Notes under the pieces: model-generated
Told to the model about the DNA's origin: nothing
What the model saw: only the letters and a program-made list of their open reading frames with translations
Database searches by the model: none
Position numbers and translations under genes: made by a program
NCBI RefSeq assembly: GCF_053078305.1
Contig: NZ_CP166879.1
Length of the DNA: 64,000 nt
Reading direction: 5' to 3' (one strand)
Part shown: positions 1 to 64,000 of the stretch, piece by piece
How positions within the stretch are numbered: position 1 is the stretch's first letter
Layout of the letters: every line of letters begins with the position of its first letter

Positions 1-1339
1 GTTTGTTCATCAGAAAGTACGTTGATAGCATCGTTCAGCGCACGTTGTGCTTCTGCTTCCGCCAGACCTTTTTTACGCGTAGCTTCAGCTAACTCAACGA
101 TCGCCGCCGCCTGCATCTCTGCGGCTTCTTTTTCTGCTTTTGCCCGCACGGTCAGTTCAACCGCTTTGGTTTCTGCATCCTGCGCGGCAGCGATTAGGGC
201 AACTTGTTTAGCACGATCGGCTTCTGCGGTCTGGCGAGTGGTTTCAACGTTTTGTTGGGCGCTTACTGCTTCTGCGAGTGCAAGGTTAGCACGCGCTTCT
301 GCCTGGGACTGTTGTTCCGATTTGGCGGCAATAGCGATCGATTTCGTCTGGTTAGCGATTTCGGTGACCTGCTGCTGTTCGATCTCTTTAATGCGAACTT
401 CACGTTCAGCTTCAACTTTTCTTGAGCGGACGGCCTGTTCGCGGTCGATTTCTGTTTCCTGAATCTGTCGTTCAGCCAGAATTCGCGTCTGCTCTGCTTC
501 ACGACGACGTTCAGCTTCAAAAGCCGCAATTTTCGCATTCTGCTCAGCGGTACGGGTTTTAACCTGCTGCTCCTGCTCAAGCGTCATAAACGCTTCTTGT
601 TGTTCAATCTCCAACTTGCGCGAAAGTGCATCACGGTTTTTCTCACGCACCGCAACTTCTACATCCTGTTCAACTTCGTTACGCTCGCGGCGACGGCGCT
701 CCGTCTCCTGAGTCAGTTTGGTTAAACCTTCGGCGTCAAAGGCATTGTTCGGATTGAAATGTTCTTTCGAGGTCTGGTTAAAGTTGGTAAGTGAAACGCT
801 TTCCAGTTCCAGGCCGTTTTTCGACAGATCTTCAGCTACGGTATTTTGTACTCCCTGCACGAAGTTCTCGCGGGTATCCTGTAACTCATGCATGGTCATT
901 TGCGCAGCTGTTGCACGGAGGGCATCGACAAATTTATCTTCAACCAACATACGTAAGTCTTCAGGCGACAGGGTGCGTTGCCCCAGCGTCTGGGCAGCGG
1001 TGGCAATCCCTTCTACTGAAGGTTTTACCCGCACAAAGAAAGCGACTACTACATCGACGCGCATACGATCTTTCGTAATCAGGCTATCAATGGTTGAGCG
1101 GCTGACTTCCAGCTTCAGAGTATTCATATTGATGGGGATTATTTCATGAAAGATCGGCATCACGATTGCGCCACCGCTCATTACCACTTTTTGCCCACCT
1201 AAACCAGTACGAACAAAAGCTTGCTCTGCCGAAGCGCGACGATAGAGCCTGGCGAAAATAATTCCAATAATAAACAGAATGCATACGGCAATAATCGCGG
1301 TAAACATCCAGGAGGGCACAGAATTAACAATATCATCCA
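1..1339 (-). CDS. yqiK: Flotillin-like SPFH/band-7 inner-membrane protein YqiK, 5' portion (about 446 codons); 3' end lies beyond the window start
   Basis: Reverse-strand translation from ATG at 1337-1339 reads MDDIVNSVPSWMFTAIIAV..., one N-terminal TM helix then a long E/R/Q-rich coiled-coil region; AAGGA Shine-Dalgarno upstream; 27 nt downstream of yqiJ. Not in the ORF track because it has no stop inside the window. Confidence 0.85.
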
Positions 1340-1366
1340 TTATTAAATTTCCTTTTGATTAATAAA

Positions 1367-1996
1367 TTACAATATTTGGGGCCAGGGATTGTTTTCCGCC
1401 AAATATCGCGTTGCAGAAAGTCGGCAAATAATTAACACTTTGTCTCCTTTAGTGAAAATTTTTCCTTCTTCAGGCTCCAGTAGTAAATAATGTATTTGGC
1501 CAAATTGATCGGTGAGTTTTCCTTCGCAGGGATTACCTGAAGTGGCTTGATGACCGGTAATTAATGCCATGCTACCAATATATTCTTCTTCTGTAATAGC
1601 TGAACTATGGTCGCGTGGAATCCAGGGCGCAACTATTTTACCGGTATAATGCACCGCAATAATCGTAAACAGTAAACTGACAGGAACCACGAACAGGTTC
1701 GACAGTGGTGATTGCCAGACCATGATGCAGGCATGCTGCAACAGGATGCCAATAAGACCAAAAAAACCAGCCAGCAAGCAGAGAACGACGAGAGCTGGCA
1801 ATCTTCCGATATTGAGATAATGAAGTGCCTGGCTAATATGACCTGTGGTTATGGAATCATAATGGTCAAGATGTGCATCAAGAGCACCGGAGAGCATGTG
1901 ACCGCAGATAAGCGCAAAAATTTCTAAAAGGCCGATCAACAGTACAAAGGAAATAGCGAAAAGATAAGGGGTATTATAGTCGGCGAATAAAATCAT
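1367..1996 (-). CDS. yqiJ: Inner-membrane protein YqiJ
   Basis: 209 aa ORF with several hydrophobic helices, immediately upstream of and co-oriented with yqiK; protein recognised from memory. Confidence 0.85.
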
Positions 1997-2264
1997 ATGT
2001 CACTCCAATGTCCATTTAGTGACGCAATATTTACTTTGGGATAGTTTCCTTGCTTACATTTATCTTTGTTAATAATAACACATGTTAGAGAAGTTCTGGA
2101 AGAGAAAGTCTTTTAATATGGTTTTTTATTTTTCACTAAAAAGTGTGATCGAGGACAATATATTTACGCACGTTATGTTTAAAGGCACTACACTGATTGG
2201 GGAATACTGAAATCAGAAAAAGCATATGGCCTTAAAAGGTATGCGATAACCGGAGGATGTGCTT

Positions 2265-2465
2265 ATGGATCATAGTCTTAATTCTTTAAATAATTTCGAT
2301 TTCCTGGCGCGTAGTTTTGCCAGAATGCACGCAGAAGGTCGCCCGGTCGATATTCTGGCCGTTACTGGTAACATGGATGAAGAACATAGAACCTGGTTTT
2401 GCGCACGTTATGCCTGGTATTGCCAACAGATGATGCAAACCAGAGAACTTGAATTAGAACACTGA
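2265..2465 (+). CDS. glgS: GlgS, small glycogen-synthesis/motility-associated protein
   Basis: ORF track 2259..2465; product [29 protein letters not shown]... recognised (66 aa from the second ATG). Confidence 0.9.
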
Positions 2466-2470
2466 TATTA

Positions 2471-2492
2471 CGGGCCGTCTGGCCCGTTTTTG
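2471..2492 (+). terminator. Intrinsic terminator after glgS
   Basis: GC hairpin cgggcc-gtct-ggcccg followed by TTTTT, 6 nt after the glgS stop. Confidence 0.6.
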
Positions 2493-2499
2493 TGTTGCT

Positions 2500-2799
2500 T
2501 TATTCTGCTTTATCAATAGGCGGGATAGCCGGAGGAGATTGAAGATCTGCTACCGAATTATTGCGCGCTTCCAGTTCACTGATGCGCTGCTCCAGTAACG
2601 CCAGTTTTTCACGAGTCCGTAACAGGACTTGCGTCTGTACGTCGAATTCTTCGCGGCTCACCAGATCGAGACGCGTCAGCTGCGCTTGTAGGGTTTGGCG
2701 GATTTTTTTCTCCACATCTTCCCCGAACTCCCTGATTCCTTTAGGCATTGATTCGTGAACCTGGCGAGCGATTTGCTCAATTTTTTTCGGGTCAATCAT
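2500..2799 (-). CDS. ubiK: Ubiquinone biosynthesis accessory factor UbiK (YqiC)
   Basis: ORF track 2500..2859; recognised protein starts at the internal Met [32 protein letters not shown]..., coiled-coil-like C-terminus. Confidence 0.85.
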
Positions 2800-2919
2800 T
2801 GTAGTTTCCCTGTACTGATAGGTGTTGAGTGCCATTGTAGTGCGATAAGGGTAAGTCATAAACCAGAATTATGTGAAGCTATGCGTTGCTGCCGCTAATC
2901 ATTAGCGTTATAGTGAATC

Positions 2920-3072
2920 CGCTTATTCTCAGGGCGGGGCGAAATTCCCCACCGGCGGTAAATCAACTCAGTTGAAAGCCCGCGAGCGCTTTGGGTGCGA
3001 ACTCAAAGGACAGCAGATCCGGTGTAATTCCGGGGCCGACGGTTAGAGTCCGGATGGGAGAGAGTAACGATT
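2920..3072 (+). promoter_or_regulatory. FMN riboswitch (RFN element) in the ribB leader
   Basis: Conserved RFN blocks visible: agggcggggcgaaattccccaccggcggtaaa ... cccgcgagcgc ... ggacagcagatccggtgtaattccggggccgacggttagagtccggatgggagag, about 100 nt upstream of the ribB ATG. Confidence 0.85.
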
Positions 3073-3174
3073 CTGTCGGGCATGGACCCGCTCACGTTAT
3101 TTTGGCTATATGCCGCCACTCCTAAGACTGCCCTGATTCTGGTAACCATAATTTTAGTGAGGTTTTTTTTTACC

Positions 3175-3828
3175 ATGAATCAGACGCTACTTTCCTCTTT
3201 TGGTACGCCTTTCGAACGTGTTGAAAATGCACTGGCTGCGCTGCGTGAAGGACGCGGTGTAATGGTGCTTGATGATGAAGACCGTGAAAACGAAGGTGAT
3301 ATGATCTTCCCGGCAGAAACCATGACTGTTGAGCAGATGGCGCTGACCATTCGCCACGGTAGCGGTATTGTTTGCCTGTGCATTACTGAAGATCGCCGTA
3401 AACAACTCGATCTGCCAATGATGGTAGAAAATAACACCAGCGCCTATGGCACCGGTTTTACCGTGACCATTGAAGCGGCTGAAGGTGTGACTACCGGTGT
3501 TTCTGCCGCTGACCGTATTACGACCGTTCGCGCAGCGATTGCCGATGGCGCAAAACCTTCTGATCTGAATCGCCCGGGCCACGTTTTCCCACTTCGCGCG
3601 CAGGCAGGTGGAGTACTGACGCGTGGCGGTCATACTGAAGCGACTATTGATCTGATGACGCTGGCAGGCTTTAAACCGGCTGGTGTGCTGTGTGAGCTGA
3701 CTAATGACGATGGCACGATGGCGCGTGCACCAGAGTGTATTGAGTTTGCCAATAAACACAACATGGCGCTCGTGACTATTGAAGACCTGGTGGCATACCG
3801 TCAGGCACATGAGCGTAAAGCCAGCTGA
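3175..3828 (+). CDS. ribB: 3,4-dihydroxy-2-butanone 4-phosphate synthase
   Basis: 217 aa from ATG at 3175 ([48 protein letters not shown]...); the ORF-track upstream extension from 3082 overlaps the riboswitch and is rejected. Confidence 0.95.
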
Positions 3829-3859
3829 AAACCGCTGCTTAATTTACTGCCTTAATCAA

Positions 3860-3896
3860 GAAACCGAAGTTGTAGCAGGCTTCGGTTTTTATTTTT
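3860..3896 (+). terminator. Intrinsic terminator after ribB
   Basis: Hairpin aaccgaag-N10-cttcggtt followed by a T-rich run (tttttattttt). Confidence 0.6.
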
Positions 3897-4089
3897 CCCT
3901 GCTATGCAAGATGTTAATTCCGCTTCTCTTTCTATGAGAAAATTTCATTAATATCAGGCATTCTTTTTCATTATGATCAAAATCATATAATTGTTCCGTT
4001 ATTATGCGACCATATGAATATATCCGAAAAAGGATATGTGAAATTTATGCGCTAAATGTTTAGTATTGTTAAATATTAAGGGTAAAAGG

Positions 4090-4260
4090 ATGTTTATCGC
4101 CTGGTACTGGATTGTATTGATTGTTCTGGTTGTGGTGGGTTATTTCCTGCATTTGAAACGTTATTGTCGGGCATTTCGCCAGGACAGAGACGCACTGCTT
4201 GAAGCGCGGAACAAATACTTAAACAGTACGAGAGAAGAGACAGCCGAAAAGGTAGAATAA
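4090..4260 (+). CDS. Hypothetical small membrane protein (56 aa from ATG; ORF track starts at TTG 4066)
   Basis: MFIAWYWIVLIVLVVVGYFLHLKRY... has one clear TM helix then a charged tail; AAGGG about 10 nt upstream of the ATG. No homolog recognised. Confidence 0.4.
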   Translation: MFIAWYWIVLIVLVVVGYFLHLKRYCRAFRQDRDALLEARNKYLNSTREETAEKVE

Positions 4261-4278
4261 GGCTTTAGTGAAACTAGC

Positions 4279-4307
4279 AGAAGTTGTCCATGCGCTGGAC
4301 AACTTCT
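4279..4307. terminator. 12-bp stem hairpin between the convergent small ORF and zupT (possible terminator)
   Basis: agaagttgtcca-tgcgc-tggacaacttct perfect inverted repeat; only a weak T tract on either strand. Confidence 0.4.
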
Positions 4308-4317
4308 GATGTTGCTT

Positions 4318-5091
4318 TTAACCAATTCCCGCCGTTTGTAGCAGCACTAAACTGAATCCCATCACTGACATTCCACATAGTACGCCATAGCTGGGGTTAT
4401 TATTAGGGTCAATCTCTTTGGCGAGCGGCATTAATTCATCAACCGAGAGCGCCACCATAATTCCTGCAACCGCCGCCATGATTGCCGCCATGACCACGGG
4501 GGAAATCATGCTACCGAGGATTAACCACGCCAGCACACCACCAAGAATTTCTGCCAATCCAGAAATCCCCGCCCACAGAATTGCCGTGCGTTTAGAACCC
4601 GTTGCTGCATAAACCGGGCCTGCAACCGCCAGACCTTCAGGAATATTGTGCAACGCGACGGCCAGTGCGATGCCAAATCCCAGCTCCAGGTTGCTGCTTG
4701 CCGTGACAAAGGTGGCAATCCCTTCCGGGAAGTTATGCAGACTGATGCCGAGAGTGAGCAGAATGGCTGTGCGCTTGATCGATTTTGGCAACGGCTGCAC
4801 CGATTTTTGCATTAAATCCTGCGGATGCGCATGTGGCAACATGCGGTCCAGGCCAAAATAGCCAAGCAGACCGAAGATAAACATTCCATAACCCAACACA
4901 GGCGACATTCCTTCAGCTGCTAGTGCGGCAGGAAGCATTTCCATTAATGAGATGAGCAACATGATCCCCGCCGCAAATCCTAGCGAAAACGCCAGTAAGC
5001 GGTTCGAGGGTTTTTGCCCGAGAACGCCGAGAAACGCGCCAATAAACGTGGCTGCCCCCGCCAGTATGGTCAGAATGAGAGGTACTGACAT
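4318..5091 (-). CDS. zupT: ZIP-family zinc transporter ZupT
   Basis: ORF track 4318..5133; recognised 257 aa protein starts [22 protein letters not shown]..., polytopic membrane protein with His-rich ZIP motifs (HNFPEG, HNIPEG). Confidence 0.9.
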
Positions 5092-5206
5092 CGACAACTC
5101 CTTATAAATCTTCACCTTCAGGCAGATCGTCAAAATAACTGATGATCATCATCATTGTTATCCGGGTTCTTACTCCGCCGAACAAGCGTATTGTGAGGAT
5201 ATCAAA

Positions 5207-6022
5207 ATGACACCTTTAGTTAAGGATATCATCATGTCTTCAACACGTATGCCAGCATTGTTTTTAGGTCACGGTAGTCCGATGAACGTGCTGGAAGATA
5301 ATTTGTATACCCGCAGCTGGCAGACGTTAGGGATGACATTGCCACGCCCGCAAGCGATTGTGGTAGTTTCGGCTCACTGGTTTACCCGTGGAACAGGAGT
5401 GACCGCGATGGAGACGCCGCCCACGATTCATGACTTTGGTGGCTTCCCGCAGGCGCTGTACGATACGCATTATCCTGCTCCGGGTTCGCCTGCGCTGGCA
5501 CAGCATCTGGTTGAGCTGTTAGCGCCGGTCCCGGTGACGCTGGATAAAGAAGCCTGGGGCTTTGACCACGGTTCCTGGGGCGTGCTGATTAAGATGTATC
5601 CTGACGCGGATATCCCGATGGTGCAGTTGAGTATCGATAGTAGCAAACCTGCCGCCTGGCATTTCGAAATGGGGCGAAAACTCGCGGCGCTGCGTGATGA
5701 AGGAATAATGTTGGTCGCCAGCGGCAACGTGGTGCATAACCTGCGTACAGTGAAGTGGCACGGTGATAGTTCACCGTATCCGTGGGCGACGTCGTTTAAT
5801 GAGTATGTGAAAGCGAATCTGACGTGGCAAGGGCCAGTAGAGCAGCATCCTCTGGTGAATTATCTCGACCATGAAGGTGGCGCGTTATCGAACCCAACGC
5901 CAGAGCACTATCTGCCGTTGTTGTATGTGTTAGGTGCGTGGGATGGGCAGGAGCCAATTACCATTCCGGTCGATGGTATAGAAATGGGCAGTTTAAGTAT
6001 GCTGTCGGTGCAGATAGGCTAA
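5207..6022 (+). CDS. ygiD: Extradiol ring-cleavage dioxygenase class III (DOPA-dioxygenase-like) YgiD
   Basis: 271 aa ORF; recognised. Start ambiguous: ATG 5207 (SD tgagga) or ATG 5234 (SD aagga, giving 262 aa). Confidence 0.85.
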   Translation: MTPLVKDIIMSSTRMPALFLGHGSPMNVLEDNLYTRSWQTLGMTLPRPQAIVVVSAHWFTRGTGVTAMETPPTIHDFGGFPQALYDTHYPAPGSPALAQHLVELLAPVPVTLDKEAWGFDHGSWGVLIKMYPDADIPMVQLSIDSSKPAAWHFEMGRKLAALRDEGIMLVASGNVVHNLRTVKWHGDSSPYPWATSFNEYVKANLTWQGPVEQHPLVNYLDHEGGALSNPTPEHYLPLLYVLGAWDGQEPITIPVDGIEMGSLSMLSVQIG

Positions 6023-6059
6023 CAATTACCGGATGGCGAATGCCATCCGGCATCATTGA

Positions 6060-7220
6060 TTATTCAACAAAAATATGTGGATAAAACCGAGACATATCCT
6101 GGGTGATCAATGCACGGTCTTCACGAATGCCAATTCCGGCGGGTTGATCGTTCACCAGCCAGCTACCAATCAGCATATAGCTGTCGCCGAATTTCGGTAA
6201 CGGGTGGAATTGCTGAACAATCATCCCTTCTTCGCCATACGGACCTTCCGCTGCTTCAATGGTTTTGCCGTTCTCAATGATCGACACGTTTGCGCCTTCA
6301 CGGGAGAAGATCGGTTTAACCACATATTTTTCCATTTGCGGATGATCATCTTCCGCAAAATAAGCGGGCAGCAGGTTCGGGTGATTCGGGAACATCTCCC
6401 ACAGTAGCGGTAGAAGTGCCTTGTTGGAGATAATGCTCTTCCACGCCGGTTCCAGCCAGCGTACGCCTGCATCCTCCAGCTTGGTGGAAAACATCTCACG
6501 CAACATAAATTCCCACGGATACAGCTTGAACAGGTTGGAAATTACCTGATCCTGTAAATCCGTGAACTGACCTTTTTCACCTAACCCGATATCGTCAATG
6601 TAGAGGAACTCGGTAGCGATTTCAGCTTCCGTCGCGCAGTCCTGCAAATACTGAATGGTACCGCGATCTTCCACCGTGTCGCGACAGCAGGTGAGATGCA
6701 GCAACTGGAAGCCATACTGTTCACGCAGCTCAACGAAGCGATCGATCAGTTTTTCTTGCAGACTGTTAAACTGGTCGCTGCCCTCCGGCAAGTTACCGGC
6801 GTTAAGCTGATCTTCCAGCCAGATCCACTGAAAGAACGCCGCCTCGTATAGTGACGTTGGCGTATCGGCGTTATTTTCCAGAAGTTTAGGTTCGCCAGTG
6901 CCATCCCACGCCAGATCAAGACGCGAATAAAGCGATGGCTGGTGCGTCAGCCATGACTGGCGCACAAAACTCCAGGTGTGTTTTGGTATGCGGAATTTGG
7001 TCATCAGCTCATCGCTGGCGATCACTTTTTCCACCACTTTCAGGCACATCTGGTGCAGTTTGGCGGTGACTTCTTCCAGCTTTTCAACCTGGGCGAGGGT
7101 CAACTTGTAGTAAGCATCTTCACACCAGTACGGCTCGCCGTACATGGTGTGAAAATTGAAACCGTATTCGTGGGCTTTCTCACGCCAGTCCGGGCGCTCG
7201 GTAATACTGACTCTTTCCAT
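6060..7220 (-). CDS. ygiC: Glutathionylspermidine-synthetase-like ATP-grasp protein YgiC
   Basis: 386 aa ORF; C-terminal half is clearly paralogous to the C-terminus of gss in this same window ([21 protein letters not shown] versus LWTVIPGNKAILPILWSLFPHH). Confidence 0.9.
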
Positions 7221-7225
7221 CGGTA

Positions 7226-7897
7226 TCAGCCACCCATTGAACGAGAAGAGGTACCGGTTGCGCTACGCTGCATAGTGCTTTGTTTGGCAACAGATTCACC
7301 AAAACCGCCACGGGTAACGGTAGTGGTGGTCGCCGGTTTTGGTGCCATGGCTGTCTTCGGTACGGTCATGGTGCGGCCTGGCTGGGCTGCGCCATAGTTT
7401 TTACCCGTCGCGTCGGTATATTTACCGTAAGCCGGGCTGGCTGGGTTTTTCGAGGAGAACAGCGGCTGCTGTGCAAATCCCGCACCGCCGCCCATCAGAC
7501 GACCCATCATGTAACCGGCCATCAGCGGCATCCAGAAACTCCCGCTGGATTGCTGGGCCTGCGCCTGGTTTTCTGGTGCCATGCCAGCCTGGGCTGGTGC
7601 CTGCTGGCACTGACCTTCACCAAATTCAGCAACACAGTCTTCACGGGTGGCGTATTTCGGCGCAGTACGTTCGGCTTCTTTCAGCGCATTGTTGTACGCG
7701 GTGGTACATTCGGCGCTTTTGCCTGGGTTTGCAGCTGAACAGTCGTCAGCATTTTGATAGAGAGACACTGTTTCATCACTCTTTTCACAGCCAGCCAGCA
7801 TAAAAACAGTGGCAACTGCGAGAGCGACTGGTGTCAGATGGCGTGCGCTCCAGTTTTTGCGGAACGATGCGTGGCGTATGGATTTTGTCCGTTTCAT
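7226..7897 (-). CDS. ygiB: DUF1190-family protein YgiB
   Basis: ORF track 7226..7930; recognised 223 aa protein starting [16 protein letters not shown]... with a lipoprotein-like signal (LAGC); 5 nt downstream of ygiC. Confidence 0.85.
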
Positions 7898-8044
7898 TTT
7901 TGTCTTCCGGGACCAGTGGTAAATACCCATCAGAATAGAGGATGGCTGGTCGAAATTGAAGCGAGAAGGGGGAAGAATGCGGCAGATAACCCGTATCTTT
8001 ACGTTGCCTTACGTTCAGACGGGGCCGAAGCCCCGTCGTCGTCA

Positions 8045-9526
8045 TCAGTTACGGAAAGGGTTATGACCGTTACTGGTGGTAGTGCGTGCGGATGTTTGCT
8101 GAACGACGGGTGCAGGGCTATCAGGCGCATAACCATCAGCAATAGCATTCTGTTCCGGCGTTTGCGGGGCAACGTTTTCCGGATTAGTGGAAACCGGTTT
8201 GCTCAGCGCATTGTTCAGTGCCAGCAGATCCTGCTCGTTCAATGTACCCAGGGCTGACTTAATATTCAGCTGATTAATCAGGTAGTTATAACGCGCATTC
8301 GCCAGCTCTTGCTTGGCGTTGTACAGCGTGGTGGTCGCATCCAACACATCAACAATGGTACGCGTACCGACCGAGTAGCCCGCTTCCATCGCGTCTAATG
8401 AGCTTTGGGCGGAAACCACGGCTTGTTTGTAGGCGTTAATACTACTGATAGAAGCATTAATGTTGTTGAAGGAGGAACGTACGGTTTGCACGACGCTACG
8501 ATGCGCGCTTTCCAGTTGCTCGCTGGCACCAACAAAGTTGTACTGGGCCTGTTTCACCTGCGAGTTAACCATTCCGCCCTGATAAATCGGCAGCGAGAAG
8601 CTCAGGCCAACTTTGTTCTGGCCCATATTGCTATCGTCATACTGGGTACCAGCGGCACCACGGGTTTTCGAACCGCTATAAGAGGTGTCAGAAATCCCGG
8701 TAGAAGCCGTTAAATCCAGAGTCGGTAAGTGACCATCCTGCGCCTGGCGAATTTGCTCGCGCGCCAGGTCCTGGCTCAAGCGTGCCTGTAACAGCGACAG
8801 GTTGCGTTTTTCGGCTTCTTTCAGCAGCGCGTTAACCGGCTGTGGTTTGTCGGTTTTAAAGTTTTCGACATTCAGCGCCGCCAGTTCCGGATAGTAGTTA
8901 CCGGTGATCTGGCGCAGCTGCTCTACCGCGTTATCAAGGTTATTACGTGCGGTCACTTCGTTCGCCAGCACGGTATCGTACTGCGCGCGGGCGTTCTGCA
9001 CGTCGGTGATCGCTACCAGGCCCACGTTAAAACGTTGGGTGGTTTGATCTAATTGACGGTAGATCGCTTCTTTTTGCGCCTGTGTATAGGAAAGAACGTC
9101 AATAGCATTCAACACGTTGAAATAAGCGGTCGCGGTGTTGAGGATCAAGGTTTGCTGATCGGTCTGATACGTGACGTCCTGAATCCCTGCTGCTTTTTCC
9201 TGCAGCGTTAACGCACGCCATTTCGACATATCAAAAATGGATTGAGTTAACTGCAGGGACGCACTGGTCGCGTTAGAGTTGATGCCGTTCGCGTCGCGGT
9301 AGCCGTTGCTATAGGTGTAATCTGCACCTAAACCAAGCTGTGGCAGTAATGGACTGCGCGCTTCATTAATTTTTTCAAAGGCAGCATCACGATCGGCGGC
9401 AGACTTACGCAATTCCGGGTTACTAAGGCGTGCTTGCTGATAAACTTGCATCAGGTTCTCGGCCTGGCTCAACGAACTGAACCCAGAAAGGCTCAGGCCG
9501 ATAAGAATGGGGAGCAATTTCTTCAT
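8045..9526 (-). CDS. tolC: Outer-membrane efflux channel TolC
   Basis: ORF track 8045..9565; recognised 493 aa protein starts MKKLLPILIGLSLSGFSSLSQA (signal peptide) and ends ...SNGHNPFRN. Confidence 0.95.
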   Translation of the reverse strand: MKKLLPILIGLSLSGFSSLSQAENLMQVYQQARLSNPELRKSAADRDAAFEKINEARSPLLPQLGLGADYTYSNGYRDANGINSNATSASLQLTQSIFDMSKWRALTLQEKAAGIQDVTYQTDQQTLILNTATAYFNVLNAIDVLSYTQAQKEAIYRQLDQTTQRFNVGLVAITDVQNARAQYDTVLANEVTARNNLDNAVEQLRQITGNYYPELAALNVENFKTDKPQPVNALLKEAEKRNLSLLQARLSQDLAREQIRQAQDGHLPTLDLTASTGISDTSYSGSKTRGAAGTQYDDSNMGQNKVGLSFSLPIYQGGMVNSQVKQAQYNFVGASEQLESAHRSVVQTVRSSFNNINASISSINAYKQAVVSAQSSLDAMEAGYSVGTRTIVDVLDATTTLYNAKQELANARYNYLINQLNIKSALGTLNEQDLLALNNALSKPVSTNPENVAPQTPEQNAIADGYAPDSPAPVVQQTSARTTTSNGHNPFRN

Positions 9527-9730
9527 TTGCATTCCTTGTGGTGAAGCAGTATTTAGCGCGATCAAACTGTAAAATTATTGCGGATTCTAGCAGAAGCCGC
9601 TACCGCAAAAGGTTGGCGTTACGTGCCATAGGGCGTTAATGTGCCTCAATTTAACACATGACTGCTCAAACGGCAGTCAAACGTCGCTGAAATTCACATT
9701 TAATTCACTATTAGTGCCAGGACATTAACA

Positions 9731-10360
9731 ATGCTTAAGCCAGACAACCTGCCCGTTACATTTGGCAAAAACGATGTAGAAATTATTGCACGAGAAACAC
9801 TTTATCGCGGCTTTTTTTCATTAGATCTTTATAGATTTCGTCATCGTCTATTCAACGGGCAAATGAGTCATGAGGTACGGCGGGAAATTTTTGAGCGCGG
9901 TCACGCCGCAGTCTTGCTACCCTTTGACCCAGTGCGTGATGAAGTTGTGCTGATTGAGCAGATTCGAATTGCCGCGTACGACACTAGCGAAACCCCCTGG
10001 CTACTGGAGATGGTTGCCGGGATGATTGAAGAGGGTGAAAGTGTGGAAGATGTTGCCCGTCGCGAAGCGATTGAAGAGGCGGGGCTGATAGTCAAACGGA
10101 CCAAACCGGTGTTAAGTTTCCTGGCAAGCCCGGGGGGCACCAGTGAGCGTTCGTCAATTATGGTGGGCGAAGTGGACGCCACGACCGCAAGCGGTATTCA
10201 CGGTCTGGCTGATGAAAACGAAGATATTCGCGTTCATGTGGTAAGCCGGGAACAGGCATACCAGTGGGTAGAAGAGGGGAAAATCGACAACGCAGCGTCG
10301 GTCATCGCTTTGCAATGGCTGCAGCTGCATCATCAAGCGTTAAAAAATGAGTGGGCATAA
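9731..10360 (+). CDS. nudF: ADP-ribose pyrophosphatase (Nudix hydrolase)
   Basis: 209 aa; Nudix box visible ([22 protein letters not shown]); divergent from tolC. Confidence 0.9.
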
Positions 10361-10783
10361 ATGAAGCGTTACACACCTGACTTTCCTGAAATGATGCGCC
10401 TGTGCGAGATGAACTTTTCACAATTGCGCCGTTTGTTACCGCGCAATGACGCACCCGGCGAAACTGTAAGCTATCAGGTGGCAAACGCACAATATCGGCT
10501 GACGATTGTGGAATCGACCCGATACACTACCCTGGTGACAATAGAACAGACTGCGCCCGCGATCAGTTACTGGAGCCTTCCGTCAATGACGGTGCGTCTG
10601 TATCATGACGCGATGGTGGCTGAAGTGTGTTCAAGCCAGCAGATTTTTCGCTTCAAAGCGCGGTATGATTATCCTAATAAAAAGTTGCATCAACGCGACG
10701 AAAAGCATCAAATTAACCAGTTTTTAGCGGACTGGTTGCGATACTGTTTAGCACATGGAGCGATGGCGATTCCGGTTTACTAG
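10361..10783 (+). CDS. yqiB: DUF1249-family protein YqiB
   Basis: 140 aa ORF starting immediately after the nudF stop; recognised. Confidence 0.85.
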
Positions 10784-10807
10784 CGTCGTGAAACCTAAGG
10801 ACACCAT

Positions 10808-11635
10808 TTGGAAAGCCTGTTAACCCTTCCTCTGGCTGGTGAGGCCAGAGTCAGGATTTTACAAATTACCGATACTCACCTGTTTGCACAAAAGCACGAA
10901 GCCCTCTTAGGGGTAAACACCTGGGAAAGCTACCAGGCGGTGCTGGAGGCGATTCGTCCACACCAGCACGAATTCGACCTGATTGTCGCGACAGGTGATT
11001 TAGCGCAGGATCAATCCTCTGCGGCCTATCAGCATTTCGCTGAAGGCATCGCAAGTTTTCGTGCGCCCTGCGTCTGGCTGCCGGGCAACCACGATTTCCA
11101 GCCCGCGATGTACAGCGCGTTACAGGATGCGGGTATCTCCCCGGCGAAGCGGGTGTTTATTGGTGAGCAATGGCAAATCCTGTTGCTGGATAGCCAGGTG
11201 TTTGGCGTGCCGCACGGTGAGCTAAGCGAGTTTCAGCTTGAGTGGCTGGAACGTAAACTGGCTGATGCGCCAGAGCGCCATACGTTGCTGCTGCTGCATC
11301 ATCATCCGCTACCTGCGGGTTGTAGTTGGCTTGATCAACACAGCCTGCGTAACGCGGGCGAACTGGATACCGTGCTGGCGAAGTTTCCGCACGTCAAATA
11401 CTTGCTGTGCGGTCATATTCATCAGGAGCTGGATCTCGACTGGAACGGTCGCCGCCTGCTGGCAACGCCGTCGACCTGTGTGCAGTTTAAGCCGCACTGT
11501 TCCAACTTTACGCTGGATACTATCGCGCCCGGCTGGCGTACTCTCGAGTTACATGCTGATGGCACGCTGACCACCGAGGTGCATCGCCTGGCGGACACAC
11601 GTTTCCAACCTGATACCGCTTCAGAAGGCTACTGA
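10808..11635 (+). CDS. cpdA: 3',5'-cyclic AMP phosphodiesterase CpdA
   Basis: 275 aa; metallophosphoesterase motifs ([18 protein letters not shown]); ORF track start is a TTG codon. Confidence 0.9.
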
Positions 11636-12216
11636 TGTCTACGCTTCTTTATTTACACGGTTTCAACAGCTCGCCGCGCTCTGCAAAAGCGAGCTTGTTA
11701 AAAAACTGGCTGGCGGAACATCACCCTGACGTTGAGATGATCATTCCGCAGTTGCCGCCGTATCCTTCCGACGCGGCAGAGCTGCTGGAATCCATTGTCC
11801 TAGAACATGGCGGCGATTCGCTGGGTATTGTCGGTTCGTCACTGGGGGGATATTACGCCACCTGGTTGTCACAATGTTTTATGCTGCCCGCAGTGGTGGT
11901 AAACCCGGCGGTGCGCCCGTTTGAACTGCTGACGGACTATCTCGGTCAGAACGAGAACCCCTACACCGGGCAGCAATATGTGCTAGAGTCACGCCATATT
12001 TACGATCTTAAAGTCATGCAGATTGACCCGCTGGAAGCGCCGGATTTGATCTGGCTGCTGCAACAGACGGGAGATGAAGTGCTGGATTACCGCCAGGCGG
12101 TGGCGTACTACGCTTCCTGCCGCCAGACTGTCATAGAAGGCGGCAACCACGCATTCACGGGCTTCGAAGATTATTTCAACCCGATCGTCGATTTTCTTGG
12201 TCTGCACCATCTCTGA
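11635..12216 (+). CDS. yqiA: Esterase YqiA (alpha/beta hydrolase)
   Basis: 193 aa; [16 protein letters not shown]... with nucleophile-elbow motif GSSLGG; start overlaps the cpdA stop. Confidence 0.9.
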
Positions 12217-12241
12217 CGATCAACTCGAATTGCTAACTTAA

Positions 12242-14137
<1,896 letters not shown>

Positions 14138-14165
14138 TAATCCTCCCGCCAGAAGAATAAAACAT

Positions 14166-14198
14166 AGCCCGGTATACAAGTGTATACCGGGCTTTTTT
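14166..14198 (+). terminator. Intrinsic terminator after parE
   Basis: Hairpin agcccggtatac-aag-tgtataccgggct followed by TTTTTT; the receptor gene stop codon sits 3 nt beyond the T tract. Confidence 0.7.
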
Positions 14199-14200
14199 GA

Positions 14201-16342
14201 TCAAAATTCCATTTTCACCGTGAATTGCACTTCACGCGGATCGCCAATCTGATTCCCCAGATTATTTGTGGCGATGGAAGAGGTGTAATACGTTTTATCA
14301 AACAGGTTTTTGACGTTTAATTGCAGTGTGACCGGATACTGCAATTTCATTTTGTATGCGGCGAAGGCATCGGCAACGAAATAGCCTGGCAGATAATAGT
14401 CAGCCCCATTGGTTGCCGAACGACGGCTTACGCCATGTCCACCACCGCCAAACGTCAGTGTGTTATTGCCAGGCATGTTATGAATGTCATAGGTCAGGAA
14501 TAGCGAACCGGTATGACGAGGAACATTCGGCAATGGTTTCCCTGCATAATCAGGATCTTCCAGAACCTTAGCATCGGTATAGCCGTAGCTGGCAATGATA
14601 TTAATGTTTTCAGTTAATGCTCCCGCAAGGTCGACTTCTACCCCTCTTGAACGAACGCGGCCTGCCGTTTTGGCGATGGTTTCATCACCAATACTTTCGG
14701 TATACAACACGTTACGTTTATGGATATCAAACAGCGCAATATCTGCGGTTATACCATCGAACAGCTCGAATTTTGCCCCGACTTCGTAAGCATTAGATGA
14801 TTCCGGTGGAAGATCTCCGATGTAGCTGGCAATTGACGATTGCGGCATAAATGTTTGCGAATAATTAGCAAATAAGGATACCGATGGCGTCAGTTTGTAG
14901 ACTAACCCCAGTTTGGGCGTCCATTGTTCATCGCGGCTGTCAGTATTGACATTAAAAGGACGGCCTTTACCCGCATACTGCGTGTAATACTGATAGCGGA
15001 TCCCGGCGACGGCAATCCAGTTATCGGTCAGATAGAGCGCATCCTGTGCATAAGCTGAGTAGCTCTCCTGTTTGATCGTCTGATCACTGTCCGACGCCGA
15101 AACCGTTGTGCATTTGCTGGTATTGCCATAAACGGGGTTGTAGATATTGAAATCTTTAGCGTTTTTACAGCGAATCATATCTGTGCGCAGAAGATCATAA
15201 TATTCATATGACACCCCACCCAGAATCTCATTATAGAACCCAGCAATATCAACATTCCCTTGCAGATCCGCACGAGTAGAATGCATACGCTGGGTAGATC
15301 CCTGAGTTGCATCAACACGCCGTGTCAGCGTTCCTGTCGTTGCATCATACGCGGTAACGCGAGCCTGATTGTCGCTGTATTTATCCTGGCTGTAGCTGTA
15401 ATCAAAGCGCGCTGTCCACTGGCTATTGAGATGATATTCTGCGTTGAGTTGCGCCAGATCGGACTGACCATCTGTAATATTAAACGGTTCGTCAAAACGT
15501 ATTTTTCGATCAACGTTTACGGGCTGTTTCGTCGTAAGGTCGAAAATCGTTCCACGATCGAACGGAGTTTTATAGTCCCGATGGGAATAGAGCATGGTTA
15601 CTGTTGCATTATCACCAAACCAGGTGAGTGACGGGGCAATAAATGTACTGCGCTCTTTACCGAAGTTTCGCCAGTAATCTTCATCCTGCACTTCCCCCGT
15701 CAGGCGGTATGCCAGCTGAGTGCCTTCAATGGGACCTGTGATATCAAGTTGCCCAGTGCCTCCGCCAAAACTGGAGGACGTGGCTGAGACAGAACCATGG
15801 AATGTTTTTTCCGGGCGCTTGGTCACGACGTTAATCAATCCACCAGGATCGAGAATGCCATACAGCGTGGAGGCCGGACCTTTTAGCACTTCCACACGTT
15901 CTGTGGCGGCGTTGAAACTGCGAGGAAGTACAGTTCGCAGGCCGTTGGTCATGATGGAGCCATCCCGGTTAGCACCAAACCCACGACGTACAAAGGCGTC
16001 CTGAGTTCCGCCTAATGTATTGGTCTGTACCACGTTACTGACGTTATAAAGCGCTTCATCCAGCGTCGTTGCATTCTGATTTTCCAGAACCTGATCGCTA
16101 ACCGTATTGACCACCTGCGGGATATCCAGCATCGGCATATCGGTTAATGTCGCCGTGGAAGTGCTCAGAGGTTGATAACCATCGGTCGCCTCAGTTGCGG
16201 TATTTGCATCCGCTGTAACAGTGATTGTTTCGCCATCTTTGGTCGTTGCAGTGTCGGTTGCATGAATCATTGGTGCTGCAAAGAGCAGTGAAAAGAGCGC
16301 CCGACCTTTGATTCCTGAGAATGAAGGTGTGAACTTAGCCAT
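14201..16342 (-). CDS. TonB-dependent outer-membrane receptor, siderophore-receptor-like (accessory island; possibly fitA)
   Basis: 713 aa; signal peptide (MAKFTPSFSGIKGRALFSLLFAAPMIHA), TonB-box-like ETITVTA, plug then beta-barrel, C-terminal aromatic residue (...FTVKMEF). Confidence 0.9.
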   Translation of the reverse strand: MAKFTPSFSGIKGRALFSLLFAAPMIHATDTATTKDGETITVTADANTATEATDGYQPLSTSTATLTDMPMLDIPQVVNTVSDQVLENQNATTLDEALYNVSNVVQTNTLGGTQDAFVRRGFGANRDGSIMTNGLRTVLPRSFNAATERVEVLKGPASTLYGILDPGGLINVVTKRPEKTFHGSVSATSSSFGGGTGQLDITGPIEGTQLAYRLTGEVQDEDYWRNFGKERSTFIAPSLTWFGDNATVTMLYSHRDYKTPFDRGTIFDLTTKQPVNVDRKIRFDEPFNITDGQSDLAQLNAEYHLNSQWTARFDYSYSQDKYSDNQARVTAYDATTGTLTRRVDATQGSTQRMHSTRADLQGNVDIAGFYNEILGGVSYEYYDLLRTDMIRCKNAKDFNIYNPVYGNTSKCTTVSASDSDQTIKQESYSAYAQDALYLTDNWIAVAGIRYQYYTQYAGKGRPFNVNTDSRDEQWTPKLGLVYKLTPSVSLFANYSQTFMPQSSIASYIGDLPPESSNAYEVGAKFELFDGITADIALFDIHKRNVLYTESIGDETIAKTAGRVRSRGVEVDLAGALTENINIIASYGYTDAKVLEDPDYAGKPLPNVPRHTGSLFLTYDIHNMPGNNTLTFGGGGHGVSRRSATNGADYYLPGYFVADAFAAYKMKLQYPVTLQLNVKNLFDKTYYTSSIATNNLGNQIGDPREVQFTVKMEF

Positions 16343-16715
16343 TTAGTCTGTTATCCCAAAAACTCACGGATTGTCGTGAGTGAAAATTGTTTCTTGTTGC
16401 TCACTAAGCACTATCCGTTTGTTATTTCACCATCGGATATGTAATTGAGAATCATTCAACCATGCGGTAATGTAGTAGTAAATGAGAAATAACAAAAAAT
16501 TGCTACATGTGTTTTTTTGAGAGGTTAATGCAATTCAATTGATGGTAATTTATTAATATTTAATGATTTTATTTTTATCTTTAAAAATATTTCACCTGTT
16601 ATTTACCTTGTTTTTGTATGGCTTTTAACTTCTTGACTACTACATTTTGTGGCGTCAAACTCTCAAAAGAGAATGAGTTTTATTTTTGTTTGTCTTTGAT
16701 TAAGTTGGCGTACAC
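16343..16715. promoter_or_regulatory. Divergent promoter region between the receptor gene and the ABC-transporter operon; contains a Fur-box-like motif
   Basis: 373 bp AT-rich non-coding spacer; around 16438-16459 tatgtaattgagaatcattcaac partially matches the GATAATGATAATCATTATC Fur consensus. Not scored with a PWM. Confidence 0.4.
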
Positions 16716-17525
16716 GTGGCACATAACGCAAAAGGGCAGGGGCTGATCCTCGACAATGTTTCTGCCGGGTATCACAAGAAAATCATTGTTGATGGTGTTT
16801 CTTTCTCCGTTCCCACAGAAAAAATGACCGTTCTGGTTGGGGCAAACGGCTGTGGAAAGTCGACGTTGCTCAGCACCATTGCACGTATCTTGCAACCCAT
16901 GGGCGGCTCAATATTGCTGGATGGTAAAGCGATTCACGAGCAACCAACGAAAGCGTTATCCCGTAGACTTGGGATCTTGCCGCAGTCGCCATTATTGCCG
17001 GAGGGCTTAACCGTTTATGAACTGGTGTCGCGTGGGCGTTTTCCCTGGCAAAATTTCATACGTCAATGGAGCGACGCCGACGAGCAGGCGGTAGAAGAGG
17101 CCCTGAAATTAACCGGTACGCAGGAGTTTGCTCATTTACCTGTTGAAAAACTCTCTGGTGGGCAGCGCCAGCGTTGCTGGATTGCGATGGTGTTGGCGCA
17201 AAAGACGCCTTATATCCTACTGGATGAACCCACAACCTGGCTTGATTTACGTTATCAGGTTGAAATTCTTGAGTTATTACATGATTTAACGCGTCATCAC
17301 GGGCGTACAGTCGTCGTGGTGTTGCATGATCTGAATTTTGCCGTCAATTATGGTGATACGTTGATATTTTTACGCCAGGGGAAAGTGGTGCGTGTGTTGA
17401 ATGAGGGGGAGCATTGCACGCCTGAGCTGGTAAAAGCTGTCTTTGACGTTGATGTTCACGCATCAATAAATACTCTGACGGGAAAGCCGTTCTTCATGCC
17501 GTTTCGTGGTGTAGAAAAAGTATGA
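16716..17525 (+). CDS. ABC transporter ATP-binding protein, iron-siderophore (FepC/FecE-like) type
   Basis: Walker A GANGCGKST, ABC signature LSGGQRQR, Walker B ILLDEPT; GTG start at 16716 is uncertain. Confidence 0.85.
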   Translation: MAHNAKGQGLILDNVSAGYHKKIIVDGVSFSVPTEKMTVLVGANGCGKSTLLSTIARILQPMGGSILLDGKAIHEQPTKALSRRLGILPQSPLLPEGLTVYELVSRGRFPWQNFIRQWSDADEQAVEEALKLTGTQEFAHLPVEKLSGGQRQRCWIAMVLAQKTPYILLDEPTTWLDLRYQVEILELLHDLTRHHGRTVVVVLHDLNFAVNYGDTLIFLRQGKVVRVLNEGEHCTPELVKAVFDVDVHASINTLTGKPFFMPFRGVEKV

Positions 17526-18505
17526 TGCGCACAGGGCTGGTTACTGTAATTTTCCTCACCTTACTGCTGGTGGGATGCGTGGTATATCCAGGGATTGGTG
17601 CCCGATTTATTGCACCACAAACGGTGTTGCAGGCATTTCTTCATTTTGATCCGCAAAACTTCGATCACAGCGTAATTGTAAGACTCCGTTTGCCGCGTTT
17701 AGCGGCAGCATTGCTTACCGGTGCTTCTCTTGGTGTTGCCGGTGCTTTGTTGCAGGCTGTCATTCGTAACCCATTGGGGGAGCCACATATTTTAGGCTTA
17801 AATGCCGGAGCCGCTCTTGCTGTCGTTGCCGCCAGTGCGCTTGGACTGGCCTTTCCGGCTGGACGCCCACTGCTGGCATCTACGGGGGGCGCGTTATTGT
17901 TCCTGTTGATATTGCTGCTTTCCTCCGCAGGGCGTTCAGGGTTAACGCCAATGAAAGTTACTTTATGCGGCGTGGCGCTATCGGCGTTCGTGTCCTCAAT
18001 AACGGCTGCAATCCTGATTCTTGACGAACAAACACTGCTGGCGATGCGGACATGGCTAGCAGGTGATTTAGCGGGGCAGGATTGGGTGACGCTGGGTACG
18101 TCCGTCTGGTTTTCTCTGGGGGGATTTGTGTTAGCCATTTACCTTGCGCCCTCTCTTAACATGTTGGCACTGGGTGATCGCATGGCGCAGGGGCTGGGCG
18201 TCTCGGTACTCCGCACGCGAACATTCACCCTGCTTGCGATCGCGTTGCTCTGTGGCGCAGCCGTATCGATTGCTGGCCCCATTGGTTTTGTCGGCCTGCT
18301 AGTACCGCAGATTGTCCGGCGTCTGGTATCAGCGGATCTGCGCGTTCTGCTCCCTCTTTCAGCTTGTGTCGGCGCGCTTTTGTTATTACTGGCAGATATT
18401 ATTGCTCGGACGCTCTTCACGCCCCATGAGTTAGCGACCGGTGTCATGACGGCGTTAGTTGGTGCGCCTGTTTTTGTCATTATGGCGACGAGGATGTTCA
18501 AATGA
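17522..18505 (+). CDS. ABC transporter permease, FecCD family
   Basis: 327 aa polytopic membrane protein; start overlaps the ATPase stop and its stop overlaps the next start (ATGA), indicating translational coupling. Confidence 0.85.
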   Translation: MMRTGLVTVIFLTLLLVGCVVYPGIGARFIAPQTVLQAFLHFDPQNFDHSVIVRLRLPRLAAALLTGASLGVAGALLQAVIRNPLGEPHILGLNAGAALAVVAASALGLAFPAGRPLLASTGGALLFLLILLLSSAGRSGLTPMKVTLCGVALSAFVSSITAAILILDEQTLLAMRTWLAGDLAGQDWVTLGTSVWFSLGGFVLAIYLAPSLNMLALGDRMAQGLGVSVLRTRTFTLLAIALLCGAAVSIAGPIGFVGLLVPQIVRRLVSADLRVLLPLSACVGALLLLLADIIARTLFTPHELATGVMTALVGAPVFVIMATRMFK

Positions 18506-19551
18506 GTCGGATAATGAACGTCGGGCTACGCCCACTACGTGTTGGTAAGTTTTCGACACTGGTACGCCCTAAAAATCTGGTGTTGCTTGGTGGGCTGTTT
18601 CTGTTTGCGGTTGGAATACTGATATTCGGTCTGATGCATGGTTCTTTTTCTGTCCCGGCATCGGAAGTAGGACGAGCGTTGTTTGCTCCAGAAAACGTAA
18701 GCACAGACGCACGTTATATTGTGCAGGATATTCGCTTGCCGAGAGTCATCATGGCATTGCTATGCGGAGCCATGTTAGGTATGGCGGGGGCCGCGATGCA
18801 ATCCATTGCGCGTAACGGCCTTGCCGATCCTGGTTTAATCGGCGTCAAAGAAGGATGTAGCGTGGCGGTGCTGTGGCTGATTTTCCAGTTTCCAATGCTG
18901 GGAATGTTCTGGCGTCCAGTGGCTGGTCTTGCTGGTGGCTTGTTGGTGGCTTTAATCGTGATTTTTTGTGCACGCGATATTTCCCGCCCGCGATTTGTTC
19001 TGATTGGTATTGGTGTTTCCTGGTTTTTCGCCGCCGGTATCGGTGTATTTATGACCACTGCAGATGTTCGAGATGTACAAACTGCATTGATGTGGTTATC
19101 GGGAAGCCTGCATGCAGCTAACTGGATGTTAGTCGGTATTTCAGCCTGTTGGATGTTGCCAGCCACTCTTTTATTGCTGTTCACCGCCAGGACGGCGGAT
19201 ATCGCTCTGCTTGGTCATCAGGTTGCAACCGGGTTAGGGGTGAATAGTTCTCGTCTGGCGTTGTTACGTGTCGCCGCACCAATAATCCTGACAGCCGTCT
19301 GCGTTTCGTGTGTTGGTAACATCGGTTTTGTCGGATTGATAGCACCCCATATATCACGTTTTATTCTACGTGGCGGGCAGACGACATTACTGCTGGGGAG
19401 CGCCGTATCGGGGGCGTTGTTAGTCATCCTGGCGGATAGCATTGGTCGTTTGGCTTTTTTGCCTTTGCAACTGCCTGCCGGAATCATTATTTCATTGATT
19501 GGTGGACCATTCTTTTTGCTACTGCTCTGGCAGTGCAGGAACAGTTTTTAA
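18502..19551 (+). CDS. ABC transporter permease, FecCD family (second subunit)
   Basis: 349 aa polytopic membrane protein paralogous to the preceding permease. Confidence 0.85.
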   Translation: MSRIMNVGLRPLRVGKFSTLVRPKNLVLLGGLFLFAVGILIFGLMHGSFSVPASEVGRALFAPENVSTDARYIVQDIRLPRVIMALLCGAMLGMAGAAMQSIARNGLADPGLIGVKEGCSVAVLWLIFQFPMLGMFWRPVAGLAGGLLVALIVIFCARDISRPRFVLIGIGVSWFFAAGIGVFMTTADVRDVQTALMWLSGSLHAANWMLVGISACWMLPATLLLLFTARTADIALLGHQVATGLGVNSSRLALLRVAAPIILTAVCVSCVGNIGFVGLIAPHISRFILRGGQTTLLLGSAVSGALLVILADSIGRLAFLPLQLPAGIIISLIGGPFFLLLLWQCRNSF

Positions 19552-19561
19552 TGGGAGTTAT

Positions 19562-20509
19562 ATGCGTTTATTTTTTTCTCTGCTGATACTGTTGTCATTC
19601 TTTGCCCGCGCGACAGAACCTGTTCAGGTCTTTACTGATGATTTAGGGCGCAAAGTCACTGTTCCTGCTCATCCAAAGAGAATTGTCTCTTTACACGATC
19701 TTGATATCACTATTCCTCTGATTGAGCTCGGTGTACCTCCTGTCGCCAGCCACGGGCGAACTCGGCCTGACGGTAGCCATTTCATTCGATCAGGCGCGTT
19801 ATTGACAGGTGTCGACTTTGATAATTCATCGATCGCTTTTATTGGCACCGCTGATATTGATATTGAAGCGATTGTGGCGGCAAAGCCTGACCTGATTATC
19901 ACAGAACCGACCCGTAATACGCCCATTGAACAACTGGAAAAAATTGCGCCCACGGTGAGCATTGATCATCTCAAAGGAGGCGCGCCAGAAATCTACCGCA
20001 AGCTGGCAGAACTGACAGGAACGCAGTCGCAGCTGGCGATACTTGAACGCCGCTATCAGGCACAAATCAATGCGCTGAAGGCGACGCTGGACAGCCAAAA
20101 AATAACGGTATCGGTGATTCAGGCAAATCAGGGAAAAATTAATGTGATGCATAGCTATCATTCGCTGGGGCGGGTATTACGCGATGCTGGTTTTCGCTTT
20201 CCGCCGCTGATTGAGAGCATTCCTGAAGGTGGGCGAATGGATGTGAGCGCGGAGCGTTTACCTGAACTGGATGCCGATTTTGTTTTTGCAACCTGGCGCG
20301 GTGACACCGGTGGTAAACCTCAGGATGAGCTGGCAGCAATGGAAAAAGTCATGCCGGGATGGTGTCAGTTTCTGACTGCCTGTCGTTCCGGGCGTTATGT
20401 GCTGATTTCTCGTGAAGAGGCAATTTCTAACTCCTTTGCATCTCTGGGGCTGATGGCTGCGCAGATACAATCACAAATTGCGGGGCGACCTTTACCGGAG
20501 GCCAAATGA
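19562..20509 (+). CDS. Periplasmic substrate-binding protein (FepB/FhuD-like) of the ABC importer
   Basis: ORF track 19499..20509; preferred start is ATG 19562 (SD gggag) giving signal peptide MRLFFSLLILLSFFARA. Confidence 0.8.
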   Translation: MRLFFSLLILLSFFARATEPVQVFTDDLGRKVTVPAHPKRIVSLHDLDITIPLIELGVPPVASHGRTRPDGSHFIRSGALLTGVDFDNSSIAFIGTADIDIEAIVAAKPDLIITEPTRNTPIEQLEKIAPTVSIDHLKGGAPEIYRKLAELTGTQSQLAILERRYQAQINALKATLDSQKITVSVIQANQGKINVMHSYHSLGRVLRDAGFRFPPLIESIPEGGRMDVSAERLPELDADFVFATWRGDTGGKPQDELAAMEKVMPGWCQFLTACRSGRYVLISREEAISNSFASLGLMAAQIQSQIAGRPLPEAK

Positions 20510-21393
20510 TTCAGAAAGACAAAACGCGGGTTGATATTTATGGTGAGCGTTTTCGCACTCGCGCGAGTCAGTTAACGCCTGGGTTAAGAGCTGTCGCCAG
20601 CTATATTAATGAGCATCGTGAAGTGGTACTCGAGCAAACGGCGATGGAAATTGCGGCCACGTTGAACACTTCCGATGCCACAGTTATCAGGGCTATACAG
20701 GCCCTGGGGTTTGCCGGGCTGCGTGATCTGAAACGCACTCTGGAACAGTGGCTTGGTCCAGCCCTTAGTTCCAGCGAAAAGATGTCTACGACGGTGAGTA
20801 ACTTGACGAGCGATGTTAACACCGCAATCGACTTTGTTCTTGAAGGGCATTTGTATACCTGTAATGTCCTGTCAGAGCCTGAAAACCGCCACGCGCTTGC
20901 GCAAGCGGTAGCGTTGTTGGTACAGGCACGGCAAGTCGCAATTTTTGGCATTGGCGCTTCGGGTATTCTGGCGGACTATACCGCACGACTATTCAACCGC
21001 ATAGGTTTGCCAGCCACGGCACTAAACCGTACGGGTATTGGCCTTGCCGAGCAACTGATCGCGCTTCAACGTGGCGATGTTCTGATCATGATGGCGCAAA
21101 AATCTGCGCACCGGGAAGGGCTGACAACGCTGCGTGAAGCGAGACGGCTGGGGATCCCTGTTATTTTGCTGACAAACGCGCTGGATTCACGTTTTAGCAA
21201 AGACGCCAGTATCGTGATTCATGTTCCGCGCGGGGATGAAAAGGGGAAAACGCCACTACATGGTACGGTATTGTTGTGCCTGGAAATGATTGTCTGGTCG
21301 GTGGCTTCCGCGGTGCCGCAGCGTGCGGTTAAAACCATTAAGCGAATTAACGATTTCCATCGGGGGCTGAAAACGGGAAGAAAGAATGGCTAA
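20506..21393 (+). CDS. RpiR-family transcriptional regulator (N-terminal HTH plus C-terminal SIS phosphosugar-binding-like domain)
   Basis: 295 aa; HTH region (EIAATLNTSDATVIRAIQALGF) and SIS-like region (VAIFGIGASGILADYTARLFNRIG); start overlaps the binding-protein stop. Confidence 0.85.
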   Translation: MIQKDKTRVDIYGERFRTRASQLTPGLRAVASYINEHREVVLEQTAMEIAATLNTSDATVIRAIQALGFAGLRDLKRTLEQWLGPALSSSEKMSTTVSNLTSDVNTAIDFVLEGHLYTCNVLSEPENRHALAQAVALLVQARQVAIFGIGASGILADYTARLFNRIGLPATALNRTGIGLAEQLIALQRGDVLIMMAQKSAHREGLTTLREARRLGIPVILLTNALDSRFSKDASIVIHVPRGDEKGKTPLHGTVLLCLEMIVWSVASAVPQRAVKTIKRINDFHRGLKTGRKNG

Positions 21394-21401
21394 TCTGACC
21401 T

Positions 21402-21430
21402 GAGGCCGGTAGCAACACCGGCCTCTTTTC
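21402..21430 (+). terminator. Intrinsic terminator after the RpiR-family gene
   Basis: Hairpin gaggccggt-agcaac-accggcctc followed by TTTT, directly before the ygiN stop on the opposite strand. Confidence 0.6.
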
Positions 21431-21437
21431 AGGAATG

Positions 21438-21752
21438 TTAAATCCCCGGTTGCAGAATACGGATATTCATCTCCAGCACGTCGCCTTTTACGGCTTCGCT
21501 GTACGCCTTCATGTGCGGGGTTTGCAGATGCGCTTCAAGGTGCGCGATGCTTTCCCACTGCTCAATCATCACGATAGAGTCCGGTGCCATAGACTGGAAA
21601 CTCACGCCAGCAGCGCAATCCACCATTGGCGCATAGCCGTGGCAACCTTCTTCTTTCAGTACGGTTGGAACGATTTTAGCAAACTGATCCAATACCGCCT
21701 GACGGTGATGTTGACCAGGACGAGTACGGATTTCTGCGATTACGGTAAGCAT
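21438..21752 (-). CDS. ygiN: Quinol monooxygenase YgiN (ABM domain)
   Basis: 104 aa, MLTVIAEIRTRPGQHHRQAVLDQFAKIVP... recognised. Confidence 0.9.
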   Translation of the reverse strand: MLTVIAEIRTRPGQHHRQAVLDQFAKIVPTVLKEEGCHGYAPMVDCAAGVSFQSMAPDSIVMIEQWESIAHLEAHLQTPHMKAYSEAVKGDVLEMNIRILQPGI

Positions 21753-21782
21753 GGTTAACTCCTTCTAAAGCCTGAGCTCTAG

Positions 21783-22364
21783 TTAACCAAAAATTTCCAC
21801 AAGATGCTTGCGATATTCTTCAGTATAGCGGGGAACATCAGGCATTTTTATCACGTCATTAGCGATAAATGTCGGCAGCGGTTCCATGCCAAGGAATTGG
21901 TTTGCTTTATGGAACGGCAGATACACACCGTCGACGCCAACGCCGTGGAAGAATTGATCTTTTTCGGTGAAGGCTTCCATTGGTGCGTTCCAGGTCAGAG
22001 AAAGCATATATTTTTTGCCCTGTACCAGGCCGCCGGAACCGTATTTTTTCGACGGATCTTTGCGGGTACGACCATCGCTGGCATACAGCGTCCCGTGACC
22101 TTCGGTGAATACATCATCAATGTATTTTTTCACTGTCCACGGCGCGCCCATCCACCAGCCTGGCATCTGCCAGATCACCACATCAGCCCAGAGAAAGTTT
22201 TGTACTTCCGCTTTGACATCGTAGTCGCTGTCGGCGCGAACGATGCGAACATCATGCCCGAGGTCGCGCAGTGTGCCATCCGCGACTTCGGTCAGGGTGT
22301 CGTTCAGTTGACCATTGGAGTGGGCGAATTTTTTCGCGCCGTTGATAATCAGGATGTTGCTCAT
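21783..22364 (-). CDS. mdaB: NADPH:quinone oxidoreductase MdaB
   Basis: 193 aa flavodoxin-like protein (MSNILIINGAKKFAHSNGQLN...); recognised. Confidence 0.9.
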   Translation of the reverse strand: MSNILIINGAKKFAHSNGQLNDTLTEVADGTLRDLGHDVRIVRADSDYDVKAEVQNFLWADVVIWQMPGWWMGAPWTVKKYIDDVFTEGHGTLYASDGRTRKDPSKKYGSGGLVQGKKYMLSLTWNAPMEAFTEKDQFFHGVGVDGVYLPFHKANQFLGMEPLPTFIANDVIKMPDVPRYTEEYRKHLVEIFG

Positions 22365-22473
22365 TTTTTAACCTCAAGGTGAGACGTTTGCCGACTATAG
22401 TACGTCACAGAGCGGTACGGTGAAATTAGCAAAATGTGCAAAGTCTTTTGCGAATTTAGCAAAAGTCTTACCC

Positions 22474-23823
22474 TTACCAGCTTACCTTCGCCTCAAATCC
22501 ACCTTGTTCCGCATTCCCAAACTCAACATTCATGCCATGCAGCTTGGCGATTCGCTGGACAATCGATAGCCCAAGTCCACTGCCGGTAGCGGTTTGTCCG
22601 GGTGGGCGATAGAAGCGTTCGCCAATTCGCGCTAGTGCCTCTGGCGTCACACCGGGGCCGTTATCCCTCACGATGAAATTATCGGCATTCAGCGTGACGT
22701 CTACCACGCTGCCCTGTGGACTGTAGCGCACGGCGTTATCCAGCAAATTTCGCACCAACAAACTTAGCAATAGCGGTTGCCCGGTGCGTTTGATGCTGTG
22801 GGCATTGAGTGTCAGTCGCACGTCAATTTTCGCCTGCTGCGCCGTGTGGTAAATATCCATCACCGACGATTGCAGGAGATCTTCAAGCGGGATCTCCGCG
22901 ACGTCCTGAAGGTTATCCAGTGAGTCCAGCCGCGATAGCGTGAGCAGTTGATCAACCAGACGAGTAGCGCGATCGATCCCGTAATGTAATTGAAGCAGTG
23001 CTTTTTTCCGCGCCTGCGGATCATCGTCAGAGAGCTGCGCAACTTCGGTTTGCACTTTCAGCGCCGTTAACGGGCTACGAAGTTCGTGAGCTGCGTCGGA
23101 GGTAAAGCGTCGTTCACGAACCATCATCGCATGTGTGCGGGCGAACAGTTGATTTAGCGACTCAACCAGTGGTCGCACTTCGCTGGGTACGCCAGTCGCG
23201 TTTAGTGGTTTTTCCGAGTCAGGGTCACGCATACGTAGTGCCAGCGCCAGTTTGTTCAGCGGCGCGAGTTCACGACCCAGTAGTACCATCATGATGATTA
23301 ACATAATCGGCAGTGCGACCAACCACGGGATCAATTGCCCGGCAACAATCGCCAGCGCCATGTCTTCACGGTATTCCCATTCCTGACCAACAACGATGCG
23401 ATATTTGCCATCAGGTGAGGTCATCCAGACAAAACGCCATTGATCTTTATCGCCCACCAGTTGCCCGTCAGCAAAACCTTCCCGTTGATAGCTATAGGGA
23501 ATATCTTCTCCGTTATCGCCATCGTTAAGGACCATTCTGCCGTCGTGGGTAAAGATGGCAAAGGTCAGCGCATCGTCATCAACATGACCGTGTTTTAATT
23601 TATTTGGCGTCTGTGCCATGCGATCCGCCGCGTTGATTTCGTTGAGATCGAGCGTACTTAACCGCTTGGCAAACAGCATCAGTTGGGTGTCGAACAACTC
23701 ATCGACGTTATCCGTTGTTTGTTTCCAGGCGACAAAGCTGGAAAGCAGCCAGGTCACCGAGGCCAGAATTAAAAAGATTAGCGTCAGCCTGACGCGCAGA
23801 CTAAGACGTTGGGTAAATTTCAT
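22474..23823 (-). CDS. qseC: Two-component sensor histidine kinase QseC
   Basis: 449 aa; two TM segments, H-box [12 protein letters not shown] and ATP-binding G-boxes; overlaps the qseB stop. Confidence 0.9.
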
Positions 23824-24479
23824 TTCTCACCTAATGTGTAGCCAATACCATGCACGGTACGAATAAAATCACTACCGAGTTTGCGTCGCAGATGATGCAC
23901 ATGCACTTCAACGGCATTACTGGTGACATCTTCGTCCCAGGTATACAGTTTCTCTTCAATCAGTTTGCGCGGCAGTACCCGACCAGCGTTACGCATCAGT
24001 AATTCCAGCAGGGCAAATTCTTTTGGTTTCAGCGTTAAGGGTTCGCCAGCCAGCGTGGCGATACGTTTGCCGGGGTCGAGCATGACGTTCCCGTGGCGCA
24101 GTTCGTTGCTGGCCTGGCCGTTGGTTCGGCGCATCAGTGCTTCCAGCCTGGCGGCGACTTCTATCAACGCAAAAGGTTTACACAGATAATCGTCAGCTCC
24201 CAGACGCAGCCCCTCTACACGTTCCGCCAGCGCATCGCGCGCGGTCAGGATCAGTACCGGCTCACGCTGACCTTTTTCTCGCCATTCGCGCAAAATATCG
24301 CGACCATCCATGCCTGGTAAGGTTAAATCCAGGATCACCGCATCATAAGGCGCGCTATAAAGCGCCTCTTTTCCCTGACGACCTTGTGTAAACCAGTCGA
24401 CGCTAAAACCCATTTTACTAAGGCCCGTTTTGATGCCGTCGCCAATCAGCATGTCATCTTCTATCAGTAAAATTCGCAT
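23820..24479 (-). CDS. qseB: Two-component response regulator QseB (OmpR family)
   Basis: 219 aa; receiver motifs ([18 protein letters not shown]) and winged-helix C-terminus. Confidence 0.9.
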
Positions 24480-24630
24480 TTTTTCATCCCTGCGATAACC
24501 GTATTTGCTGCCAGTAAACCGTGTTGTAACGCGCTCTGTACAGCATTAAATTTTATTTTTTTCCCTTAAGAAGTTGTTAAGGACTATCTTGTTAAATGCT
24601 CGGAAACAGACATTAAAGGGAGTAACAAAC

Positions 24631-25023
24631 ATGAAAAAATTCGCAGCAGTAATCGCAGTAATGGCCCTGTGCAGTGCACCGGTGATGGCAGCAGAGCAGG
24701 GCGGTTTTTCTGGCCCATCGGCAACGCAAAGTCAGGCTGGAGGATTCCAGGGGCCGAACGGCAGCGTAACGACTGTAGAAAGCGCAAAATCCCTGCGTGA
24801 CGACACCTGGGTAACCCTGCGCGGCAATATCGTTGAACGCATCTCTGACGATCTCTACGTGTTCAAAGATGCCAGCGGTACTATCAATGTTGATATCGAT
24901 CACAAACGCTGGAACGGCGTGACGGTGACGCCGAAAGATACGGTTGAGATTCAGGGTGAAGTCGATAAAGACTGGAATTCTGTTGAAATTGACGTCAAAC
25001 AGATCCGCAAAGTAAATCCGTAA
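24631..25023 (+). CDS. ygiW: Periplasmic BOF/OB-fold stress protein YgiW (VisP)
   Basis: ORF track 24574..25023; ATG 24631 with SD aaaggga gives signal peptide MKKFAAVIAVMALCSAPVMA, 130 aa. Confidence 0.85.
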   Translation: MKKFAAVIAVMALCSAPVMAAEQGGFSGPSATQSQAGGFQGPNGSVTTVESAKSLRDDTWVTLRGNIVERISDDLYVFKDASGTINVDIDHKRWNGVTVTPKDTVEIQGEVDKDWNSVEIDVKQIRKVNP

Positions 25024-25032
25024 TTGTTACCG

Positions 25033-25055
25033 CTCCCGGGATGCGTTCCCGGGAA
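25033..25055 (+). terminator. Hairpin after ygiW (possible terminator)
   Basis: cccggg-atgcgtt-cccggg stem-loop; weak T tract. Confidence 0.35.
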
Positions 25056-25075
25056 TAATTTCGCAGGGAGGCAAC

Positions 25076-25558
25076 ATGACAAACCTGACACTGGATGTAA
25101 ACATTATCGATTTCCCATCAATCCCTGTGGCGATGTTGCCGCACCGCTATAGCCCTGAGTTGCTCAACTACAGCGTGGCGAAATTTATCATGTGGCGTAA
25201 AGAGACGGGGCTTTCTCCTGTTAACCAAAGCCAGACTTTTGGCGTCGCCTGGGACGACCCTGCCACCACCGCACCGGAAGCGTTTCGCTTTGATATCTGC
25301 GGCAGCGTTAGCGAACCGATTCCCGATAATCGTTATGGTGTGAGCAATGGTGAACTTACCGGTGGACGTTATGCCGTGGCCCGCCACGTTGGCGAGCTGG
25401 ACGATATTTCACACACGATATGGGGCATTATTCGCCACTGGCTGCCTGCAAGCGGCGAGAAAATGCGTAAAGCACCGATTCTGTTTCACTACACCAATCT
25501 TGCCGAAGGGGTGACGGAGCAGCGACTGGAAACGGATGTTTATGTGCCGTTAGCGTGA
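25076..25558 (+). CDS. ygiV: GyrI-like small-molecule-binding domain protein YgiV
   Basis: 160 aa; recognised. Confidence 0.85.
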   Translation: MTNLTLDVNIIDFPSIPVAMLPHRYSPELLNYSVAKFIMWRKETGLSPVNQSQTFGVAWDDPATTAPEAFRFDICGSVSEPIPDNRYGVSNGELTGGRYAVARHVGELDDISHTIWGIIRHWLPASGEKMRKAPILFHYTNLAEGVTEQRLETDVYVPLA

Positions 25559-25666
25559 TGGGGAATCTTTACCGGAGTGTGAGCCAAATCACTCGCGATA
25601 AGTTTGAGCGAACAATGCCACAGGCGTATTGTTGTTGGGCTTATAATTTCTCCGGTAAGGAATACC

Positions 25667-27274
25667 ATGTATACGCGAAATTTATTATGGCTGGTCAGCC
25701 TGGTAAGTGCGGCTCCTCTCTACGCTGCTGACGTTCCCACCAACACACCGCTCGCTCCGCAACAAGTCTTTCGTTACAACAATCATAGCGACCCAGGTAC
25801 GCTCGACCCGCAAAAGGTGGAGGAGAATACTGCCGCGCAGATTGTGCTGGATCTGTTTGAAGGTCTGGTATGGATGGACGGTGAAGGCCAGGTGCAGCCC
25901 GCTCAGGCTGAACGCTGGGAGATAATGGACGGCGGCAGGCGCTATATTTTCCATCTGCGTAGCGGTTTGCAGTGGTCCGACGGTCAGCCTCTGACGGCAG
26001 AGGATTTTGTCCTCGGCTGGCAGCGCGCGGTTGACCCGAAAACGGCAAGCCCTTTTGCTGGCTATCTGGCACAGGCGCACATTAACAATGCCGCGGCTAT
26101 TGTTGCGGGTAAAGCAGATGTTACATCGCTGGGTGTCAAAGCGACGGATGATCGAACTCTTGAAGTTACGCTTGAGCAGCCGGTTCCTTGGTTCACGACG
26201 ATGCTCGCCTGGCCGACGCTCTTCCCGGTTCCTCATCATGTCATCGCTAAACATGGCGATAGCTGGAGTAAGCCAGAGAACATGGTTTACAACGGTGCCT
26301 TTGTGCTTGATCAGTGGGTAGTTAACGAAAAGATTACTGCACGCAAAAATCCAAAGTACCGCGATGCGCAACATACAGTATTGCAACAGGTTGAGTATCT
26401 GGCGCTGGATAATTCGGTCACCGGCTATAACCGCTATCGCGCGGGAGAGGTCGATCTCACCTGGGTTCCGGCGCAGCAAATTCCCGCCATTGAAAAATCA
26501 CTGCCTGGCGAGCTACGAATTATTCCGCGTCTGAACAGCGAATATTACAACTTCAACCTTGAGAAACCGCCATTTAACGATGTGCGAGTGCGTCGGGCGC
26601 TATATCTTACGGTTGATCGACAGCTTATTGCGCAAAAGGTACTGGGGTTGAGGACGCCCGCAACCACGCTGACGCCGCCAGAGGTAAAAGGCTTTAGCGC
26701 GACGACGTTCGATGAACTGCAAAAGCCAATGAGTGAGCGCGTCGCGATGGCAAAAGCCTTGCTGAAACAGGCGGGATACGACGCCTCTCATCCGCTACGC
26801 TTTGAGCTGTTCTACAACAAGTACGATCTGCATGAAAAGACCGCGATAGCGTTGTCTTCCGAATGGAAAAAATGGCTGGGTGCACAGGTGACGCTGCGCA
26901 CAATGGAGTGGAAAACCTATCTTGATGCCCGACGAGCCGGTGATTTCATGCTGTCTCGGCAGTCGTGGGATGCGACGTACAATGATGCTTCCAGCTTCCT
27001 GAACACGCTCAAAAGCGATAGTGAAGAAAACGTCGGTCACTGGAAAAATGCGCAGTATGACGCCTTACTAAACCAGGCCACGCAGATCACTGATGCGACA
27101 AAGCGTAATGCGTTGTATCAGCAGGCAGAAGTGATCATCAACCAACAGGCACCGCTGATTCCTATCTACTATCAGCCGTTAATCAAACTGCTTAAACCCT
27201 ACGTTGGCGGTTTTCCGCTGCATAATCCCCAGGATTATGTCTACAGCAAAGAGTTGTATATCAAGGCACATTGA
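25667..27274 (+). CDS. ygiS: Periplasmic solute-binding protein, family 5 (oligopeptide/DppA-like), YgiS
   Basis: ORF track 25604..27274; ATG 25667 gives signal peptide MYTRNLLWLVSLVSAAPLYA and 535 aa. Confidence 0.85.
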   Translation: MYTRNLLWLVSLVSAAPLYAADVPTNTPLAPQQVFRYNNHSDPGTLDPQKVEENTAAQIVLDLFEGLVWMDGEGQVQPAQAERWEIMDGGRRYIFHLRSGLQWSDGQPLTAEDFVLGWQRAVDPKTASPFAGYLAQAHINNAAAIVAGKADVTSLGVKATDDRTLEVTLEQPVPWFTTMLAWPTLFPVPHHVIAKHGDSWSKPENMVYNGAFVLDQWVVNEKITARKNPKYRDAQHTVLQQVEYLALDNSVTGYNRYRAGEVDLTWVPAQQIPAIEKSLPGELRIIPRLNSEYYNFNLEKPPFNDVRVRRALYLTVDRQLIAQKVLGLRTPATTLTPPEVKGFSATTFDELQKPMSERVAMAKALLKQAGYDASHPLRFELFYNKYDLHEKTAIALSSEWKKWLGAQVTLRTMEWKTYLDARRAGDFMLSRQSWDATYNDASSFLNTLKSDSEENVGHWKNAQYDALLNQATQITDATKRNALYQQAEVIINQQAPLIPIYYQPLIKLLKPYVGGFPLHNPQDYVYSKELYIKAH

Positions 27275-27411
27275 TGCCTTTATCGCCGTCGGAGCACGTC
27301 CGGCGGCGCTATTCACGCTGATCTCCTGTGACTCGACGCGGCAGATAATGTAGTATCTCCGGCAATATTGCCCCTTTGAAGGCTGGCGAATAAGTTGAGG
27401 AATCAGAATTA

Positions 27412-29670
27412 ATGAGCGATATGGCAGAGCGCCTTGCGCTACATGAATTTACGGAAAACGCCTACTTAAACTACTCCATGTACGTGATCATGGACCGTGC
27501 GTTGCCGTTTATTGGTGATGGTCTGAAACCTGTTCAGCGCCGCATTGTGTATGCGATGTCTGAACTGGGCCTGAATGCCAGCGCCAAATTTAAAAAATCG
27601 GCCCGTACCGTCGGTGACGTACTGGGTAAATACCATCCGCACGGCGATAGCGCCTGTTATGAAGCGATGGTCCTGATGGCGCAGCCGTTCTCTTACCGTT
27701 ATCCGCTGGTTGATGGTCAGGGGAACTGGGGCGCGCCGGACGATCCGAAATCGTTCGCGGCAATGCGTTACACCGAATCCCGGTTGTCGAAATATTCCGA
27801 GCTGCTATTGAGCGAGTTGGGGCAGGGGACGGCTGACTGGGTGCCAAACTTCGACGGCACTTTGCAGGAGCCGAAAATGCTACCTGCCCGTCTGCCAAAC
27901 ATTTTGCTTAACGGCACCACCGGTATTGCCGTCGGCATGGCGACCGATATTCCACCGCATAACCTGCGTGAAGTGGCTCAGGCGGCAATCGCATTAATCG
28001 ACCAGCCGAAAACCACGCTCGATCAGCTGCTGGATATCGTGCAGGGGCCGGATTATCCGACTGAAGCGGAAATTATCACTTCGCGCGCCGAGATCCGTAA
28101 AATCTACGAGAACGGACGTGGTTCAGTGCGTATGCGCGCGGTGTGGAAGAAAGAAGATGGCGCGGTGGTTATCAGCGCATTGCCGCATCAGGTTTCAGGT
28201 GCGCGCGTACTGGAGCAAATTGCTGCGCAAATGCGCAACAAAAAGCTGCCGATGGTTGACGATCTGCGCGATGAATCTGACCACGAGAACCCGACCCGTC
28301 TGGTGATTGTGCCGCGTTCCAACCGCGTGGATATGGATCAGGTGATGAACCACCTCTTCGCTACCACCGATCTGGAAAAGAGCTATCGTATTAACCTTAA
28401 TATGATCGGTCTGGATGGTCGTCCGGCGGTGAAAAACCTGCTGGAAATCCTCTCCGAATGGCTGGTGTTCCGCCGCGATACTGTGCGCCGCCGACTGAAC
28501 TATCGTCTGGAGAAAGTCCTCAAGCGCCTGCATATCCTCGAAGGTTTGCTGGTGGCGTTTCTCAATATCGACGAAGTGATTGAGATCATTCGTAATGAAG
28601 ATGAACCGAAACCGGCGCTGATGTCGCGGTTTGGCCTTACGGAAACCCAGGCGGAAGCGATCCTCGAACTGAAACTGCGTCATCTTGCCAAACTGGAAGA
28701 GATGAAGATTCGCGGTGAGCAGAGTGAGCTGGAAAAAGAGCGCGACCAGTTGCAGGGCATTTTGGCTTCCGAGCGTAAAATGAATAACCTGCTGAAGAAA
28801 GAACTGCAGGCAGACGCGCAAGCCTACGGTGACGATCGTCGTTCGCCGTTGCAGGAACGCGAAGAAGCGAAAGCGATGAGCGAGCACGACATGCTGCCGT
28901 CTGAACCTGTCACCATTGTGCTGTCGCAGATGGGCTGGGTACGCAGCGCTAAAGGCCATGATATCGACGCGCCGGGCCTGAATTATAAAGCGGGTGATAG
29001 CTTCAAAGCGGCGGTGAAAGGTAAGAGCAACCAACCGGTAGTGTTTGTTGATTCCACCGGTCGTAGCTATGCCATCGACCCGATTACGCTGCCGTCGGCG
29101 CGTGGTCAGGGCGAACCGCTCACCGGCAAATTAACGTTGCCGCCTGGGGCGACCGTTGACCATATGCTGATGGAAAGCGACGATCAGAAACTGCTGATGG
29201 CTTCCGATGCGGGTTACGGTTTCGTCTGCACCTTTAACGATCTGGTGGCGCGTAACCGTGCAGGTAAGGCTTTGATCACCTTACCGGAAAATGCCCATGT
29301 TATGCCGCCGGTGGTGATTGAAGATGCTTCCGATATGCTGCTGGCAATCACTCAGGCAGGCCGTATGTTGATGTTCCCGGTAAGTGATCTGCCGCAGCTG
29401 TCGAAGGGCAAAGGCAACAAGATTATCAACATTCCATCGGCAGAAGCCGCGCGTGGCGAGGATGGTCTGGCGCAACTGTACGTTCTGCCGCCGCAAAGCA
29501 CGCTGACCATTCATGTTGGGAAACGCAAAATTAAACTGCGTCCGGAAGAGCTACAGAAAGTCACTGGCGAACGTGGACGCCGCGGTACGTTGATGCGCGG
29601 TTTGCAGCGTATCGATCGTGTTGAGATCGACTCTCCTCGCCGTGCCAGCAGCGGTGATAGCGAAGAGTAA
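27412..29670 (+). CDS. parC: DNA topoisomerase IV subunit A
   Basis: 752 aa; GyrA-like N-terminus with active-site tyrosine context AAMRYTE; recognised. Confidence 0.95.
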
Positions 29671-29903
29671 TATGCCGGGGAGGGCGCTGTTTCCTCCCGC
29701 TTGCAAGGAACGCCGGATGAAACGTTAAGTCGTCATCCGGCAGCGTATTCAACCCCCGGAAACGATAAAAATTCCCTTGAAACCGTTGTTTATTCATGCG
29801 TTGCGATTAACAATACGCTTTTCCAGAGAGCGGCTTTTAACAATGCCCTAACCTGATTTCAGGTGACGTACAATGCCAGTCTCTCAGACCTTCAGAGGGT
29901 GTT

Positions 29904-30641
29904 ATGCTATATATCTTTCGTCTTATTATTACCGTGATTTACAGCATCTTAGTCTGTGTATTCGGCTCCATTTACTGCCTTTTCAGCCCGCGTAACCCGA
30001 AACATGTGGCCACCTTTGGGCATATGTTTGGTCGTCTTGCGCCGCTGTTCGGCCTGAAAGTTGAGTGCCGCAAACCTGCAGATGCTGAAAGCTACGGCAA
30101 TGCTATCTATATCGCTAACCACCAGAACAACTATGACATGGTGACAGCATCGAACATTGTGCAACCGCCGACGGTGACGGTAGGTAAAAAGAGCTTGCTG
30201 TGGATCCCCTTCTTCGGGCAGTTGTACTGGTTAACCGGCAACTTATTGATCGACAGAAACAATCGCACTAAAGCTCACGGCACTATTGCGGAAGTAGTGA
30301 ATCATTTCAAAAAACGCCGTATTTCCATTTGGATGTTCCCGGAAGGTACCCGCAGCCGTGGTCGCGGCCTGCTACCGTTCAAGACCGGGGCATTTCACGC
30401 GGCAATTGCGGCGGGCGTCCCGATTATTCCCGTGTGCGTCTCTACAACTTCGAATAAGATTAATCTTAATCGACTGCACAACGGTCTGGTGATTGTCGAA
30501 ATGCTGCCGCCAATTGACGTCAGTCAGTATGGCAAAGATCAGGTTCGTGAGCTGGCTGCCCATTGTCGTTCGATAATGGAACAAAAAATCGCCGAGCTCG
30601 ATAAAGAAGTCGCAGAGCGCGAAGCCGCCGGAAAAGTTTAA
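29904..30641 (+). CDS. plsC: 1-acyl-sn-glycerol-3-phosphate acyltransferase
   Basis: 245 aa; HX4D acyltransferase motif (NHQNNYD) and FPEGTRS motif. Confidence 0.9.
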   Translation: MLYIFRLIITVIYSILVCVFGSIYCLFSPRNPKHVATFGHMFGRLAPLFGLKVECRKPADAESYGNAIYIANHQNNYDMVTASNIVQPPTVTVGKKSLLWIPFFGQLYWLTGNLLIDRNNRTKAHGTIAEVVNHFKKRRISIWMFPEGTRSRGRGLLPFKTGAFHAAIAAGVPIIPVCVSTTSNKINLNRLHNGLVIVEMLPPIDVSQYGKDQVRELAAHCRSIMEQKIAELDKEVAEREAAGKV

Positions 30642-30715
30642 GTCGGCAATCTGTATTTTTGCGGGGAACACTTTCCTGCACGGTATTACTTTAGCCAGTT
30701 TTACATGGAGCAAAT

Positions 30716-32128
30716 ATGTCACTCAGTCGGCGTCAGTTCATTCAGGCATCGGGGATTGCACTTTGTGCAGGCGCTGTTCCCCTGAAGGCCAGCGCAGCCG
30801 GGCAACAGCAACCGCTACCCGTTCCGCCGCTGCTTGAATCTCGCCGTGGGCAACCGCTGTTTATGACTGTACAACGTGCGCACTGGTCATTTACGCCAGG
30901 GACACGCGCGTCGGTCTGGGGAATCAATGGTCGTTACCTGGGGCCGACTATCCGCGTCTGGAAGGGCGACGATGTTAAGCTTATTTACAGCAACCGCCTG
31001 ACAGAAAATGTCTCAATGACGGTGGCCGGGCTACAGGTACCAGGCCCGCTGATGGGCGGTCCGGCACGGATGATGTCGCCAAACGCTGACTGGGCACCCG
31101 TACTGCCCATTCGCCAGAACGCAGCTACTCTGTGGTATCACGCCAATACTCCCAACCGCACGGCTCAGCAGGTCTATAACGGCCTTGCCGGAATGTGGCT
31201 GGTGGAAGATGAAGTCAGCAAGTCGCTGCCTATCCCCAACCATTATGGTGTGGATGATTTTCCGGTCATTATCCAGGATAAACGGCTGGATAACTTTGGT
31301 ACGCCAGAATACAACGAACCGGGAAGCGGCGGCTTTGTTGGTGATACGCTGCTGGTTAACGGTGTGCAAAGCCCGTACGTTGAAGTCTCGCGTGGCTGGG
31401 TGCGCTTGCGACTGCTGAACGCGTCGAACTCTCGTCGCTATCAACTACAGATGAGCGATGGTCGCCCGTTACATGTGATTTCTGGCGATCAGGGATTCCT
31501 GCCTGCTCCTGTATCGGTGAAGCAACTTTCGCTGGCACCGGGCGAGCGCCGCGAGATTCTGGTGGATATGAGCAACGGTGATGAAGTGTCGATCACCTGT
31601 GGTGAAGCGGCGAGCATTGTTGATCGTATTCGCGGCTTCTTTGAGCCATCCAGTATTCTGGTTTCTACCCTGGTGCTAACGCTGCGCCCAACCGGCCTTC
31701 TGCCGCTGGTCACAGACAGTCTTCCGATGCGCCTGCTGCCAACTGAAATCATGGCCGGTTCGCCGATTCGCAGTCGCGATATCAGTCTGGGTGATGACCC
31801 GGGTATTAATGGACAGCTGTGGGACGTCAACCGTATTGATGTCACCGCGCAGCAAGGAACGTGGGAACGCTGGACGGTACGCGCGGACGAGCCGCAAGCG
31901 TTCCATATTGAAGGCGTGATGTTCCAGATCCGTAACGTGAATGGTGCGATGCCGTTCCCGGAAGACAGAGGCTGGAAAGATACCGTTTGGGTTGACGGAC
32001 AAGTGGAGCTGCTTGTTTATTTCGGTCAGCCTTCCTGGGCGCACTTCCCGTTCTACTTCAACAGTCAGACGCTGGAAATGGCGGACCGTGGCTCGATTGG
32101 GCAACTGTTAGTCAATCCGGTACCGTAA
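30716..32128 (+). CDS. ftsP: Cell-division protein FtsP (SufI), Tat-exported multicopper-oxidase-like
   Basis: 470 aa; twin-arginine signal MSLSRRQFIQASGIALCAGAVPLKASA. Confidence 0.9.
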   Translation: MSLSRRQFIQASGIALCAGAVPLKASAAGQQQPLPVPPLLESRRGQPLFMTVQRAHWSFTPGTRASVWGINGRYLGPTIRVWKGDDVKLIYSNRLTENVSMTVAGLQVPGPLMGGPARMMSPNADWAPVLPIRQNAATLWYHANTPNRTAQQVYNGLAGMWLVEDEVSKSLPIPNHYGVDDFPVIIQDKRLDNFGTPEYNEPGSGGFVGDTLLVNGVQSPYVEVSRGWVRLRLLNASNSRRYQLQMSDGRPLHVISGDQGFLPAPVSVKQLSLAPGERREILVDMSNGDEVSITCGEAASIVDRIRGFFEPSSILVSTLVLTLRPTGLLPLVTDSLPMRLLPTEIMAGSPIRSRDISLGDDPGINGQLWDVNRIDVTAQQGTWERWTVRADEPQAFHIEGVMFQIRNVNGAMPFPEDRGWKDTVWVDGQVELLVYFGQPSWAHFPFYFNSQTLEMADRGSIGQLLVNPVP

Positions 32129-32238
32129 TCTTCATACTCGCCCGAGGAGGGCGAGTATGGAATACTTTTCGATTTCTCTTTCGTTCCGGCTTATAATCCC
32201 CGGCCTTTGATTATTTTTTTATCATTTCTGGAAGCAAA

Positions 32239-34458
32239 ATGAGCTCTATCTCCCTGATCCAACCGGATCGCGACCTGTTCTCCTGGCCGCAGTACTGGGC
32301 CGCCTGTTTTGGACCGGCACCGTTTTTGCCGATGTCTCGTGAAGAGATGGATCAACTTGGCTGGGATAGCTGCGACATCATTTTGGTAACAGGTGATGCA
32401 TATGTTGATCACCCAAGCTTCGGGATGGCAATTTGCGGTCGTATGCTGGAAGCGCAGGGCTTTCGCGTTGGGATCATCGCCCAGCCGGACTGGAACAGCA
32501 AAGACGACTTTATGCGTCTGGGCAAACCGAACCTGTTTTTCGGCGTTACCGCAGGCAACATGGACTCGATGATCAACCGTTACACTGCCGATCGCCGTTT
32601 GCGTCATGACGATGCCTACACGCCAGATAACGTTGCGGGTAAGCGCCCGGATCGCGCCACACTGGTTTATACCCAACGTTGTAAAGAGGCGTGGAAAGAT
32701 GTGCCGGTGATCCTCGGCGGTATTGAGGCTAGTCTGCGCCGTACCGCGCATTATGATTACTGGTCCGATACCGTACGCCGTTCAGTGTTGGTGGATTCCA
32801 AAGCCGACATGCTGATGTTTGGTAACGGTGAGCGTCCGCTGGTGGAAGTGGCGCATCGTCTGGCGATGGGCGAGCCGATTAACGAAATCCGCGATGTGCG
32901 CAATACCGCGATTATCGTGAAAGAGGCGCTGCCTGGCTGGAGCGGCGTGGATTCTACCCGTCTCGACACACCGGGAAAAATAGACCCAATTCCGCACCCG
33001 TATGGTGAAGATTTACCGTGCGCAGATAACAAACCAGTGGCGCCGAAAAAGCAGGAAGCCAAAGCCGTAACCGTGCAGCCACCGCGCCCGAAACCGTGGG
33101 AAAAAACCTACGTGTTGCTGCCTTCTTTCGAGAAAGTGAAGGGCGATAAAGTGCTGTACGCCCATGCTTCGCGCATTCTGCACCACGAAACCAACCCAGG
33201 CTGTGCCCGCGCATTGATGCAAAAACACGGCGACCGCTATGTGTGGATCAACCCGCCTGCTATTCCGCTTTCTACCGAAGAGATGGACAGCGTTTTTGCG
33301 CTGCCATACAAGCGCGTGCCACATCCGGCCTATGGCAATGCCCGTATTCCGGCTTACGAAATGATCCGTTTCTCGGTCAACATTATGCGCGGCTGCTTTG
33401 GCGGCTGCTCTTTCTGTTCTATCACCGAGCACGAAGGGCGCATTATTCAGAGCCGTTCCGAAGATTCGATCATTAATGAGATCGAAGCGATCCGCGACAC
33501 CGTTCCAGGTTTTACGGGCGTAATTTCCGATCTCGGTGGGCCAACTGCCAACATGTATATGTTGCGCTGCAAATCGCCACGCGCAGAACAAACCTGCCGT
33601 CGTTTGTCCTGCGTTTACCCGGATATTTGTCCGCATATGGACACTAACCACGAACCTACGATCAATCTCTATCGCCGCGCTCGCGATCTGAAAGGCATTA
33701 AAAAGATTCTGATTGCCTCAGGCGTACGTTATGACATCGCCGTGGAAGATCCGCGCTATATCAAAGAGCTGGCGACCCATCACGTCGGTGGTTATCTGAA
33801 GATTGCCCCGGAACATACCGAAGAAGGGCCGTTGTCGAAGATGATGAAGCCGGGCATGGGCAGCTATGACCGCTTTAAAGAGCTGTTCGATACTTACTCG
33901 AAACAGGCAGGTAAAGAGCAATATCTGATCCCGTATTTCATCTCTGCACATCCCGGTACGCGCGATGAAGATATGGTGAACCTGGCGCTGTGGCTGAAAA
34001 AGCATCGCTTCCGCCTCGACCAGGTACAGAACTTCTACCCGTCGCCGCTGGCCAACTCGACCACCATGTATTACACCGGCAAAAACCCGCTGGCGAAGAT
34101 TGGTTATAAGAGTGAAGACGTCTTTGTACCGAAGGGCGACAAGCAGCGTCGCTTACATAAAGCGTTGTTGCGTTACCACGATCCGGCAAACTGGCCGTTA
34201 ATTCGTCAGGCGCTGGAAGCGATGGGTAAAAAGCATCTGATCGGCAGCCGTCGCGATTGCTTAGTGCCTGCGCCAACCATTGAAGAGATGCGTGAAGCTC
34301 GTCGCCAGAACCGCAATACCCGTCCGGCGTTGACCAAACATACGCCGATGGCGACTCAGCGTCAGACACCTGCCACGGCAAAAAAAGTGCCGTCTATGCA
34401 ATCTCGTCCGGTGAATGCTGGTGCGAAGAAACGCCCTAAAGTAGCGGTTGGACGTTAA
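32239..34458 (+). CDS. ygiQ: Radical SAM protein YgiQ (UPF0313)
   Basis: 739 aa; radical-SAM cysteine cluster ([13 protein letters not shown]); basic C-terminal tail. Confidence 0.9.
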
Positions 34459-34460
34459 AA

Positions 34461-34499
34461 AAAATCCCCGGCAACTGACATGCTGCCGGGGATTTTTTT
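34461..34499. terminator. Bidirectional intrinsic terminator between ygiQ and yqhH
   Basis: aaaaaaaa-atccccggca-N9-tgccggggat-ttttttt: GC stem flanked by an A tract upstream and a T tract downstream. Confidence 0.7.
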
Positions 34500-34500
34500 A

Positions 34501-34758
34501 TCATTCTGCGTACATACGCAAGCAGCGCAGGCAATCAAAATAGTCCTGTGCATCAAGACGCGTATTGGCTCTGTTAGCTTCGGATTTGGCAGCATAGATT
34601 TGTGGGCGTAGTGCTTTCATATCCTGCTCAAGCCGGGCGATTTTGGCATTTAATGTTTGCACATTGCTCGCCAGCTGATTGACCTTTTGCTCATTGACGC
34701 AGCCACTGAGCACGCAGGTTGCCAGAACAACAGCTCCCACGGTGAAAATCGTTTTCAT
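34501..34758 (-). CDS. yqhH: Small lipoprotein YqhH
   Basis: 85 aa; lipobox (VLSGC) after the signal peptide. Confidence 0.8.
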
Positions 34759-34806
34759 ATAGTGTTCCCTTTTTTATTGTTCCGGCTAATTGTTATTTAA
34801 TTCAGC

Positions 34807-35733
34807 TCATTGCTTTAATCTGGCGGCGGTTTTTGCCTCAATCTGCTTAAGTAGGCTGCCGCTGTTCGGGCGGATAAAATCAGCGATTTCCCACTTACCT
34901 TCGCGCCGTTGTAAAACCAGCTCTTGCTCTTCGTTGTTGCCATTGGTCAGCGTAAAACGAACATGAATGCGGGCGGAATCGGCGGTTTTCTCCAGGACTC
35001 GAATTTCATCAACGCGTGAAAATAGCGACTCTTCGCCAAAACAGATCGGATTGTCGTAAATAAATTGCCGTTCTATTTGCATATCTTCATCGGGATTGTT
35101 GGCCGCCTTGAAGGTGGTTTTATAGAAGGCATTAACCGCCTGGCGGTAAGAGTCGGAAACCACCCACGTCCACGGCCAGCTATAATCGGCAATATGTTCA
35201 AAGAGTTCGGCAACAAAGGCTTCCGGCTGTTCTTTTTGCAACGAAGCTAAAACGGCCAGCGTTTTTTCATTCTCGCTATTAACTGCTTGTAAAACGCTGC
35301 CATGATTGCTGACAATATCGTCAATGACCCAACGACCATTTTCCGCCACCATTTTCAGTGTCTGCGTGGTCTTTTCTTTATCATCTTTAAAGATACGAAA
35401 GCGCACAATGGCATCGGCATGATCGGCGTCAGTTTCGGTTATCGCTACGCTTTCTAGCACCAGATCGCCAAAATCCTGACAATCACAAACCGGATCATAA
35501 TCCAGCCAGCCAATATTGCCCGGCAGCGTAAGATTGTCGTTCAGGGTAAGCGCCTGTTGAATACGCGCAGAAGTTATCGCCCGCTCTCCGGTTTCACCAA
35601 AATAAGGGGCAGTGGCATCTGATTTATAGTTCTGATAAATATGCCGGACTGTTTGTTCTACGGTCTGTGAGGGGGGCTGTGCGTGTACGGTAAAACTTGC
35701 CAGGGCTGCTAAAAACAGAAGTATTATTTTCAT
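34807..35733 (-). CDS. yqhG: Periplasmic DUF3828-family protein YqhG
   Basis: 308 aa with signal peptide MKIILLFLAALASFTVHA. Confidence 0.8.
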   Translation of the reverse strand: MKIILLFLAALASFTVHAQPPSQTVEQTVRHIYQNYKSDATAPYFGETGERAITSARIQQALTLNDNLTLPGNIGWLDYDPVCDCQDFGDLVLESVAITETDADHADAIVRFRIFKDDKEKTTQTLKMVAENGRWVIDDIVSNHGSVLQAVNSENEKTLAVLASLQKEQPEAFVAELFEHIADYSWPWTWVVSDSYRQAVNAFYKTTFKAANNPDEDMQIERQFIYDNPICFGEESLFSRVDEIRVLEKTADSARIHVRFTLTNGNNEEQELVLQRREGKWEIADFIRPNSGSLLKQIEAKTAARLKQ

Positions 35734-35932
35734 CTGTTTTTCACCTCTCCGTTGCGTTTATCCCGGATATAGATGAGTTGTTCTTTTAAGAGCTTCCGGC
35801 TCTGCATGATGATGTCCTTATATTTGGTATTCCTGAACAAGGAAGAGTAACAACGGGCGGGACGCGAGGGGAATAAATGATTTCTGAAAAGTCCGGTAGC
35901 GGAACATTACCGCCACCGGGAGAATTTGCACG

Positions 35933-36760
35933 TTAGCCGCCGAACTGGTCAGGATCGGGACCGAGACGCTTGCCCTGATCGAGTTTTGCAATTTCGCCGA
36001 GTTCGTCTTTGTCGAGACGGAAATCCCAGACATCAAAGTTTTCGGCAATACGTGAAGGTGTGACCGATTTCGGGATCACCACCAGGCCGCTATCCAGATG
36101 CCAGCGGATAACAATCTGCGCCGGGGTTTTGCCGTATTTATCTGCCAGATCGCGAATGACTTTCTGATCGAAAACGCCTTTCCCTCCTTGCGCTAATGGG
36201 CTCCAGGATTCGGTCTGGATTTTGTGTGTCGCGTTCCAGGCGTGTAGCTGGCGTTGTTGCATCAGCGGATGAAGTTCGATCTGGTTTATCACAGGCGTCA
36301 CGCCAGTTTCATCAATCAGGCGTTGCAGGTGATGGATCTGGAAGTTGCACACGCCGATGCTTTTGATTAATCCCTCTTTTTGCAATTCGATCATGCCTTT
36401 CCATGCTTCGACATAATGGTCGATAGCGGGAACGGGCCAGTGCATTAAGTAGAGGTCGATATAATCAAGCTGTAGTTTTTTCAGGCTGTCGAGCAGGGCT
36501 TCGCGGGGGCGCTTGTGGTCGTCGTTCCACAGCTTAGTGGTGATGAACAGTTCTTCTCTGTTGACTGAGACATTTTTCAGGGCTTTGCCGACACCTTCTT
36601 CGTTCTTATAGGCCGCGGCGGTATCAATCGAGCGATAACCCACTTCTAACGCTTTTTGAATGGCGGTGATTACTTCCTCATTACTTGCTTGCCAGACGCC
36701 CAGTCCCAACTGGGGCATGACATTGCCATCCTGTAGCTTAATAACGGTTGGATTAGCCAT
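35933..36760 (-). CDS. dkgA: 2,5-diketo-D-gluconate reductase A / methylglyoxal reductase (aldo-keto reductase)
   Basis: 275 aa; AKR family, recognised. Confidence 0.9.
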   Translation of the reverse strand: MANPTVIKLQDGNVMPQLGLGVWQASNEEVITAIQKALEVGYRSIDTAAAYKNEEGVGKALKNVSVNREELFITTKLWNDDHKRPREALLDSLKKLQLDYIDLYLMHWPVPAIDHYVEAWKGMIELQKEGLIKSIGVCNFQIHHLQRLIDETGVTPVINQIELHPLMQQRQLHAWNATHKIQTESWSPLAQGGKGVFDQKVIRDLADKYGKTPAQIVIRWHLDSGLVVIPKSVTPSRIAENFDVWDFRLDKDELGEIAKLDQGKRLGPDPDQFGG

Positions 36761-36864
36761 ACGTTCCTCCTTTATATGAACTCACCGGAGCAGGCTCCGG
36801 TGAGGTGTTGTGAACTTAAGTCTGGACGAAATGCCCGAAAACGAAAGTTTGAGGCGTAAAAAGC

Positions 36865-38028
36865 TTAGCGGGCGGCTTCGTATATACGGCGGCTGACATC
36901 CAGCGTAATGTCATGATTTTCGCCCAGTTGGGTCATGCCGTGCTCTTCCAGTTTTTTCAGCAAAGCCGGGATGGAGCTGCCGTCCAGACCGTAGTCGGAG
37001 AGGTGGGTAGGCACGCCTAATTGCTCAAAGAAATTGCGGGTTGCGGCAATCGCGGCGTCAATACGCTCATCGTCGGAACCTTCAGTGATGTTCCAGACGC
37101 GTTCAGCATATTGCAGCAGCTTAGCGCGCTTGGTATCGCGTTTTTCATTCCACAGTGCAGGCAGGACGATAGCCAGTGTTTGCGCGTGATCCAGACCGTG
37201 CATCGCAGTCAGTTCGTGGCCCAGCATATGCGTTGCCCAGTCCTGCGGTACGCCAGCGCCAATCAAACCGTTCAGCGCCTGCGTCGCCGCCCACATGACG
37301 TTGGCGCGCACATCGTAGTTTTCTGGCTCTTTCAGGGCTTTCGGACCATCTTCGATCAGCGTCAGCAAAATGCCTTCTGCGAAACGGTCCTGAATTTTGG
37401 CATCAACCGGTTTGGTAACATACTGTTCCACGGTGTGTACAAAGGCGTCCACTACGCCGTTAGCCACCTGACGCGGCGGCAGGGTGTAGGTATAAACCGG
37501 ATCGAGCACGGCAAATATCGGCTGAACATGGGCAGAATGGAACGCCTGCTTGTCGCCTGTGGTTTTACGGGAGATCACCGCACCGGCGTTGGATTCTGAA
37601 CCGGTTGCTGGCAGCGTCAGCACACAGCCCATCGGGATGGCGCTTTTAATCTCTTTACCGCCCGTTTGCAGAATGTGCCACGGATCGATATTTTCCGGAT
37701 AGTTAGCCGCTGCGGCGATAAATTTGGTGCCGTCCAGTACAGAACCGCCGCCAACCGCCAGCAGGAAAGTCACTTTCTGTTCGCGAACCAGTTTCACGGC
37801 GTTCATCAGCGTTTCATAAGCCGGGTTTGGCTCAATACCGCCAAATTCCAGCACGTCCATGCCTTTCAGGGCATCCAGAACTTGATCGAGAACGCCGGTT
37901 TTTTTCACGCTGCCGCCACCGTAGGTAATCAATACGCGAGCATCGTGAGGAATTTGTTCGCGTAAACCAGCGATTGCGCCTTTACCAAACAGAATGCGGG
38001 TTGGGGTGTGCAGATTAAAGTTGTTCAT
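36865..38028 (-). CDS. yqhD: NADPH-dependent aldehyde reductase / alcohol dehydrogenase YqhD
   Basis: ORF track 36865..38052; recognised 387 aa protein starts [22 protein letters not shown] (iron-type ADH family). Confidence 0.9.
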
Positions 38029-38164
38029 TACTTGCTCCCTTTGCTGGGCCAATATGAGGGCAGAGAACGATCTGCCTGATGTTTTTCATTGTGATCGCCA
38101 GCGCCCTGGCTCTCAATGCTTATTTCTGCCAATGTCTTGCCTATTTCTCCAGAGTGCTGGAGAA

Positions 38165-39121
38165 ATGCTACAAAATTGCGCACAATCAAATTGCCGCATT
38201 ATTCCTAAGAAATTACGCGATATGAAACGTGAAGAGATTTGCCGCTTGCTGGCGGATAAAGTTAATAAACTGAAAAATAAAGAAAATAGTTTGTCAGAAC
38301 TGTTGCCCGATGTGCGTTTGTTGTATGGCGAGACGCCTTTCGCACGTACACCGGTGATGTACGAGCCTGGCATCATAATTCTCTTTTCCGGACATAAAAT
38401 CGGTTATATCAATGAACGCGTGTTTCGTTATGATGCCAATGAATACCTGCTGCTGACGGTGCCGTTGCCGTTTGAGTGCGAAACCTATGCCACGTCAGAG
38501 CTGCCGCTGGCAGGGTTGCGTCTCAATGTCGATATTTTGCAGTTACAGGAACTGTTGATGGACATTGGCGAAGATGAGCATTTCCAGCCGTCGATGGCAG
38601 CCAGCGGGATTAACTCCGCCACGTTATCAGAAGAGATTTTATGCGCGGCGGAGCGGTTACTCGACGTGATGGAGCGACCACTGGATGCGCGTATTCTCGG
38701 CAAACAGATCATCCGCGAAATTCTGTACTACGTGCTGACCGGACCTTGCGGCGGCGCGTTACTGGCGCTGGTCAGTCGCCAGACTCACTTCAGTCTGATT
38801 AGCCGCGTGCTGAAACGGATTGAGAATAAATACACCGAAAACCTGAGCGTCGAGCAACTGGCGGCAGAAGCCAATATGAGCGTATCTGCGTTCCACCATA
38901 ATTTTAAGTCTGTCACCAGCACCTCGCCGTTGCAGTATTTGAAGAATTACCGTCTGCATAAGGCGCGGATGATGATCATCCATGACGGCATGAAGGCCAG
39001 CGCAGCAGCGATGCGCGTCGGCTATGAAAGCGCATCGCAATTTAGCCGTGAGTTTAAACGTTACTTCGGTGTGACGCCGGGGGAAGATGCGGCAAGAATG
39101 CGGGCGATGCAGGGGAATTAA
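38165..39121 (+). CDS. yqhC: AraC-family transcriptional activator YqhC
   Basis: ORF track 37994..39121; internal start MLQNCAQSN... gives 318 aa and avoids overlapping yqhD; AraC-type HTH in the C-terminal 100 aa. Confidence 0.85.
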
Positions 39122-39160
39122 ATACGTTCCCGGTACAGCAACCGGGAACAGGGAAAATCG

Positions 39161-39820
39161 TCAGGCGTTACAGTATTTTTTTTTAATCACCACAAACAGC
39201 GTGCCTAACAAGCCAGCGGTTAACAAGGCAATTGGCAGGATCATCAGGAACGTCATTACCTGATCTTCATGGCGTTTAACGAACGGAATCATACTTAAGG
39301 CATAGCCGAAACTGGTTACCACGCTGACCCACAGCAATCCGCTTAACCAGTTGAAAAACTGGAAACGGCGGTTTGGCAGACCGGAAATTCCCGCCATGGT
39401 TGGCAGCAGCGTACGGACAAATGCAAGAAAACGTCCAGCCAGCAGCGCCAGCAGACCGTGGCGGTCAAACATGCAGGTGGCGCGCTGATGATATTTAGCA
39501 GGAAGCTGTGCCAGCCAGCCTTTCACCGTTTTGGTATTCCCTAACCAGCGCCCCTGAATATAACTTAGCCAGCAGCCCAGACTTGCTGCGGCGGTCAGAA
39601 TCGCAATCGTAGGCAGAAAATCCATAACCCCCTGGGCAATCAATGCGCCAGCCAATATCAACAAGCTGTCGCCTGGCAAAAATGAGGCGGGCAGCAGGCC
39701 GTTTTCTAAAAACAGCGTGGCAAACATGACAAAGTAAACAACGCTAACAATATGAGGATCCGCCAGCGCGGCAAAGTCGTGTTGCCAGAGCGCAGCGATG
39801 ATATCTTGAATAACAGCCAT
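39161..39820 (-). CDS. yghB: DedA-family inner-membrane protein YghB
   Basis: 219 aa polytopic membrane protein; recognised. Confidence 0.85.
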
Positions 39821-39959
39821 GGACTTTCCTGTGGAACAGCGTTTAAGCCTTTATCTGCCTATTGTACTCCTGAATCGTCCGGGACGCCTTGATCCCGGAC
39901 GCAACAATTTAAGACTTTTCACAATAAAATGTCTGCAAAATTGTCCAAAAGTGGCAATG

Positions 39960-41147
39960 TTATACAATCCGCGCAAAACCGGCGTCCAGATCGGCAATCA
40001 GATCGTCGACATCTTCCAGACCAATATGCAGGCGAATCAAGGTCCCGCTAAAATCGATCTCGCCTTGTGGGCGAATGGCTGCGATATGTTCTGGTTGATT
40101 TGCCAGGATCAACGATTCATACCCGCCCCACGAGTAGGCCATGCTGAATAAACTGAAGTTATCCAGATAGTTCGCCAGCTCTTCATCATTGAGTTTTTTC
40201 TTAAGCACAAAGGAAAATAGCCCGCTGCTGCCTGTAAAGTCTCGTTTCCAGAATTCGTGTCCTTTACTGCCAGGCAGGGCAGGGTGGTTAACTCGCGCAA
40301 CTTGCGGATGTTCTGCCAGCCATTCGGCCACTTTCAGACTGCTTTCATGATGTTGACGCAAACGCACACCTAATGTGCGCAGGCCACGGCTGGTTATATA
40401 GGCGGTATCGGCATCGACCATCTGGCCCATCAGATAGGCATTTTCCCGTAGCTGCTCCCAGCAACGGGCATTGCACACGGCAGTGCCAATCATCGCATCT
40501 GAATGCCCAACCAGATATTTTGTGGCGGCCTGGATAGAAACATCGATGCCAAAATCCAGCGCCTTAAACAGCACACCGGCTGCCCAGGTGTTGTCGATCA
40601 TAATGATGGCATCCGGCACCACACTGCGCACGGCGGCAACAATCGCCGGAACGTCGTGGACTTCCATAGTGATGGAACCCGGCGATTCCAGAAACACGAT
40701 TTTAGTGTTTGGCTGCAGATGCTTAACGATATCGGCACCAATCAGCGGATCAAACCACGATGTCGTTACGCCCAGTTTGCTGAGGATTTTGCTACAGAAA
40801 TCCTGACTCGGTTCATAGGCGGTGTTGGTCATCAACACATGATCGCCCTGTTCGACAAAAGCAAGAATCGAATTAGCAACCGCTGCCGCCCCGCAGGGAA
40901 ATAGCGCGCAGCCTGCGCCACCTTCCAGTTCACACATCGCTTGTTGTAAGGAAAAATGGGTTAACGTTCCGCGCCGTCCATAGAACAACTCGCCATTGGC
41001 GCGATTGCGCGTCGCGTGCTTTTTGGCTTCCATACTCTCAAATACCAGCGAAGAAGCGCGCTGAATCACGCTATTTACCGCGCCGAGAGTGTATTTTTTG
41101 CTGCGTCCTGCATTCACCAGTTGAGTATCAAGCTTTTTGTCCGCCAT
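39960..41147 (-). CDS. metC: Cystathionine beta-lyase
   Basis: ORF track 39960..41282; recognised 395 aa protein starts [37 protein letters not shown]. Confidence 0.9.
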
Positions 41148-41398
41148 GTCGGGATTCCTGTTTTTATACGTCTGGATGTCTAAACTAGCATGAATATTCG
41201 CGGGCGCATCCTGAAGAATTGGCATAAAGCAGAAAATTTTCGCAAATGGCGTGCTGGTGACTTTTTTACTGCGTAAACGCAAGGAAAAGAAAGCAAAGGT
41301 ACGGCAGTATGCAAATAGTAATGAGAACGACTATCAATTCGACGTCGTTTTGATATTATTATGCGCAGATTTTGTGACTTGCGTCCTGGAGATACACA

Positions 41399-42133
41399 GT
41401 GGGTAATAATTTAATGCAGACGGACCTTTCCGTCTGGGGTATGTATCAGCACGCTGATATTGTCGTTAAGTGCGTGATGATTGGGCTTATTTTGGCCTCC
41501 GTAGTCACTTGGGCAATCTTCTTCAGTAAGAGCGTAGAGTTCTTCAATCAGAAGCGTCGCCTTAAGCGCGAGCAGCAACTGCTGGCTGAAGCGCGTTCCT
41601 TAAACCAGGCCAACGATATCGCCGCTGATTTTGGTAGCAAAAGCTTAAGCCTGCATTTGCTCAATGAAGCGCAGAATGAGCTGGAACTGTCAGAAGGCAG
41701 CGACGATAACGAAGGTATTAAAGAACGTACCAGCTTCCGTCTGGAGCGTCGGGTCGCCGCAGTAGGTCGTCAAATGGGCCGCGGTAACGGCTATCTGGCA
41801 ACCATCGGCGCGATTTCGCCGTTCGTTGGTCTGTTTGGTACGGTCTGGGGCATCATGAACAGCTTTATTGGTATCGCGCAAACGCAGACTACTAACCTGG
41901 CAGTCGTTGCGCCGGGTATCGCAGAAGCTCTGTTAGCAACGGCAATCGGTCTGGTGGCAGCGATTCCGGCGGTCGTTATCTATAACGTATTCGCGCGTCA
42001 GATTGGCGGCTTTAAAGCGATGCTGGGTGATGTCGCAGCGCAGGTATTGTTGCTGCAAAGCCGTGACCTGGATCTGGAAGCCAGCGCCGCTGCGCATCCG
42101 GTTCGTGTCGCACAAAAATTACGTGCAGGATAA
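41399..42133 (+). CDS. exbB: TonB-system energiser ExbB
   Basis: 244 aa; MotA/TolQ/ExbB family. Confidence 0.95.
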   Translation: MGNNLMQTDLSVWGMYQHADIVVKCVMIGLILASVVTWAIFFSKSVEFFNQKRRLKREQQLLAEARSLNQANDIAADFGSKSLSLHLLNEAQNELELSEGSDDNEGIKERTSFRLERRVAAVGRQMGRGNGYLATIGAISPFVGLFGTVWGIMNSFIGIAQTQTTNLAVVAPGIAEALLATAIGLVAAIPAVVIYNVFARQIGGFKAMLGDVAAQVLLLQSRDLDLEASAAAHPVRVAQKLRAG

Positions 42134-42139
42134 TGTCCG

Positions 42140-42565
42140 ATGGCAATGCATCTTAACGAAAACCTCGACGATAACGGCGAAATGCATGATATCAACGTGA
42201 CGCCGTTTATCGACGTGATGTTGGTTCTGCTGATTATCTTTATGGTGGCGGCACCGTTAGCGACGGTAGATGTGAAGGTTAACTTGCCTGCTTCTACCAG
42301 CACGCCGCAGCCGCGCCCGGAAAAACCGGTTTATCTGTCGGTGAAGGCAGACAACTCGATGTTTATCGGTAACGATCCGGTCACCGATGAAACAATGATT
42401 ACGGCGTTGAATGCGTTAACCGAAGGTAAGAAAGACACCACCATCTTCTTCCGTGCAGATAAGACCGTCGACTATGAGATGTTGATGAAGGTAATGGATA
42501 AGCTGCATCAGGCGGGTTACCTGAAGATAGGTCTGGTCGGCGAAGAAACCGCCAAAGCGAAGTAA
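42140..42565 (+). CDS. exbD: TonB-system energiser ExbD
   Basis: 141 aa; single TM helix then periplasmic domain. Confidence 0.95.
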   Translation: MAMHLNENLDDNGEMHDINVTPFIDVMLVLLIIFMVAAPLATVDVKVNLPASTSTPQPRPEKPVYLSVKADNSMFIGNDPVTDETMITALNALTEGKKDTTIFFRADKTVDYEMLMKVMDKLHQAGYLKIGLVGEETAKAK

Positions 42566-42574
42566 AGTAGAATT

Positions 42575-42786
42575 GCCTGATGCGCTACGCTCATCAGGCC
42601 TACAAAATCTATTGCAACATGTTGAATCTTCGTGCGTTTGTAGGCCGGATAAGGCGTTCACGCCGCATCCGGCATTAGGTGCTCAATGCCTGATGCGCTA
42701 CGCTTATCAGGCCTACAAAATCTATTGCAACATGTTGAATCTTCATGCGTTTGTAGGCGGATAAGGCGTTTTCGCCACATCAGGTA
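42575..42786. repeat. REP/BIME array: two tandem copies of a ~113 bp unit, each with paired REP palindromes
   Basis: gcctgatgcgctacgctcatcaggcctacaaaatctattgcaacatgttgaatcttc... occurs at 42575 and again almost identically at 42688; units include tgtaggccggataaggcg-type REP sequences. Confidence 0.8.
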
Positions 42787-42803
42787 AGAGTGAATTCACA
42801 ATG

Positions 42804-42839
42804 ATGCCCGGTTGCTTTTCACAACCGGGCATTTTTTTA
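42804..42839 (+). terminator. Intrinsic terminator after exbBD and the REP array
   Basis: Hairpin gcccggttg-N8-caaccgggc followed by TTTTTTT; the T tract overlaps the yghA stop on the other strand. Confidence 0.6.
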
Positions 42840-43721
42840 ACCTAAATGCTCGCCGCCGCACACACCGTGCACTTCTGCGGTGACGTAGCTCGACTCCTGA
42901 CTTGCCAGATAAACATATAAAGGGGCCAGTTCCGCCGGTTGCCCCGCACGTTTCATCGGCGTTTGCTGACCAAACTGCGGGATCTTATCCTGCGTTTGTC
43001 CGCCGGAAATTTGTAGTGCCGTCCAGATAGGGCCTGGCGCGACAATATTCACCCGAATACCTTTCTCCGCGACCTGTTTTGCCAGGCCACGGCTGTAGTT
43101 CAGAATCGCCGCCTTCGTAGCCGCATAGTCCAGTAAATGCGGACTTGGCTGGTATGCCTGGATTGACGAAGTGGTGATGATACTTGCACCTTTCGGTAGC
43201 AGGGGGATCGCTTCCTGGGTTAGCCAGAACAGCGCGAAAACGTTAATGGCAAAGGTCTTTTGAAACTGTTCGCTGGTGAGGTCTGCAATATCCGGAATGG
43301 CAACCTGTTTCCCGGCGACCAGCGCCATAATATCCAGCCCGCCTAAGGCCTTATGCGCTTCGTGAACTAGCGAACGGGCAAATTTCTCATCGCTTAAATC
43401 GCCTGGCAGCAGAACGGCTTTGCGTCCGCATTCTTCAATGATCTTTTTCACATCCTGAGCGTCTTCTTCTTCCACGGGAAGATAACTGATCGCCACGTCA
43501 GCCCCTTCACGCGCGTAAGCGATGGCGGCAGCGCGACCGATTCCGGAATCGCCCCCTGTCACCAGGGCTTTACGATCTTTCAGGCGACCGCTACCAACAT
43601 AGGTTTTCTCGCCGCAATCCGGTACCGGTGTCATCTTCGCCTGGATGCCTGGCGTCGGTTGTTTCTGTTTGGGATATTCACCAGTGTAATACTGCGTGGT
43701 CGGGTCTTTTAAATGAGACAT
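42837..43721 (-). CDS. yghA: Short-chain dehydrogenase/reductase YghA
   Basis: 294 aa; Rossmann motif [11 protein letters not shown]. Confidence 0.85.
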
Positions 43722-43842
43722 CGTTTTTCTCCCTTCAGGTTCAACGTCCTTTAAGGGTAGACGCTCTCGATGCGTTGATAAGGGAACCAGGAAGATCCCT
43801 AACCCTCAGAATTATGCGACAAAGGTTTAACGGATATGTTGA

Positions 43843-44406
<564 letters not shown>

Positions 44407-44445
44407 TCTGATTCGGGCGCGGTTCTCGCGCCCGTTATTAACAGG

Positions 44446-54863: not shown

Positions 54864-56156
54864 ATGAGCAAAGGAACGACCAGCCAGGATGCCCCGTTCG
54901 GGACATTATTGGGCTACGCCCCAGGTGGGGTAGCAATCTACTCTTCAGATTACAGTTCTCTCGATCCGCAGGAATACGAAGATGACGCCGTATTCCGTAG
55001 CTATATCGACGACGAATATATGGGCCACAAATGGCAATGCGTTGAATTTGCTCGCCGTTTTCTCTTTCTGAACTACGGTGTGGTCTTCACTGACGTGGGT
55101 ATGGCGTGGGAGATTTTCTCGCTGCGCTTCCTGCGTGAAGTGGTTAATGACAACATCCTGCCATTGCAGGCATTTCCTAACGGCTCGCCGCGTGCGCCGG
55201 TCGCGGGTGCGCTTCTTATCTGGGATAAAGGCGGTGAATTTAAAGACACTGGCCATGTCGCCATCATTACCCAATTGCATGGCAACAAAGTCCGTATTGC
55301 GGAACAGAACGTGATTCATTCCCCGTTGCCGCAAGGGCAACAGTGGACGCGCGAACTGGAGATGGTGGTCGAAAACGGCTGCTATACCCTTAAAGACACT
55401 TTTGATGACACCACCATTCTGGGCTGGATGATCCAGACGGAAGATACTGAATACAGCTTACCGCAGCCGGAAATTGCAGGCGAGCTGCTGAAAATCAGCG
55501 GAGCGCGTCTGGAAAACAAAGGCCAGTTTGACGGTAAATGGCTGGATGAACTGGGCTGGGATGCTGCCGGGCAACTGATTGATGGGGAAGGACGGCTGGT
55601 TAACTGCGTGTGGAAAACCTGGGCGTGGGAAACCGCGTTTGATCAGATTCGTGAAGTTAGCGACCGTGAGTTTGCTGCGGTGCCAATCCGTACCGGTCAT
55701 CCGCAAAACGAAGTGCGTCTTATCGACGTATTGCTGCGCCCGGAAGTGCTGGTCTTTGAGCCGCTGTGGACGGTGATCCCCGGCAACAAAGCGATTCTGC
55801 CGATCCTCTGGTCGCTGTTCCCGCACCATCGTTACCTGCTGGATACCGATTTCACTGTTAATGATGAATTGGTGAAAACAGGTTACGCAGTGAAACCGAT
55901 CGCCGGTCGCTGTGGTAGCAATATCGACCTGGTCAGCCATCATGAAGAAGTGCTGGACAAAACTAGCGGTAAATTTGCCGAGCAGAAAAACATCTATCAG
56001 CAACTGTGGTGTTTGCCGAAAGTGGACGGTAAATACATTCAGGTATGTACCTTCACCGTTGGCGGCAACTACGGTGGGACGTGTTTGCGCGGTGATGAAT
56101 CACTGGTTATTAAAAAAGAGAGTGATATTGAACCGTTAATTGTGGTGAAAGAGTAA
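54864..56156 (+). CDS. gss: Glutathionylspermidine synthetase/amidase, short in-frame-deleted allele (430 aa instead of about 619): amidase domain intact, N-terminal half of synthetase domain missing
   Basis: N-terminus MSKGTTSQDAPFGTLLGYAPGG... with CHAP-type amidase Cys/His (HKWQCVEF, TGHVAIIT); C-terminal 130 aa align to the YgiC C-terminus, but only about 105 aa separate the amidase domain from that block versus about 256 aa before it in YgiC. Confidence 0.8.
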   Translation: MSKGTTSQDAPFGTLLGYAPGGVAIYSSDYSSLDPQEYEDDAVFRSYIDDEYMGHKWQCVEFARRFLFLNYGVVFTDVGMAWEIFSLRFLREVVNDNILPLQAFPNGSPRAPVAGALLIWDKGGEFKDTGHVAIITQLHGNKVRIAEQNVIHSPLPQGQQWTRELEMVVENGCYTLKDTFDDTTILGWMIQTEDTEYSLPQPEIAGELLKISGARLENKGQFDGKWLDELGWDAAGQLIDGEGRLVNCVWKTWAWETAFDQIREVSDREFAAVPIRTGHPQNEVRLIDVLLRPEVLVFEPLWTVIPGNKAILPILWSLFPHHRYLLDTDFTVNDELVKTGYAVKPIAGRCGSNIDLVSHHEEVLDKTSGKFAEQKNIYQQLWCLPKVDGKYIQVCTFTVGGNYGGTCLRGDESLVIKKESDIEPLIVVKE

Positions 56157-56171
56157 TACATGTTGTAGCAA

Positions 56172-56208
56172 TCCCGTACTGATTATGAAGAATAGTCAGT
56201 ACGGGGAT
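56172..56208 (+). terminator. Hairpin after gss (possible terminator)
   Basis: cccgtactga-N14-tcagtacggg 10-bp stem 16 nt after the stop; weak T tract. Confidence 0.4.
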
Positions 56209-56446
56209 TAATCAAATATTCAATATTTATATATTCAAATATTTATTCATTTCATATGTGAATACATTAACCAGCAGAATGCCTGTGTTCTAATTATTTC
56301 TAAAGATTTTTAATGAATGCTTATTGTCTGATACACAAGAAATAACACTCTTTTTATCGTTAAAAAATGATATTTCACTTTGCCCACACCGTTAAAGTCA
56401 CTGATAATGCGTCCGTTCGTAAATTCAAAATGGCGTAATCTAATAT

Positions 56447-57946
56447 ATGCTAAATTTATTTGTTGGCCTTGATATATACACAGGGCTTTTGTTATTACTT
56501 GCTCTGGCATTTGTGTTGTTCTACGAAGCAATCAATGGTTTTCATGACACGGCGAATGCGGTGGCAACCGTTATTTATACTCGTGCCATGCAGCCACAGC
56601 TTGCCGTGGTGATGGCGGCATTTTTTAACTTTTTTGGCGTGTTATTGGGCGGACTTAGCGTTGCCTATGCCATTGTCCATATGTTGCCAACCGATTTGTT
56701 GCTGAATATGGGGTCAACCCACGGCCTGGCGATGGTCTTTTCCATGCTGCTGGCGGCGATTATCTGGAACCTGGGAACGTGGTTCTTTGGTTTACCGGCC
56801 TCCAGTTCGCATACCTTGATTGGCGCGATTATCGGCATCGGTTTAACCAACGCGCTGTTAACCGGCTCATCGGTGATGGATGCGTTAAACCTGCGTGAAG
56901 TGACCAAAATTTTCTCCTCGCTGATTGTTTCCCCTATCGTCGGCCTGGTCATTGCGGGAGGCCTGATATTCCTGCTGCGACGCTACTGGAGCGGAACGAA
57001 AAAGCGTGACCGTATTCACCGCATTCCGGAAGATCGCAAAAAGAAAAAAGGCAAACGTAAGCCGCCATTCTGGACGCGTATTGCGCTGATTGTTTCCGCT
57101 GCGGGCGTGGCGTTTTCGCACGGCGCGAACGACGGACAAAAAGGGATCGGCCTGGTGATGCTGGTACTGGTGGGGATTGCCCCTGCTGGCTTCGTCGTCA
57201 ATATGAACGCGTCCGGCTATGAAATTACCCGTACCCGCGATGCCGTTACCAACTTCGAACACTACCTGCAACAGCATCCTGAACTGCCGCAGAAGTTGAT
57301 TACGATGGAACCTCCATTGCCTGCGGCATCTACTGATGGCGCGCAAGTGACGGAGTTTCACTGTCATCCGGCAAATACCTTTGATGCGATTGCGCGCGTT
57401 AAAACGATGCTGCCAGGCAATATGGAAAGTTACGAGCCGTTAAGCGTGAGTCAGCGCAGCCAGCTGCGCCGCATTATGCTGTGCATCTCTGATACCTCCG
57501 CGAAGCTGGCGAAACTGCCAGGCGTCAGTAAAGAAGACCAGAACCTGCTGAAAAAACTTCGCAGCGATATGTTAAGCACCATTGAGTACGCTCCGGTGTG
57601 GATCATCATGGCGGTAGCACTGGCGCTCGGCATTGGCACCATGATTGGCTGGCGTCGTGTAGCGATGACCATCGGTGAGAAGATTGGTAAGCGCGGCATG
57701 ACGTATGCGCAAGGCATGGCGGCACAAATGACGGCGGCAGTGTCTATCGGTCTTGCCAGTTATATTGGGATGCCCGTCTCCACAACACACGTCCTCTCGT
57801 CTGCAGTTGCAGGGACGATGGTGGTGGACGGCGGTGGGTTACAGCGTAAAACGGTAACCAGCATCCTGATGGCATGGGTGTTTACTTTACCGGCGGCAAT
57901 TTTTCTTTCTGGTGGGCTGTACTGGATAGCATTGCAGTTGATTTAA
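56447..57946 (+). CDS. pitB: Low-affinity inorganic phosphate transporter PitB
   Basis: 499 aa; [39 protein letters not shown]... PiT family. Confidence 0.9.
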
Positions 57947-57994
57947 CCTTCCTGAAAATGCCCGGTCCTGGCGATCGGGCATTTCCATATTTGG

Positions 57995-58687
57995 CTAGTG
58001 ATAACCACGCGCGGTCATAAAATCCGTAATCGCTTTTTCTGCATCAACCAACACCTGTTCCAGTGGCTGATTGGCATCGATATCAACCAGTTGTGCACCA
58101 CCAAAGGTTAACTGTGGCGTTATGGCAATCTTCCTCGCCAGCGATTCCCGTTTATGGTCGGGTTTACGCATGCAGGCAACTTCAAGGTCAACATTGAGTT
58201 TGATGACCAGATCAGGCTTATGGCTCGCCATCCAGTGAAACGCTTTACGTTCCTGGCTTGCCAGCCATGAGACAAAACGACTACCTTCAACGTTAGGTGG
58301 GAACACCGTACCATCGTAAGCGCCCGGAATTTGGTCCTGAGGATAACGGTCGGTTAGAACAATTAACCCGCGACGACGACAGGCAAGCATATGACGAAAG
58401 CGCAGTAAGCGATGGGCGACAAACGCTGTAATTACCAGCGCCGGAACTGGTCCTGGCAATTTTTTTGCTGTTTTCACCTGATTTCGTTCAATTGTTTTAT
58501 GTAAGGATTTTCCCATCAACGGTAATTTTGTCACTGCACGACCGACATTTCCGGCCTGTTTTCCTAAATGAACTCTTTCGGCAGCACCATATTTTTCGAC
58601 AACGGTAATGAGATGTTCACACACCGTTGACTTGCCTGAACCATCGCTACCAATAACGGCAATTAATGGAGGTGTTATTGACTGCAT
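57995..58687 (-). CDS. yghT: Uncharacterised P-loop NTPase YghT
   Basis: 230 aa; Walker [10 protein letters not shown], plus TDRYPQD and RKPDH motifs shared with the two paralogs on the opposite strand. Confidence 0.8.
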
Positions 58688-58860
58688 GAATATATCCTTA
58701 AATTTAAATATCCATCCAAAATATTTATTTGGTTAATATGTTTTTATGAAAGCGTAATTCAGGTCAATGTCACAATTAACCATTGTCACAATAAGGTTGA
58801 ACGGATATTCTGAGCACGGACCACGTAATATTCAATACATTATTTACTGTCGGGTTTTTC

Positions 58861-59574
58861 GTGAATCAACGTAATATGTCAATAATTAATTCCACGCCAG
58901 TGCGTGTTATTGCCATTGTAGGATGTGATGGTTCAGGTAAATCGACCCTCACGGCAAGCCTGGTAAATGAACTGGCAGCAAGAATGCCAACAGAATGCAT
59001 TTATCTCGGGCAATCGTCCGGGCGAATTGGCGAATGGATTTCACAGCTCCCTGTTATTGGCGCACCTTTTGGGCGTTATCTGCGAAGTAAAGCGGCACAT
59101 GTGCACGAAAAGCCCTCAACACCGCCTGGCAATATTACTGCGCTGGTTATCTATCTGCTTTCCTGCTGGCGGGCGTACAAGTTTCGCAAAATGTTGTGTA
59201 GAAGCCAGCAAGGCCATCTGCTCATCACCGACCGCTACCCGCAGGTTGAAGTGCCGGGTTTTCGCTTTGATGGCCCGCAATTGGCAAAAACCACGGGCGG
59301 TAACGGTTGGATAAAAATGTTAAGGCAGCGCGAGTTGAAGCTGTACCAATGGATGGCGTCTTATTTACCCGTATTGTTGATTCGTCTTGGCATTGATGAA
59401 CAAACCGCGTTTGCGCGTAAACCTGACCACCAACTGGCAGCGTTACAGGAAAAAATCGCCGTTACGCCGCAACTGACATTCAATGGCGCAAAGATCCTTG
59501 AACTGGATGGTCGGCAACCAGCCGATGAAATTCTGCAAGCGTCACTACGCGCAATTCACGCCGCGCTTTCCTGA
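58861..59574 (+). CDS. yghS: Uncharacterised P-loop NTPase YghS
   Basis: 237 aa from a GTG start (alternative ATG at 58876); Walker A GCDGSGKST, TDRYPQ, ARKPDH. Confidence 0.8.
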   Translation: MNQRNMSIINSTPVRVIAIVGCDGSGKSTLTASLVNELAARMPTECIYLGQSSGRIGEWISQLPVIGAPFGRYLRSKAAHVHEKPSTPPGNITALVIYLLSCWRAYKFRKMLCRSQQGHLLITDRYPQVEVPGFRFDGPQLAKTTGGNGWIKMLRQRELKLYQWMASYLPVLLIRLGIDEQTAFARKPDHQLAALQEKIAVTPQLTFNGAKILELDGRQPADEILQASLRAIHAALS

Positions 59575-59605
59575 TCACCAAAATGGATAGGGGATGATTT
59601 AACGA

Positions 59606-60364
59606 ATGGATGCACTACAAACACAAACTGTTATTAGTACAACCGCGCCGCAGCCCAACTACATTCCGGGGCTGATTGCGGTGGTCGGGTGTGATGGCAC
59701 CGGTAAATCCACGCTGACCACCGACCTGGTGAAATCGCTGCAACAACACTGGCAAACCGAGCGCCGCTATTTGGGGCTGCTCTCCGGCGAAGACGGCGAC
59801 AAAATTAAACGATTGCCGTTGGTTGGCGTCTGGCTGGAACGGCGACTGGCGGCCAAATCCTCGAAAACCCAAAGCATGAAAACCAAATCTCCGGCGCTAT
59901 GGGCGGCGGTGATTATGTACTGCTTCTCGCTGCGAAGAATGGCGAATCTACGCAAGGTTCAGCGACTGGCGCAAAGTGGCGTTCTGGTGGTCAGCGATCG
60001 CTTCCCGCAGGCTGAAATTTCGGGCTTTTATTATGACGGACCGGGGATCGGCGTCGAACGTGCGACCGGGAAAATCAGCATGTTTCTGGCGCAGCGCGAA
60101 CGGCGTTTATACCAAAAAATGGCGCAATACCGTCCTGAATTAATCATTCGTTTGGGGATTGATATTGATACTGCCATCTCCCGCAAGCCTGACCATGACT
60201 ATGCCGAGCTGCAGGACAAAATCGGCGTCATGTCGACGATTGGCTATAACGGCACAAAAATTCTTGAGATTGATTCCAGAGCGCCCTACAGCGAAGTGCT
60301 GGAACAGGCACAGAAGGCGGTTTCTCTGGTTGCCATCGTTTCTGACCGCCGAAGTTTAACTTAA
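59606..60364 (+). CDS. yghR: Uncharacterised P-loop NTPase YghR
   Basis: 252 aa; Walker A GCDGTGKST, SDRFPQ, SRKPDH. Confidence 0.8.
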   Translation: MDALQTQTVISTTAPQPNYIPGLIAVVGCDGTGKSTLTTDLVKSLQQHWQTERRYLGLLSGEDGDKIKRLPLVGVWLERRLAAKSSKTQSMKTKSPALWAAVIMYCFSLRRMANLRKVQRLAQSGVLVVSDRFPQAEISGFYYDGPGIGVERATGKISMFLAQRERRLYQKMAQYRPELIIRLGIDIDTAISRKPDHDYAELQDKIGVMSTIGYNGTKILEIDSRAPYSEVLEQAQKAVSLVAIVSDRRSLT

Positions 60365-60409
60365 GGCTGGCGGGATACTTTTTACTATCAACGATAAGGT
60401 CAGGCTGAA

Positions 60410-61759
60410 TTGGCGGGTTTTAACATCAAACATTGGTTTGCAGATGGCGCGTTTCGCACCATTATTCGCAATAGCGCCTGGTTAGGCTCCAGTAATGTCG
60501 TGAGCGCTTTGCTGGGGCTGTTGGCGCTCTCGTGTGCCGGTAAAGGGATGACGCCCGCCATGTTTGGCGTACTGGTGATTGTGCAATCGTACGCCAAGTC
60601 GATCAGCGATTTTATTAAGTTTCAGACATGGCAGCTGGTGGTTCAGTACGGAACACCAGCATTAACCAACAATAATCCGCAGCAATTTCGCAATGTCGTC
60701 TCATTTTCCTTCTCGCTGGATATCGTCAGCGGCGCGGTGGCGATTGTCGGCGGCATTGCCTTACTGCCATTCCTTTCCCATTCATTAGGTCTGGATGACC
60801 AAAGCTTTTGGCTGGCGGCGCTGTATTGCACGCTCATTCCTTCAATGGCTTCCTCCACGCCGACCGGCATTCTGCGTGCGGTAGATCGCTTTGATTTGAT
60901 TGCTGTACAGCAGGCGACGAAACCTTTTCTGCGCGCAGCGGGGAGCGTCGTAGCCTGGTATTTTGACTTTGGTTTTGCGGGTTTTGTTATTGCCTGGTAC
61001 GTGTCGAATCTGGTTGGCGGCACCATGTACTGGTGGTTTGCCGCGCGCGAATTACGCCGCAGAAATATCCATAACGCCTTCAAATTGAATCTGTTTGAGT
61101 CTGCCCGACACATTAAAGGCGCGTGGAGTTTTGTCTGGTCGACCAACATTGCCCACTCCATCTGGTCGGCACGTAACTCGTGCAGCACAGTGTTGGTGGG
61201 GATCGTGTTAGGACCCGCTGCCGCCGGGTTATTTAAAATCGCCATGACATTCTTCGACGCCGCCGGAACGCCAGCGGGTTTACTGGGTAAAAGTTTTTAC
61301 CCAGAGGTGATGCGTTTAGATCCGCGCACCACCAGACCGTGGTTGTTAGGCGTGAAGTCCGGTTTACTGGCGGGCGGAATCGGTATTCTGGTGGCGCTCG
61401 CGGTGTTGATCGTCGGCAAGCCGCTCATTTCGCTGGTGTTTGGCGTTAAGTATCTCGAAGCGTATGACCTGATTCAGGTGATGCTGGGCGCAATTGTGAT
61501 CTCGATGCTGGGCTTCCCTCAGGAGTCATTGCTATTGATGGCGGGAAAACAGCGCGCTTTTCTCGTGGCGCAAACCATCGCCTCAATCGGCTACATCGTA
61601 TTGCTGTTCATGTTCTGTCATCTGTTTGGCGTGCTGGGAGCAGCGTTTGCTTACTTCGGTGGGCAATGTCTGGACGTGGCGCTCTCGTTAATTCCAACCT
61701 TAAAGGCATTTTTTCAGCGCCATTCCTTGCTTTATAACGCAGCCGGAGAGAAATCCTGA
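60410..61759 (+). CDS. yghQ: Polytopic inner-membrane protein YghQ, MOP/Wzx-flippase-like
   Basis: 449 aa from the ORF-track TTG start (true start uncertain); about 12 hydrophobic helices; longer than the 355 aa I remember for the K-12 annotation. Confidence 0.75.
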   Translation: MAGFNIKHWFADGAFRTIIRNSAWLGSSNVVSALLGLLALSCAGKGMTPAMFGVLVIVQSYAKSISDFIKFQTWQLVVQYGTPALTNNNPQQFRNVVSFSFSLDIVSGAVAIVGGIALLPFLSHSLGLDDQSFWLAALYCTLIPSMASSTPTGILRAVDRFDLIAVQQATKPFLRAAGSVVAWYFDFGFAGFVIAWYVSNLVGGTMYWWFAARELRRRNIHNAFKLNLFESARHIKGAWSFVWSTNIAHSIWSARNSCSTVLVGIVLGPAAAGLFKIAMTFFDAAGTPAGLLGKSFYPEVMRLDPRTTRPWLLGVKSGLLAGGIGILVALAVLIVGKPLISLVFGVKYLEAYDLIQVMLGAIVISMLGFPQESLLLMAGKQRAFLVAQTIASIGYIVLLFMFCHLFGVLGAAFAYFGGQCLDVALSLIPTLKAFFQRHSLLYNAAGEKS

Positions 61760-62583
61760 TGATGAGAAAATATTTCCCGCTTGAGGCGAGCGAGCGTCTA
61801 TTTGTTGCGATTGAAGAAGATGATGTCGTTGATGCACAGGTTAGTTTGCCGCCGACTATTGCACTAAGTTGTACCACCGAAATCATTCATGATAATTACG
61901 CGTTATGCCTGCAATTCTGGCTCAATGGCGTTGATCGTCAGGAATTACTTCGTTTAGTTCGCAAACAAGCCAAAGGCGATGAGCTGACTGCTGATGAGTG
62001 CAAACAATTTAAATACATGCGAGCGCGCTACAAGCACCTGCGTTTTGCGCAACGGCTGTATTTAAAGAAGCATCAGGCCGGATTTTTATTCGGCAAAACG
62101 ACCGTTTTTCTGGGACGTTTTCAGGACGGATTTCGTAACGGTAAGAAAAATATTGTGTCGTATTACGGCAACCTGTTACGAATTTATTTAAGCTCTCCGG
62201 TCTGGTCGTTGGTGAACTATTCATTACGCCATAGCCAGTTAGAAAGCGTAAGCGGTTTTATTGCCTATCGGCAAAAGCAAATGCATGCCCTGAAAGAGAT
62301 AATTGCCAAACCGCGACTAACCGGCAGGGAATTTCATGATGTGCGAAAAATCATCAGCCAGCAGGTTTCTTATTACGACACCTTAAGATCGCTTGATCCT
62401 GAAAATAAAGAGGCGTTACAGATTTCCCGTTTCCTCGCCGCCATTAATGGCCTGATGGGGGATAAACACGACGACATGGTGGCGGATGATATGGAAAACC
62501 GCCAGTCGTATGATGCACCGATGGCGCTGGATAGCGATATTCGCCAGCGCTTAGAGCTGCTGATTTCGCGTTTTCCGCTATAA
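61759..62583 (+). CDS. Hypothetical soluble protein (274 aa)
   Basis: Start ATG overlaps the yghQ stop (TGATG) with SD ggagag; no recognisable motifs. Confidence 0.6.
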   Translation: MMRKYFPLEASERLFVAIEEDDVVDAQVSLPPTIALSCTTEIIHDNYALCLQFWLNGVDRQELLRLVRKQAKGDELTADECKQFKYMRARYKHLRFAQRLYLKKHQAGFLFGKTTVFLGRFQDGFRNGKKNIVSYYGNLLRIYLSSPVWSLVNYSLRHSQLESVSGFIAYRQKQMHALKEIIAKPRLTGREFHDVRKIISQQVSYYDTLRSLDPENKEALQISRFLAAINGLMGDKHDDMVADDMENRQSYDAPMALDSDIRQRLELLISRFPL

Positions 62584-62591
62584 CCGGAGCA

Positions 62592-63155
62592 ATGATGTCA
62601 TCTCGTTTGATTATTGCGCTGATTATCATGCTCTTAGCCCCGGGTGTGCAGGCACACAATTTCGTCACTGGCAAAACGGTTACCCCTGTTTATATTCAGG
62701 AAGGCGGCGAGCTGCTTCTGAATAGCGACGACGAAATTCACTACCAAAAGTGGAACAGCACACAATTGGCGGGAAAAGTCCGCATTATCCAGTATATCGC
62801 CGGGCGTAAGTCAGCGAAGAAGAAGAACTCACTATTAATTAAAGCGGTTGAAGCGGCAAACTTTCCGCAGGATCGTTTTCAGCCCACCACCATTGTGAAC
62901 ACCGATGATGCCATCTTTGGTACTGGCTATTTTGTTGTTGGCAAAATCGAAAAAAATAAACGCCGCTATCCGTGGGCGCAATTCGTTATCGACGGCAATG
63001 GACAGGGACGCGTTGCCTGGCGCTTGCCGGAGCAGAGTTCAACCATTCTGGTGCTGAATAAAGCCGGGCAAATTCAGTGGGCAAAGGACGGCAGCCTGAC
63101 GCCGGTAGAGGTAGATCATGTCATTGCGCTGGCGCAGAAACTGATCAATGAATAA
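62592..63155 (+). CDS. Hypothetical secreted/periplasmic protein (187 aa), possibly YtfJ-like
   Basis: Signal peptide MMSSRLIIALIIMLLAPGVQA; starts 8 nt after the preceding gene with SD ggag. Confidence 0.6.
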   Translation: MMSSRLIIALIIMLLAPGVQAHNFVTGKTVTPVYIQEGGELLLNSDDEIHYQKWNSTQLAGKVRIIQYIAGRKSAKKKNSLLIKAVEAANFPQDRFQPTTIVNTDDAIFGTGYFVVGKIEKNKRRYPWAQFVIDGNGQGRVAWRLPEQSSTILVLNKAGQIQWAKDGSLTPVEVDHVIALAQKLINE

Positions 63156-63185
63156 AAAATTCAAAGGATTGAGGGCGTTAGTGAG

Positions 63186-64000
63186 ATGAAGCTGGTTGAA
63201 CACTACATCATGCGTGGTACGCGCCGTCTGGTGCTGATTATCGTCGGTTTTCTGATCTTTATTTTCGCCAGCTACTCCGCACAGCGTTATCTGACCGAAG
63301 CGGCAAATGGGACATTAGCTCTTGATGTTGTGCTGGATATCGTTTTCTACAAAGTGCTGATTGCACTGGAGATGTTGTTACCTGTTGGTCTGTATGTGTC
63401 AGTTGGCGTGACGCTAGGGCAGATGTATACCGACTCGGAAATTACCGCTATCTCTGCGGCGGGGGGCAGTCCGGGACGCTTGTACAAAGCTGTTCTTTAT
63501 CTGGCGATACCGCTAAGTATTTTTGTCACCCTTCTGTCGATGTATGGTCGTCCGTGGGCTTATGCGCAGATTTATCAACTGGAGCAGCAGTCGCAGTCGG
63601 AGCTGGATGTTCGCCAGTTGCGGGCAAAGAAATTTAACACTAACGATAACGGACGAATGATCCTTTCGCAGACGGTTGATCAGGATAATAATCGCCTGAC
63701 TGACGCGCTGATTTATACTTCTACTGCCAATCGAACCCGCATTTTCCGCGCCCGTTCGGTTGATGTGGTTGACCCATCTCCCGAGAAACCGACCGTTATG
63801 TTGCACAACGGCACCGCCTATCTTCTCGATCATCAGGGGCGTGACGACAACGAACAGATCTACCGTAATCTGCAATTACATCTGAATCCGCTGGATCAAA
63901 GCCCTAACGTCAAACGCAAAGCAAAATCGGTCACGGAGCTGGCGCGCTCCGTCTTTCCGGCCGATCATGCCGAACTGCAATGGCGACAAAGCCGTGGCCT
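63186..64000 (+). CDS. LptF/LptG-family (YjgP/YjgQ) permease, 5' portion; continues beyond the window end
   Basis: MKLVEHYIMRGTRRLVLIIVGFLIFIF... with the family-typical GQMYTDSEITAISAAGGSP block and following TM helix; no stop before 64000, so absent from the ORF track. Confidence 0.75.
   Translation, partial: MKLVEHYIMRGTRRLVLIIVGFLIFIFASYSAQRYLTEAANGTLALDVVLDIVFYKVLIALEMLLPVGLYVSVGVTLGQMYTDSEITAISAAGGSPGRLYKAVLYLAIPLSIFVTLLSMYGRPWAYAQIYQLEQQSQSELDVRQLRAKKFNTNDNGRMILSQTVDQDNNRLTDALIYTSTANRTRIFRARSVDVVDPSPEKPTVMLHNGTAYLLDHQGRDDNEQIYRNLQLHLNPLDQSPNVKRKAKSVTELARSVFPADHAELQWRQSRG

Follow-up and report, generated by a model that had tools for sequence, protein, structure and literature searches.

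The tight glgS–ubiK junction as the probable ancestral state of a locus that holds a fimbrial operon in Escherichia coli K-12

The convergent genes glgS and ubiK (yqiC) can be found either directly tail to tail or separated by a Yqi-like chaperone–usher fimbrial operon, as is the case in E. coli K-12. This raises the question of which arrangement came first, and thus whether K-12-type strains gained the fimbrial genes or lineages with a tight junction lost them. The question is addressed here for a stretch of 64,000 nucleotides (contig NZ_CP166879.1 of assembly GCF_053078305.1; referred to throughout as the window), in which 34 bp separate the two genes. Earlier work has already described the strain-variable presence or absence of the Yqi-like operon (Wurpel et al. 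2013, PMC3559732; Antao et al. 2009, PMC2771359). Both of these papers also describe a related operon, Yqi/ExPEC adhesin I (EA/I), and the former reports that Yqi-like fimbriae are associated with phylogroups A, B1, D and E, and that Yqi (B2) and Yqi-like operons lie at separate loci and exclude one another.

The glgS stop codon ends at position 2465, and the ubiK stop codon, on the minus strand, occupies 2500–2502. The features of the region are as follows.

Up to 1340, minus strand: yqiK, assigned by ORF and homology.
1367–1996, minus strand: yqiJ, an ORF of 209 aa, 100% identical to K-12 YqiJ (tblastn) and annotated yqiJ in the colinear strain 1504D004.
2265–2465, plus strand: glgS, 66 aa, with yqiJ as its left neighbour.
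2423–2671, no strand: junction haplotype block; the 26 fixed differences near the junction that separate empty from occupied alleles all lie here.
2466–2499, no strand: glgS–ubiK intergenic gap, 34 bp, between convergent genes lying tail to tail.
2470–2487, plus strand: hairpin, with a T-run following, from terminator scan and folding.
2497–2568, minus strand: segment of 72 bp without a counterpart in K-12 or O26, delimited by blastn breakpoints.
2500–2799, minus strand: ubiK (yqiC), 99 aa, with a C-terminal tail of putatively ancestral type.
2921–3069, plus strand: FMN riboswitch upstream of ribB (Rfam RF00050, 120.9 bits, E = 4e-29).
3175–3828, plus strand: ribB, its product 100% identical to K-12 RibB.
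3829–4089, no strand: ribB–yqiD spacer, 261 bp, a second fimbrial docking site that is empty in the window.
About 4090–4260, plus strand: yqiD, assigned by ORF and homology.

The ubiK coordinates match the RefSeq annotation in the colinear strains 1504D004 and 14EC033. A tblastn search with K-12 queries (E ≤ 1e-5) found no homologs of YgiL, YqiG, YqiH or YqiI in the gap or in the rest of the 64-kb window. An earlier, sequence-only reading had described the gap as 34 bp long and free of fimbrial genes and IS elements, and both the ORF coordinates and the tblastn search bear this out; the Yqi-like chaperone–usher operon is absent from the ubiK–glgS site. As a structural statement on the sequence, this description is not one to which a chance test applies.

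The same reading had placed the glgS terminator in the gap, which agrees with the hairpin and T-run predicted there. The stem–loop (ACGGGCC-GTCT-GGCCCGT) starts 5 nt past the glgS stop codon and consists of a 7-bp stem with six GC pairs and a 4-nt loop, GTCT; on the glgS strand it is followed by TTTTTGTGTT. It folds at −18 kcal/mol (z = −4.1 versus shuffles), and the U-tract UUUUUGUGUU lies directly past the stem. A GC-rich stem–loop right after the stop codon with such a tract is a standard predicted intrinsic (Rho-independent) terminator, here putatively that of glgS. Read on the ubiK strand, the same stem has a folding energy of −17.1 kcal/mol, and the next bases, UAAUAUCAGUGUUC, are U-poor. 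Since the sequence past the hairpin on this strand, UAAUAUCA, forms a poor U-tract, bidirectional termination is doubtful; the hairpin may also stop ubiK transcription, and then weakly. A promoter scan of positions 2000–3200 gave nothing above expectation. The stem, GGGCC-N4-GGCCC, is kept at the same place in E. albertii, Citrobacter, Salmonella, Klebsiella, Raoultella and a species representative that is labelled E. coli and is only about 90% identical to the window (L003); the loops vary.

The occupied state differs from the window by more than the presence of an operon. Between the glgS and ubiK stop codons of K-12 ER3413 lie yqiI, yqiH, an IS2-truncated usher gene, IS2 and ygiL, in all 6,608 bp. 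The earlier reading had placed a cryptic fimbrial operon plus IS2 between these genes in K-12, correctly so, and glgS and yqiC are thus not adjacent there. The O26:H11 strain 11368 carries the same operon without IS2 (5,272 bp) and without any mobility gene. In blastn alignments to K-12, window positions 1901–2496 match the glgS side and 2569–3100 the ubiK side, while the intervening 72 bp of the window and 6,637 bp of K-12 are mutually without counterpart; the breakpoints at 2496 and 2569 are identical for K-12 and O26. The gap contributes its final 3 bp to this segment; the remainder belongs to ubiK, namely its stop codon and the 22 sense codons before it. In occupied genomes the 72 bp are swapped for the fimbrial segment (5.3–6.6 kb) and another UbiK tail. 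Judged from these alignments, the K-12 state is a replacement with homeologous ends rather than a plain insertion.

The ends of this replacement are graded. The first 120 nt of ubiK and the first 150 nt of glgS are 99–100% identical between the window and K-12 or O26. Identity then falls to 84–86% in ubiK nt 121–231 (codons 41–77) and, for K-12, from 100% in glgS nt 1–150 to only 84% in nt 151–201. The divergence in ubiK nt 121–231 is at least that of E. albertii or E. fergusonii, and this part is roughly equidistant from all Escherichia sampled; the glgS end of the occupied allele is likewise more diverged from the window than E. albertii is (94%). When two occupied genomes (K-12, O26) were compared with five empty ones (the window, 14EC033, O157:H7 and two B2 strains), 26 junction-proximal fixed differences were found, all of them in 2423–2491 and 2584–2671, and none in 835–2422 or 2672–3826. 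The operon borders show no integrase, tRNA, target-site duplication or sharp ends; they consist of zones of 84–86% homeology within glgS and ubiK. The K-12 state thus lacks the features of a classical genomic island or transposon insertion.

The operon itself is variable. The Yqi-like operons of K-12 and O26:H11 (L001 and L085) represent two allele classes that differ by 5–9% in DNA and have identical junctions. Among the operon records, 1,573 are at least 99% identical to K-12 and 1,711 are 90–95% identical. In the adhesin YqiI, identity between the classes is only 87% over the first 142 residues, and the divergence of the classes is far above the normal E. coli level. The adhesin gene is frameshifted in O26:H11, and IS2 within the usher gene is confined to K-12-type and a few other genomes.

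Which state is ancestral can be judged from outgroups. Species-representative genomes were scanned with UbiK, which gave at least 80 loci; E. fergusonii and the E. coli representative are outside the loci listed. The order ubiK followed directly by converging glgS is found in E. albertii, L003, eight Citrobacter loci, S. enterica arizonae, Klebsiella and Raoultella, and in the 80 outgroup loci listed no Yqi homolog separates the two genes. E. albertii and L003 align straight through the junction of the window, as a colinear empty site would. At the 26 fixed differences, the outgroup base (that of E. albertii and/or L003) is found in the empty allele at 18 sites and in the occupied allele at 3, with 5 ambiguous. 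No remnant of the operon is detectable: blastn at word size 7 of positions 2480–2580 against the 6.6-kb K-12 insert gave chance-level matches only. Both the character states beside the junction and the missing remnant are thus those of an ancestral empty-site allele.

The UbiK tail provides a further character. UbiK has 99 aa in the window and 96 aa in K-12, with different tails; the last 22 residues in the window are encoded by the 72 bp that K-12 lacks. The tail was compared with those of 79 outgroup UbiK proteins. The motif ..PAPAIPPVD.. is common to Citrobacter, Salmonella, Enterobacter, Kosakonia and Leclercia, and tails of the form ..PAIPP[IV]D.. occur in E. fergusonii and L003; the window tail is of the same type. 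The tails of E. albertii and Klebsiella differ from ..PAIPPVD... In the protein search, the clusters with the K-12-type tail belonged to E. coli or Shigella wherever they were named. There was one diverged exception (P0022), a K-12-like UbiK of 96 aa that ends in ..ENRSTVTVVKDDQETLPPTL and is unlike the PAPAIPPVD type. It comes from an enterobacterium represented by two Logan assemblies (SRR33454298_20152, L087; ERR3179213_130767, L088), which is about 77% identical to E. coli across yqiK–yqiJ and the 5′ part of glgS. Here ubiK is followed by 191 bp and then glgS, with no fimbrial genes between them. These loci were considered as a lead to the donor of the operon and rejected, as K-12 is no nearer to them at the DNA level than the window is, and they have no fimbrial genes; to judge from their sequences, they show only that a K-12-like tail type exists outside E. 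coli.

Residue 59 of GlgS is Thr in the window and the outgroups and Ala in K-12. Outgroup synteny, the hairpin, the UbiK tail and the 18 versus 3 outgroup bases support the earlier proposal that the junction of the window is the uninterrupted state. That proposal had left gain by K-12 and clean loss by this lineage as alternatives; the outgroups and the junction bases favour the gain and speak against the loss. Sequence comparison thus supports the view that the K-12-type haplotype gained the operon and that the tight junction is ancestral and would predate the genus Escherichia.

Both states are common in E. coli. In a sample of 5,426 complete genomes, 5,425 of which have the locus, a tight and contiguous glgS–ubiK junction (98–99.8% identity) occurs in 2,063 and the K-12-type operon in 3,361 (about 62% of the sample); together these account for 5,424 of the 5,425. 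The tight-junction genomes include the B2 strains SE15, ATCC 11775 and N61, O157:H7 and O55:H7, and the closest relatives of the window. Over positions 1–14100 the window is most similar, among the genomes sampled, to 1504D004 (99.6%), followed by O55:H7 and O157:H7 strains (99.0%); all of these have the tight junction. This similarity ranking suggests a background like that of O55:H7/O157:H7; no Clermont markers lie within the 64-kb window. Since the O157:H7 and O55:H7 genomes examined lack the operon, its phylogroup distribution is less tidy than a single-clade gain would have it.

A second docking site lies close by, between ribB and yqiD, about 1.3 kb from the Yqi-like site. In the B2 strains N61 and AR_0086, which keep the tight glgS–ubiK junction, window positions 3827–3971 are replaced by about 5.5 kb holding a four-gene operon, Yqi/EA-I. 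The possibility that this operon is the B2 allele at the ubiK–glgS site was rejected on account of its position between ribB and yqiD. The window has only the 261-bp spacer there, and a blastn search (word size 7) of positions 3800–4100 against the B2 insert gave chance-level matches only. The two operons are sisters of considerable divergence, with protein identities between Yqi/EA-I and K-12 Yqi-like of 56% for the usher, 48% for the chaperone, 59% for the major subunit and 37.5% for the adhesin. E. fergusonii also carries the Yqi/EA-I operon on the ribB side; among the loci listed, those of Klebsiella, Enterobacter and some Citrobacter also have a Yqi-family operon beside ribB. In the population sample, Yqi/EA-I was found in 994 genomes, including IHE3034 (B2). 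By subtraction, about 1,070 genomes (about 20%) have neither operon; O157:H7 and the window belong to this group, and L003 is in the same state. These counts fit the published report that the two operons do not occur together in any genome. As a separate observation, the region from about 3972 to 6025 (the region upstream of yqiD, yqiD, zupT and ygiD) is only 82–93% identical between the window and B2, far below the usual level.

How the operon came to lie between glgS and ubiK can be reconstructed in outline. Very probably, the 34-bp gap is an ancestral junction that was never interrupted, and the K-12-type haplotype is derived from it by homologous-recombination import from a diverged relative. 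The import is suggested by the pattern of divergence, in which ends of 84–86% identity lie beside gene remainders that are 100% identical. We infer a donor about as distant as another Escherichia species, in which the order ubiK–operon–glgS would already have been established. The imported segment would have carried the Yqi-like operon together with the 3′ end of the donor glgS, its terminator and the 3′ half of ubiK, with crossovers inside glgS (near nt 150–158) and ubiK (near nt 120–130). The outcome would be chimeric UbiK and GlgS in K-12-type strains and retention of the native versions in the window; the IS2 in the K-12 usher gene would be a later, secondary event. As no donor with ubiK, fimbriae and glgS in this order was found outside E. 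coli among the 80 loci listed, the import is deduced from the divergence pattern alone. A very old polymorphism kept up within E. coli would leave a similar picture, and the 3 of 26 sites at which the occupied allele has the outgroup base speak against the import reading. A more comprehensive scenario can be put forward tentatively, and is rather doubtful: ribB–ubiK would be flanked by two alternative sites for sister operons, and the Yqi-like one would have entered E. coli once, by homologous recombination with DNA of an Escherichia-like donor, overwriting 19–22 C-terminal residues of UbiK and one of GlgS.

Three other explanations would leave the window with the same gap. The operon might have been present in an ancestor and lost again by homologous recombination with empty-site DNA, so that junction, tail and hairpin were restored together. 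Such an allelic reversion is improbable, yet it has some points in its favour. The haplotype block spans only about 250 bp, which implies frequent recombination around the junction, and in yqiJ (1201–2000) its identity to K-12 and O26 (98.5–99.8%) exceeds that of the window to O157 (97.8–98.0%), while the junction block is 99.5–100% identical to that of O157. On the other hand, every sampled genome that is at least 99.0% identical over 1–14100 has the tight junction, as fits vertical inheritance, and no feature of the sequence requires a formerly occupied state.

Loss by precise excision of ygiL–yqiGHI from a K-12-like ancestor is a much weaker candidate still. In its favour, some genomes have partial deletions (matches covering 41–90% of yqiI–yqiH), and IS1, IS2, IS903B or ISVsa5 inserted in the operon. 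But excision could not have brought back the 22 ancestral residues at the end of UbiK, nor a hairpin with loop and flanks of outgroup type, nor the 18 outgroup bases in the 250-bp block, and the blastn searches for a scar or remnant of the operon returned matches at chance level only. Ancestral tail and junction bases effectively refute the clean deletion, and this reading was rejected. Least credible of all, to a negligible degree, is an artefact of assembly or sampling, in which the source genome would have the operon and a repeat was collapsed or mis-joined. This was considered solely because K-12 has IS2 in the region and has no support; 2,063 complete genomes have the identical contiguous junction, outgroup species are colinear, and there is no repeat at the join. 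An ancestral, never-interrupted junction with import into the K-12-type haplotype remains the preferred reading.

The window differs from K-12 at several other places. At 54861–56156, gss (glutathionylspermidine synthetase/amidase) has an in-frame internal deletion of about 567 bp, with its junction at about 55543–55550, between 8-bp direct repeats TGGATGAA. Roughly residues 229–417 are removed, giving an ORF of 431 aa compared with 619 aa in K-12. In an even sample of 12 genomes out of 5,415 E. coli matches, the best match (99.7%) among them, all 12 have the full-length segment, so that the source strain may be alone in having the deletion. Between parE and ygiN, where K-12 has 51 bp, a 7.3-kb island (14134–21437) encodes a TonB-dependent siderophore receptor, an ABC transporter (ATPase, two FecCD-type permeases and a substrate-binding protein) and a MurR/RpiR regulator, i.e. 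functions of iron uptake; presumably it resembles the ‘fit’ iron-uptake locus. Positions 1–25000 of the window are covered to at least 80% in about 1,868 of the 5,426 genomes, which suggests that the island is polymorphic for presence and absence. The mqsR–mqsA toxin–antitoxin pair (927 bp between ygiV and ygiS in K-12) is absent at 25561–25565, as is ygiZ (592 bp between qseC and mdaB in K-12) at 22469–22473. The yghX gene, annotated as a frameshifted pseudogene in K-12, is an intact ORF at 45598–46530, with 310 aa when counted from its first GTG. Direct repeats of about 96 bp in the exbD–yghA intergenic region (42574–42669 and 42687–42781; 93.8% identical, 17 bp apart) are also present in K-12 and are probably REP/BIME-type elements.

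Since the strain-variable presence of the operon has been described before, the only mildly new detail is that its acquisition would also have rewritten the 3′ ends of ubiK and glgS. The 3′ ends of the K-12 genes for UbiK (YqiC) and GlgS appear to be recombinant, and the tail of K-12 UbiK, a putative chimera, is not the one conserved in Enterobacteriaceae. If the UbiJ–UbiK complex depends on this tail, ubiquinone biosynthesis could differ subtly between the haplotypes.

Compared with known systems, the window is closest to E. coli O157:H7, O55:H7, 1504D004 and 14EC033, which have the same gene order, the 34-bp gap, a 99-aa UbiK and no operon on either side. The window is 98.7–99.6% identical to these genomes and differs from them by point substitutions only; no match to the listed genomes exceeds 99.6% over 14–25 kb. 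K-12 resembles the window in its flanks: identity is 98–100% in yqiJ, ribB and the riboswitch, as well as over glgS nt 1–150 and ubiK nt 1–120. It differs in the length of the interval (6,608 versus 34 bp), in its 96-aa UbiK with the other tail, in Ala59 of GlgS and in the Yqi-like genes, which are present in K-12 only. The B2 strains with Yqi/EA-I share the tight junction and the 99-aa UbiK and differ by the operon between ribB and yqiD, as does E. fergusonii. More distantly, Citrobacter, Salmonella, Klebsiella and E. albertii have the same convergence and the GGGCC/GGCCC stem, with a gap of about 31–95 bp and a UbiK of about 98 aa, which in Citrobacter and Salmonella has the ..PAIPPVD.. motif; all of them differ from the window in loop bases and gap lengths. 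Several of these genera, unlike the window, carry a Yqi-family operon beyond ribB. At glgS, ubiK and ribB the window would thus show the arrangement native to Escherichia, and it is K-12, the laboratory reference, that appears to be the derived state at this locus.

Follow-up and report, generated by a model that had tools for sequence, protein, structure and literature searches.

The ribB-yqiD-zupT locus

The DNA analysed here, a stretch of 64,000 nucleotides from an Escherichia coli genome (RefSeq assembly GCF_053078305.1, contig NZ_CP166879.1; hereafter the window), contains ubiK, an FMN riboswitch (positions 2921-3069; 120.9 bits in Rfam), ribB and a small open reading frame (ORF), followed on the other strand by zupT, ygiD and ygiC. 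The small ORF is yqiD (b4756), listed as 'protein YqiD' in the RefSeq annotation of E. coli, and translation of YqiD has been demonstrated by chromosomal epitope tagging (VanOrsdel 2018, PMC6001520). A previous reading of the window, made from the sequence alone (the sequence-only reading), had described the 56-residue product as a tiny single-helix membrane protein, and the sequence of YqiD, with its one hydrophobic helix, agrees with this description. Searching Pfam with YqiD gave nothing above threshold and a sub-threshold match to DUF2621 only; the designation 'DUF4051' was seen for YqiD only as a name given by a source. Among the papers searched, we found none on the regulation of yqiD or on a link between yqiD and FNR. 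The coordinates of the features discussed below are collected in Table 1.

Table 1. Features in and around the ribB-yqiD spacer (window coordinates)
Feature	Position	Strand	Basis
ribB intrinsic terminator (stem followed by a T run), upstream bound of the spacer	3859-3890	+	Stem and T run
FNR-like site TTGATCATAATGAA predicted by Myers 2013 (Table S6, 3181683), overlapping the palindrome	3967-3980	-	11.2 bits on the FNR position weight matrix
Perfect 6-4-6 palindrome TATGATCAAAATCATA	3972-3987		Mean pairwise identity 0.92 over 29 loci
Conserved 14-bp core ATGATCAAAATCAT, proposed FNR dimer site, centre 3979.5, containing a Dam GATC	3973-3986		ATGATC and TCAT invariant in 29/29 loci
Predicted extended -10: T-R-T-G-n (4003-4007) and hexamer GACCAT (4008-4013)	4003-4013	+	Conservation over 29 loci
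Second inverted repeat AUAUAUCC-GAAAAA-GGAUAUGU, possible 5'-terminal mRNA hairpin	4018-4039	+	-9.1 kcal/mol, z -5.5 (E. coli)
Predicted yqiD transcription start	4019-4022	+	Extended -10 and nirB geometry; ChIP centres at about 4015-4025
Distal 5' UTR, highly conserved, with Shine-Dalgarno AAGGG at 4078-4082	4038-4089	+	Mean pairwise identity 0.78
yqiD coding sequence, 56 aa; one N-terminal hydrophobic helix and a charged tail (conserved RQDRDALLEARNK)	4090-4260	+	Sequence and relatives
Stem-loop terminator between the convergent yqiD and zupT	4278-4308		Stem-loop

Several observations concern the neighbourhood rather than yqiD itself. In the aerobic/anaerobic comparison of Myers 2013 (PMC3688515, Table S12), the ratio is 0.46 for ribB and 0.42 for yqiC (ubiK); with the direction judged from the acnB and hyb values, both genes appear to be about 2-fold higher anaerobically. 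The same study reports a weak FNR peak at ribB (3182480), called by one algorithm only. At positions 3827-3897, on the ribB terminator, the Salmonella sRNA family STnc240 of Rfam scored 29.1 bits, below its gathering threshold of 55, and there may be an RNA derived from the 3' end of ribB at this place. Finally, in an aar (AraC negative regulator) mutant of EAEC 042, the DUF4051 gene orf3334, a yqiD homologue, was upregulated, one of only 3 of the 23 tested genes that rose (PMC5570504); this hints at H-NS-related control of the AT-rich yqiD locus.

A conserved palindrome marks the upstream edge of the yqiD control region

The spacer between the ribB terminator and the yqiD start codon at 4090 is 261 bp long with a G+C content of 31%. 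Reading its sequence directly, we found TATGATCAAAATCATA at positions 3972-3987, a perfect 6-4-6 inverted repeat that ends 103 nt before the ATG, in accordance with the sequence-only reading, which had placed such a palindrome about 100 nt 5' of the 56-aa ORF. By composition alone this element is unremarkable, and chance readily produces repeats of its size: perfect 6-4-6 repeats number 29 in the window and 19 ± 4 in dinucleotide shuffles, and when the 261-bp spacer is shuffled, one or more perfect repeats with 6-bp arms and a loop of 0 to 10 appear in 75% of cases.

We therefore turned from composition to conservation. One genome per species was scanned with an alignment of 15 YqiD relatives, which yielded 27 loci; together with the window itself and a divergent E. 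coli allele, these gave 29 distinct upstream regions. Relatives of YqiD occur in Escherichia, Citrobacter, Salmonella and a few neighbours, and the 29 loci span five genera (Escherichia, Citrobacter, Salmonella, Intestinirhabdus and one Enterobacter). Within the core ATGATC-N4-TCAT, both ATGATC and TCAT are invariant in all 29 loci. The mean pairwise identity of the 29 regions is 0.95 over the 14-bp core, compared with 0.39 over the 22 bp upstream and 0.57 over the 15 bp downstream, and the sequence 5' of the core could not be aligned among the loci. The base preceding TGA is an A in both half-sites in every lineage, and the spacer bases C6, A8 and A9, hence the Dam GATC, are kept in 28 of the 29 loci. 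The sequence-only reading had made its proposal hinge on conservation in related genomes, and rather than being lost there, the core is retained across all five genera.

Given that conservation of the core lies far above that of its flanks, the palindrome is more than a chance repeat. A palindrome with no role in DNA binding, arising by chance or acting as an RNA hairpin, would fit the frequency of such repeats in AT-rich DNA, and its arms could pair in RNA that reads through from ribB. As an RNA hairpin, however, the palindrome is weak (-2.9 kcal/mol, z -1.15), a search of Rfam gave no matching family, and the arms are invariant across the 29 loci, so that there is no covariation; these results and the difference in conservation between core and flanks make such an origin extremely improbable. 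In one lineage, the Citrobacter amalonaticus/sedlakii group (locus L014, 2885-2912), the right half of the palindrome also forms part of a perfect 8-bp inverted repeat, TCGAAATC-N8-GATTTCGA, with -8.8 kcal/mol as RNA, which is absent from the other lineages.

The surroundings of yqiD are conserved on one side. zupT adjoins yqiD in convergent orientation in 29/29 loci; the upstream neighbour differs from locus to locus and may be ribB, a fimbrial operon or other DNA. The divergent E. coli allele, found in about 991 of 5,426 complete E. coli genomes, that of the type strain ATCC 11775 among them, illustrates this arrangement. It spans yqiD and the 3' part of zupT and is about 85% identical to the window (window 3972-4800; L003 4001-4834; L002), with a fimbrial usher operon directly upstream in the place of ribB. 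The first base of the palindrome is precisely where the divergent allele becomes homologous to the window. Because the core does not vary, the 5' flank and the neighbouring gene are variable, and homology of the divergent allele begins at this point, we take the conserved control region of yqiD to begin, at its 5' end, with the palindrome.

The core has the geometry of CRP/FNR-family sites

Written as ATGA-N6-TCAT, the core shows the TGA-N6-TCA geometry of sites for the CRP/FNR family. FNR is the [4Fe-4S] oxygen-sensing regulator of this family, of which YeiL is the third, poorly characterised member in E. coli. Of the 10 positions in the FNR consensus TTGAT-N4-ATCAA, the core shares 8, a better match than in 99% of the shuffled versions of the region; it likewise shares 8 of the 10 in the CRP consensus TGTGA-N6-TCACA, which places it above 98-99% of shuffles. 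Other candidates fared less well: matches to the Fur (12/19), Zur (13/23) and NikR (7/12) consensus sequences all fell within the shuffle distribution, and those to MetR, ArgR and PadR were no better than shuffles of the region. The zinc link that the sequence-only reading had drawn from the proximity of zupT is thus not borne out by the matches to Zur, Fur and NikR.

We then scored the core with position weight matrices (PWMs), a scan that the sequence-only reading had suggested. The FNR matrix was symmetrised and built from 62 ChIP-bound sites (Myers 2013, Table S6), which themselves score from 11.2 to 21.4 bits. With 12.9 bits the core is the third-best site in the 64-kb window, near the bottom of the bound range (4 of the 62 sites score lower), and in 29/29 loci it outranks all other FNR-like sites in the 200 bp 5' of yqiD. 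The base 5' of TGA is T in 81% and A in 8% of bound FNR half-sites. On a CRP matrix derived from 107 CRP ChIP-seq sites (Haycocks 2015, PMC4287617), the core reaches 9.8 bits, which ranks it sixth in the window and higher than 19 of the 107 bound sites; at the position that discriminates FNR from CRP sites, bound CRP half-sites carry G in 87% and A in 3% of cases. A literature search with the palindrome sequence returned a similar CRP site at ppiA/tsgA as its sole match.

Published FNR and sigma70 occupancy upstream of yqiD

In K-12, an FNR peak described as '5' of zupT/ribB' was reported at 3181647 (U00096.2; Myers 2013, PMC3688515). The peak was called by MOSAiCS, NCIS, CisGenome and ChIP-chip (Table S5), was also seen in an hns/stpA mutant (Table S7) and was filed under an 'Unknown' target (Table S9). 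In the annotation of 2013, from which yqiD was absent, two convergent genes ended on either side of this position. The same study lists a sigma70 ChIP-seq peak at 3181649 with values of 395 aerobically and 1002 anaerobically (adjusted p 6.7e-83; Table S2), that is, a 2.5-fold higher anaerobic occupancy at the yqiD locus. The K-12 spacer is identical to that of the window except for one base in the 5' UTR, and the centres of the FNR and sigma70 peaks convert to about 4015-4025 of the window. At about 4016, the FNR peak lies some 37 bp from the centre of the dyad, within the offsets of known sites; the resolution of ChIP is too coarse to separate two overlapping candidates.

Such a second candidate exists. 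The site predicted for this peak by Myers 2013, TTGATCATAATGAA, is the reverse complement of window positions 3967-3980; it shares bases with the left arm of the palindrome, and its offset from the core is 6 bp. Its nonoverlapping half (TTCAT) is unconserved beyond K-12-like E. coli, ATCAA is changed to ATCGA in most species, and a counterpart of the whole site is absent or weak in most other species. Because this half is unconserved across species, the comparison makes the palindrome core a better candidate for the functional site than the overlapping TTCATTATGATCAA picked by Myers 2013.

The occupancy data also bear on which member of the family reads the dyad. If it served mainly another CRP/FNR-family protein, such as CRP or YeiL, or were a hybrid site, occupancy by FNR would be secondary. 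The discriminator position, which in all 29 loci holds an A in both halves, neither the T of FNR nor the G of CRP, is in keeping with this idea, as is the rank of the core on the CRP matrix. Against it stand the documented binding of FNR at the locus in vivo, the rarity of A at the discriminator of bound CRP half-sites, and the CRP ChIP-seq data for ETEC H10407, in which none of the 111 high-confidence targets gives a peak at the yqiD locus (one data set under one condition). For YeiL, no binding site was found in the literature searched. We consider a primary role of another family member improbable.

A predicted class II promoter at a fixed distance from the dyad

The promoter was deduced from base conservation over the 29 loci, and the position of the start is accordingly a predicted one; in K-12 (NC_000913.3) it would correspond to 3183622-3183619 on the minus strand. 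The best description is an extended -10 element with the consensus TRTGn followed by nAnnAT, in which TG is present in 29/29, A(-11) in 28/29 and T(-7) in 29/29 loci and which explains all invariant columns; in other loci the hexamer reads CACTAT or CAGTAT. Between the dyad and the extended -10, not one of the 29 loci has an indel. Indels do occur in the 5' UTR; Enterobacter sp. kpr-6, for instance, lacks 42 bp there.

When K-12 promoters were aligned on their FNR sites, the yqiD hexamer, at centre+28.5, took the position of the nirB -10 (TAAGGT), and the -10 hexamers of narG and yfiD lay at +28.5 to +29.5 from the centre of the FNR site. The FNR sites of nirB, narG and yfiD are located at -41.5, -41.5 and -40.5, respectively. 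By inference from the predicted start, the centre of the yqiD dyad would lie at about -39.5 to -42.5, and the agreement with nirB would put it at about -40.5 to -41.5; this is the geometry of a class II activator. A further -10 hexamer downstream, at 4011-4016, was rejected, with T(-7) in only 3/29 loci. On the minus strand, inspection by eye of positions 3940-3960 for a divergent promoter revealed no hexamer at the right distance, in a region that is unconserved. In GFP reporter fusions, the upstream DNA of each of the two E. coli alleles is an active promoter, with a strength that differs between them (bioRxiv 10.1101/2025.06.10.658842); the two alleles have no homology 5' of the palindrome.

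The left arm of the palindrome is itself a candidate -10 hexamer. A promoter scan gave TTAATA-18-TATGAT, with 9 of 12 matches, and all 29 loci have either TATGAT or CATGAT there; transcription would then start near 3984, and the palindrome would be a by-product of the promoter. We rejected this hexamer (3972-3977), as it is accompanied by no conserved -35 (mean 2.2/6) and by no TG motif in any species. It also leaves the equal conservation of the right arm unexplained, and the sigma70 and FNR peaks are centred about 35-45 bp further downstream. This reading is very unlikely to be correct.

A second promoter model, M2, bears on the direction of regulation. M2 places the -10 at TATTAT (4000-4005) and a -35-like TCRAAA inside the dyad, with a 17-bp spacer; T(-7) is found in 29/29 and A(-11) in 25/29 loci, and the -35-like element matches at 4/6 positions in most species. 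If M2 were the promoter, transcription would begin near 4012, a dimer of FNR or another protein at about -32.5 would occlude the -35 and repress yqiD, and the presence of a -35 within the dyad would account for the conserved spacer bases of the palindrome. M2 leaves the invariant G4006, C4007, A4009, A4012 and T4013 unaccounted for, however, all of which are fitted by the extended -10, and the offset of its hexamer (centre+20.5) is unlike that of known FNR-activated promoters. Moreover, sigma70 occupancy is 2.5-fold higher in the very condition in which FNR is bound. A repressor operator is hence unlikely. The sequence-only reading had seen in the palindrome the operator of a dimeric repressor: the dimeric-regulator site is supported by the conserved dyad and the FNR occupancy, and the repressor is probably wrong, given the rise in sigma70 from 395 to 1002 and the class II offset of the -10.

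Downstream of the predicted start, the second inverted repeat (4018-4039) would sit at the extreme 5' end of the predicted yqiD mRNA. Across species, 73.5% of cells pair in this repeat and three pairs are changed on both sides; RNAalifold gave no consensus structure for it across species. In the distal 5' UTR (4038-4089), GTTAAAT/TGTTTA motifs recur with a phasing of 10 bp rather than 11 bp; they bear a loose resemblance to the direct repeats of ArcA or PhoP.

A model for anaerobic activation of yqiD by FNR

Taken together, we think it likely that the palindrome is an FNR dimer site at the yqiD promoter through which class II activation in the absence of oxygen raises yqiD transcription. Under anaerobiosis, FNR would dimerise and bind the dyad, with ATGAT-CAAA-ATCAT (ATGATCAAAATCAT) as the putative functional site. 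Located about 41 bp 5' of the predicted start, the dyad would occupy the place of the -35 element, and bound FNR would recruit sigma70 RNA polymerase to the extended -10 (TATGc GACCAT). The expected outcome is an increase in yqiD transcription without oxygen. Activation is preferred over repression because of the class II geometry and the anaerobically higher sigma70 occupancy. From the sequence and its conservation, the fixed spacing of dyad and -10, and the published FNR and sigma70 occupancy in K-12, we infer where transcription starts, which of the overlapping FNR-like sites serves, and that activation of yqiD is the result.

Two features of the dyad, the invariant A 5' of TGA and the conserved spacer bases, are not required by FNR recognition alone. 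They could possibly reflect a deliberately weak site, an overlap with the -35 of M2, methylation, or recognition by CRP or YeiL as a second reader. A dyad tuned for a distinct or dual reader, be it YeiL, a hybrid FNR/CRP input or binding sensitive to Dam methylation, strikes us as doubtful; if true, it would amount to a new recognition specificity, ATGATC-N4-TCAT, for a conserved small membrane protein beside zupT.

Occupancy of this locus by FNR has been known since 2013, and what is new is the proposal of yqiD as its target. An FNR ChIP peak published without a target thereby gains a plausible target gene, and the likely FNR binding site moves by 6 bp, onto a dyad that is conserved in Escherichia, Citrobacter and Salmonella. 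For YqiD, a 56-residue membrane protein, the model predicts induction in the absence of oxygen and so names a condition in which its function might be sought. A functional link between yqiD and zupT, which encodes a divalent-metal transporter, under anaerobiosis is speculation by analogy with small-protein modulators of transporters; such a link is conceivable because zupT is adjacent in all 29 loci while the upstream neighbour varies.

Comparison with known CRP- and FNR-dependent promoters

The yqiD element resembles class II CRP promoters of the galP1 type with an extended -10, in that a TGA-N6-TCA dyad lies about 41 bp 5' of the start (here a predicted one), TGn is present and a -35 is missing. 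T-A-T-G-A-T-C moreover agrees with the TGTGATC of CRP sites at 6 of 7 positions. In contrast to these promoters, the G5 of TGTGA is replaced by A in both yqiD halves, as in 3% of bound CRP half-sites, no CRP ChIP peak was reported at yqiD in ETEC H10407, and the occupancy data point to FNR.

The closer parallel is with the class II FNR promoters nirB, narG and yfiD/grcA. With these, yqiD shares a 14-bp dyad with a TGAT-N4-ATCA core, the lack of a recognisable -35, and occupancy in vivo by FNR and, more strongly without oxygen, by sigma70; the dyad centre and the -10 are separated by the same distance as in nirB, and narG and yfiD differ from it by at most 1 bp. Judged by its sequence and its occupancy in vivo, the element behaves like a class II FNR site and probably is one. 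It differs from the class II FNR promoters in its outer positions, which are A/T-swapped (ATGAT...ATCAT instead of TTGAT...ATCAA) and put it at the weak end of bound sites, in the extended TRTGn type of its -10, in its target, a 56-aa protein, and in that its dependence on FNR is a predicted one. The yqiD site is also one of the orphan FNR peaks with an 'Unknown' target of Myers 2013 (Table S9). Since yqiD was annotated in 2018, this peak has had a co-oriented gene 110 bp downstream, and the conserved site lies 6 bp from the predicted one.

Follow-up and report, generated by a model that had tools for sequence, protein, structure and literature searches.

The small open reading frame between ribB and zupT is yqiD, a conserved enterobacterial gene for a predicted single-pass inner-membrane protein

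The open reading frame of 56 codons found between ribB and zupT in the analysed window (the whole stretch of 64,000 nucleotides from contig NZ_CP166879.1) is yqiD, a gene that is already known and annotated. The original prediction had called it unassigned, a label that is out of date, as yqiD has borne its name since 2018, has the locus tag b4756 in E. coli K-12, and is represented both by a UniProt entry and in the RefSeq annotation. The features of the locus are as follows.

3175-3828, plus strand: ribB, the upstream neighbour of yqiD in the window
3859-3897, plus strand: intrinsic terminator of ribB (13-bp stem, then a U-run; terminator scan), which sets ribB apart from yqiD
3948-3977, plus strand: candidate promoter, the only sigma-70-like match upstream of yqiD (9/12; promoter scan)
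3972-3987, no strand assigned: inverted repeat TATGAT-CAAA-ATCATA, with the core ATGAT-N4-ATCAT at 3973-3986, about 110 nt upstream of yqiD
3988-4089, plus strand: conserved leader, from the palindrome to the start codon, containing the Shine-Dalgarno sequence AAGGG at 4078-4082
4090-4260, plus strand: yqiD coding sequence, 56 codons and a stop, ATG start; 'protein YqiD' in RefSeq at exactly these coordinates
4093-4149, plus strand: predicted transmembrane helix, residues 2-20, FIAWYWIVLIVLVVVGYFL, Kyte-Doolittle mean 2.55
4150-4215, plus strand: basic membrane-adjacent helix, residues 21-42, with the motif KRYCRAFRQDRDALLEAR, charge +7/-3
4216-4257, plus strand: variable charged tail, residues 43-56, charge +2/-4, pLDDT 53-68
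4278-4308, no strand assigned: hairpin terminator common to the convergent genes yqiD (plus) and zupT (minus), 13-bp stem (terminator scan)
4318-5091, minus strand: zupT, the convergent downstream neighbour of yqiD in the window

Identity of the gene and its published record

A megablast search with positions 3830-4330 matched 4,432 of the 5,426 complete E. coli genomes. Among the matches listed, all but one overlie the annotation 'yqiD: protein YqiD', and the exception is a weak match that belongs to the second allele class described below. In an identical record, NZ_CP019359.1, the annotated coding sequence corresponds exactly to 4090-4260 of the window. The YqiD protein of the window is equal in length to that of K-12 and identical to it in 55 of 56 residues; the sole difference is A12V, with the window carrying the common V12 allele. 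The order of the locus (ribB and yqiD in the same direction, zupT facing them) is also that of K-12, with no substantive difference in the window. The exact protein encoded here is named 'protein YqiD' / DUF4051 at NCBI, and the K-12 form is the UniProt entry YQID_ECOLI. The family was formerly listed in Pfam as DUF4051; the copy of Pfam that we searched returned this model for none of 26 family members, including those named DUF4051 by NCBI or UniRef, and the model is apparently absent from it.

The original prediction had proposed an independent gene for a small membrane protein, citing an open reading frame that begins with a strongly hydrophobic helix and ends in a charged tail, together with a plausible ribosome-binding site and terminator hairpins on both sides. 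Each of these elements was checked and all are present, and the core of the proposal was right, having been proven earlier by an SPA tag and tetracycline ribosome profiling. VanOrsdel and co-workers (2018; PMC6001520) list yqiD as a gene for 56 aa between zupT and ribB; they tagged the chromosomal open reading frame with SPA and detected the protein by immunoblot in K-12, where YqiD was also positive in the tetracycline ribosome-profiling screen, and grouped it with proteins that for the most part reach high levels in rich medium. Thus the C-terminal epitope tagging and ribosome profiling that had been put forward as checks were already in the literature, both with a positive outcome.

For E. 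coli yqiD, our literature search turned up no data on a phenotype, an interaction or a regulon. Other matches to the name that were read or assessed by title and abstract concern the unrelated yqiD (ispA) of B. subtilis or are a misprint for YqjD. In EAEC 042, a 'DUF4051 family' gene, orf3334, is up in an aar mutant, where it is one of only three genes (with aggR and aap) up among the 23 tested (PMC5570504). Judging from the family name, orf3334 is presumably a homologue of yqiD, and its behaviour hints at AggR- or H-NS-linked control in EAEC 042.

Conservation and predicted architecture of YqiD

Protein searches place the family in Escherichia, Citrobacter, Salmonella and Enterobacter, often under the label DUF4051. 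A species scan with one genome per species yielded 29 loci and added Intestinirhabdus, as well as Phytobacter and Kosakonia at about 40% identity. The yqiD frame is intact in all 31 orthologous loci (from Escherichia, Citrobacter, Salmonella, Intestinirhabdus, Phytobacter and Kosakonia), every one of which uses the same ATG, and the protein length ranges from 56 to 70 aa; none of the other five frames is open in more than two of the 31. Pairwise comparison of codons 1-42 gives dN/dS values of 0.03-0.14, with dS that exceeds 1.2 and is saturated between genera, and third positions are variable in 37 of 42 codons, compared with 13 of 42 for second positions. The last 14-16 codons give a different picture: dN/dS between genera is about 0.5-1.1, and in codons 43-56 the three codon positions vary equally (16/15/16); the tail evolves almost neutrally. 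Codon comparison shows strong purifying selection on YqiD that predates the split of Escherichia, Salmonella, Citrobacter, Phytobacter and Kosakonia, and we infer that the targets are the transmembrane helix and the adjoining basic helix, not the tail. Conservation of the frame and dN/dS had been named in advance as the tests on which the prediction of a gene could fail, and both strongly favour it.

The same comparisons bear on the start codon. A longer version in the list of open reading frames begins at TTG 4066 and would encode 64 aa. An in-frame start at -24 (TTG or ATG) is present in 20 of the 31 loci and missing in the other 11 as a result of an indel frameshift or a stop codon, whereas the ATG at 4090 is universal; because of this absence the TTG start was rejected and 4090 taken as the true one.

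They also dispose of the idea that the reading frame arose by chance, or encodes a cis-acting leader peptide, and that what is conserved is in fact an RNA or DNA element. Conservation of the leader does lend itself to such an explanation: mean column identity is 82% in 23 sequences over 3966-4100 (a span that includes the palindrome and the first codons). Against it stand the codon-position pattern, a dN/dS far below 1, the 31 intact frames out of 31, a terminator that directly follows yqiD with no downstream gene on the same strand, and the detection of the protein itself (PMC6001520). We regard this explanation as already refuted, with virtually no chance of being correct.

The family is narrow, as an exhaustive profile search of 1.84 billion representative proteins returned only 22 clusters (50% identity). 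All Pfam matches fell below threshold (DUF2621, with 20.5 bits against 27.7 required, DUF4381 and ResB), as did the NCBIfam match NF038143 (18 bits against 50). We dismissed these homologies as composition-like, of the sort typical of any transmembrane helix followed by a charged helix. A profile search of the PDB with YqiD recovered no chain, even at E = 10.

The predicted transmembrane helix bears an aromatic belt, W5-Y6-W7, at its N-terminal end. Only one residue precedes the hydrophobic stretch, and seven Lys/Arg residues lie within positions 21-42, so that the positive-inside rule predicts an N-out/C-in orientation; YqiD is most likely a single-pass inner-membrane protein of this topology, in which the N-terminus would hardly extend into the periplasm and everything after residue 20 would be cytoplasmic. 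The AlphaFold2 model is a single continuous helix of moderate confidence (mean pLDDT 72, pTM 0.35), with pLDDT of 85-87 across the hydrophobic part. M1, W5, R24, C26, A28, R30, D32, R33, D34 and A35 are invariant, and in alignment A1 at least 90% of the sequences keep I3, Y6, W7, G17 and Y18. The motif CRAFRQDRDA is near-invariant and persists in homologues of about 40% identity. It falls in the amphipathic segment (residues 21-40, hydrophobic moment 0.4-0.55). Residues 21-42, predicted to be cytoplasmic, are presumed to form the functional surface.

Transcription unit, neighbourhood and alleles

The ribB terminator hairpin at 3859-3890 has a folding energy of -16 kcal/mol (z = -3.9 for the RNA fold relative to shuffled sequence). 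For the hairpin at 4278-4308 the plus strand folds at -21.7 kcal/mol and the minus strand at -21.1 (z about -4.1), and its stem carries compensatory pair changes between Escherichia lineages. The non-coding region upstream of yqiD drives a GFP reporter, the output of which is altered by natural variants (bioRxiv 10.1101/2025.06.10.658842). This activity, together with a terminator on each side, shows that yqiD is a transcription unit of its own. As a separate observation, the region comprising the ribB stop codon and terminator (3827-3897) weakly matches the Salmonella sRNA STnc240 (29 bits, with a gathering threshold of 55), which could be a 3'UTR-derived sRNA or chance. Farther upstream, ribB is preceded by an FMN riboswitch (RF00050, 120.9 bits, 2921-3069), which is known and annotated in RefSeq.

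The candidate promoter of yqiD consists of a -35 element TTAATA (3948-3953), an 18-nt spacer and a -10 element TATGAT (3972-3977). The -10 hexamer is near-invariant across genera and the -35 region is not alignable; the assignment is uncertain, and transcription might also start closer to the ATG. The -10 hexamer is overlapped by the 3972-3987 palindrome, whose arms show no variation among 23 sequences from four genera and at which the alignable sequence starts exactly; in 64 kb one would expect the pattern 0.2 times. Its TGA-N6-TCA core resembles sites of the CRP/FNR family. The FNR consensus is TTGAT-N4-ATCAA, with which ATGAT-CAAA-ATCAT agrees in four of five positions per arm, and the mismatch is symmetric and falls at the position by which FNR and CRP sites are told apart. 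The palindrome looks like a candidate operator for a dimeric regulator. Between it and the gene, the AAGGG at 4078-4082 lies 7 nt before the yqiD ATG and is conserved across genera. RNA structure was not detected in the leader by RNAalifold (-2.6 kcal/mol, zero compensatory pairs); for a candidate hairpin spotted by eye at 4020-4037 pairing amounts to 73% and some double changes occur, while a slid control reaches 67%.

A second ATGAT-N4-ATCAT occurs at 5142-5155, where the dyad conserved across species is TGAYGA-TCW-TCRTCA (6+3+6). An operator common to yqiD and zupT/ygiD was considered and rejected, since the geometries differ (6+4+6 for yqiD versus 6+3+6). The zupT-ygiD intergenic palindrome itself (5140-5154, TGATGA-TCA-TCATCA) is kept in Intestinirhabdus via a compensatory change in both arms (TGACGA-TCT-TCGTCA). 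In more distant genera (L029, L036, L038 and L041) a Fur-box-like sequence, GATAATGATTATC, adjoins the zupT start in its place; the window contains none.

Analysis of the neighbourhood reveals that zupT is convergent with yqiD in 29 of 29 species loci, with ribB at most 3 kb upstream in 16 of the 29. This arrangement invites the proposal, implied by the remark in the original prediction that such small membrane proteins often regulate transporters, that YqiD is a dedicated modulator of its neighbour, the metal permease ZupT; it would bind ZupT in the membrane and tune the uptake of Zn, Fe, Co and Mn, perhaps with metal sensing by His21 and Cys26 at the cytoplasmic face of the membrane. The two genes lie tail-to-tail and have one terminator hairpin in common, both in the 29 species loci without exception and in homologues farther away, and Escherichia, Citrobacter and Salmonella keep His21 and Cys26, the latter two genera adding Cys20. 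However, collinearity extends to the entire glnE-hldE-ubiK-ribB-yqiD-zupT-ygiD block across the range of the family, and therefore the adjacency of yqiD and zupT says little; the genes are convergent and not co-transcribed; and zupT is reported to be constitutive and devoid of regulator sites, in contrast to yqiD with its conserved operator-like palindrome. Moreover, family members P0115, P0119 and P0120 adjoin assT-dsbL-dsbI, the ribB-zupT gap in L041 and L042 is only about 64 bp with no yqiD in between, and neither Cys26 nor His21 is conserved in remote family members, for example P0117 and P0120. The sole apparent ZupT::YqiD fusion (P0118, 125 aa; L035 1499-1876), in which ZupT residues 1-70 are joined to YqiD from residue 13 to its end, was rejected as a real fusion: because the zupT 3' end lies on the opposite strand just downstream, we consider it a fold-back assembly chimera on a 2-kb Logan contig. 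A role of YqiD as a ZupT regulator is not supported beyond adjacency, and we judge it distinctly unlikely.

The family members beside assT-dsbL-dsbI (P0115, P0119, P0120 and P0170) form a second, rare YqiD-like lineage of 12 clusters, located on the metagenome contigs L037, L039, L040, L041 and L042. They share with YqiD the transmembrane helix and the core R-A-x-R-x-[DE]-R-[DE]-A-L, resemble it in the sequence of the leader and ribosome-binding site, and differ from it in a C-terminal signature LLxVIRRWRE and in their placement between assT and ygiC or beside dsbL. The assT-side gene is absent from the window. In E. coli strains that carry assT we found only a decayed remnant of it, e.g. in the assT-ygiC gap of Ecol_745, where MYVFIY followed by a stop precedes ...RDCPAYRG (L033 12751-12850).

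Within E. coli, 5,425 of the 5,426 complete genomes carry one of two yqiD allele classes. The window-type haplotype (4,432 genomes) has the order ribB-yqiD-zupT; in the second (989 genomes), a four-gene chaperone-usher fimbrial operon separates ribB from a divergent yqiD allele, which RefSeq labels 'hypothetical protein' and not YqiD. The proteins of the two classes are about 66-70% identical, with dS of about 1.6. The flanking genes are far more alike (ribB 98.5% and zupT 98.4% identical) than yqiD codons 1-42 (78.7%), the tail (58.7%) or the spacer that includes the terminator (59.7%). E. albertii and E. whittamii possess the fimbrial operon together with an A-like yqiD allele, hence linkage to the operon alone fails to explain the divergent one. 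Three second-haplotype strains, Z1323CEC0015, Ecol_745 and 1403KP (L002, L032, L033 and L034; equivalent of window 3830-4317), all have assT-dsbL-dsbI beyond ygiD. One further allele, P0011 (NCBI, on a 4.78-Mb contig), looks recombinant, as it combines a B-type N-terminal half, LLAGGYFLHLKRYCKAFRH, with an A-type tail, EARNKYLNSTREETAEKVE.

Possible function of YqiD

AcrZ, MgtS, MgrB, CydX and KdpF are characterised small proteins of the E. coli inner membrane, and they act by binding larger membrane proteins and modulating them. By analogy with them, we lean towards a mode of action, somewhat probable in our estimation, in which YqiD docks on a larger membrane protein and modulates it. YqiD would have no activity of its own and would attach to a larger protein or complex of the inner membrane, the contact being made by the transmembrane helix and by the invariant R-x-D-R-D face just beneath the membrane, and binding would alter the activity or stability of the partner. 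Expression of yqiD probably begins at, or slightly downstream of, the invariant palindrome.

With one predicted transmembrane helix, a length within about 60 aa and no domain match above threshold, YqiD is comparable to the five proteins in size class, single transmembrane helix and lack of an enzymatic domain. AcrZ has an N-out/C-in orientation with a cytoplasmic helical extension, both of which are shared with YqiD as predicted here. None of the five exhibits sequence similarity to YqiD, and while cydX and kdpF reside in operons with their partners, yqiD has no candidate partner in an operon. The cytoplasmic segment of YqiD is also longer than theirs, and it is conserved far more than the YqiD tail. 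The concentration of constraint in the transmembrane and basic helices, and not in the tail, suggests a docking surface rather than a generic lipid anchor, which favours the modulator mode.

That basic helix also speaks for action on the membrane itself rather than on one protein partner, in which an amphipathic helix would lie on anionic lipids and YqiD would change the properties of the membrane around it or act as a general stress factor. Residues 21-40 are amphipathic, a charge of +7 comes straight after the transmembrane helix, and the operon structure points to no partner. Such action nevertheless appears unlikely, given that the near-absolute conservation of individual side chains (the acidic D32 and D34, as well as A28 and A35) exceeds what lipid binding needs and that the family is confined to 22 clusters among 1.84 billion representatives.

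Small size, a hydrophobic N-terminal helix and an AT-rich intergenic setting are also features of type I toxin-like peptides, which damage the membrane and are silenced by antisense RNA. We consider it highly improbable that YqiD belongs among them, as no Rfam family overlaps yqiD and no antisense sRNA family was found, the long conserved hydrophilic domain is unlike anything in Ibs, Ldr, Hok or TisB, and the gene is single-copy with a fixed chromosomal position across genera. Toxins of this class are repressed in normal growth, whereas YqiD is grouped with proteins most of which are abundant in rich medium (PMC6001520).

The yqiD gene is no new discovery, having been found, named and validated in 2018 and included in current annotation. 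Anyone seeking a function for YqiD can start from the map of conserved residues, the candidate operator or the differences between the two alleles. A further proposal, to which we assign a low probability, is FNR/CRP-type control of yqiD through the palindrome, with YqiD tuning a membrane protein involved in metal or envelope-redox processes (ZupT, or DsbI in the case of the paralogues). If true, YqiD would be a condition-specific switch for that partner, and the diverged alleles of E. coli would reflect selection on its interaction.

Follow-up and report, generated by a model that had tools for sequence, protein, structure and literature searches.

The fit cluster between parE and ygiN

In the window, a stretch of DNA of 64,000 nucleotides (NZ_CP166879.1), six genes lie between the core genes parE and ygiN, with fitA divergent from fitB-C-D-E-fitR as in the published fit locus (Table 1). 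The original prediction had described a receptor, an ATPase, two permeases, a binding protein and an RpiR-family regulator at this position, all of which are present, and a RefSeq record 100% identical to the stretch is annotated with the same six products. NCBIfam models assign them to the siderophore receptors (TIGR01783), FecE/FecC/FecD-like ATPase and permeases, Peripla_BP_2-type binding proteins and MurR/RpiR regulators.

Judged by its sequence, the 7.2-kb stretch is the known E. coli fit iron-uptake cluster (Ouyang & Isaacson, 2006/2008), as had been suspected. With 0-4 mismatches each, all 18 published fit primers (PMC2593036) fall on the gene and strand predicted for them, which identifies the six genes as the fit locus, and the control primers for fepA, gst and polA do not map in the stretch. 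Mature FitE matches PDB 3BE5/3BE6 (E = 2e-195). The fit system of strain i484, c3771-c3775 of CFT073 and the O157:H7 FitE of these two structures agrees with it in gene content, order, orientation and position on the chromosome, with no difference of substance, and the present allele is 97-99% identical to most other fit-bearing strains. A position between ygiN and parE has also been published for the "fit operon" (GR22) of strain BEN2908 (PMC12928451). The locus, its location, direct Fur control, FitR autorepression and the FitE crystal structure are thus already known, and the novelty here is incremental, consisting of an inverted 12-nucleotide motif pair and a non-canonical phosphate loop in the SIS domain of FitR. 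The locus itself, as published Fur-regulated accessory iron uptake, needs no new explanation; it is used to mark extra-intestinal and adherent-invasive E. coli.

The cluster is carried by 1870 of 5426 complete E. coli genomes (about a third), of which 5425 have parE. It is not the case that K-12 and most E. coli carry the six genes, as about 66% of the complete genomes lack them, and the predicted accessory status holds. In K-12 MG1655, parE and ygiN are indeed adjacent, 47 bp apart and without fit.

Table 1. Genes and predicted elements at the parE-ygiN interval (positions counted from the first nucleotide of the window)
Feature	Position	Strand	Description
parE	12245-14137	+	flanking core gene; last codon and stop gtc tga (K-12, gtt taa)
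Bidirectional terminator	14166-14198		12-bp stem, 4-nt loop, T tract on +, T-rich tail on -
fitA	14201-16342	-	TonB-dependent outer-membrane receptor, 713 aa
Stem-loop, predicted fitA leader	16362-16381	-	ACUCACG-ACAAUC-CGUGAGU, then U run and GGGA ribosome-binding site
Fur-box-like block	16440-16459		tgtaattgagaatcattcaa; invariant in 14 genus-level sequences
Motif copy A	16471-16482	+	TGTAGTAGTAAA; candidate FitR operator
Motif copy B	16633-16644	-	TGTAGTAGTCAA (+ strand reading TTGACTACTACA); candidate FitR operator
Second Fur-box-like conserved block	16667-16691		aagagaatgagttttatttttgt; around predicted PfitB transcription start
fitB	16716-17525	+	ABC ATPase, 269 aa, GTG start; end overlaps fitC start
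fitC	17522-18505	+	FecCD-family permease, 327 aa
fitD	18514-19551	+	FecCD-family permease, 345 aa from RefSeq start; open frame from 18502
fitE	19562-20509	+	periplasmic binding protein, 315 aa
fitR	20506-21393	+	MurR/RpiR-family (HTH_6 + SIS) repressor, 295 aa; overlaps fitE stop
Hairpin	21402-21429		GAGGCCGG-tagcaaca-CCGGCCTC and TTTT; between fitR and ygiN
ygiN	21438-21752	-	flanking core gene

Age and origin of the cassette

Divergence from the empty allele starts inside the last parE codon, and the variable segment therefore spans about 14134 to 21437. On the parE side, the fitA stop lies just past the T tract of the terminator, as originally described. This terminator travels with fitA: it adjoins fitA in an allele with two cassettes in tandem, its GGGCTTTTTT(G/AC)ATCA end is conserved across genera, and in the fit-only allele it serves parE too. 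On the ygiN side, a hairpin with an 8-bp stem (21402-21425, followed by TTTT) stands close to the ygiN stop at 21438, where a terminator of the regulator had been predicted. The hairpin is also present in the allele with an alternative cassette and is therefore part of the ygiN flank, not of fit. Altogether, the E. coli parE-ygiN site has four states: empty, fit, a different 8.3-kb cassette, and both in tandem.

The original prediction had read the cluster as a precise insertion with its own terminators. Recent horizontal acquisition by the lineage of this strain, with precise insertion of an island between the two core genes, would agree with the absence of fit from K-12 and from the majority of complete genomes, with a GC content slightly below that of the flanks (0.493 vs 0.52), and with the second cassette at the same site, which indicates that the interval accepts foreign DNA. 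We nevertheless consider it very improbable. In at least four other genera, Enterobacter, Lelliottia, Silvania and Huaxiibacter, the complete cassette likewise lies between parE and ygiN, as it does in a cryptic Escherichia species. Against these genera, the proportion of four-fold degenerate sites that differ is 0.53-0.72 in the fit genes vs 0.33-0.60 in the flanking genes, and within Escherichia fit and flanks are similarly diverged. Divergence at four-fold sites at least equal to that of the flanking genes would rule out recent transfer, and it fits an old resident lost from K-12-type lineages. Purifying selection on fit is evident from an amino-acid identity of 87-91% despite differences at about 0.6 of the four-fold sites. 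Base composition is only mildly atypical, the GC3 of the fit genes being 0.46-0.53 vs 0.56 ± 0.06 (about 0.5-1.7 standard deviations of the window background), which also speaks against insertion. The ORFs and a repeat search at the locus revealed no integrase, transposase, tRNA gene, flanking direct repeat or target duplication, in agreement with the earlier remark that mobility genes and flanking repeats are not visible; with near-background GC3 and synteny across genera, the locus does not have the make-up of a mobile genomic island. Finally, the alleles differ not only in the cassette but over the entire intergenic sequence and in the stop codon of parE. A hybrid junction in TR01 was considered as a relic of the original insertion and rejected, since only one genome, from a recent clone, has it.

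On this comparative evidence, fit has long been resident between parE and ygiN in the Escherichia/Enterobacter lineage and was not recently inserted there; the empty site of K-12 type is most likely a loss. The four-state site illustrates that an "island" lacking mobility genes can be an old allele, subject to exchange or loss via flanking genes, and absence from K-12 is therefore no proof of insertion.

The divergent control region and FitR

The fitA-fitB control region is AT-rich and 373 bp long. One Fur-box-like block, tgtaattgagaatcattcaa, overlaps the predicted -10 box of PfitA (TTGAAT, minus strand, 16454-16459), and the other surrounds the predicted start of PfitB. Fur control of fit has been reported (PMC2593036, PMC7157518), and published Fur ChIP targets include c3771-c3775. 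In a consensus promoter scan, neither PfitA nor PfitB, both placed by conservation, reached the threshold.

Each of the 39 loci studied (750 kb) contains exactly two copies of a 12-nucleotide motif, both within the control region and in inverted orientation to each other. Copy A overlaps the predicted -35 box of PfitA (TTTACT, minus strand, 16477-16482), and copy B overlaps that of PfitB (TTGACT, 16633-16638; predicted -10 CAAACT, 16656-16661). The two copies are 161-163 or 183-185 bp apart in the 39 loci, with a variation of ±1 bp within each clade. The pair is also present, at a distance of 228 bp, in a cluster with a 60%-identical receptor and a FitR-like gene, and related clusters with no FitR-like gene do not have it; the motif thus strictly co-occurs with fitR. 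Its spacing changes in steps near whole helical turns, and 228 bp fits only at a helical repeat of about 10.8-10.9 bp. Both the strict co-occurrence and the near-helical steps suggest that the inverted TGTAGTAGT(A/C)AA pair over the two -35 boxes represents candidate FitR operators joined by a DNA loop. The operators are assigned by association, and we infer the promoter positions and the looping as well as the operators themselves.

The overlap of both copies with -35-like hexamers could also indicate a promoter element (an extended -35 box) or a binding site for some other factor encoded on the chromosome, and a single copy is not palindromic, which would be unusual for a dimeric helix-turn-helix protein. 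We consider either explanation unlikely, given that the motif follows FitR-type genes even to a cluster with a much diverged receptor, that all 12 positions are invariant, far beyond the needs of a -35 box, and that the spacing is constant within each clade. Repression by iron and Fur, repression by FitR, and FitR binding to a fitA-fitB intergenic fragment by EMSA have been published (PMC2593036), and the Fur-box-like blocks and the motif pair are in keeping with this regulation; the EMSA fragment, mapped by its primers to 16364-16722, includes both motif copies.

The predicted hairpin in the fitA leader is found at the same offset in most genera with different sequences, and as a conserved element it is suggestive only. 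RNAalifold predicted no pairs on a MAFFT alignment of the leader, single-sequence z-scores were unremarkable, and a clade-restricted alignment placed the stems in inconsistent registers. A shuffle test on contiguous stems was modestly positive at most (mean stem 6.4 vs 5.0, median p 0.2). A separate Rfam search returned chance-level matches only.

FitR keeps the HTH_6 and SIS architecture and the first SIS loop (GIGASG) of the MurR/RpiR/HexR/NanR family and, like its members, acts as a repressor on a divergent promoter region (PMC2593036). All its family scores are below cut-off. Its second SIS loop, the phosphate loop, reads AQKSAHR in every orthologue instead of the SxSGx[ST]K of its relatives (SSSGSTK in NanR, SQSGRSK in 8K3B). 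It also differs from the family in controlling a metal-chelate importer, not sugar catabolism, and in having candidate operators 162-228 bp apart. The HexR half-site is TGTAAT, to which the TGTAGT core of the fit motif is similar.

Transport, ligand class and induction

FitA has a signal peptide, a TonB box (ETITVTA) and, as Pfam domains, Plug and barrel only. It lacks an N-terminal STN signalling domain and the fit locus contains no FecI/FecR genes, which is not the make-up of a FecA/FpvA-type transducer. In a relative at 46% identity, a FecI/FecR sigma/anti-sigma pair is present. FitA has been detected elsewhere as an expressed outer-membrane protein. It passes the generic siderophore-receptor model TIGR01783 (374 vs a cut-off of 224), but it reaches none of the curated equivalog cut-offs for characterised receptors (FhuA, FhuE, FoxA, Fiu, FauA, FecA, FepA/CirA/IreA), with scores and NCBIfam cut-offs of 230/803 for FhuA, 166/1300 for FoxA, 163/666 for FhuE, 152/686 for Fiu and 102/1100 bits for FecA. 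The nearest solved receptors are FetA, FoxA, FhuA and FptA, not FepA or CirA. Orthologues at about 90% identity, without informative names, were all that a word-indexed protein search returned.

Among known systems, FhuA/FhuCDB for ferrichrome and FoxA (with FoxB) for ferrioxamine have receptors of the same broad clade, FhuA and FoxA being among the best NCBIfam and PDB matches of FitA. Like fit, they combine Peripla_BP_2, FecCD and ABC components under Fur control, with a cargo not made by the cell. They differ in the distance of FitA from their equivalog cut-offs, in the fused FhuB of Fhu where fit has two separate permeases, and in that fit has its own RpiR-type repressor. For FitB, FitC and FitD, the highest scores are those against FecE, FecC and FecD of the ferric dicitrate system, all below cut-off, and the ABC parts are also FhuB-like. 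Both fec and fit have their own regulator; in contrast to FecABCDE, with its STN-bearing receptor and FecI/FecR pair, fit is regulated by a cytoplasmic repressor.

Identification of the substrate was not found in the searchable literature, by gene name or locus tag (including PMC5907654, 2018; PMC9409007, 2022), as the original prediction had held. Siderophore-biosynthesis genes are absent beside the cluster in the inspected genera, non-syntenic clusters included, and beside six relatives at 40-60% identity, and the neighbourhood therefore gives no clue to the ligand. Three genera have a PepSY_TM gene, of a siderophore-reductase family, inserted in the cluster; this and the lack of adjacent biosynthesis genes point to a cargo made by other organisms. 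Based on weak similarity (about 25-30%), the ligand class would be a non-catecholate chelate of such foreign origin.

Instead of a classical ferric siderophore, the cargo might be of another kind, such as a different metal chelate, a corrinoid-like compound or a sugar-derived chelate, with the SIS regulator reporting a carbohydrate-type signal. The failure of FitA to reach the cut-off of any characterised receptor family and the phosphosugar-sensing family of the regulator would agree with this, as would the CbiA/CobQ-type amidotransferases adjoining a relative at 46% identity and, in one paper, a paraphrase of the 2006 study as Fe2+/Co2+/Cd2+ uptake. It appears quite improbable all the same, given that Fur represses and iron starvation induces the locus, that FitA passes the siderophore-receptor subfamily model, that the relatives of FitE all bind siderophores, that the phosphate-binding loop of FitR is non-canonical, and that the gene inserted in some clusters is of siderophore-reductase type.

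Thus, fit is very probably a TonB-dependent, ABC-type importer for a ferric chelate not made by the cell, doubly repressed and an old resident of its site. FitA would bring the ligand across the outer membrane with energy supplied by TonB through the ETITVTA box, FitE would ferry it through the periplasm, and the permeases FitC and FitD with the ATPase FitB would import it. Fur-Fe2+ would repress at the Fur-box-like sites over the -10/+1 region of each promoter, and FitR, encoded last in the operon, would act as an autorepressor that binds the two motifs over the -35 boxes and bridges them by a DNA loop.

A further possibility, which we put forward as tentative and somewhat doubtful, is that FitR, as an atypical repressor of the RpiR/SIS type, senses the imported chelate or its cytoplasmic product in a remodelled pocket (AQKSAHR loop) and represses both divergent promoters by looping between two helically phased 12-nucleotide operators. 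The cargo has been missing since 2006, and the predicted operator pair together with FitR suggests a practical route to it. If the proposal is true, Fit would import a foreign chelate and be inducible by this substrate, a type of control without a described precedent among enterobacterial siderophore systems, and the operator and FitR would allow the long-missing ligand of Fit to be screened for directly with a reporter.

Identity and gene content of the locus

Six genes had been predicted between parE and ygiN, and this is confirmed by the open reading frames (ORFs) of the window, with six intact genes at 14199-21437. The RefSeq chromosome of E. coli TUM13936, in which the island is 100% identical, carries the same six annotated products with parE and ygiN on either side, and the two flanking genes are only 47 bp apart in MG1655 (K-12). 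At fitB/fitC and at fitE/fitR, the stop codon of one gene overlaps the start codon of the next, consistent with a single fitB-fitR operon.

To test whether this locus is fit, the primer sequences listed by Ouyang & Isaacson 2008 (PMC2593036) were placed on the window. Each of the 18 for fit (fitA, B, C, D, E and R, the promoter pair and those for cloning) falls on its expected gene and strand, at 0-4 mismatches, whereas the fepA, gst and polA control primers match the window with 6 mismatches at best. FitE matches PDB 3BE5/3BE6, named E. coli FitE in other papers, along the entire mature protein (E = 2e-195). The position is also published, since strain BEN2908 is listed with "GR22, ygiN..parE, fit operon, 7193 bp", which is missing from MG1655 (PMC12928451). 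In CFT073, Fur binds directly at the fit genes c3771-c3775 (PMC7157518). FitR is an autorepressor by genetics, binds a fitA-fitB intergenic fragment by electrophoretic mobility shift assay (EMSA) and acts independently of Fur (PMC2593036). Taken together, the primer matches, the FitE structure and the published position and regulation identify the island as the already known fit system.

Features of the fit locus and its surroundings (window positions)
Feature	Position	Strand or orientation	Basis
20-nt inverted match (85%), parE and ygiN arms	14108-14127 / 21469-21488	inverted	
fitA-side hairpin	14166-14193		
fitA, TonB-dependent receptor, 713 aa	14201-16342	-	ORF
fitA-fitB spacer (control region), 373 bp, 30% G+C	between 16342 and 16716		ORF map
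fitA leader stem-loop	16362-16381	- (RNA)	
Fur-box-like block	16440-16459		invariant in alignment
12-nt motif copy TGTAGTAGTAAA	16471-16482	one of inverted pair	invariant in alignment
12-nt motif partner TTGACTACTACA	16633-16644	inverted relative to first copy	invariant in alignment
Fur-box-like block	about 16667-16691		invariant in alignment
fitB, ABC ATPase	16716-17525	+	ORF
fitC, FecCD permease	17522-18505	+	ORF
fitD, FecCD permease	18514-19551	+	ORF
fitE, periplasmic binding protein	19562-20509	+	ORF
fitR, MurR/RpiR regulator	20506-21393	+	ORF
mdaB-qseC interval, ygiZ missing	22365-22473		

Age and allelic states of the parE-ygiN interval

Among 5426 complete E. coli genomes, the island is found in 1870 and parE in 5425; fit is therefore accessory, as predicted from its absence in K-12. 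FitA orthologues (71-91% identity) are present in 39 species-level genomes of Escherichia, Enterobacter, Lelliottia, Silvania, Huaxiibacter, Citrobacter, Kosakonia, Kluyvera, Yokenella, Erwinia, Pantoea and Affinibrenneria, and the six genes are kept as a unit wherever the fetched DNA reaches far enough. In Enterobacter, Lelliottia, Silvania, Huaxiibacter and a cryptic Escherichia species, the complete cassette is likewise flanked by parE and ygiN.

This shared site speaks against the precise insertion of the original prediction being a recent one, and so do divergence and composition. Between the window and the parE-syntenic genera, the share of four-fold degenerate sites that differ is 0.53-0.72 in the fit genes, compared with 0.33-0.51 in the flanking cpdA, yqiA, parE, ygiN and mdaB and 0.49-0.60 in qseBC; inside Escherichia, fit and its flanks are about equally divergent. 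The four-fold-site comparison with the flanking genes thus gives no sign of a recent transfer. The amino-acid identity of FitA to these genera remains 87-91%, which indicates strong purifying selection. The GC content of fit (0.493 versus 0.52) and the GC3 of its genes (0.46-0.53 versus a window background of 0.56 ± 0.06) are slightly lower, but only mildly atypical, and no direct repeats flank the island. On this comparison of E. coli with a cryptic Escherichia species, Enterobacter, Lelliottia, Silvania and Huaxiibacter, it is reasonably likely that fit is ancestral to E. coli and that the K-12 state is a loss.

The junctions do not support an insertion with its own terminators either. The difference from the empty allele (parE adjoining ygiN without a cassette) begins within the last parE codon and spans the entire spacer. 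The hairpin previously taken for the parE terminator moves with fitA, adjoining it even where another cassette parts fitA from parE, and its GGGCTTTTTT(G/AC)ATCA end is conserved across other genera. The ygiN-side hairpin is also present in an allele without fit. One of the 5426 genomes, that of O157:H7 strain TR01 (comparison locus L004, 1497-1566), has a hybrid parE-fitA junction, in which a K-12-type hairpin and 'aaacaagg' lead, through a shared ACAAG, into the right arm of the hairpin next to fitA; either recombination or an assembly artefact has produced it. Inside the coding regions of parE and ygiN, at their 3′ ends, an inverted match brackets the variable site; the peptides it encodes are alike (KGDMAEI and KGDVLEM), and coincidence is the probable explanation.

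Since the 1870 island genomes and the 3268 with a K-12-type spacer fall short of the 5425 with parE, other states of the site were sought. An alternative cassette of ~8.3 kb was found at parE-ygiN in 409 E. coli genomes (e.g., L044 700-9000, NZ_AP026937.1; L046 2667-10909, NZ_CP069480.1), with genes for a DUF2608 protein, a porin, a phytase-like esterase, a sugar (carbohydrate) kinase, a SIS protein, an ADP-ribosylglycohydrolase, a GntR regulator and an MFS transporter. Strain FDAARGOS_1257 carries both cassettes in tandem, with the alternative one on the parE side and fit on the ygiN side. The 5425 sites are made up of 3268 empty, about 1748 with fit only, about 287 with the alternative only and about 122 in tandem, the last agreeing with the number of fit-bearing genomes without a window-type parE-fitA spacer, 123. 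The interval is best regarded as old and multi-allelic, with cassettes that are lost or exchanged via the flanking genes.

Some Enterobacter/Lelliottia genomes have further DNA between fitA and parE (L008 and L010, about 6.9 kb; L035, about 3.6 kb) or between fitR and ygiN (L009, L011 and L026, 0.4-0.6 kb), and their spacers are filled by REP-like palindromes, which is further evidence of a hotspot. One plasmid-labelled record holds parE, the fit island and an island-type junction, and may be mislabelled or a chromosome-derived replicon. The spot after mdaB is a further variable spot adjoining the site. In K-12, ygiZ is situated between mdaB and qseC; it is missing in the window, where these genes are 109 bp apart, and in another fit-bearing strain (L045), and is present in an empty-site strain (L001) and an alternative-cassette strain (L044). 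FDAARGOS_1257 has a type VI secretion Hcp gene at this position (L046 19430-20001).

Receptor, transporter and cargo

The cargo of fit was called "unknown" in a 2018 paper, with enterobactin excluded (PMC5907654), is likewise not identified in one of 2022 (PMC9409007), and no identification was found in the searchable literature, locus-tag searches included. In this respect, as in fit identity and accessory status, the original prediction stands; the precise insertion with its own terminators does not. The only NCBIfam model that FitA passes is TIGR01783, a generic subfamily of siderophore receptors (374 bits, cut-off 224), and FitA scores far under the cut-off of every specific equivalog, including FhuA, FoxA, FhuE, Fiu, FauA, FecA and FepA/CirA/IreA. 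The closest solved receptors are FetA (enantio-pyochelin), FoxA, FhuA and FptA, and catecholate receptors gave local matches only in the structure search. FitA has a signal peptide and a TonB box (ETITVTA), and has no STN signalling domain, since Plug and barrel are the sole domains recorded for its cluster. After its own crystal structure, the next relatives of FitE are YfiY, Bacillus FhuD, FepB and SirA, and FitB, FitC and FitD resemble FecE, FecC and FecD (NCBIfam).

No siderophore-biosynthesis cluster lies beside fit in the non-syntenic genera inspected, where the neighbours vary. FitA relatives at 40-60% identity are likewise orphans in the contexts inspected: one belongs to a complete fit-like cluster with an HTH_6+SIS regulator, one has the same transporter without a regulator, one is a lone receptor adjoining a PepSY_TM-flavodoxin reductase, and one is a FecI/FecR-type transducer. 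Another (46% identity; L052 and L053, 10001-18690) has its own FecCD/Peripla_BP_2/ABC importer, directly followed by two CbiA/CobQ-type amidotransferase genes, which hints that some receptors of the FitA clade may import corrinoid-like compounds. Between fitE and fitR, Erwinia sp. JUb26 and Affinibrenneria salicis carry a PepSY_TM gene and two PstS-family-like binding-protein genes (L032 2600-5666; L034 2392-5512), and Pantoea coffeiphila has a ~3-kb gap of the same size (L042, about 2600-5670). We infer that fit imports a compound that other organisms make. A non-catecholate ferric chelate is probable, this ligand class being tentative.

The SIS phosphate loop of FitR reads AQKSAHR, in contrast to SSSGSTK in NanR and SQSGRSK in 8K3B, and this form is kept in every FitR orthologue. 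Given this non-family loop, the effector of FitR may be other than a phosphosugar.

Control region and candidate FitR operators

When 14 genus-level sequences of the control region are aligned, the spacer proves largely unconserved but holds invariant blocks, two of them Fur-box-like and two forming an inverted pair of a 12-nt motif. Both motif copies overlap a -35-like hexamer, 17 bp from a -10-like hexamer whose A at position 2 and T at position 6 are kept across genera. The motif has only two exact matches in the 64-kb window, both in the control region, and exactly two per locus in 39 of the 39 fetched loci (750 kb), always inverted and confined to the control region. Measured from start to start, the two copies are 161-163 bp apart in the parE-syntenic clade, compared with 183-185 bp in the other loci, a 21-bp step equal to two helical turns. 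One cluster with an only 60% identical receptor and a FitR-like gene has two inverted copies, both perfect, at a spacing of 228 bp, and none was found in the control regions of related clusters without a FitR-like regulator; this sequence comparison supports a link between motif and FitR. The EMSA fragment (16364-16722) takes in both copies. Based on the conservation, spacing and co-occurrence of the motif and the span of this fragment, we propose that the pair are candidate operators, which FitR would bind to repress both divergent promoters via a DNA loop.

In the fitA leader, a 6-10-bp stem-loop follows the conserved GGGCAATGA at a fixed offset, and a U run and the ribosome-binding site come after it (alignments A2 and A3). 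Its stems are of different sequence from genus to genus, and in Enterobacter the changes are apparently compensatory; statistical support for the stem-loop is weak.

To what is published on fit, this analysis adds synteny across genera, a parE-ygiN site with four states, and the operator and loop model. The model is testable, and could give a reporter handle to find the missing fit ligand.

Follow-up and report, generated by a model that had tools for sequence, protein, structure and literature searches.

The 373 bp of AT-rich DNA separating the siderophore receptor gene fitA from the divergent fitBCDE-fitR operon of E. coli very probably constitute the control region of the fit island, with two predicted back-to-back σ70 promoters, a Fur operator belonging to each, and a pair of invariant 12-mers as candidate sites for the RpiR-type repressor FitR. 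The Fur reading of a motif in this spacer, which the original prediction had drawn from the bare sequence, is correct, and it is also already published: repression of fit by Fur and FitR has been reported since 2008 (PMC2593036), and Fur binding at both ends of the spacer was mapped in 2020 (PMC7157518) and 2023 (PMC10164565). The candidate FitR operators, a lock on the spacing between them and a structured fitA leader are put forward here as new hypotheses.

The window, a stretch of 64,000 nucleotides from contig NZ_CP166879.1 of assembly GCF_053078305.1, is a segment of an E. coli chromosome: it matches E. coli chromosomes with an identical gene set at 100%. A 7.3-kb insert stands between tolC-nudF-yqiB-cpdA-yqiA-parE and ygiN-mdaB-qseCB. 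The insert is the fit ferric-siderophore uptake island (fitABCDE-fitR); its gene content, order and insertion site agree with the published description, and the genes carry the published locus tags c3770-c3775 (CFT073) and ECs3912-3917 (Sakai). Of 5426 complete E. coli genomes, 1870 carry the island, with parE/ygiN as its insertion point. The fit system was reportedly described by Ouyang and Isaacson in Infection and Immunity in 2006. Its parts lie in the window as follows:

14201-16342, minus strand: fitA (c3775 in CFT073, ECs3917 in Sakai), a TonB-dependent siderophore receptor of 713 amino acids (TIGR01783, 2e-111; RefSeq annotation)
16343-16715: the fitA-fitB spacer, 373 bp, 30% GC, the published bidirectional fit promoter region
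16716-21393, plus strand: the fitB-fitC-fitD-fitE-fitR operon (protein families, RefSeq, PMC2593036)
16716-17525, plus strand: fitB, an ABC ATPase, with a GTG start at 16716
plus strand, in the same operon: fitC and fitD, FecCD-type permeases, and fitE, a substrate-binding protein
20506-21393, plus strand: fitR, an RpiR/MurR-type repressor, the last gene of the operon

The prediction that a divergent, AT-rich control region lies between the receptor gene and the ABC operon is borne out. The edges of the spacer are exact (16340-16342 being the complement of the fitA start codon, and 16716 the first base of the fitB GTG), and its 30% GC is to be compared with 51% for the window, local 200-bp windows dropping to 25-27%. 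This is the bidirectional promoter of fitA-E/fitR described by Ouyang & Isaacson 2008 (PMC2593036). The CFT073 spacer has the same length, 373 bp, and aligns with that of the window without gaps, at a mean column identity of 97% over 413 columns (the spacer and 20 bp on each side); coordinates were converted from this alignment, the window position being 3624432 minus the CFT073 coordinate.

The motif that had been singled out, tatgtaattgagaatcattcaac, is present at 16438-16460, one base more than the 16438-16459 originally assigned to it. It is indeed a partial match to the Fur consensus: in its best register, GTAATTGAGAATCATTCAA (16441-16459), it agrees with the classic 19-bp consensus at 12 of 19 positions. 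Counting consensus matches was dropped as a test of a Fur site: 137 19-mers of the window reach 12/19, and a Fur PWM was therefore built in its place. The PWM derives from 18 canonical CFT073 sites (fhuA, fepA, entS, fepB, entC, fiu, efeU, fhuE, tonB, yncE, sufA, hemP, cirA, mntH, nfeF, chuA, chuT and feoA), taken within +/-30 bp of ChIP-exo or ChIP-seq peak centres. Training used CFT073 coordinates; those of the MG1655 peaks refer to an older record version. Scored leave-one-out, the training sites range between 4.3 and 24.6 bits, with a median of 17.7. A scan of both strands of the window, 127,964 positions in all, ranks the motif third:

41317-41335: rank 1, 16.5 bits, the exbB promoter, a positive control held out of training
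2894-2912: rank 2, 14.9 bits, between ubiK and ribB
16441-16459, plus strand: rank 3, 14.0 bits, Fur box 1
16669-16687, minus strand: rank 4, 12.6 bits, a second site in the fitA-fitB spacer

The site at 2894-2912 was rejected as a probable false positive, since neither the CFT073 nor the MG1655 ChIP-exo list has a peak at this position. As for the spacer, 4.8% of its dinucleotide shuffles reach a maximum of at least 14.0 bits (P = 0.048), and a pair of sites at or above 14.0 and 12.6 bits arises in 0.26% of them. The score of box 1 taken by itself is suggestive: marginally significant and not decisive. Acceptance of box 1 as a functional Fur site comes from conservation and published in vivo binding rather than from the score alone.

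Conservation was followed through 39 loci found by a FitA scan of species-representative genomes, all of them with divergent fitA and fitB. The set spans 14 named genera, Escherichia, Enterobacter, Lelliottia, Silvania, Huaxiibacter, Citrobacter, Kosakonia, Kluyvera, Yokenella, Erwinia, Pantoea and Affinibrenneria among them, together with several MAGs, with FitA proteins as little as 71-75% identical in the remotest loci. Alignment of the 39 spacers gives two conserved blocks around a barely alignable centre. The box 1 19-mer is identical at 19 of 19 positions in 34 of these species-level loci, from Escherichia to Erwinia.

Binding at box 1 in living cells is a matter of published record. Fur ChIP-seq in CFT073 places one summit at 3607979 (c3775, height 2720) and another at 3607777 (c3774, height 2545), the corresponding heights being 3050 at cirA, 3285 at fepA and 676 at exbB (Banerjee 2020, Table S5A, PMC7157518). 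On the window, these summits convert to 16453, inside box 1, and to 16655, at the second site, designated box 2. ChIP-exo in CFT073 yields peaks P124 (3607968-3607980) and P123 (3607758-3607770), both of them seen under iron-replete conditions only and each assigned to one transcription unit (Gao 2023, Dataset 2, PMC10164565). P124 converts to 16452-16464 (box 1) and P123 to 16662-16674 (box 2). The Sakai ChIP-exo peaks P118 and P117 occupy positions equivalent to those of P124 and P123 after an assumed shift of +128 bp between record versions, the source of which is presumably an older Sakai record 128 bp shorter than the 5,498,578-bp one.

Transcription on both sides of the spacer depends on iron and Fur, as had been anticipated: published fur-mutant and iron-limitation data show derepression in both directions. 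Transcripts of fitA rise 23-fold in a fur mutant (by qRT-PCR), and iron limitation induces lacZ fusions to both promoters ~3-fold, whether FitR is present or not (PMC2593036, which cites Fur repression as unpublished data). RNA-seq of a CFT073 fur mutant puts the increase at 7.0-fold for c3775 and 5.7-fold for c3774 (Banerjee 2020, Table S1, PMC7157518).

The notion that the motif is a chance match and the response of fit to Fur indirect draws on the marginal significance of the sequence-only test. It has to contend, however, with ChIP-seq and ChIP-exo peaks from two laboratories and in two strains that are centred on box 1, and with 19/19 conservation across genera; its probability is vanishingly small, and the published binding data already refute it. 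A different objection would make the AT-rich spacer mainly a target of H-NS-type silencing, as befits horizontally acquired DNA, with the Fur-like motif incidental. A GC content of 25-30% within an accessory island is what such a target would look like, and AT-rich DNA easily gives Fur-like matches (the 137 at 12/19 and the shuffle P of 0.048 speak to this), but here Fur binds directly, its occupancy depends on iron, and few sites in the genome are as strongly occupied; the 19-mer of box 1 is invariant whereas the truly AT-rich centre drifts; and H-NS binding would not exclude Fur control. Silencing by H-NS as the principal function of the spacer is improbable.

It had also been proposed that both divergent transcripts are iron-repressed by way of the one motif. 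Repression of both by Fur and iron stands, on the strength of the published expression data; the single site is not supported, for Fur binds at two positions ~210 bp apart. The two operators are:

16441-16459, plus strand: Fur box 1 (GTAATTGAGAATCATTCAA), supported by the PWM, CFT073 ChIP peaks and conservation, and overlapping the predicted -10 element and start of fitA
16663-16687: Fur box 2, three overlapping PWM matches, two of them 6 bp apart (TCAAAAGAGAATGAGTTTTATTTTT), overlapping the predicted start of the fitB operon

The matches that make up box 2 score 12.6 (minus strand), 10.2 and 9.8 bits. Its position is kept, at 10.5-18.7 bits, in 38 of the 39 loci, Affinibrenneria being the one in which it was not found, and both boxes are positionally conserved in 38 of 39. 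A single shared Fur box is the arrangement of some compact divergent iron promoters. Box 1 would qualify for that role in being real and strongly Fur-bound, and the fitA and fitB transcripts are both Fur-repressed. Against this, ChIP-exo resolves two peaks, separated by ~210 bp, in each of two strains, and ChIP-seq two summits, every one of them with its own transcription unit; box 2, itself conserved, is a PWM site only 28 bp ahead of the fitB start codon; and box 1 stands 256 bp from that codon, which puts it ~200 bp ahead of the predicted fitB promoter. Repression of both promoters from box 1 is, on this evidence, very improbable. Two resolved peaks, each assigned to one transcription unit, point to two Fur operators, one per promoter, rather than one shared box.

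The promoters themselves are placed by conservation, and tentatively:

16477-16482, minus strand: predicted fitA -35 element, TTTACT, within an invariant 12-mer
16454-16462, minus strand: predicted fitA extended -10 element, TGgTTGAAT, 17 bp from TTTACT, with a start at ~16446-16447
16633-16638, plus strand: predicted fitB -35 element, TTGACT, invariant
16656-16661, plus strand: predicted fitB -10 element, CAAACT, 17 bp after TTGACT, with a start at ~16668

The string TTTACT-17-TGnTTGAAT occurs in 39 of 39 loci. On the fitB side, the -10 hexamer at its fixed distance conforms to CAnnnT in all 39 (CAAACT in 18, CATGAT in 9, CAAAAT in 6, others in the remainder); CAnnnT retains the two most important -10 positions. 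Each predicted promoter agrees with consensus at only 8 of 12 positions. The predicted fitA -10 element is missing the key A at -11, and it falls within box 1, so that its invariance is inseparable from that of the box. A simple promoter scan called neither of the predicted fit promoters; the sole promoter-like site that it returned, at 16595-16566 on the minus strand, is unrelated. With respect to the predicted starts, box 1 covers ~-12 to +7 of fitA and box 2 ~-6 to +20 of fitB, and both overlap conserved -10-like elements, which a constant 17 bp separates from -35-like elements that are conserved as well. Such an arrangement would be in keeping with occlusion, the usual mode of Fur repression, each predicted promoter having an operator to itself.

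The original prediction also allowed room in the spacer for an RpiR-type regulator. FitR does bind the spacer in vitro: it shifts a 347-bp intergenic fragment in EMSA, and it independently represses both promoters 2-5-fold, the exact Fur and FitR sites being named as unsolved by the authors of that study (PMC2593036). Comparison of the 39 spacers yields candidates for the FitR site:

16471-16482, minus strand: the left 12-mer, TTTACTACTACA (plus strand TGTAGTAGTAAA), made up of the predicted fitA -35 element and a TGTAGT half-site; a candidate FitR operator arm
16502-16507, plus strand: a partner half-site, GCTACA, forming TGTAGT-N25-RCTACA
16508-16632: the variable AT-rich centre, constrained in length and drifting in sequence
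16633-16644, plus strand: the right 12-mer, TTGACTACTACA, made up of the predicted fitB -35 element and an ACTACA half-site; a candidate FitR operator arm

The two 12-mers are mutually inverted and identical at 12 of 12 positions in every one of the 39 loci. The window contains three matches to the 12-mer with at most one mismatch, against 0.18 expected, and the 39 spacers together hold 109 TGTAGT or ACTACA hexamers, compared with 10.8 +/- 3.5 in shuffles. A local partner, NCTACA and mostly RCTACA, follows the start of TGTAGT by 30-31 bp in 29 loci, in 15 of them as exact ACTACA, and is absent in the other 10.

FitR matches the NCBIfam MurR/RpiR families and has an N-terminal HTH followed by a C-terminal SIS domain. 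Its closest relatives in the PDB, over residues 23-286, are 8K3B (4.1e-15) and 8JU9, which is PaRccR (5e-15); the HTH motif that FitR and RccR have in common is generic for the RpiR family. The hexamer TGTAGT/ACTACA is the experimentally defined half-site of Pseudomonas RccR, a tetramer, and the RccR aceA probe contains TGTAGTAGTC (PMC5489143, PMC11014249). We infer from these correspondences that the invariant 12-mers are candidate FitR operators.

Another reading holds that the 12-mers are determinants of the -35 element and spacer, or the site of some other factor, and that FitR binds elsewhere in the spacer. The predicted -35 hexamers do lie inside both 12-mers, the published FitR binding is resolved to a 347-bp fragment, the spacing is unlike that of RccR operators, and there are other conserved palindromes in the spacer. 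However, σ70 promoters do not normally fix six spacer bases over such a range of genera, TGTAGT is a proven RpiR-family half-site of which extra copies are enriched in the spacers, and a site at the -35 element fits the modest repression of both promoters. This reading is a possibility to be taken seriously, though not the one favored here, which is that the 12-mers are the candidate operators.

Distances between the 12-mers fall into two classes: 20 loci have 161-163 bp, and the other 19 have 183-185 bp. The DNA between them is exactly 151 bp long in 17 loci despite a diverged middle, for which ungapped identity is 36-42% (28-30% when shuffled); the Fur boxes, by contrast, stand at variable distances from the two start codons, with 14 and 16 values observed. 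Among the 1870 fit-positive E. coli genomes, both flanks of the spacer are found in all and the central 101 bp are detectable in only 797. The 21-bp step between the spacing classes amounts to two helical turns; it follows two clades and may go back to a single indel event. A complex contacting both promoters, a FitR oligomer for example, would be a reasonable explanation of a spacing kept in this way.

Conservation extends into the predicted 5' leader of the fitA transcript, which would contain two hairpins and an unpaired block between them:

16412-16439, minus strand: hairpin P1, with which the predicted fitA leader begins; 16434-16439 pairs with 16412-16417
16396-16404, minus strand: an unpaired block, conserved in the alignment, GUGAGCAAC in E. 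coli and GGGCAAUGA in most other genera
16362-16381, minus strand: hairpin P2, just upstream of the fitA Shine-Dalgarno sequence

P1 is seen in covariation: 90.8% of its cells are paired (~32% in slid controls), double-change cells number 36 (11.7 +/- 2.5 in shuffles, none of 500 reaching the observed count), and the sense strand shows U:G pairs. From the leader alignment, RNAalifold recovers the outer P1 stem only, the P2 region being misaligned by MAFFT. P2 bears a compensatory A>G/T>C change in CFT073, and in other genera a hairpin of different sequence is there in most single-sequence folds, with weak z-scores for the whole segment. P2 was rejected as an attenuator or terminator: the z-scores are weak, its U-tract is not conserved, and no terminator was called. 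A simple terminator scan found none, and a scan of 16200-16850 against Rfam with E up to 10 gave only noise, far from any gathering score: the best match, to a plant microRNA model, scored 23 bits where 65 would be required.

The conserved unpaired block is complementary to the seed of RyhB, the sequence of which was verified, with GUGAGCAA as the candidate RyhB-pairing string. Duplex energies between RyhB and the leader are no better than those with shuffled leaders (mean z -0.35, not significant). Deletion of ryhB in a fur mutant lowers the induction of c3775 from 7.0- to 4.0-fold in RNA-seq, the values for cirA being 9.8 and 4.9; c3775 was not flagged as RyhB-dependent by the authors (PMC7157518). 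The structured fitA leader may be a target of RyhB.

These elements suggest the following scheme. The fitA promoter would fire leftward from TTTACT and, 17 bp on, TGgTTGAAT, and the fitB promoter rightward from TTGACT and, again 17 bp on, CAAACT. When iron is replete, Fe2+-Fur sits on box 1, for fitA, and on box 2, for fitBCDE-fitR, presumably blocking RNA polymerase, as the positions of the sites suggest; without Fur, transcription rises by ~6-7-fold (as judged by RNA-seq) to 23-fold (by qRT-PCR). FitR would recognise the TGTAGT/ACTACA 12-mers that overlap both predicted -35 elements. With less assurance, the spacing of 163 or 184 bp might mean that a single FitR oligomer, or some other complex, touches both promoters at once. 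A bolder extension has a single FitR oligomer bridging the -35 half-sites across a spacer that is locked in length and free in sequence, so that a sensor of the sugar-phosphate type would gate an iron island on top of Fur, with the fitA leader perhaps a RyhB target as well; we regard this as unlikely, although not far-fetched. The motif itself serves as a validated positive example, a true Fur site having been picked from sequence alone, and the comparative analysis adds base-level candidates: two Fur boxes, two 12-mers and a length-locked centre, along with a conserved leader structure. Their confirmation would tie siderophore uptake, in pathogenic E. coli and in many other Enterobacterales, to a metabolite sensor and possibly to RyhB.

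Among known systems, the published E. coli fit promoter is the same locus, with the same gene content and order, and its dual repression by Fur and FitR and its two Fur peaks are in print. There is no difference in kind: the papers provide peak coordinates, and the base-level operators, promoters and FitR site are inferred here. The leader invites comparison with cirA, a receptor mRNA activated by RyhB, and with the RyhB site of sodB, in that it carries a conserved block of the GCAAUG type.

The likeness to RccR and HexR, Pseudomonas regulators of the RpiR family that act at TGTAGT/ACTACA or TTGT-N7-8-ACAA, lies in the hexamer half-site, which the fit spacer has in common with them, and in the protein: FitR has the HTH and SIS architecture of RccR, one of its two joint closest solved relatives. 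The TGTAGTAGTC of the aceA probe is the reverse complement of the core of the fitB-side 12-mer. The arrangement differs. RccR linkers are N3 or N16 within one operator of 15 or 28 bp, whereas in fit the local partner stands at N25 and 163 or 184 bp separate the invariant copies; the fit spacer holds the half-sites with other linkers, and no inverted operator of the short-linker (N3/N16) RccR type was found in it. Judged by sequence, the fit 12-mers resemble the RccR operator in half-site and are not members of the RccR operator type. The regulons also differ, FitR controlling iron uptake and RccR carbon metabolism.

Parallels in overall design are found in the enterobactin promoter regions fepA-fes, fepD-entS and fepB-entC, likewise between back-to-back iron-uptake operons, with Fur boxes over their promoter cores as is predicted for fit; at fepB/entC and fepA/fes, too, there is a separate Fur peak for each direction. 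The fit spacer is longer than these, the PWM scores of its boxes are intermediate (14.0 and 12.6 bits, as against 15-24 bits), and loss of Fur derepresses fit ~6-7-fold, compared with 20- to 700-fold for the ent and fep genes. What fit has in addition is a locus-specific repressor, FitR.

The best match in the window to the Fur position weight matrix (PWM; built from 18 ChIP-centred CFT073 Fur sites) is the exbB Fur box AGTAATGAGAACGACTATC (41317-41335), 64-82 bp upstream of exbB. This box agrees with the published exbB peak and serves as the internal positive control for the PWM scan. The second-best match, TATAACGCTAATGATTAGC (2894-2912, minus strand, 14.9 bits), falls between the divergent genes ubiK and ribB, a short way upstream of the putative FMN riboswitch of ribB. 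The CFT073 and MG1655 peak lists hold no Fur ChIP-exo peak at this second match, which is probably a false positive or else bound by Fur under other conditions only. P125, a Fur ChIP-exo peak of iron-replete CFT073 (3609572-3609584), maps to 14848-14860, within the fitA coding sequence; the top PWM match near it, ATGTTTGCGAATAATTAGC (14851-14869), is weak, at 6.8 bits.

On the fitB side of the spacer, the core of Fur box 2 (16663-16687) is separated from the fitB start by 41-50 bp in Escherichia and Enterobacter, as against 66-106 bp in the fit loci of Citrobacter, Kosakonia, Kluyvera, Yokenella, Erwinia and Pantoea (L030-L054), whose fitB starts are tblastn extrapolations and apparently lie farther downstream, at a conserved ATGCCACAGC. 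Therefore, either the length of the fitB leader is not conserved or the tblastn-based starts are imprecise.

The fitA leader retains a sole conserved single-stranded block in its alignment (A3), at 16396-16404 on the minus strand. The block reads GGGCAAUGA, or GUGAGCAAC/U in E. coli, and complements the RyhB seed, CAUUGCUCAC. In E. coli the register of this pairing is moved by 2 nt, yet 8-9 bp are retained. The energies of the RyhB/fitA-leader duplexes do not differ significantly from those of shuffles. The leader also contains a hairpin, P2:

16362-16381, minus strand, P2 hairpin, directly upstream of the fitA ribosome-binding site

The sequence of P2 varies among genera and its position is constant in most single-sequence folds; in CFT073 it carries a compensatory pair (A>G/T>C). 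UUUUU follows the hairpin in E. coli, a U-tract that is not conserved elsewhere.

Two further features of the spacer were observed. In E. coli, a perfect 11-bp inverted repeat (TTTGTTATTTC at 16418-16428 and GAAATAACAAA at 16486-16496) flanks Fur box 1 (16441-16459) together with the left 12-mer (16471-16482); it has no obvious conservation in other genera. Amid the otherwise drifting AT-rich centre, at 16546-16556, stand a few near-invariant bases (TAA at 16546-16548, T16554 and A16556; consensus TTAATTTATTGAAAAT), which loosely resemble an IHF-type site.

Follow-up and report, generated by a model that had tools for sequence, protein, structure and literature searches.

Dedicated regulators of siderophore uptake include the ECF-sigma system FecIR, the AraC-type proteins PchR, YbtA and AlcR, and two-component systems. 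In the 64,000-nucleotide stretch of DNA analysed here (NCBI RefSeq assembly GCF_053078305.1, contig NZ_CP166879.1; hereafter the window), an iron-siderophore ABC transport operon instead ends with a gene for an RpiR-type protein carrying HTH_6 and SIS domains, a class that is unusual for siderophore uptake loci, as the first-pass annotation had pointed out. The same annotation took the SIS domain as a sign that the imported molecule or the signal may be a sugar or phosphosugar. We asked what this regulator is, where it is likely to bind and what it might sense.

The fit locus and its operon structure

The window is Escherichia coli chromosome, with 99.9% identity to E. coli chromosomes that have the same parE–fit–ygiN gene order. 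Six genes form a 7.2-kb insert flanked by parE and ygiN, in which fitA is divergent from fitBCDE–fitR (Table 1). Although the arrangement had been presented as unexplored, the fit locus and FitR as its regulator are already known, having been published in 2006 and 2008. The earlier of the two papers, by Ouyang and Isaacson, reportedly described the E. coli fit system. All six genes match the order and functions given by Ouyang and Isaacson in 2008, who assigned HTH and sugar-isomerase domains to FitR and characterized it as an auto-repressor binding fitA–fitB intergenic DNA (PMC2593036). The organism, the gene order and the gene-by-gene predicted functions are the same, and 20506–21393 is the same gene, fitR; nothing substantive differs except the reported FitR mass, 28 kDa in the 2008 paper (PMC2593036) versus 32.2 kDa calculated here, a gap that the choice of another start codon in 2008 may account for. 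That paper gives neither an operator, a ligand nor a phylogenetic distribution for FitR (PMC2593036), and the candidate operator and distribution data below are additions to it. Literature searches for a FitR ligand, a FitR operator or the substrate transported by fit returned no report, and neither subsequent work on FitR nor a link between RpiR proteins and siderophores turned up beyond the 2008 paper.

At least 80% of the fit locus was present in 1,870 of 5,426 complete genomes and the parE–fitA junction in 1,748, whereas a K-12 derivative lacked the locus. fit is an accessory locus that only some E. coli strains carry, in agreement with the uneven, B2-biased distribution of fitA (PMC9409007) and the pathogen-biased distribution of the operon (as cited in PMC5907654).

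The description of fitR as the last gene of a TonB-dependent ABC import operon held in part. fitR closes the ABC transporter operon fitBCDE–fitR, but the receptor gene fitA lies on the opposite strand, divergent from the shared intergenic region, and so does not belong to the same operon. The fitR ATG overlaps the fitE stop codon (TGA, 20507–20509) as ATGA, with GGAGG 5 nt upstream, an arrangement usually taken to indicate translational coupling. Between the convergent fitR and ygiN, the hairpin that we read as a probable terminator has a minimum free energy of −23.3 kcal/mol (z-score −5.0); it failed a simple terminator scan, with only four T after the stem, and the scan found no terminator. 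The fitA product scored 373.6 bits against TIGR01783 (cut-off 223.5), and its best specific models (PRK14050, FhuA and ferrioxamine receptors) were all below equivalog cut-offs. FitA and the receptors adjoining FitR orthologues scored highest against ferrichrome and ferrioxamine receptor models, and by sequence the fit receptors resemble hydroxamate-siderophore receptors.

Table 1 Features of the fit locus, in window coordinates
Feature	Position	Strand	Basis or remark
fitA, TonB-dependent siderophore receptor, 713 aa	14201..16342	-	ORF, RefSeq annotation, TIGR01783
Divergent regulatory region, 373 bp, ~39% G+C, both promoters	16343..16715	.	Sequence and composition; EMSA fragment lies in this region
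TGTAATTGAGAATCATTCAA, Fur-box-like, overlaps candidate fitA -10	16440..16459	-	Conservation
Candidate fitA -10, TTGAAT	16454-16459	-	Footprinting
TTTACTACTACA, candidate half-site over fitA promoter -35 and spacer; plus strand TGTAGTAGTAAA	16471..16482	-	Invariant (15-genera alignment), exact match
GCTACA, inverted partner half-site	16502..16507	+	Gives TGTAGT-N25-RCTACA
TTGACTACTACA, -35 hexamer TTGACT plus ACTACA half-site, fitB promoter	16633..16644	+	Invariant in 15 genera, exact match
Candidate fitB -10, CAAACT	16656-16661	+	With -35 TTGACT
GAGAATGAGTTTTATTTTT, Fur-box-like, downstream of fitB -10	16669..16687	+	Conserved block; 11/19 of Fur consensus by eye
fitB, ABC transporter ATPase, GTG start	16716..17525	+	FecE/FepC/FhuC-like, all under equivalog cut-offs; RefSeq
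fitC, FecCD-family permease	17522..18505	+	ORF, RefSeq, model matches
fitD, FecCD-family permease	18514..19551	+	RefSeq start; longest ORF from 18502
fitE, periplasmic iron-siderophore binding protein	19562..20509	+	RefSeq start; longest ORF from 19499; weak FepB/FecB similarity only
fitR, RpiR/MurR-family repressor, 295 aa, ATG start	20506..21393	+	HTH_6 and SIS; experiments in PMC2593036
G+C-rich hairpin, 9-bp stem, then UUUU; probable terminator	21402..21425	+	Between convergent fitR and ygiN

FitR is an RpiR/MurR-family protein

By its HTH_6 domain, its SIS domain and its whole-protein similarity, FitR belongs to the RpiR/MurR family. Both domains expected from the first-pass annotation were recovered in Pfam (HTH_6, residues 15–81, E = 9.8e-10; SIS, residues 138–247, E = 1.3e-13), and the AlphaFold2 model was RpiR-like, with a mean pLDDT of 90.9 and values above 90 in the helical N-terminal domain. 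Its best solved-structure matches in Foldseek were the RpiR regulators RccR, NanR and MurR, and the SIS fold aligned with the SIS domains of 3sho and MurR at target-normalised TM-scores of 0.83–0.85; phmmer likewise returned RccR (4.1e-15) and NanR (6.4e-14). An identical gene is named ‘MurR/RpiR family transcriptional regulator’ in RefSeq. NCBIfam matches were to the MurR/RpiR-family regulator, AlsR, HexR and MurR models, all far below their equivalog cut-offs, placing FitR in no named orthologous group.

A candidate FitR operator in both fit promoters

Published experiments bear out the proposal that the fitR product regulates the 16343–16715 promoter region: knockout of fitR de-repressed fitA and fitB 2–5 fold, a modest effect, over-expression of fitR repressed both, and purified FitR shifted a 347-bp fitA–fitB intergenic fragment in EMSA (PMC2593036). 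Fur repressed fit 23-fold, and Fur and FitR acted independently (PMC2593036). FitR is a local repressor, also of its own operon, that acts in addition to Fur.

Phylogenetic footprinting of the intergenic region across 15 genera revealed four invariant or near-invariant blocks, TGTAGTAGTAAA and TTGACTACTACA among them. The sequence TT(G/T)ACTACTACA was invariant over the −35 region of both fit promoters, and the 16633–16644 element and 16469–16482 formed a 14-nt inverted repeat with 93% complementarity. Every one of the 20 type II loci, and Orrella as well, contained the 8-mer of the fitA-side half-site. Start-to-start spacing from TGTAGT to the inverted partner RCTACA was fixed at 31 bp (Citrobacter youngae has 30 bp) throughout the 20 type II loci and in four of the seven type I loci examined; the partner at +31 bp was absent from three of those seven, including the Klebsiella, Raoultella and Kluyvera lineages. 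ACTACTACA was concentrated at regulatory DNA, with 97 copies in the 21.3 kb of 49 fitA–fitB intergenic regions (at least two copies in 48 of the 49), 22 in the 12 kb of 20 receptor–fitR intergenic regions and just 8 in the remaining 1.295 Mb of the same loci. It also occurred beside FitR orthologues in two other arrangements, one in Pantoea, Serratia and Tatumella and one in Orrella, whose regulator is 45% identical to FitR. In DNase footprints and EMSA, RccR binds TGTAGT/ACTACA; TGTAGTAGT is part of its PaceA probe. From this conservation and the analogy with RccR, we propose TT(G/T)ACTACTACA as a candidate FitR operator. A third near-match, at 46314–46325, falls within coding sequence and is mismatched in the core, and we attribute it to chance.

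Because the conserved 12-mer takes in the −35 hexamer, its conservation is partly due to promoter function. One could go further and read the TTKACTACTACA elements as sites for the promoter or for other factors, with FitR binding elsewhere, for example at the inverted repeat CTCACGgattgtCGTGAG (16363–16380). The 12-mer does hold a good −35 hexamer (TTGACT or TTTACT), the E. coli intergenic region contains several further inverted repeats, and the operator role of TTKACTACTACA is a prediction. However, sigma-70 spacers are normally unconstrained, and yet ACTACA, the six bases that follow the −35, is invariant in 15 genera. The motif also accompanies FitR in three arrangements, including one before fitR itself that has no Fur box, and it equals the footprinted RccR half-site. 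Neither the 16363–16380 repeat nor the other E. coli-only repeats that we considered as operators were conserved in other genera. We regard this alternative as highly improbable and retain TT(G/T)ACTACTACA as the candidate FitR site.

Each promoter also carries a Fur-like box. The TGTAATTGAGAATCATTCAA element was invariant at 19 of 20 positions in 15 genera, with a one-base gap in one sequence, was near-invariant in type II loci too, and by eye agreed with the Fur consensus at 12 of 19 positions. These boxes were found through conservation only: the strict Fur consensus GATAATGATAATCATTATC, at up to three mismatches, had no match in the window. A simple sigma-70 scan returned one weak site only, not above chance expectation, so that the promoter assignments rest on phylogenetic footprinting.

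The FitR effector pocket is non-canonical

In RccR, NanR and MurR, contact with the effector phosphate is made by four conserved Ser/Thr residues (PMC11014249). In our alignment, RccR S139, S183, S185 and S188 correspond to FitR S152, A197, K199 and H202, so that one of the four is kept and the effector loop, 197-AQKSAHRE-204, is non-canonical. Among 119 orthologues, the loop [A/G]QKS[A/P]HRE was invariant or nearly so, and no member had more than one Ser/Thr among positions 197, 199 and 202; the full triad was present in just one of 90 more distant homologues. FitR thus lacks the four-Ser/Thr set of the phosphosugar-sensing RpiR regulators. The pocket is also basic (R161, R165, K199, H202 and R203) and could still bind an anion, phosphate included.

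RccR and HexR of Pseudomonas are RpiR-family repressors that sense KDPG. FitR might likewise sense a phosphosugar, either because its cargo or a breakdown product carries a sugar phosphate or because a central-carbon signal gates iron import in the style of HexR and RccR. The SIS fold would suit such a role, and each of the closest solved homologues (RccR, NanR and MurR) has a phosphorylated sugar as its ligand. FitR keeps S152 along with the basic R161 and R165, the counterparts of RccR H148 and R152; K199, H202 and R203 could stand in for the serines as phosphate ligands; and in Erwinia sp. JUb26, Pantoea coffeiphila and Orrella, where the operon is extended, two genes for PstS-like proteins (phosphate-binding-protein fold) lie just upstream of fitR. 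Set against this, three of the four phosphate-binding residues are replaced in all 119 orthologues and the triad is nearly absent further out; the receptors look like hydroxamate-siderophore receptors; and fit encodes a receptor and an ABC transporter only, with no effector-metabolising neighbours and no sugar-metabolism gene conserved beside it across the 18 genera examined. In Enterobacter, a GH88/DUF2264/MFS/AraC cluster lies downstream of fitR; we weighed it as a sugar link and rejected it, since it is lineage-specific, has its own regulator and is absent from E. coli and most genera. Phosphosugar sensing is in our judgement quite unlikely, and the sugar interpretation of the first-pass annotation is not sustained.

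The loss of the canonical ligand-binding triad could also mean that FitR has no small-molecule effector and works as a constitutive negative-feedback damper, capping fit expression once Fur repression lifts. Repression by FitR is only 2–5 fold, versus 23-fold by Fur, no FitR inducer was reported in the literature searched, and negative autoregulation is inherent in a layout that places fitR last in its operon. However, conservation across the 119 orthologues reaches 97–100% in the pocket loop and in the PRG...PLHG motif, versus about 70% average identity for the whole protein, which argues for a constrained binding site and not a decayed one. The subfamily is, moreover, repeatedly found beside ABC importers of different classes, as substrate-responsive regulators would be. 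An effector-free FitR therefore seems doubtful to us, and we favour a repressor that responds to a ligand.

As to that ligand, the SIS domain appears to be folded and its pocket strongly constrained, but with three of the four phosphate-binding Ser/Thr missing, the effector that presumably relieves FitR repression is most likely not a canonical sugar phosphate. We would prefer, though with little confidence, an anionic compound connected with the imported hydroxamate-type (xeno)siderophore. A broader proposal is that FitR, together with the roughly 200 homologue clusters closest to it, forms an RpiR subfamily without phosphate recognition, sensing non-phosphorylated anionic ligands, with the S-x-S-G-x-S/T loop changed to AQKSAHRE in FitR and to AYGxxYxE in more distant members. 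In the case of FitR, either the imported (xeno)siderophore itself or its iron-free product would bind and relieve a looped complex on three TGTAGT/ACTACA half-sites. This extension is tentative, and we hold it to be possible at less than even odds. The contexts of homologues at 51% (Xanthobacter) and 42% identity contained no iron genes, so that a link to TonB systems reaches no further than the FitR clade and the branch with Orrella.

A proposed model for repression of fit

We propose that FitR would recognise TGTAGT/ACTACA half-sites, the same as those of its closest solved relative, RccR. Three conserved half-sites, TGTAGT(AGT) at 16471, GCTACA at 16502 and (TTG)ACTACTACA at 16633–16644, are predicted to overlie the −35 and spacer of each divergent promoter, where FitR would stand in the way of RNA polymerase. 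Because RpiR regulators form tetramers, FitR may also loop the approximately 160 bp between sites. One Fur-like box lies over or just past each −10, a layout that would explain independent, additive repression. The best explanation as a whole, to which we assign a probability of about 0.8, is that fitR is the last gene of fitBCDE–fitR and encodes a local repressor with a TGTAGT/ACTACA operator and a likely non-sugar-phosphate effector.

As first stated, the finding re-discovers a published regulator and changes little. The substrate of fit and the effector of FitR are of moderate interest, given the enrichment of fit in extra-intestinal and adherent-invasive E. coli, the induction of fitA in carbapenem-resistant Klebsiella when iron is limiting, and the importance of TonB-dependent receptors for siderophore-conjugated antibiotics. 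The fit substrate was called unknown in a 2018 paper, and a 2022 paper contains no functional data for FitA. Both the candidate operator and the non-canonical pocket lend themselves to concrete, cheap tests. If the tentative assignment of FitR to a non-phosphate subfamily is true, FitR would be the first siderophore-responsive SIS-domain repressor and a route to the orphan fit substrate. The FitR pocket also warns against attaching the label ‘phosphosugar sensor’ to every HTH_6 plus SIS protein.

Relation to known regulators

Among solved proteins, RccR (PA5438) is the best sequence and structure match to FitR and has the same two-domain architecture (8k3b; E = 4e-15, Foldseek E = 3.7e-16, at only 22–23% identity). 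The DNA-contacting RccR residue R53 is R62 in FitR, invariant in orthologues, whereas RccR R56 is Q65, so DNA recognition is not identical. The RccR half-site is the hexamer pair conserved in the fit promoters, but RccR spacers are variable (3 bp and 16 bp), whereas fit has a 25-bp spacer and a third site about 130–190 bp away; RccR controls central carbon metabolism, and FitR a Fur-regulated TonB/ABC uptake system. NanR of Vibrio vulnificus (4ivn) and MurR of E. coli (7en5 and 7en7) share the HTH_6 plus SIS fold with FitR; each locally represses an operon for uptake and catabolism and is released by a product formed in the cytoplasm from the imported substrate. The effectors of the two, ManNAc-6-P and MurNAc-6-P, are held by the Ser/Thr set that FitR lacks, and sugar catabolism is encoded in their operons, in contrast to the transport-only fit. 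FecIR, PchR, YbtA, AlcR and the two-component systems, like FitR, add a locus-specific layer over Fur control of TonB-dependent uptake; they are activators that answer the ferric siderophore, whereas FitR represses and belongs to another protein family.

FitR closes the fit operon

The first-pass annotation had described the regulator as an HTH plus SIS-domain protein ending a TonB-dependent import operon. Pfam searches confirmed both domains in the 295-amino-acid product of the ORF at 20506–21393, with HTH_6 at residues 15–81 (E = 9.8e-10) and SIS at residues 138–247 (E = 1.3e-13). The RefSeq gene order is cpdA, yqiA, parE, a TonB-dependent siderophore receptor (minus strand), an ABC ATPase, two FecCD permeases, an iron-siderophore binding protein, the MurR/RpiR family regulator, ygiN, mdaB and qseCB; the regulator gene thus does close the ABC operon, but the receptor gene is divergent from it rather than part of it. 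The regulator ATG overlaps the binding-protein TGA as ATGA, GGAGG lies 5 bases 5′ of this ATG, and a strong hairpin (−23.3 kcal/mol, z −5.0) follows the gene. The longest fitD and fitE ORFs begin 5′ of the RefSeq starts, and the long form of fitE would overlap fitD by 53 bases.

These six genes make up the fit system described by Ouyang and Isaacson, who in 2008 named the products (fitA receptor, FitB ATPase, FitC and FitD permeases, FitE periplasmic binding protein) and had already described the regulator as FitR (PMC2593036). In that work, fitR knockout de-repressed fitA and fitB, complementation and over-expression restored repression, His-tagged FitR shifted a 347-bp fitA–fitB intergenic fragment, a shift that unlabelled DNA could compete, and FitR repressed fit independently of Fur; its binding site and any cofactor were left open (PMC2593036). 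The fit substrate has been stated to be unknown, and not enterobactin (PMC5907654), another study turned up no functional data on FitA (PMC9409007), and our literature searches found no work on FitR after the 2008 paper. Purified FitR was given as 28 kDa, a size described as matching the prediction (PMC2593036), versus 32.2 kDa calculated for 295 amino acids, leaving a small discrepancy; a start at M47 would yield 26.9 kDa and lose part of the HTH domain. The protein collection also lists a 246-amino-acid 'partial' form of FitR (P0015). The window is E. coli chromosome, and its positions 14000–22000 match many complete genomes at 99.9% identity. Only some strains carry the accessory fit locus: 1,870 of 5,426 complete E. 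coli genomes contain at least 80% of it, and the match of a K-12 derivative to the window ends at the end of parE.

FitR has a predicted non-canonical effector pocket

The closest solved proteins to FitR are P. aeruginosa RccR with KDPG (8k3b) and V. vulnificus NanR with ManNAc-6-P (4ivn); an AlphaFold2 model of FitR (mean pLDDT 90.9) matched both, and also MurR. RccR holds its effector phosphate through S139, S183, S185 and S188 (PMC11014249). HMMER alignments place S152, A197, K199 and H202 of FitR at these positions; in NanR the last three are S, S and T. Across 119 FitR orthologues, with overall identity of only ~70%, the loop 197-[A/G]QKS[A/P]HRE-204 was essentially invariant, and none had Ser or Thr at two or more of positions 197, 199 and 202. 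Among 90 distant full-length homologues (<40% identity), one had the full Ser/Thr triad and most had A-Y-G-R-x-Y-x-E. Judged from these alignments, the RpiR-family phosphate signature is absent from FitR, and the loss of the triad together with the invariant loop places FitR in an RpiR subfamily whose pocket is constrained but non-canonical. At the phosphate-binding position, the SIS domain of a Sphaerobacter thermophilus RpiR protein (structural-genomics entry PDB 3sho) likewise has a non-canonical loop, SVWRYLRD. This entry, which has no assigned ligand, provides a solved template for the non-phosphate RpiR subfamily.

FitR keeps R161 and R165, the equivalents of RccR H148 and R152, and the pocket is basic (R161, R165, K199, H202 and R203), so that an anionic ligand is still plausible. 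The missing triad would also suit a FitR that works without any effector; set against the near-invariance of the altered loop, we consider this unlikely.

FitR orthologues adjoin iron-uptake genes

Scanning one genome per species yielded 292 relatives, and tblastn searches of 80 fetched loci with the Fit proteins revealed three arrangements. In type I (49 loci, from Escherichia, Enterobacter, Kosakonia, Citrobacter, Klebsiella, Raoultella, Kluyvera, Phytobacter and some Erwinia), fitA is divergent from fitBCDE–fitR. Type II (20 loci: L052, L053, L059–L067, L070, L072–L074, L076, L078, L080, L084 and L085; Pantoea, Serratia, Tatumella and others, including Erwinia) has a lone fitR, without fitBCDE, divergent from another receptor 34–39% identical to FitA. 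Type II regulators are 66–69% identical to FitR, with the same pocket loop; they are far better conserved than the adjoining receptor, which is odd if a specific cargo is sensed. In Pantoea agglomerans (L066), the sole type II locus examined in detail, a ferrichrome/ferrioxamine-type binding protein is encoded 3′ of the receptor. The third arrangement, in Orrella dioscoreae (Burkholderiales), is a one-strand operon of a receptor, fitBCDE-like genes, two PstS-like genes and a regulator 45% identical to FitR. Homologues at 51% and ≤42% identity sit elsewhere, and those at ~35% adjoin ABC importers of other classes.

Between fitE and fitR, the type I locus of Erwinia sp. JUb26 has genes for two PstS-like proteins and for a PepSY_TM membrane protein that may be a FoxB-type siderophore reductase; an equal-sized gap in the type I locus of Pantoea coffeiphila (L044) probably marks another extended operon. 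In both Erwinia and Orrella the two PstS-like genes are paralogous (PBP_like_2; TIGR02136 at 52–76 bits, below cut-off), and their products have no obvious signal peptide; such cytoplasmic-looking proteins with a phosphate-binding fold are puzzling in a siderophore operon.

For all the receptors, FhuA, FoxA or ferrioxamine models gave the top scores, which fell below the curated cut-offs. Bona fide FoxA adjoins fit in Kosakonia and in Citrobacter youngae (1,397 bits against a cut-off of 1,300), suggesting an iron-uptake neighbourhood in some genera. A 5.5–6 kb cluster separates fitR from ygiN in Enterobacter soli, Silvania and Huaxiibacter, with an equal-sized gap in several other Enterobacter loci. 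Named by eye, its genes encode an AraC regulator, a 629-amino-acid DUF2264-like protein, an MFS symporter and a GH88-like unsaturated glucuronyl hydrolase. We rejected it as a conserved sugar link because it is lineage-specific; it seems to have inserted independently at the same hotspot of the chromosome.

Across the 18 genera examined, no gene for sugar or sugar-phosphate metabolism was conserved beside fit. The SIS domain had been taken to hint at a sugar or phosphosugar cargo or signal; with three of the four phosphate-binding Ser/Thr residues also missing from FitR, this interpretation is not supported. Despite the retained fold and basic pocket, we think it quite improbable that FitR senses a phosphosugar or carbon-status signal.

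A candidate FitR operator

Alignment of the fitA–fitB intergenic region from 15 genera revealed four invariant or near-invariant blocks in otherwise AT-rich, unalignable DNA.

Coordinates of features in the window and in comparison loci
Feature	Location	Detail
TGTAATTGAGAATCATTCAA	16440-16459	conserved block
TGTAGTAGTAAA	16471-16482	conserved block
TTGACTACTACA	16633-16644	conserved block
GAGAATGAG.TTTATTT	from 16669	conserved block
fitD start, longest ORF/RefSeq	18502/18514	12 bases apart
fitE start, longest ORF/RefSeq	19499/19562	63 bases apart
TTTACTACTCCA	46314-46325	one mismatch to candidate operator
310-aa ORF	45598-46530	contains TTTACTACTCCA
Extra genes, Erwinia sp. JUb26	L042:6926-9992	fit-like operon
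Extra genes, Orrella dioscoreae	L003:8010-9946	fit-like operon
FoxA, Citrobacter youngae	L037:629-2737	ferrioxamine B receptor
fitR-ygiN cluster, Enterobacter soli	L011:10963-16317	

Both promoters follow the same plan in the direction of their gene: TT(T/G)ACT as −35, immediately followed by an invariant ACTACA, a total spacer of 17 nt and a weak −10 (TTGAAT or CAAACT), with a Fur-like box over or just past the −10. The 9-mer ACTACTACA is strongly enriched in the intergenic regions, with 97 matches in 21.3 kb of type I DNA (at least two in 48 of 49 loci) and 22 in 12 kb of type II DNA, compared with 8 in 1.295 Mb elsewhere in the same loci. The motif was present in every type II region and in Orrella. 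The plus-strand layout reads TGTAGT, N25, RCTACA, ~130–190 bp and ACTACA. All type II loci and about half of the examined type I loci have it in full, and every region has its outer two sites. In most type II loci the last site lies ~60–180 bp 5′ of fitR, usually without a Fur box. Orrella keeps the site pair though it has no divergent gene, which hints that the sites cooperate. The coding-region match TTTACTACTCCA is probably due to chance.

Sequence analysis here gives the domain architecture and fold of FitR and shows that the triad is lost, that the altered loop is conserved and that the half-sites are conserved and co-occur with FitR. From the half-sites shared with RccR and the conserved R62, we propose that FitR, probably tetrameric as RccR and MurR are, binds at the TGTAGT/ACTACA sites. 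Bound FitR would occlude both −35 regions, with looping between sites possible, and Fur would exert its own effect at the −10 regions, an arrangement that would fit the published additive repression. The effector may be a non-phosphosugar anion linked to an imported hydroxamate-type siderophore. That the conserved elements are something other than FitR sites seems very unlikely beside their enrichment and the RccR precedent. What remains of value is the orphan fit substrate and FitR effector; the pocket analysis and candidate operator suggest direct experiments on them.

DNase footprints and EMSA show RccR binding exactly the half-site conserved at fit, TGTAGT/ACTACA, with spacers of 3 or 16 bp, and the PaceA probe of RccR contains TGTAGTAGT. 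The DNA-binding R53 of RccR corresponds to FitR R62, which is invariant, whereas RccR R56 is replaced by Q65 in FitR.

Follow-up and report, generated by a model that had tools for sequence, protein, structure and literature searches.

Marboxes are assigned to classes by their orientation and their position relative to the transcription start. A class II marbox is placed in the forward orientation, overlaps the -35 region and has its centre between -36 and -55 (Trigg et al., PMC12052159); for class I, the criterion used here was the reverse orientation with the centre placed from -56 to -85. The marRAB operon has a class I marbox, CCACGTTTTGCTAAA, which lies in reverse about 62 bp upstream of the start. 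At lpxC, the marbox overlies the core promoter P1, yet holds a class II position for the promoter P2 (PMC12052159). Tandem repeats of another kind, those of PmrA/QseB, are found in the ygiW-qseB region, at a promoter neighbouring the locus considered here.

The gene mdaB is named as a member of the mar regulon in a passage citing Martin and Rosner (2002), and MdaB was described as raised via MarR/MarA, with an 8.4-fold rise with vanillin. In Salmonella, knockout of ramA lowers mdaB 3.2-fold, while overexpression of PreA (QseB) raises mdaB 7-fold in arrays and 32-fold in qRT-PCR, for which the authors propose direct binding, and raises STM3175 605-fold. In the same genus, preB (qseC) and mdaB are 106 bp apart and are not co-transcribed, and mdaB and ygiN form one operon. 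The assignment of mdaB to the MarA/SoxS/Rob regulon in the first-pass annotation is in line with the literature, which places the gene in the mar/sox/rob/RamA regulon. The gene is absent from the EcoCyc list of high-quality MarA sites, and neither the main text of the MarA ChIP-seq paper nor the main text and one supplement of the Salmonella MarA/SoxS/Rob/RamA ChIP-seq paper mentions it; ChIP-seq also missed many accepted MarA targets. A literature search found no binding or mutagenesis experiment on the mdaB element, and a full-text search for GCACATTTTGC and GCAAAATGTGC returned only unrelated eukaryotic primers among the matches listed.

The spacer between qseC and mdaB holds two candidate marboxes, a proximal box D and a distal box U, both listed as predicted mdaB marboxes in a 2025 S2 Table (PMC12052159). 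Similar to class II sites, D is an asymmetric sequence of about 20 bp of the form GCAC...GC.AA, forward and overlapping a poor putative -35 region, with a centre that would be at about -43 from the presumed start, and mdaB, similar to class II targets, is the gene of a redox/detoxification enzyme responding to Mar/Sox/Rob/RamA. As at lpxC, the candidate box would also overlap core elements of a possible second, upstream start. In contrast to class II sites, candidate D lies in a 23-bp block invariant across genera; a further marbox-like dyad is found exactly 21 bp upstream of it, and a match in reverse overlaps it. The 15-nt core of D is identical to the mar marbox at 12 of 15 bases, the run TTTTGCTAA included, but differs from it in its presumed forward placement at about -43. 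With the PmrA/QseB repeats, the spacer has in common the direct repeats and the response of mdaB to PreA/QseB overexpression in Salmonella; it differs from them in half-site sequence and spacing, and contains no CTTAA repeat.

Layout and conservation of the qseC-mdaB spacer

The window (the whole stretch of DNA analysed, 64,000 nucleotides) contains, all on the minus strand, the genes qseB (23820-24479), qseC (22474-23823), mdaB (21783-22364) and ygiN (21438-21752). These coordinates leave the gap of 109 bp between qseC and mdaB that the first-pass annotation had described, and the repeat-rich string quoted there, aattagcaaaatgtgcaaagtcttttgcgaatttagcaaaagtctta, was found at 22424-22470 of the plus strand, with the inverted repeat GCAAA-N4-TTTGC located at 22438-22451. 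The features of the region are collected in Table 1.

Table 1. Positions of the features of the qseC-mdaB spacer and its surroundings in the window.
Feature	Position	Strand	Remarks
Operon mdaB (21783-22364) and ygiN (21438-21752)	21438-22364	-	Under the control of the element; from gene calls and co-transcription in Salmonella
qseC-mdaB intergenic spacer	22365-22473	-	109 bp; ancestral form, free of insertions
Shine-Dalgarno sequence GAGG of mdaB	22372-22375	-	GAG conserved
Inferred transcription start, conserved CA	22389-22390	-	C 1.0, A 0.99; 7-8 nt after the -10 hexamer; 5' UTR of about 25 nt
Inferred -10 hexamer TACTAT, conserved as G-TAnnAT	22397-22402 (G at 22403)	-	In 81 species: G 0.96, T 1.0, A 0.95, A 0.98, T 0.94
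Possible second promoter of Escherichia type	22416-22431	-	Extended -10 TGcTAATTT (22423-22431), start A22416; catalogued K-12 TSS mapped to the window
Weak -35-like hexamer TTTCAC	22420-22425	-	17 bp upstream of the -10 hexamer; overlapped by D by 3 bp; ATTT part conserved
Proximal box D, TTTGCACATTTTGCTAATTT	22423-22442	-	Candidate class II marbox, forward; centre about -43.5 from the inferred start; overlaps the -35 region
Reverse-orientation marbox match GCAAAATGTGCAAAG	22429-22443	+	1 mismatch; overlaps D; wholly within the invariant block
Nearly invariant 23-mer GCAAAAGACTTTGCACATTTTGC	22429-22451	-	Column identity 0.93-1.00 in 81 species; flanking columns drop to 0.35-0.55
Near-palindrome AAGACTTTTGCTAA-A-TTCGCAAAAGACTT	22441-22469	.	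From the inverted-repeat search; Escherichia form; outer arms not kept in other genera
Distal box U, TTTGCTAAATTCGCAAAAGA	22444-22463	-	Marbox-like, forward; centre about -64.5; 21 bp upstream of D; also the dyad TTGC-N7-GCAA
7-nt spacer of the U dyad	22452-22458	-	Sequence variable (identity 0.41-0.56); zero indels in 81 sequences
Left half-site	22459-22466	-	ATTATTGC in most genera, ACTTTTGC in Escherichia and Salmonella; identity 0.85-1.0
GGGTAAG, the seven bases separating the qseC stop from the element	22467-22473	-	Insertion point of ygiZ / the Hcp cassette in other strains and genera

The direct repeats proposed in the first-pass annotation were recovered by a repeat search of the spacer, which found the 13-nt pair GAAATTAGCAAAA / GAATTTAGCAAAA (92%, spacing 30) and two copies of the 8-nt AAAGTCTT (spacing 22). 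The inverted repeats are represented by one with 14-nt arms (86%) and 1 nt between them at 22441-22469, and by a second with 12-nt arms (92%) and 11 nt between them. Among 2000 dinucleotide-preserving shuffles of the spacer, an equally long direct repeat was present in 5, an equally long inverted repeat in 7, and both in none; the half-sites TTGC/GCAA number five, against 1.3 +/- 1.0 expected. The repeats of the spacer are real and non-random. In Escherichia and Salmonella, the dyad of U forms an almost perfect palindrome of 29 bp.

For comparison, a single genome was retrieved by way of MdaB for each of 80 other Enterobacteriaceae species, and the footprint was read as per-column identity in an alignment of 81 distinct Enterobacteriaceae spacers, one row per species. 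Upstream of the nearly invariant 23-mer, the arrangement ATTATTGC-N7-GCAAAAG is conserved; on its 3' side, two variable bases are followed by the conserved ATTT at 22426-22423. Neighbouring columns of the spacer and the 3' end of qseC vary freely. The first-pass annotation had made its reading depend in part on the conservation of the repeats across strains; the half-sites and the 23-mer are conserved in the 81 species, while the outer GTCTT repeats are not conserved outside Escherichia.

Within E. coli, the element was found directly upstream of mdaB in 5424 of the 5426 complete genomes, whatever separates it from qseC. The 89-nt core (22380-22468) is likewise present in 5424 of the 5426, identical in 4247 of them; with 5429 places in 5425 records, it is essentially single-copy.

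Insertions between qseC and mdaB

The gene ygiZ, which the first-pass annotation had tentatively placed near here in K-12, does sit between qseC and mdaB in that strain, and alignment with K-12 revealed an insertion of 587 bp between the qseC stop and the element, with the element itself unchanged. In this K-12-type allele, ygiZ is on the opposite strand; about 3300 E. coli genomes are estimated to carry it, a figure obtained by subtracting the 822 genomes with the short junction from the 4118 with at least 80% query coverage. The short junction is present in 822 of the 5426 genomes, for example in O157:H7. Larger insertions are found in about 1300 genomes, and strain C21 contains hcp, a gene for a protein of 236 amino acids and ygiZ. 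All E. coli alleles are identical from ACTTTTGC onward in the direction of mdaB, and the inserts replace only the seven bases next to the qseC stop (Table 1).

A spacer of 102-112 bp is found in nearly all of the 80 species, which belong to more than 20 genera and include E. albertii, Salmonella, Citrobacter, Klebsiella, Enterobacter, Kluyvera and Raoultella. This makes the short form the ancestral one and ygiZ what is left of an insertion. The first-pass annotation had offered as an alternative that the repeats are the scar of a deletion that removed ygiZ; this, as well as their origin as a remnant of a mobile element, would agree with the position of ygiZ in K-12 and most E. coli and with an insertion point that abuts the element, but both are ruled out. 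The short spacer is the ancestral one, short and ygiZ-bearing genomes alike carry the element without change on the side of mdaB, it is present in the 80 outgroup species, and it is essentially single-copy in each genome.

Inserts of 587 bp to about 1.7 kb cut the element off from qseC in about 85% of E. coli genomes. It stays beside mdaB whatever inserts upstream, and therefore belongs to mdaB and not to qseC. It is very improbable that the palindrome is a hairpin in the RNA where the qseBC transcript ends, acting as a terminator or stabiliser. Such a hairpin would explain why qseC and mdaB are not co-transcribed, preB and mdaB being separate in Salmonella; the pairing CUUUUGC...GCAAAAG is the sole feature of the centroid fold, and pairing at spacer positions 1/7 and 2/6 is somewhat more frequent than in shuffled controls in a weak covariation test. 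However, the stem is A/T-rich and lacks a U-tract, the spacer folds with an ordinary energy (z = -0.12), and the stem arms are kept as sequence, with no compensatory change and with one stem pair mismatched in 73 of the 81 species. Moreover, the element is unchanged in the roughly 85% of E. coli genomes where 0.6-1.8 kb with opposite-strand genes lie between it and qseC. No site was found by a scan for Rho-independent terminators in 22200-22650, and the covariance models of Rfam gave no match up to E = 1 in 22250-22600.

The inserted cassette itself comprises genes for Hcp (PF05638, TIGR03344), for the 236-aa protein, which belongs to no family, and for DUF2645/YgiZ. Citrobacter werkmanii and a Pseudocitrobacter MAG carry these three genes at this position too. 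Homologues of the 236-aa protein, all annotated as hypothetical, were found in Pectobacterium, Serratia and Erwinia. Its AlphaFold model (pLDDT 75) is most similar, though weakly, to MltE, a lytic transglycosylase (Foldseek E 0.1, probability 0.99, TM 0.44-0.53), and the protein contains an invariant WIE motif (W80, I81, E82), which suggests a catalytic glutamate. Thus, ygiZ of K-12 appears to be an orphan immunity gene, left over from a T6SS effector cassette that has decayed (Hcp / putative effector / DUF2645). At the right insertion junction, a duplicated 3' end of qseC, of the kind expected from an att-like target duplication, was sought; a faint resemblance was seen in E. coli and none in Citrobacter or Pseudocitrobacter.

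Proposed promoter of mdaB and its candidate marboxes

The conserved CA at 22390/22389, downstream of a conserved -10 hexamer, is likely to be the start of mdaB. A simple sigma-70 scan of 22200-22650 detected no strong promoter, which together with the poor -35 hexamer fits an activator-dependent promoter. A sigma-54 promoter of the form TGGCAC-N5-TTGC was considered and rejected by eye, the GC-to-GC spacing being 9 and not 11.

The nearest catalogued start of K-12, 3170500 (U00096.2; PMC12052159, S2 Table), corresponds to A22416 of the window. It lies only 16 nt downstream of the centre of D and would put D over the -10 region and not at about -43. Most other genera have TCATTT at the extended -10 site of this promoter, without the key A. 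The arrangement of mdaB at this start may be like the dual one of lpxC. In Salmonella, a published attempt to map the mdaB start failed. The supplements of Kim 2012 with TSS data contain neither the name nor the coordinates of mdaB, and the accessible portion of the TSS supplements of Ettwiller 2016 gave no match. In the S2 Table of PMC12052159, the column for position relative to the TSS is off by 10 against the difference of the coordinates where the box has a lower coordinate than the TSS, as was seen in many rows compared, and the coordinates were used here.

A marbox scan, proposed as a check by the first-pass annotation, gave for D 2 mismatches to the 20-mer consensus AYNGCACNNWNNRYYAAAYN and, for its 15-nt core, 1 mismatch to gcannwwntgnnaaa; D with at most 2 mismatches is present in 74 of the 81 species. 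U has 2 mismatches to the 15-mer consensus and is kept with at most 2 in 59 of the 81. Matches to the longer consensus are not enriched: with at most 2 mismatches, the 20-mer was found 15 times in the window against 17.6 expected. A match to the consensus alone therefore proves nothing, and the argument is made from position, conservation and the literature. For the 15-mer with at most 1 mismatch, about 23 matches are expected in the 128 kb of both strands; by our own arithmetic from this figure, the chance of a forward match in the 20-bp class II window is about 0.004.

Both boxes match the consensus on the minus strand, that of mdaB, and are thus forward. Counted from the start inferred from the conserved -10 hexamer and CA, the centre of D, at -43 to -43.5, would fall within the class II range and between the centres derived from the table of PMC12052159 for fumC (-39) and inaA (-49). 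Each box has GC at positions 4-5 and 13-14, which accounts for the four conserved TTGC/GCAA half-sites as well as for the repeats noticed in the first-pass annotation. The distal part of D (RE2) is TCAT in most genera, against TAAT here and YAAA in the consensus.

The overlapping reverse match GCAAAATGTGCAAAG has at most 1 mismatch in 73 of the 81 species and is in this sense better kept than forward D, with at most 2 mismatches in 74; the orientation of the box is therefore not settled by sequence. Centred at about -47, this match fits neither class I nor class II. For U, it is the forward match, centred at about -64, that is conserved (59 of 81), whereas class I needs the reverse orientation; the reverse match of U, GCGAATTTAGCAAAA (22450-22464), is centred at about -68 and has at most 2 mismatches in only 19 of the 81 species.

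The element is probably the cis-regulatory core of the mdaB-ygiN promoter, composed of two adjacent marbox-type sites for MarA/SoxS/Rob. Docking of these proteins is the most likely reading on the basis of the class II geometry, the similarity to the mar marbox, the conservation across genera and the regulon literature. The transcription-factor site proposed in the first-pass annotation stands as a cis-regulatory element of the mdaB promoter, with MarA/SoxS/Rob as its best reading.

In the proposed mechanism, two adjacent 20-bp marbox-type sites would lie in the direction of mdaB 21 bp, or two helical turns, apart. D (22442-22423) would overlap the weak -35 hexamer about 43 bp upstream of the presumed start, and a monomer of MarA, SoxS or Rob, or of RamA in other genera, bound there would activate RNA polymerase by the class II mechanism. 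U (22463-22444), the weaker marbox-like dyad, may serve as a second docking site or as the site of another factor. The transcription start, the identity of the binding protein and the role of U are the inferred parts of this model.

QseB, STM3175 and further constraints on the element

Direct binding of the response regulator QseB (PreA) to the element, with activation of mdaB-ygiN, is an improbable reading. The 7-fold and 32-fold rise of mdaB upon PreA overexpression in Salmonella would agree with it, and direct repeats might suit a protein of the OmpR family that binds tandem repeats. However, nothing in the spacer resembles the sequence CTTAA-N6-CTTAA (CTTAAcaacttCTTAAg) of the ygiW-qseB region (24565-24581), and a QseB/PmrA box, that is, tandem CTTAA-type hexamers about 11 bp apart, is absent from the spacer between qseC and mdaB. 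The spacings of the repeats here are 9, 21, 22 and 30 bp and not 10-11, the outer GTCTT repeats are confined to Escherichia, and the effect of PreA can be indirect, through STM3175.

The latter protein is the Salmonella representative of a long form of YgiV. In the window, ygiV (25076-25558) encodes the E. coli form, which consists of a GyrI-like domain only, while homologues elsewhere add an AraC-type HTH in front of it. The long form of Raoultella adjoins parC, as ygiV does in E. coli; another long-form homologue (P0057) has an unrelated genomic context. STM3175 is Rob-like (structure 7R3W), traps albicidin and is implicated in albicidin resistance. Among solved structures, its DNA-binding domain is closest to Rob (1e-13), RamA, SoxS and MarA, and its second recognition helix, FTRAFK, is identical to that of Rob.

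The 23 contiguous invariant bases exceed what a degenerate monomer site needs, which points to additional constraints, and the invariant 23-mer, the tandem boxes and the dyad spacer of constant length suggest that more than one protein reads the element. A less likely, tentative reading takes the dyad of U, perhaps together with all of the invariant block, as the operator of another regulator, acting beside MarA/SoxS/Rob or instead of them; candidates are a dimeric repressor recognizing TTGC-N7-GCAA and the Rob paralogue encoded at the locus, STM3175 (two-domain YgiV). The half-sites are conserved on either side of 7 nt that vary in sequence and are fixed in length in the 81 species, and the palindrome is almost perfect over 29 bp in Escherichia and Salmonella. 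This agrees with such an operator, as do the contiguous invariance beyond the need of a degenerate marbox and a weak excess of spacer pairs that extend the palindrome (0.077 against 0.057, reached by 3 of 500 shuffles). For STM3175 in particular, the strong response to PreA/QseB overexpression, 605-fold beside the 32-fold of mdaB, and the Rob-like AraC DNA-binding domain fit the same reading. On the other hand, no known motif was matched and no binding data were found, two tandem marboxes fully account for the four half-sites, and of the two spacer pairs one is formed in only 41 of the 81 species and the other in only 32. In addition, YgiV of E. coli has lost the DNA-binding domain, yet the element of E. 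coli is unchanged.

As a promoter element of the MarA/SoxS/Rob type, the element is ordinary and largely anticipated, with the regulon membership and both predicted boxes already published. What is added here is that the short spacer of this strain represents the ancestral arrangement and that of K-12 the derived one. The conserved block offers a clean target for binding and mutagenesis work, and this regulatory block is among the most conserved non-coding stretches of the locus.

A more specific proposal, which is rather unlikely, is that the 44-bp composite element (22423-22466) is not only a MarA/SoxS/Rob site but also a conserved operator of STM3175. If true, a local circuit would lead from QseBC/PreAB through ygiW-STM3175 to mdaB-ygiN, and a GyrI-like sensor of small molecules would be coupled to a quinone-detoxifying operon. 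E. coli would then have lost the DNA-binding domain of the regulator and would keep its site for the global paralogues.

The ygiZ cassette and its junctions

A three-gene cassette is located between the qseC stop codon and the mdaB control element, a conserved block in the mdaB promoter, in about one-quarter of E. coli genomes. It comprises hcp, a gene for a 236-aa protein without a known family, and ygiZ, encoding the DUF2645 protein YgiZ; no mention of ‘DUF2645’ was found in the literature searched. The window represents the empty site, at 22467-22473. The same cassette occupies the same position in Citrobacter werkmanii and in a Pseudocitrobacter MAG, and in K-12-type genomes ygiZ is the only cassette gene left.

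Start 3170452 (U00096.2), catalogued for K-12, falls on the opening T of the distal marbox-like site, box U, corresponding to window position 22464 (L001 3290-3299). It is preceded by a -10-like TAAGAT, a hexamer confined to the right-hand junction of the ygiZ insertion; therefore, the insertion may have created an extra K-12-type promoter from which transcription would run across the element into mdaB. The right junction in E. coli, GTCAGAGTAAGA, is closer to a variant of Escherichia sp. MOD1-EC7003 than to the window sequence. In this variant (L007 ~2886-2897) the qseC stop reads TCA, not TAA, and QseC would thus be longer by two codons (TGG TCA GAG TAA).

The marbox-like sites

In the genome of E. 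coli EC05 (NZ_CM169495.1, L088 2452-3566), and in this one genome, the IS5-like element ISKpn26 is inserted inside the proximal marbox-like site, box D, with the break at approximately window position 22429, adjoining CTAA. The mdaB gene of this strain is annotated as frameshifted. Both the mdaB element and the mdaB gene are naturally knocked out in E. coli EC05.

In the S2 Table of PMC12052159, the ‘position relative to TSS’ disagrees with the coordinates: in the many rows compared whose box coordinate is below that of the TSS, the listed value and the coordinate difference are 10 apart. For the mar marbox, for example, the table gives -73, although the coordinates place it at -63; for mdaB, the listed -26 corresponds to -16.

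Neighboring genes and candidate regulators

Coordinates of the features are collected in the table below. The tandem direct repeat upstream of qseB presumably corresponds to the established site of QseB/PmrA autoregulation; the mdaB upstream region contains no comparable repeat.

Features of the window and of comparison loci (L-numbers, with their own coordinates)
Feature	Coordinates	Strand	Location
PmrA/QseB-type tandem direct repeat CTTAAcaacttCTTAAg	24565-24581	-	ygiW-qseB intergenic region, upstream of qseB
ygiV	25076-25558	+	
FecCD-type permease, iron-siderophore substrate-binding protein, MurR/RpiR regulator	~18500-21400	+	directly downstream of ygiN
Cassette / ygiZ loci	L003 2324-3855; L017 1223-2754; L076 1120-2661; L001 2748-3080		

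Downstream of ygiN, K-12 and strain A30 carry parE, whereas the window contains the iron-siderophore block. The stretch spanning this block and ygiN is covered by at least 80% in 1870 of the 5426 E. coli genomes.

As modelled by AlphaFold, the 236-aa protein has a weak likeness to the lytic transglycosylase MltE, and the WIE motif is invariant across its family; because of these features, ygiZ may be an orphan T6SS immunity gene.

Of the two halves of a Rob-like regulator, YgiV of E. coli has only the one that is GyrI-like and binds ligands. An AraC-type DNA-binding domain is present in YgiV homologues of other genera and in STM3175, the two-domain form of Salmonella; the solved structures nearest to the DNA-binding domain of the STM3175 type are those of Rob, RamA, SoxS and MarA. 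A Rob-like regulator, represented by STM3175 or the long form of YgiV, is a candidate for a second protein that recognizes the mdaB element.
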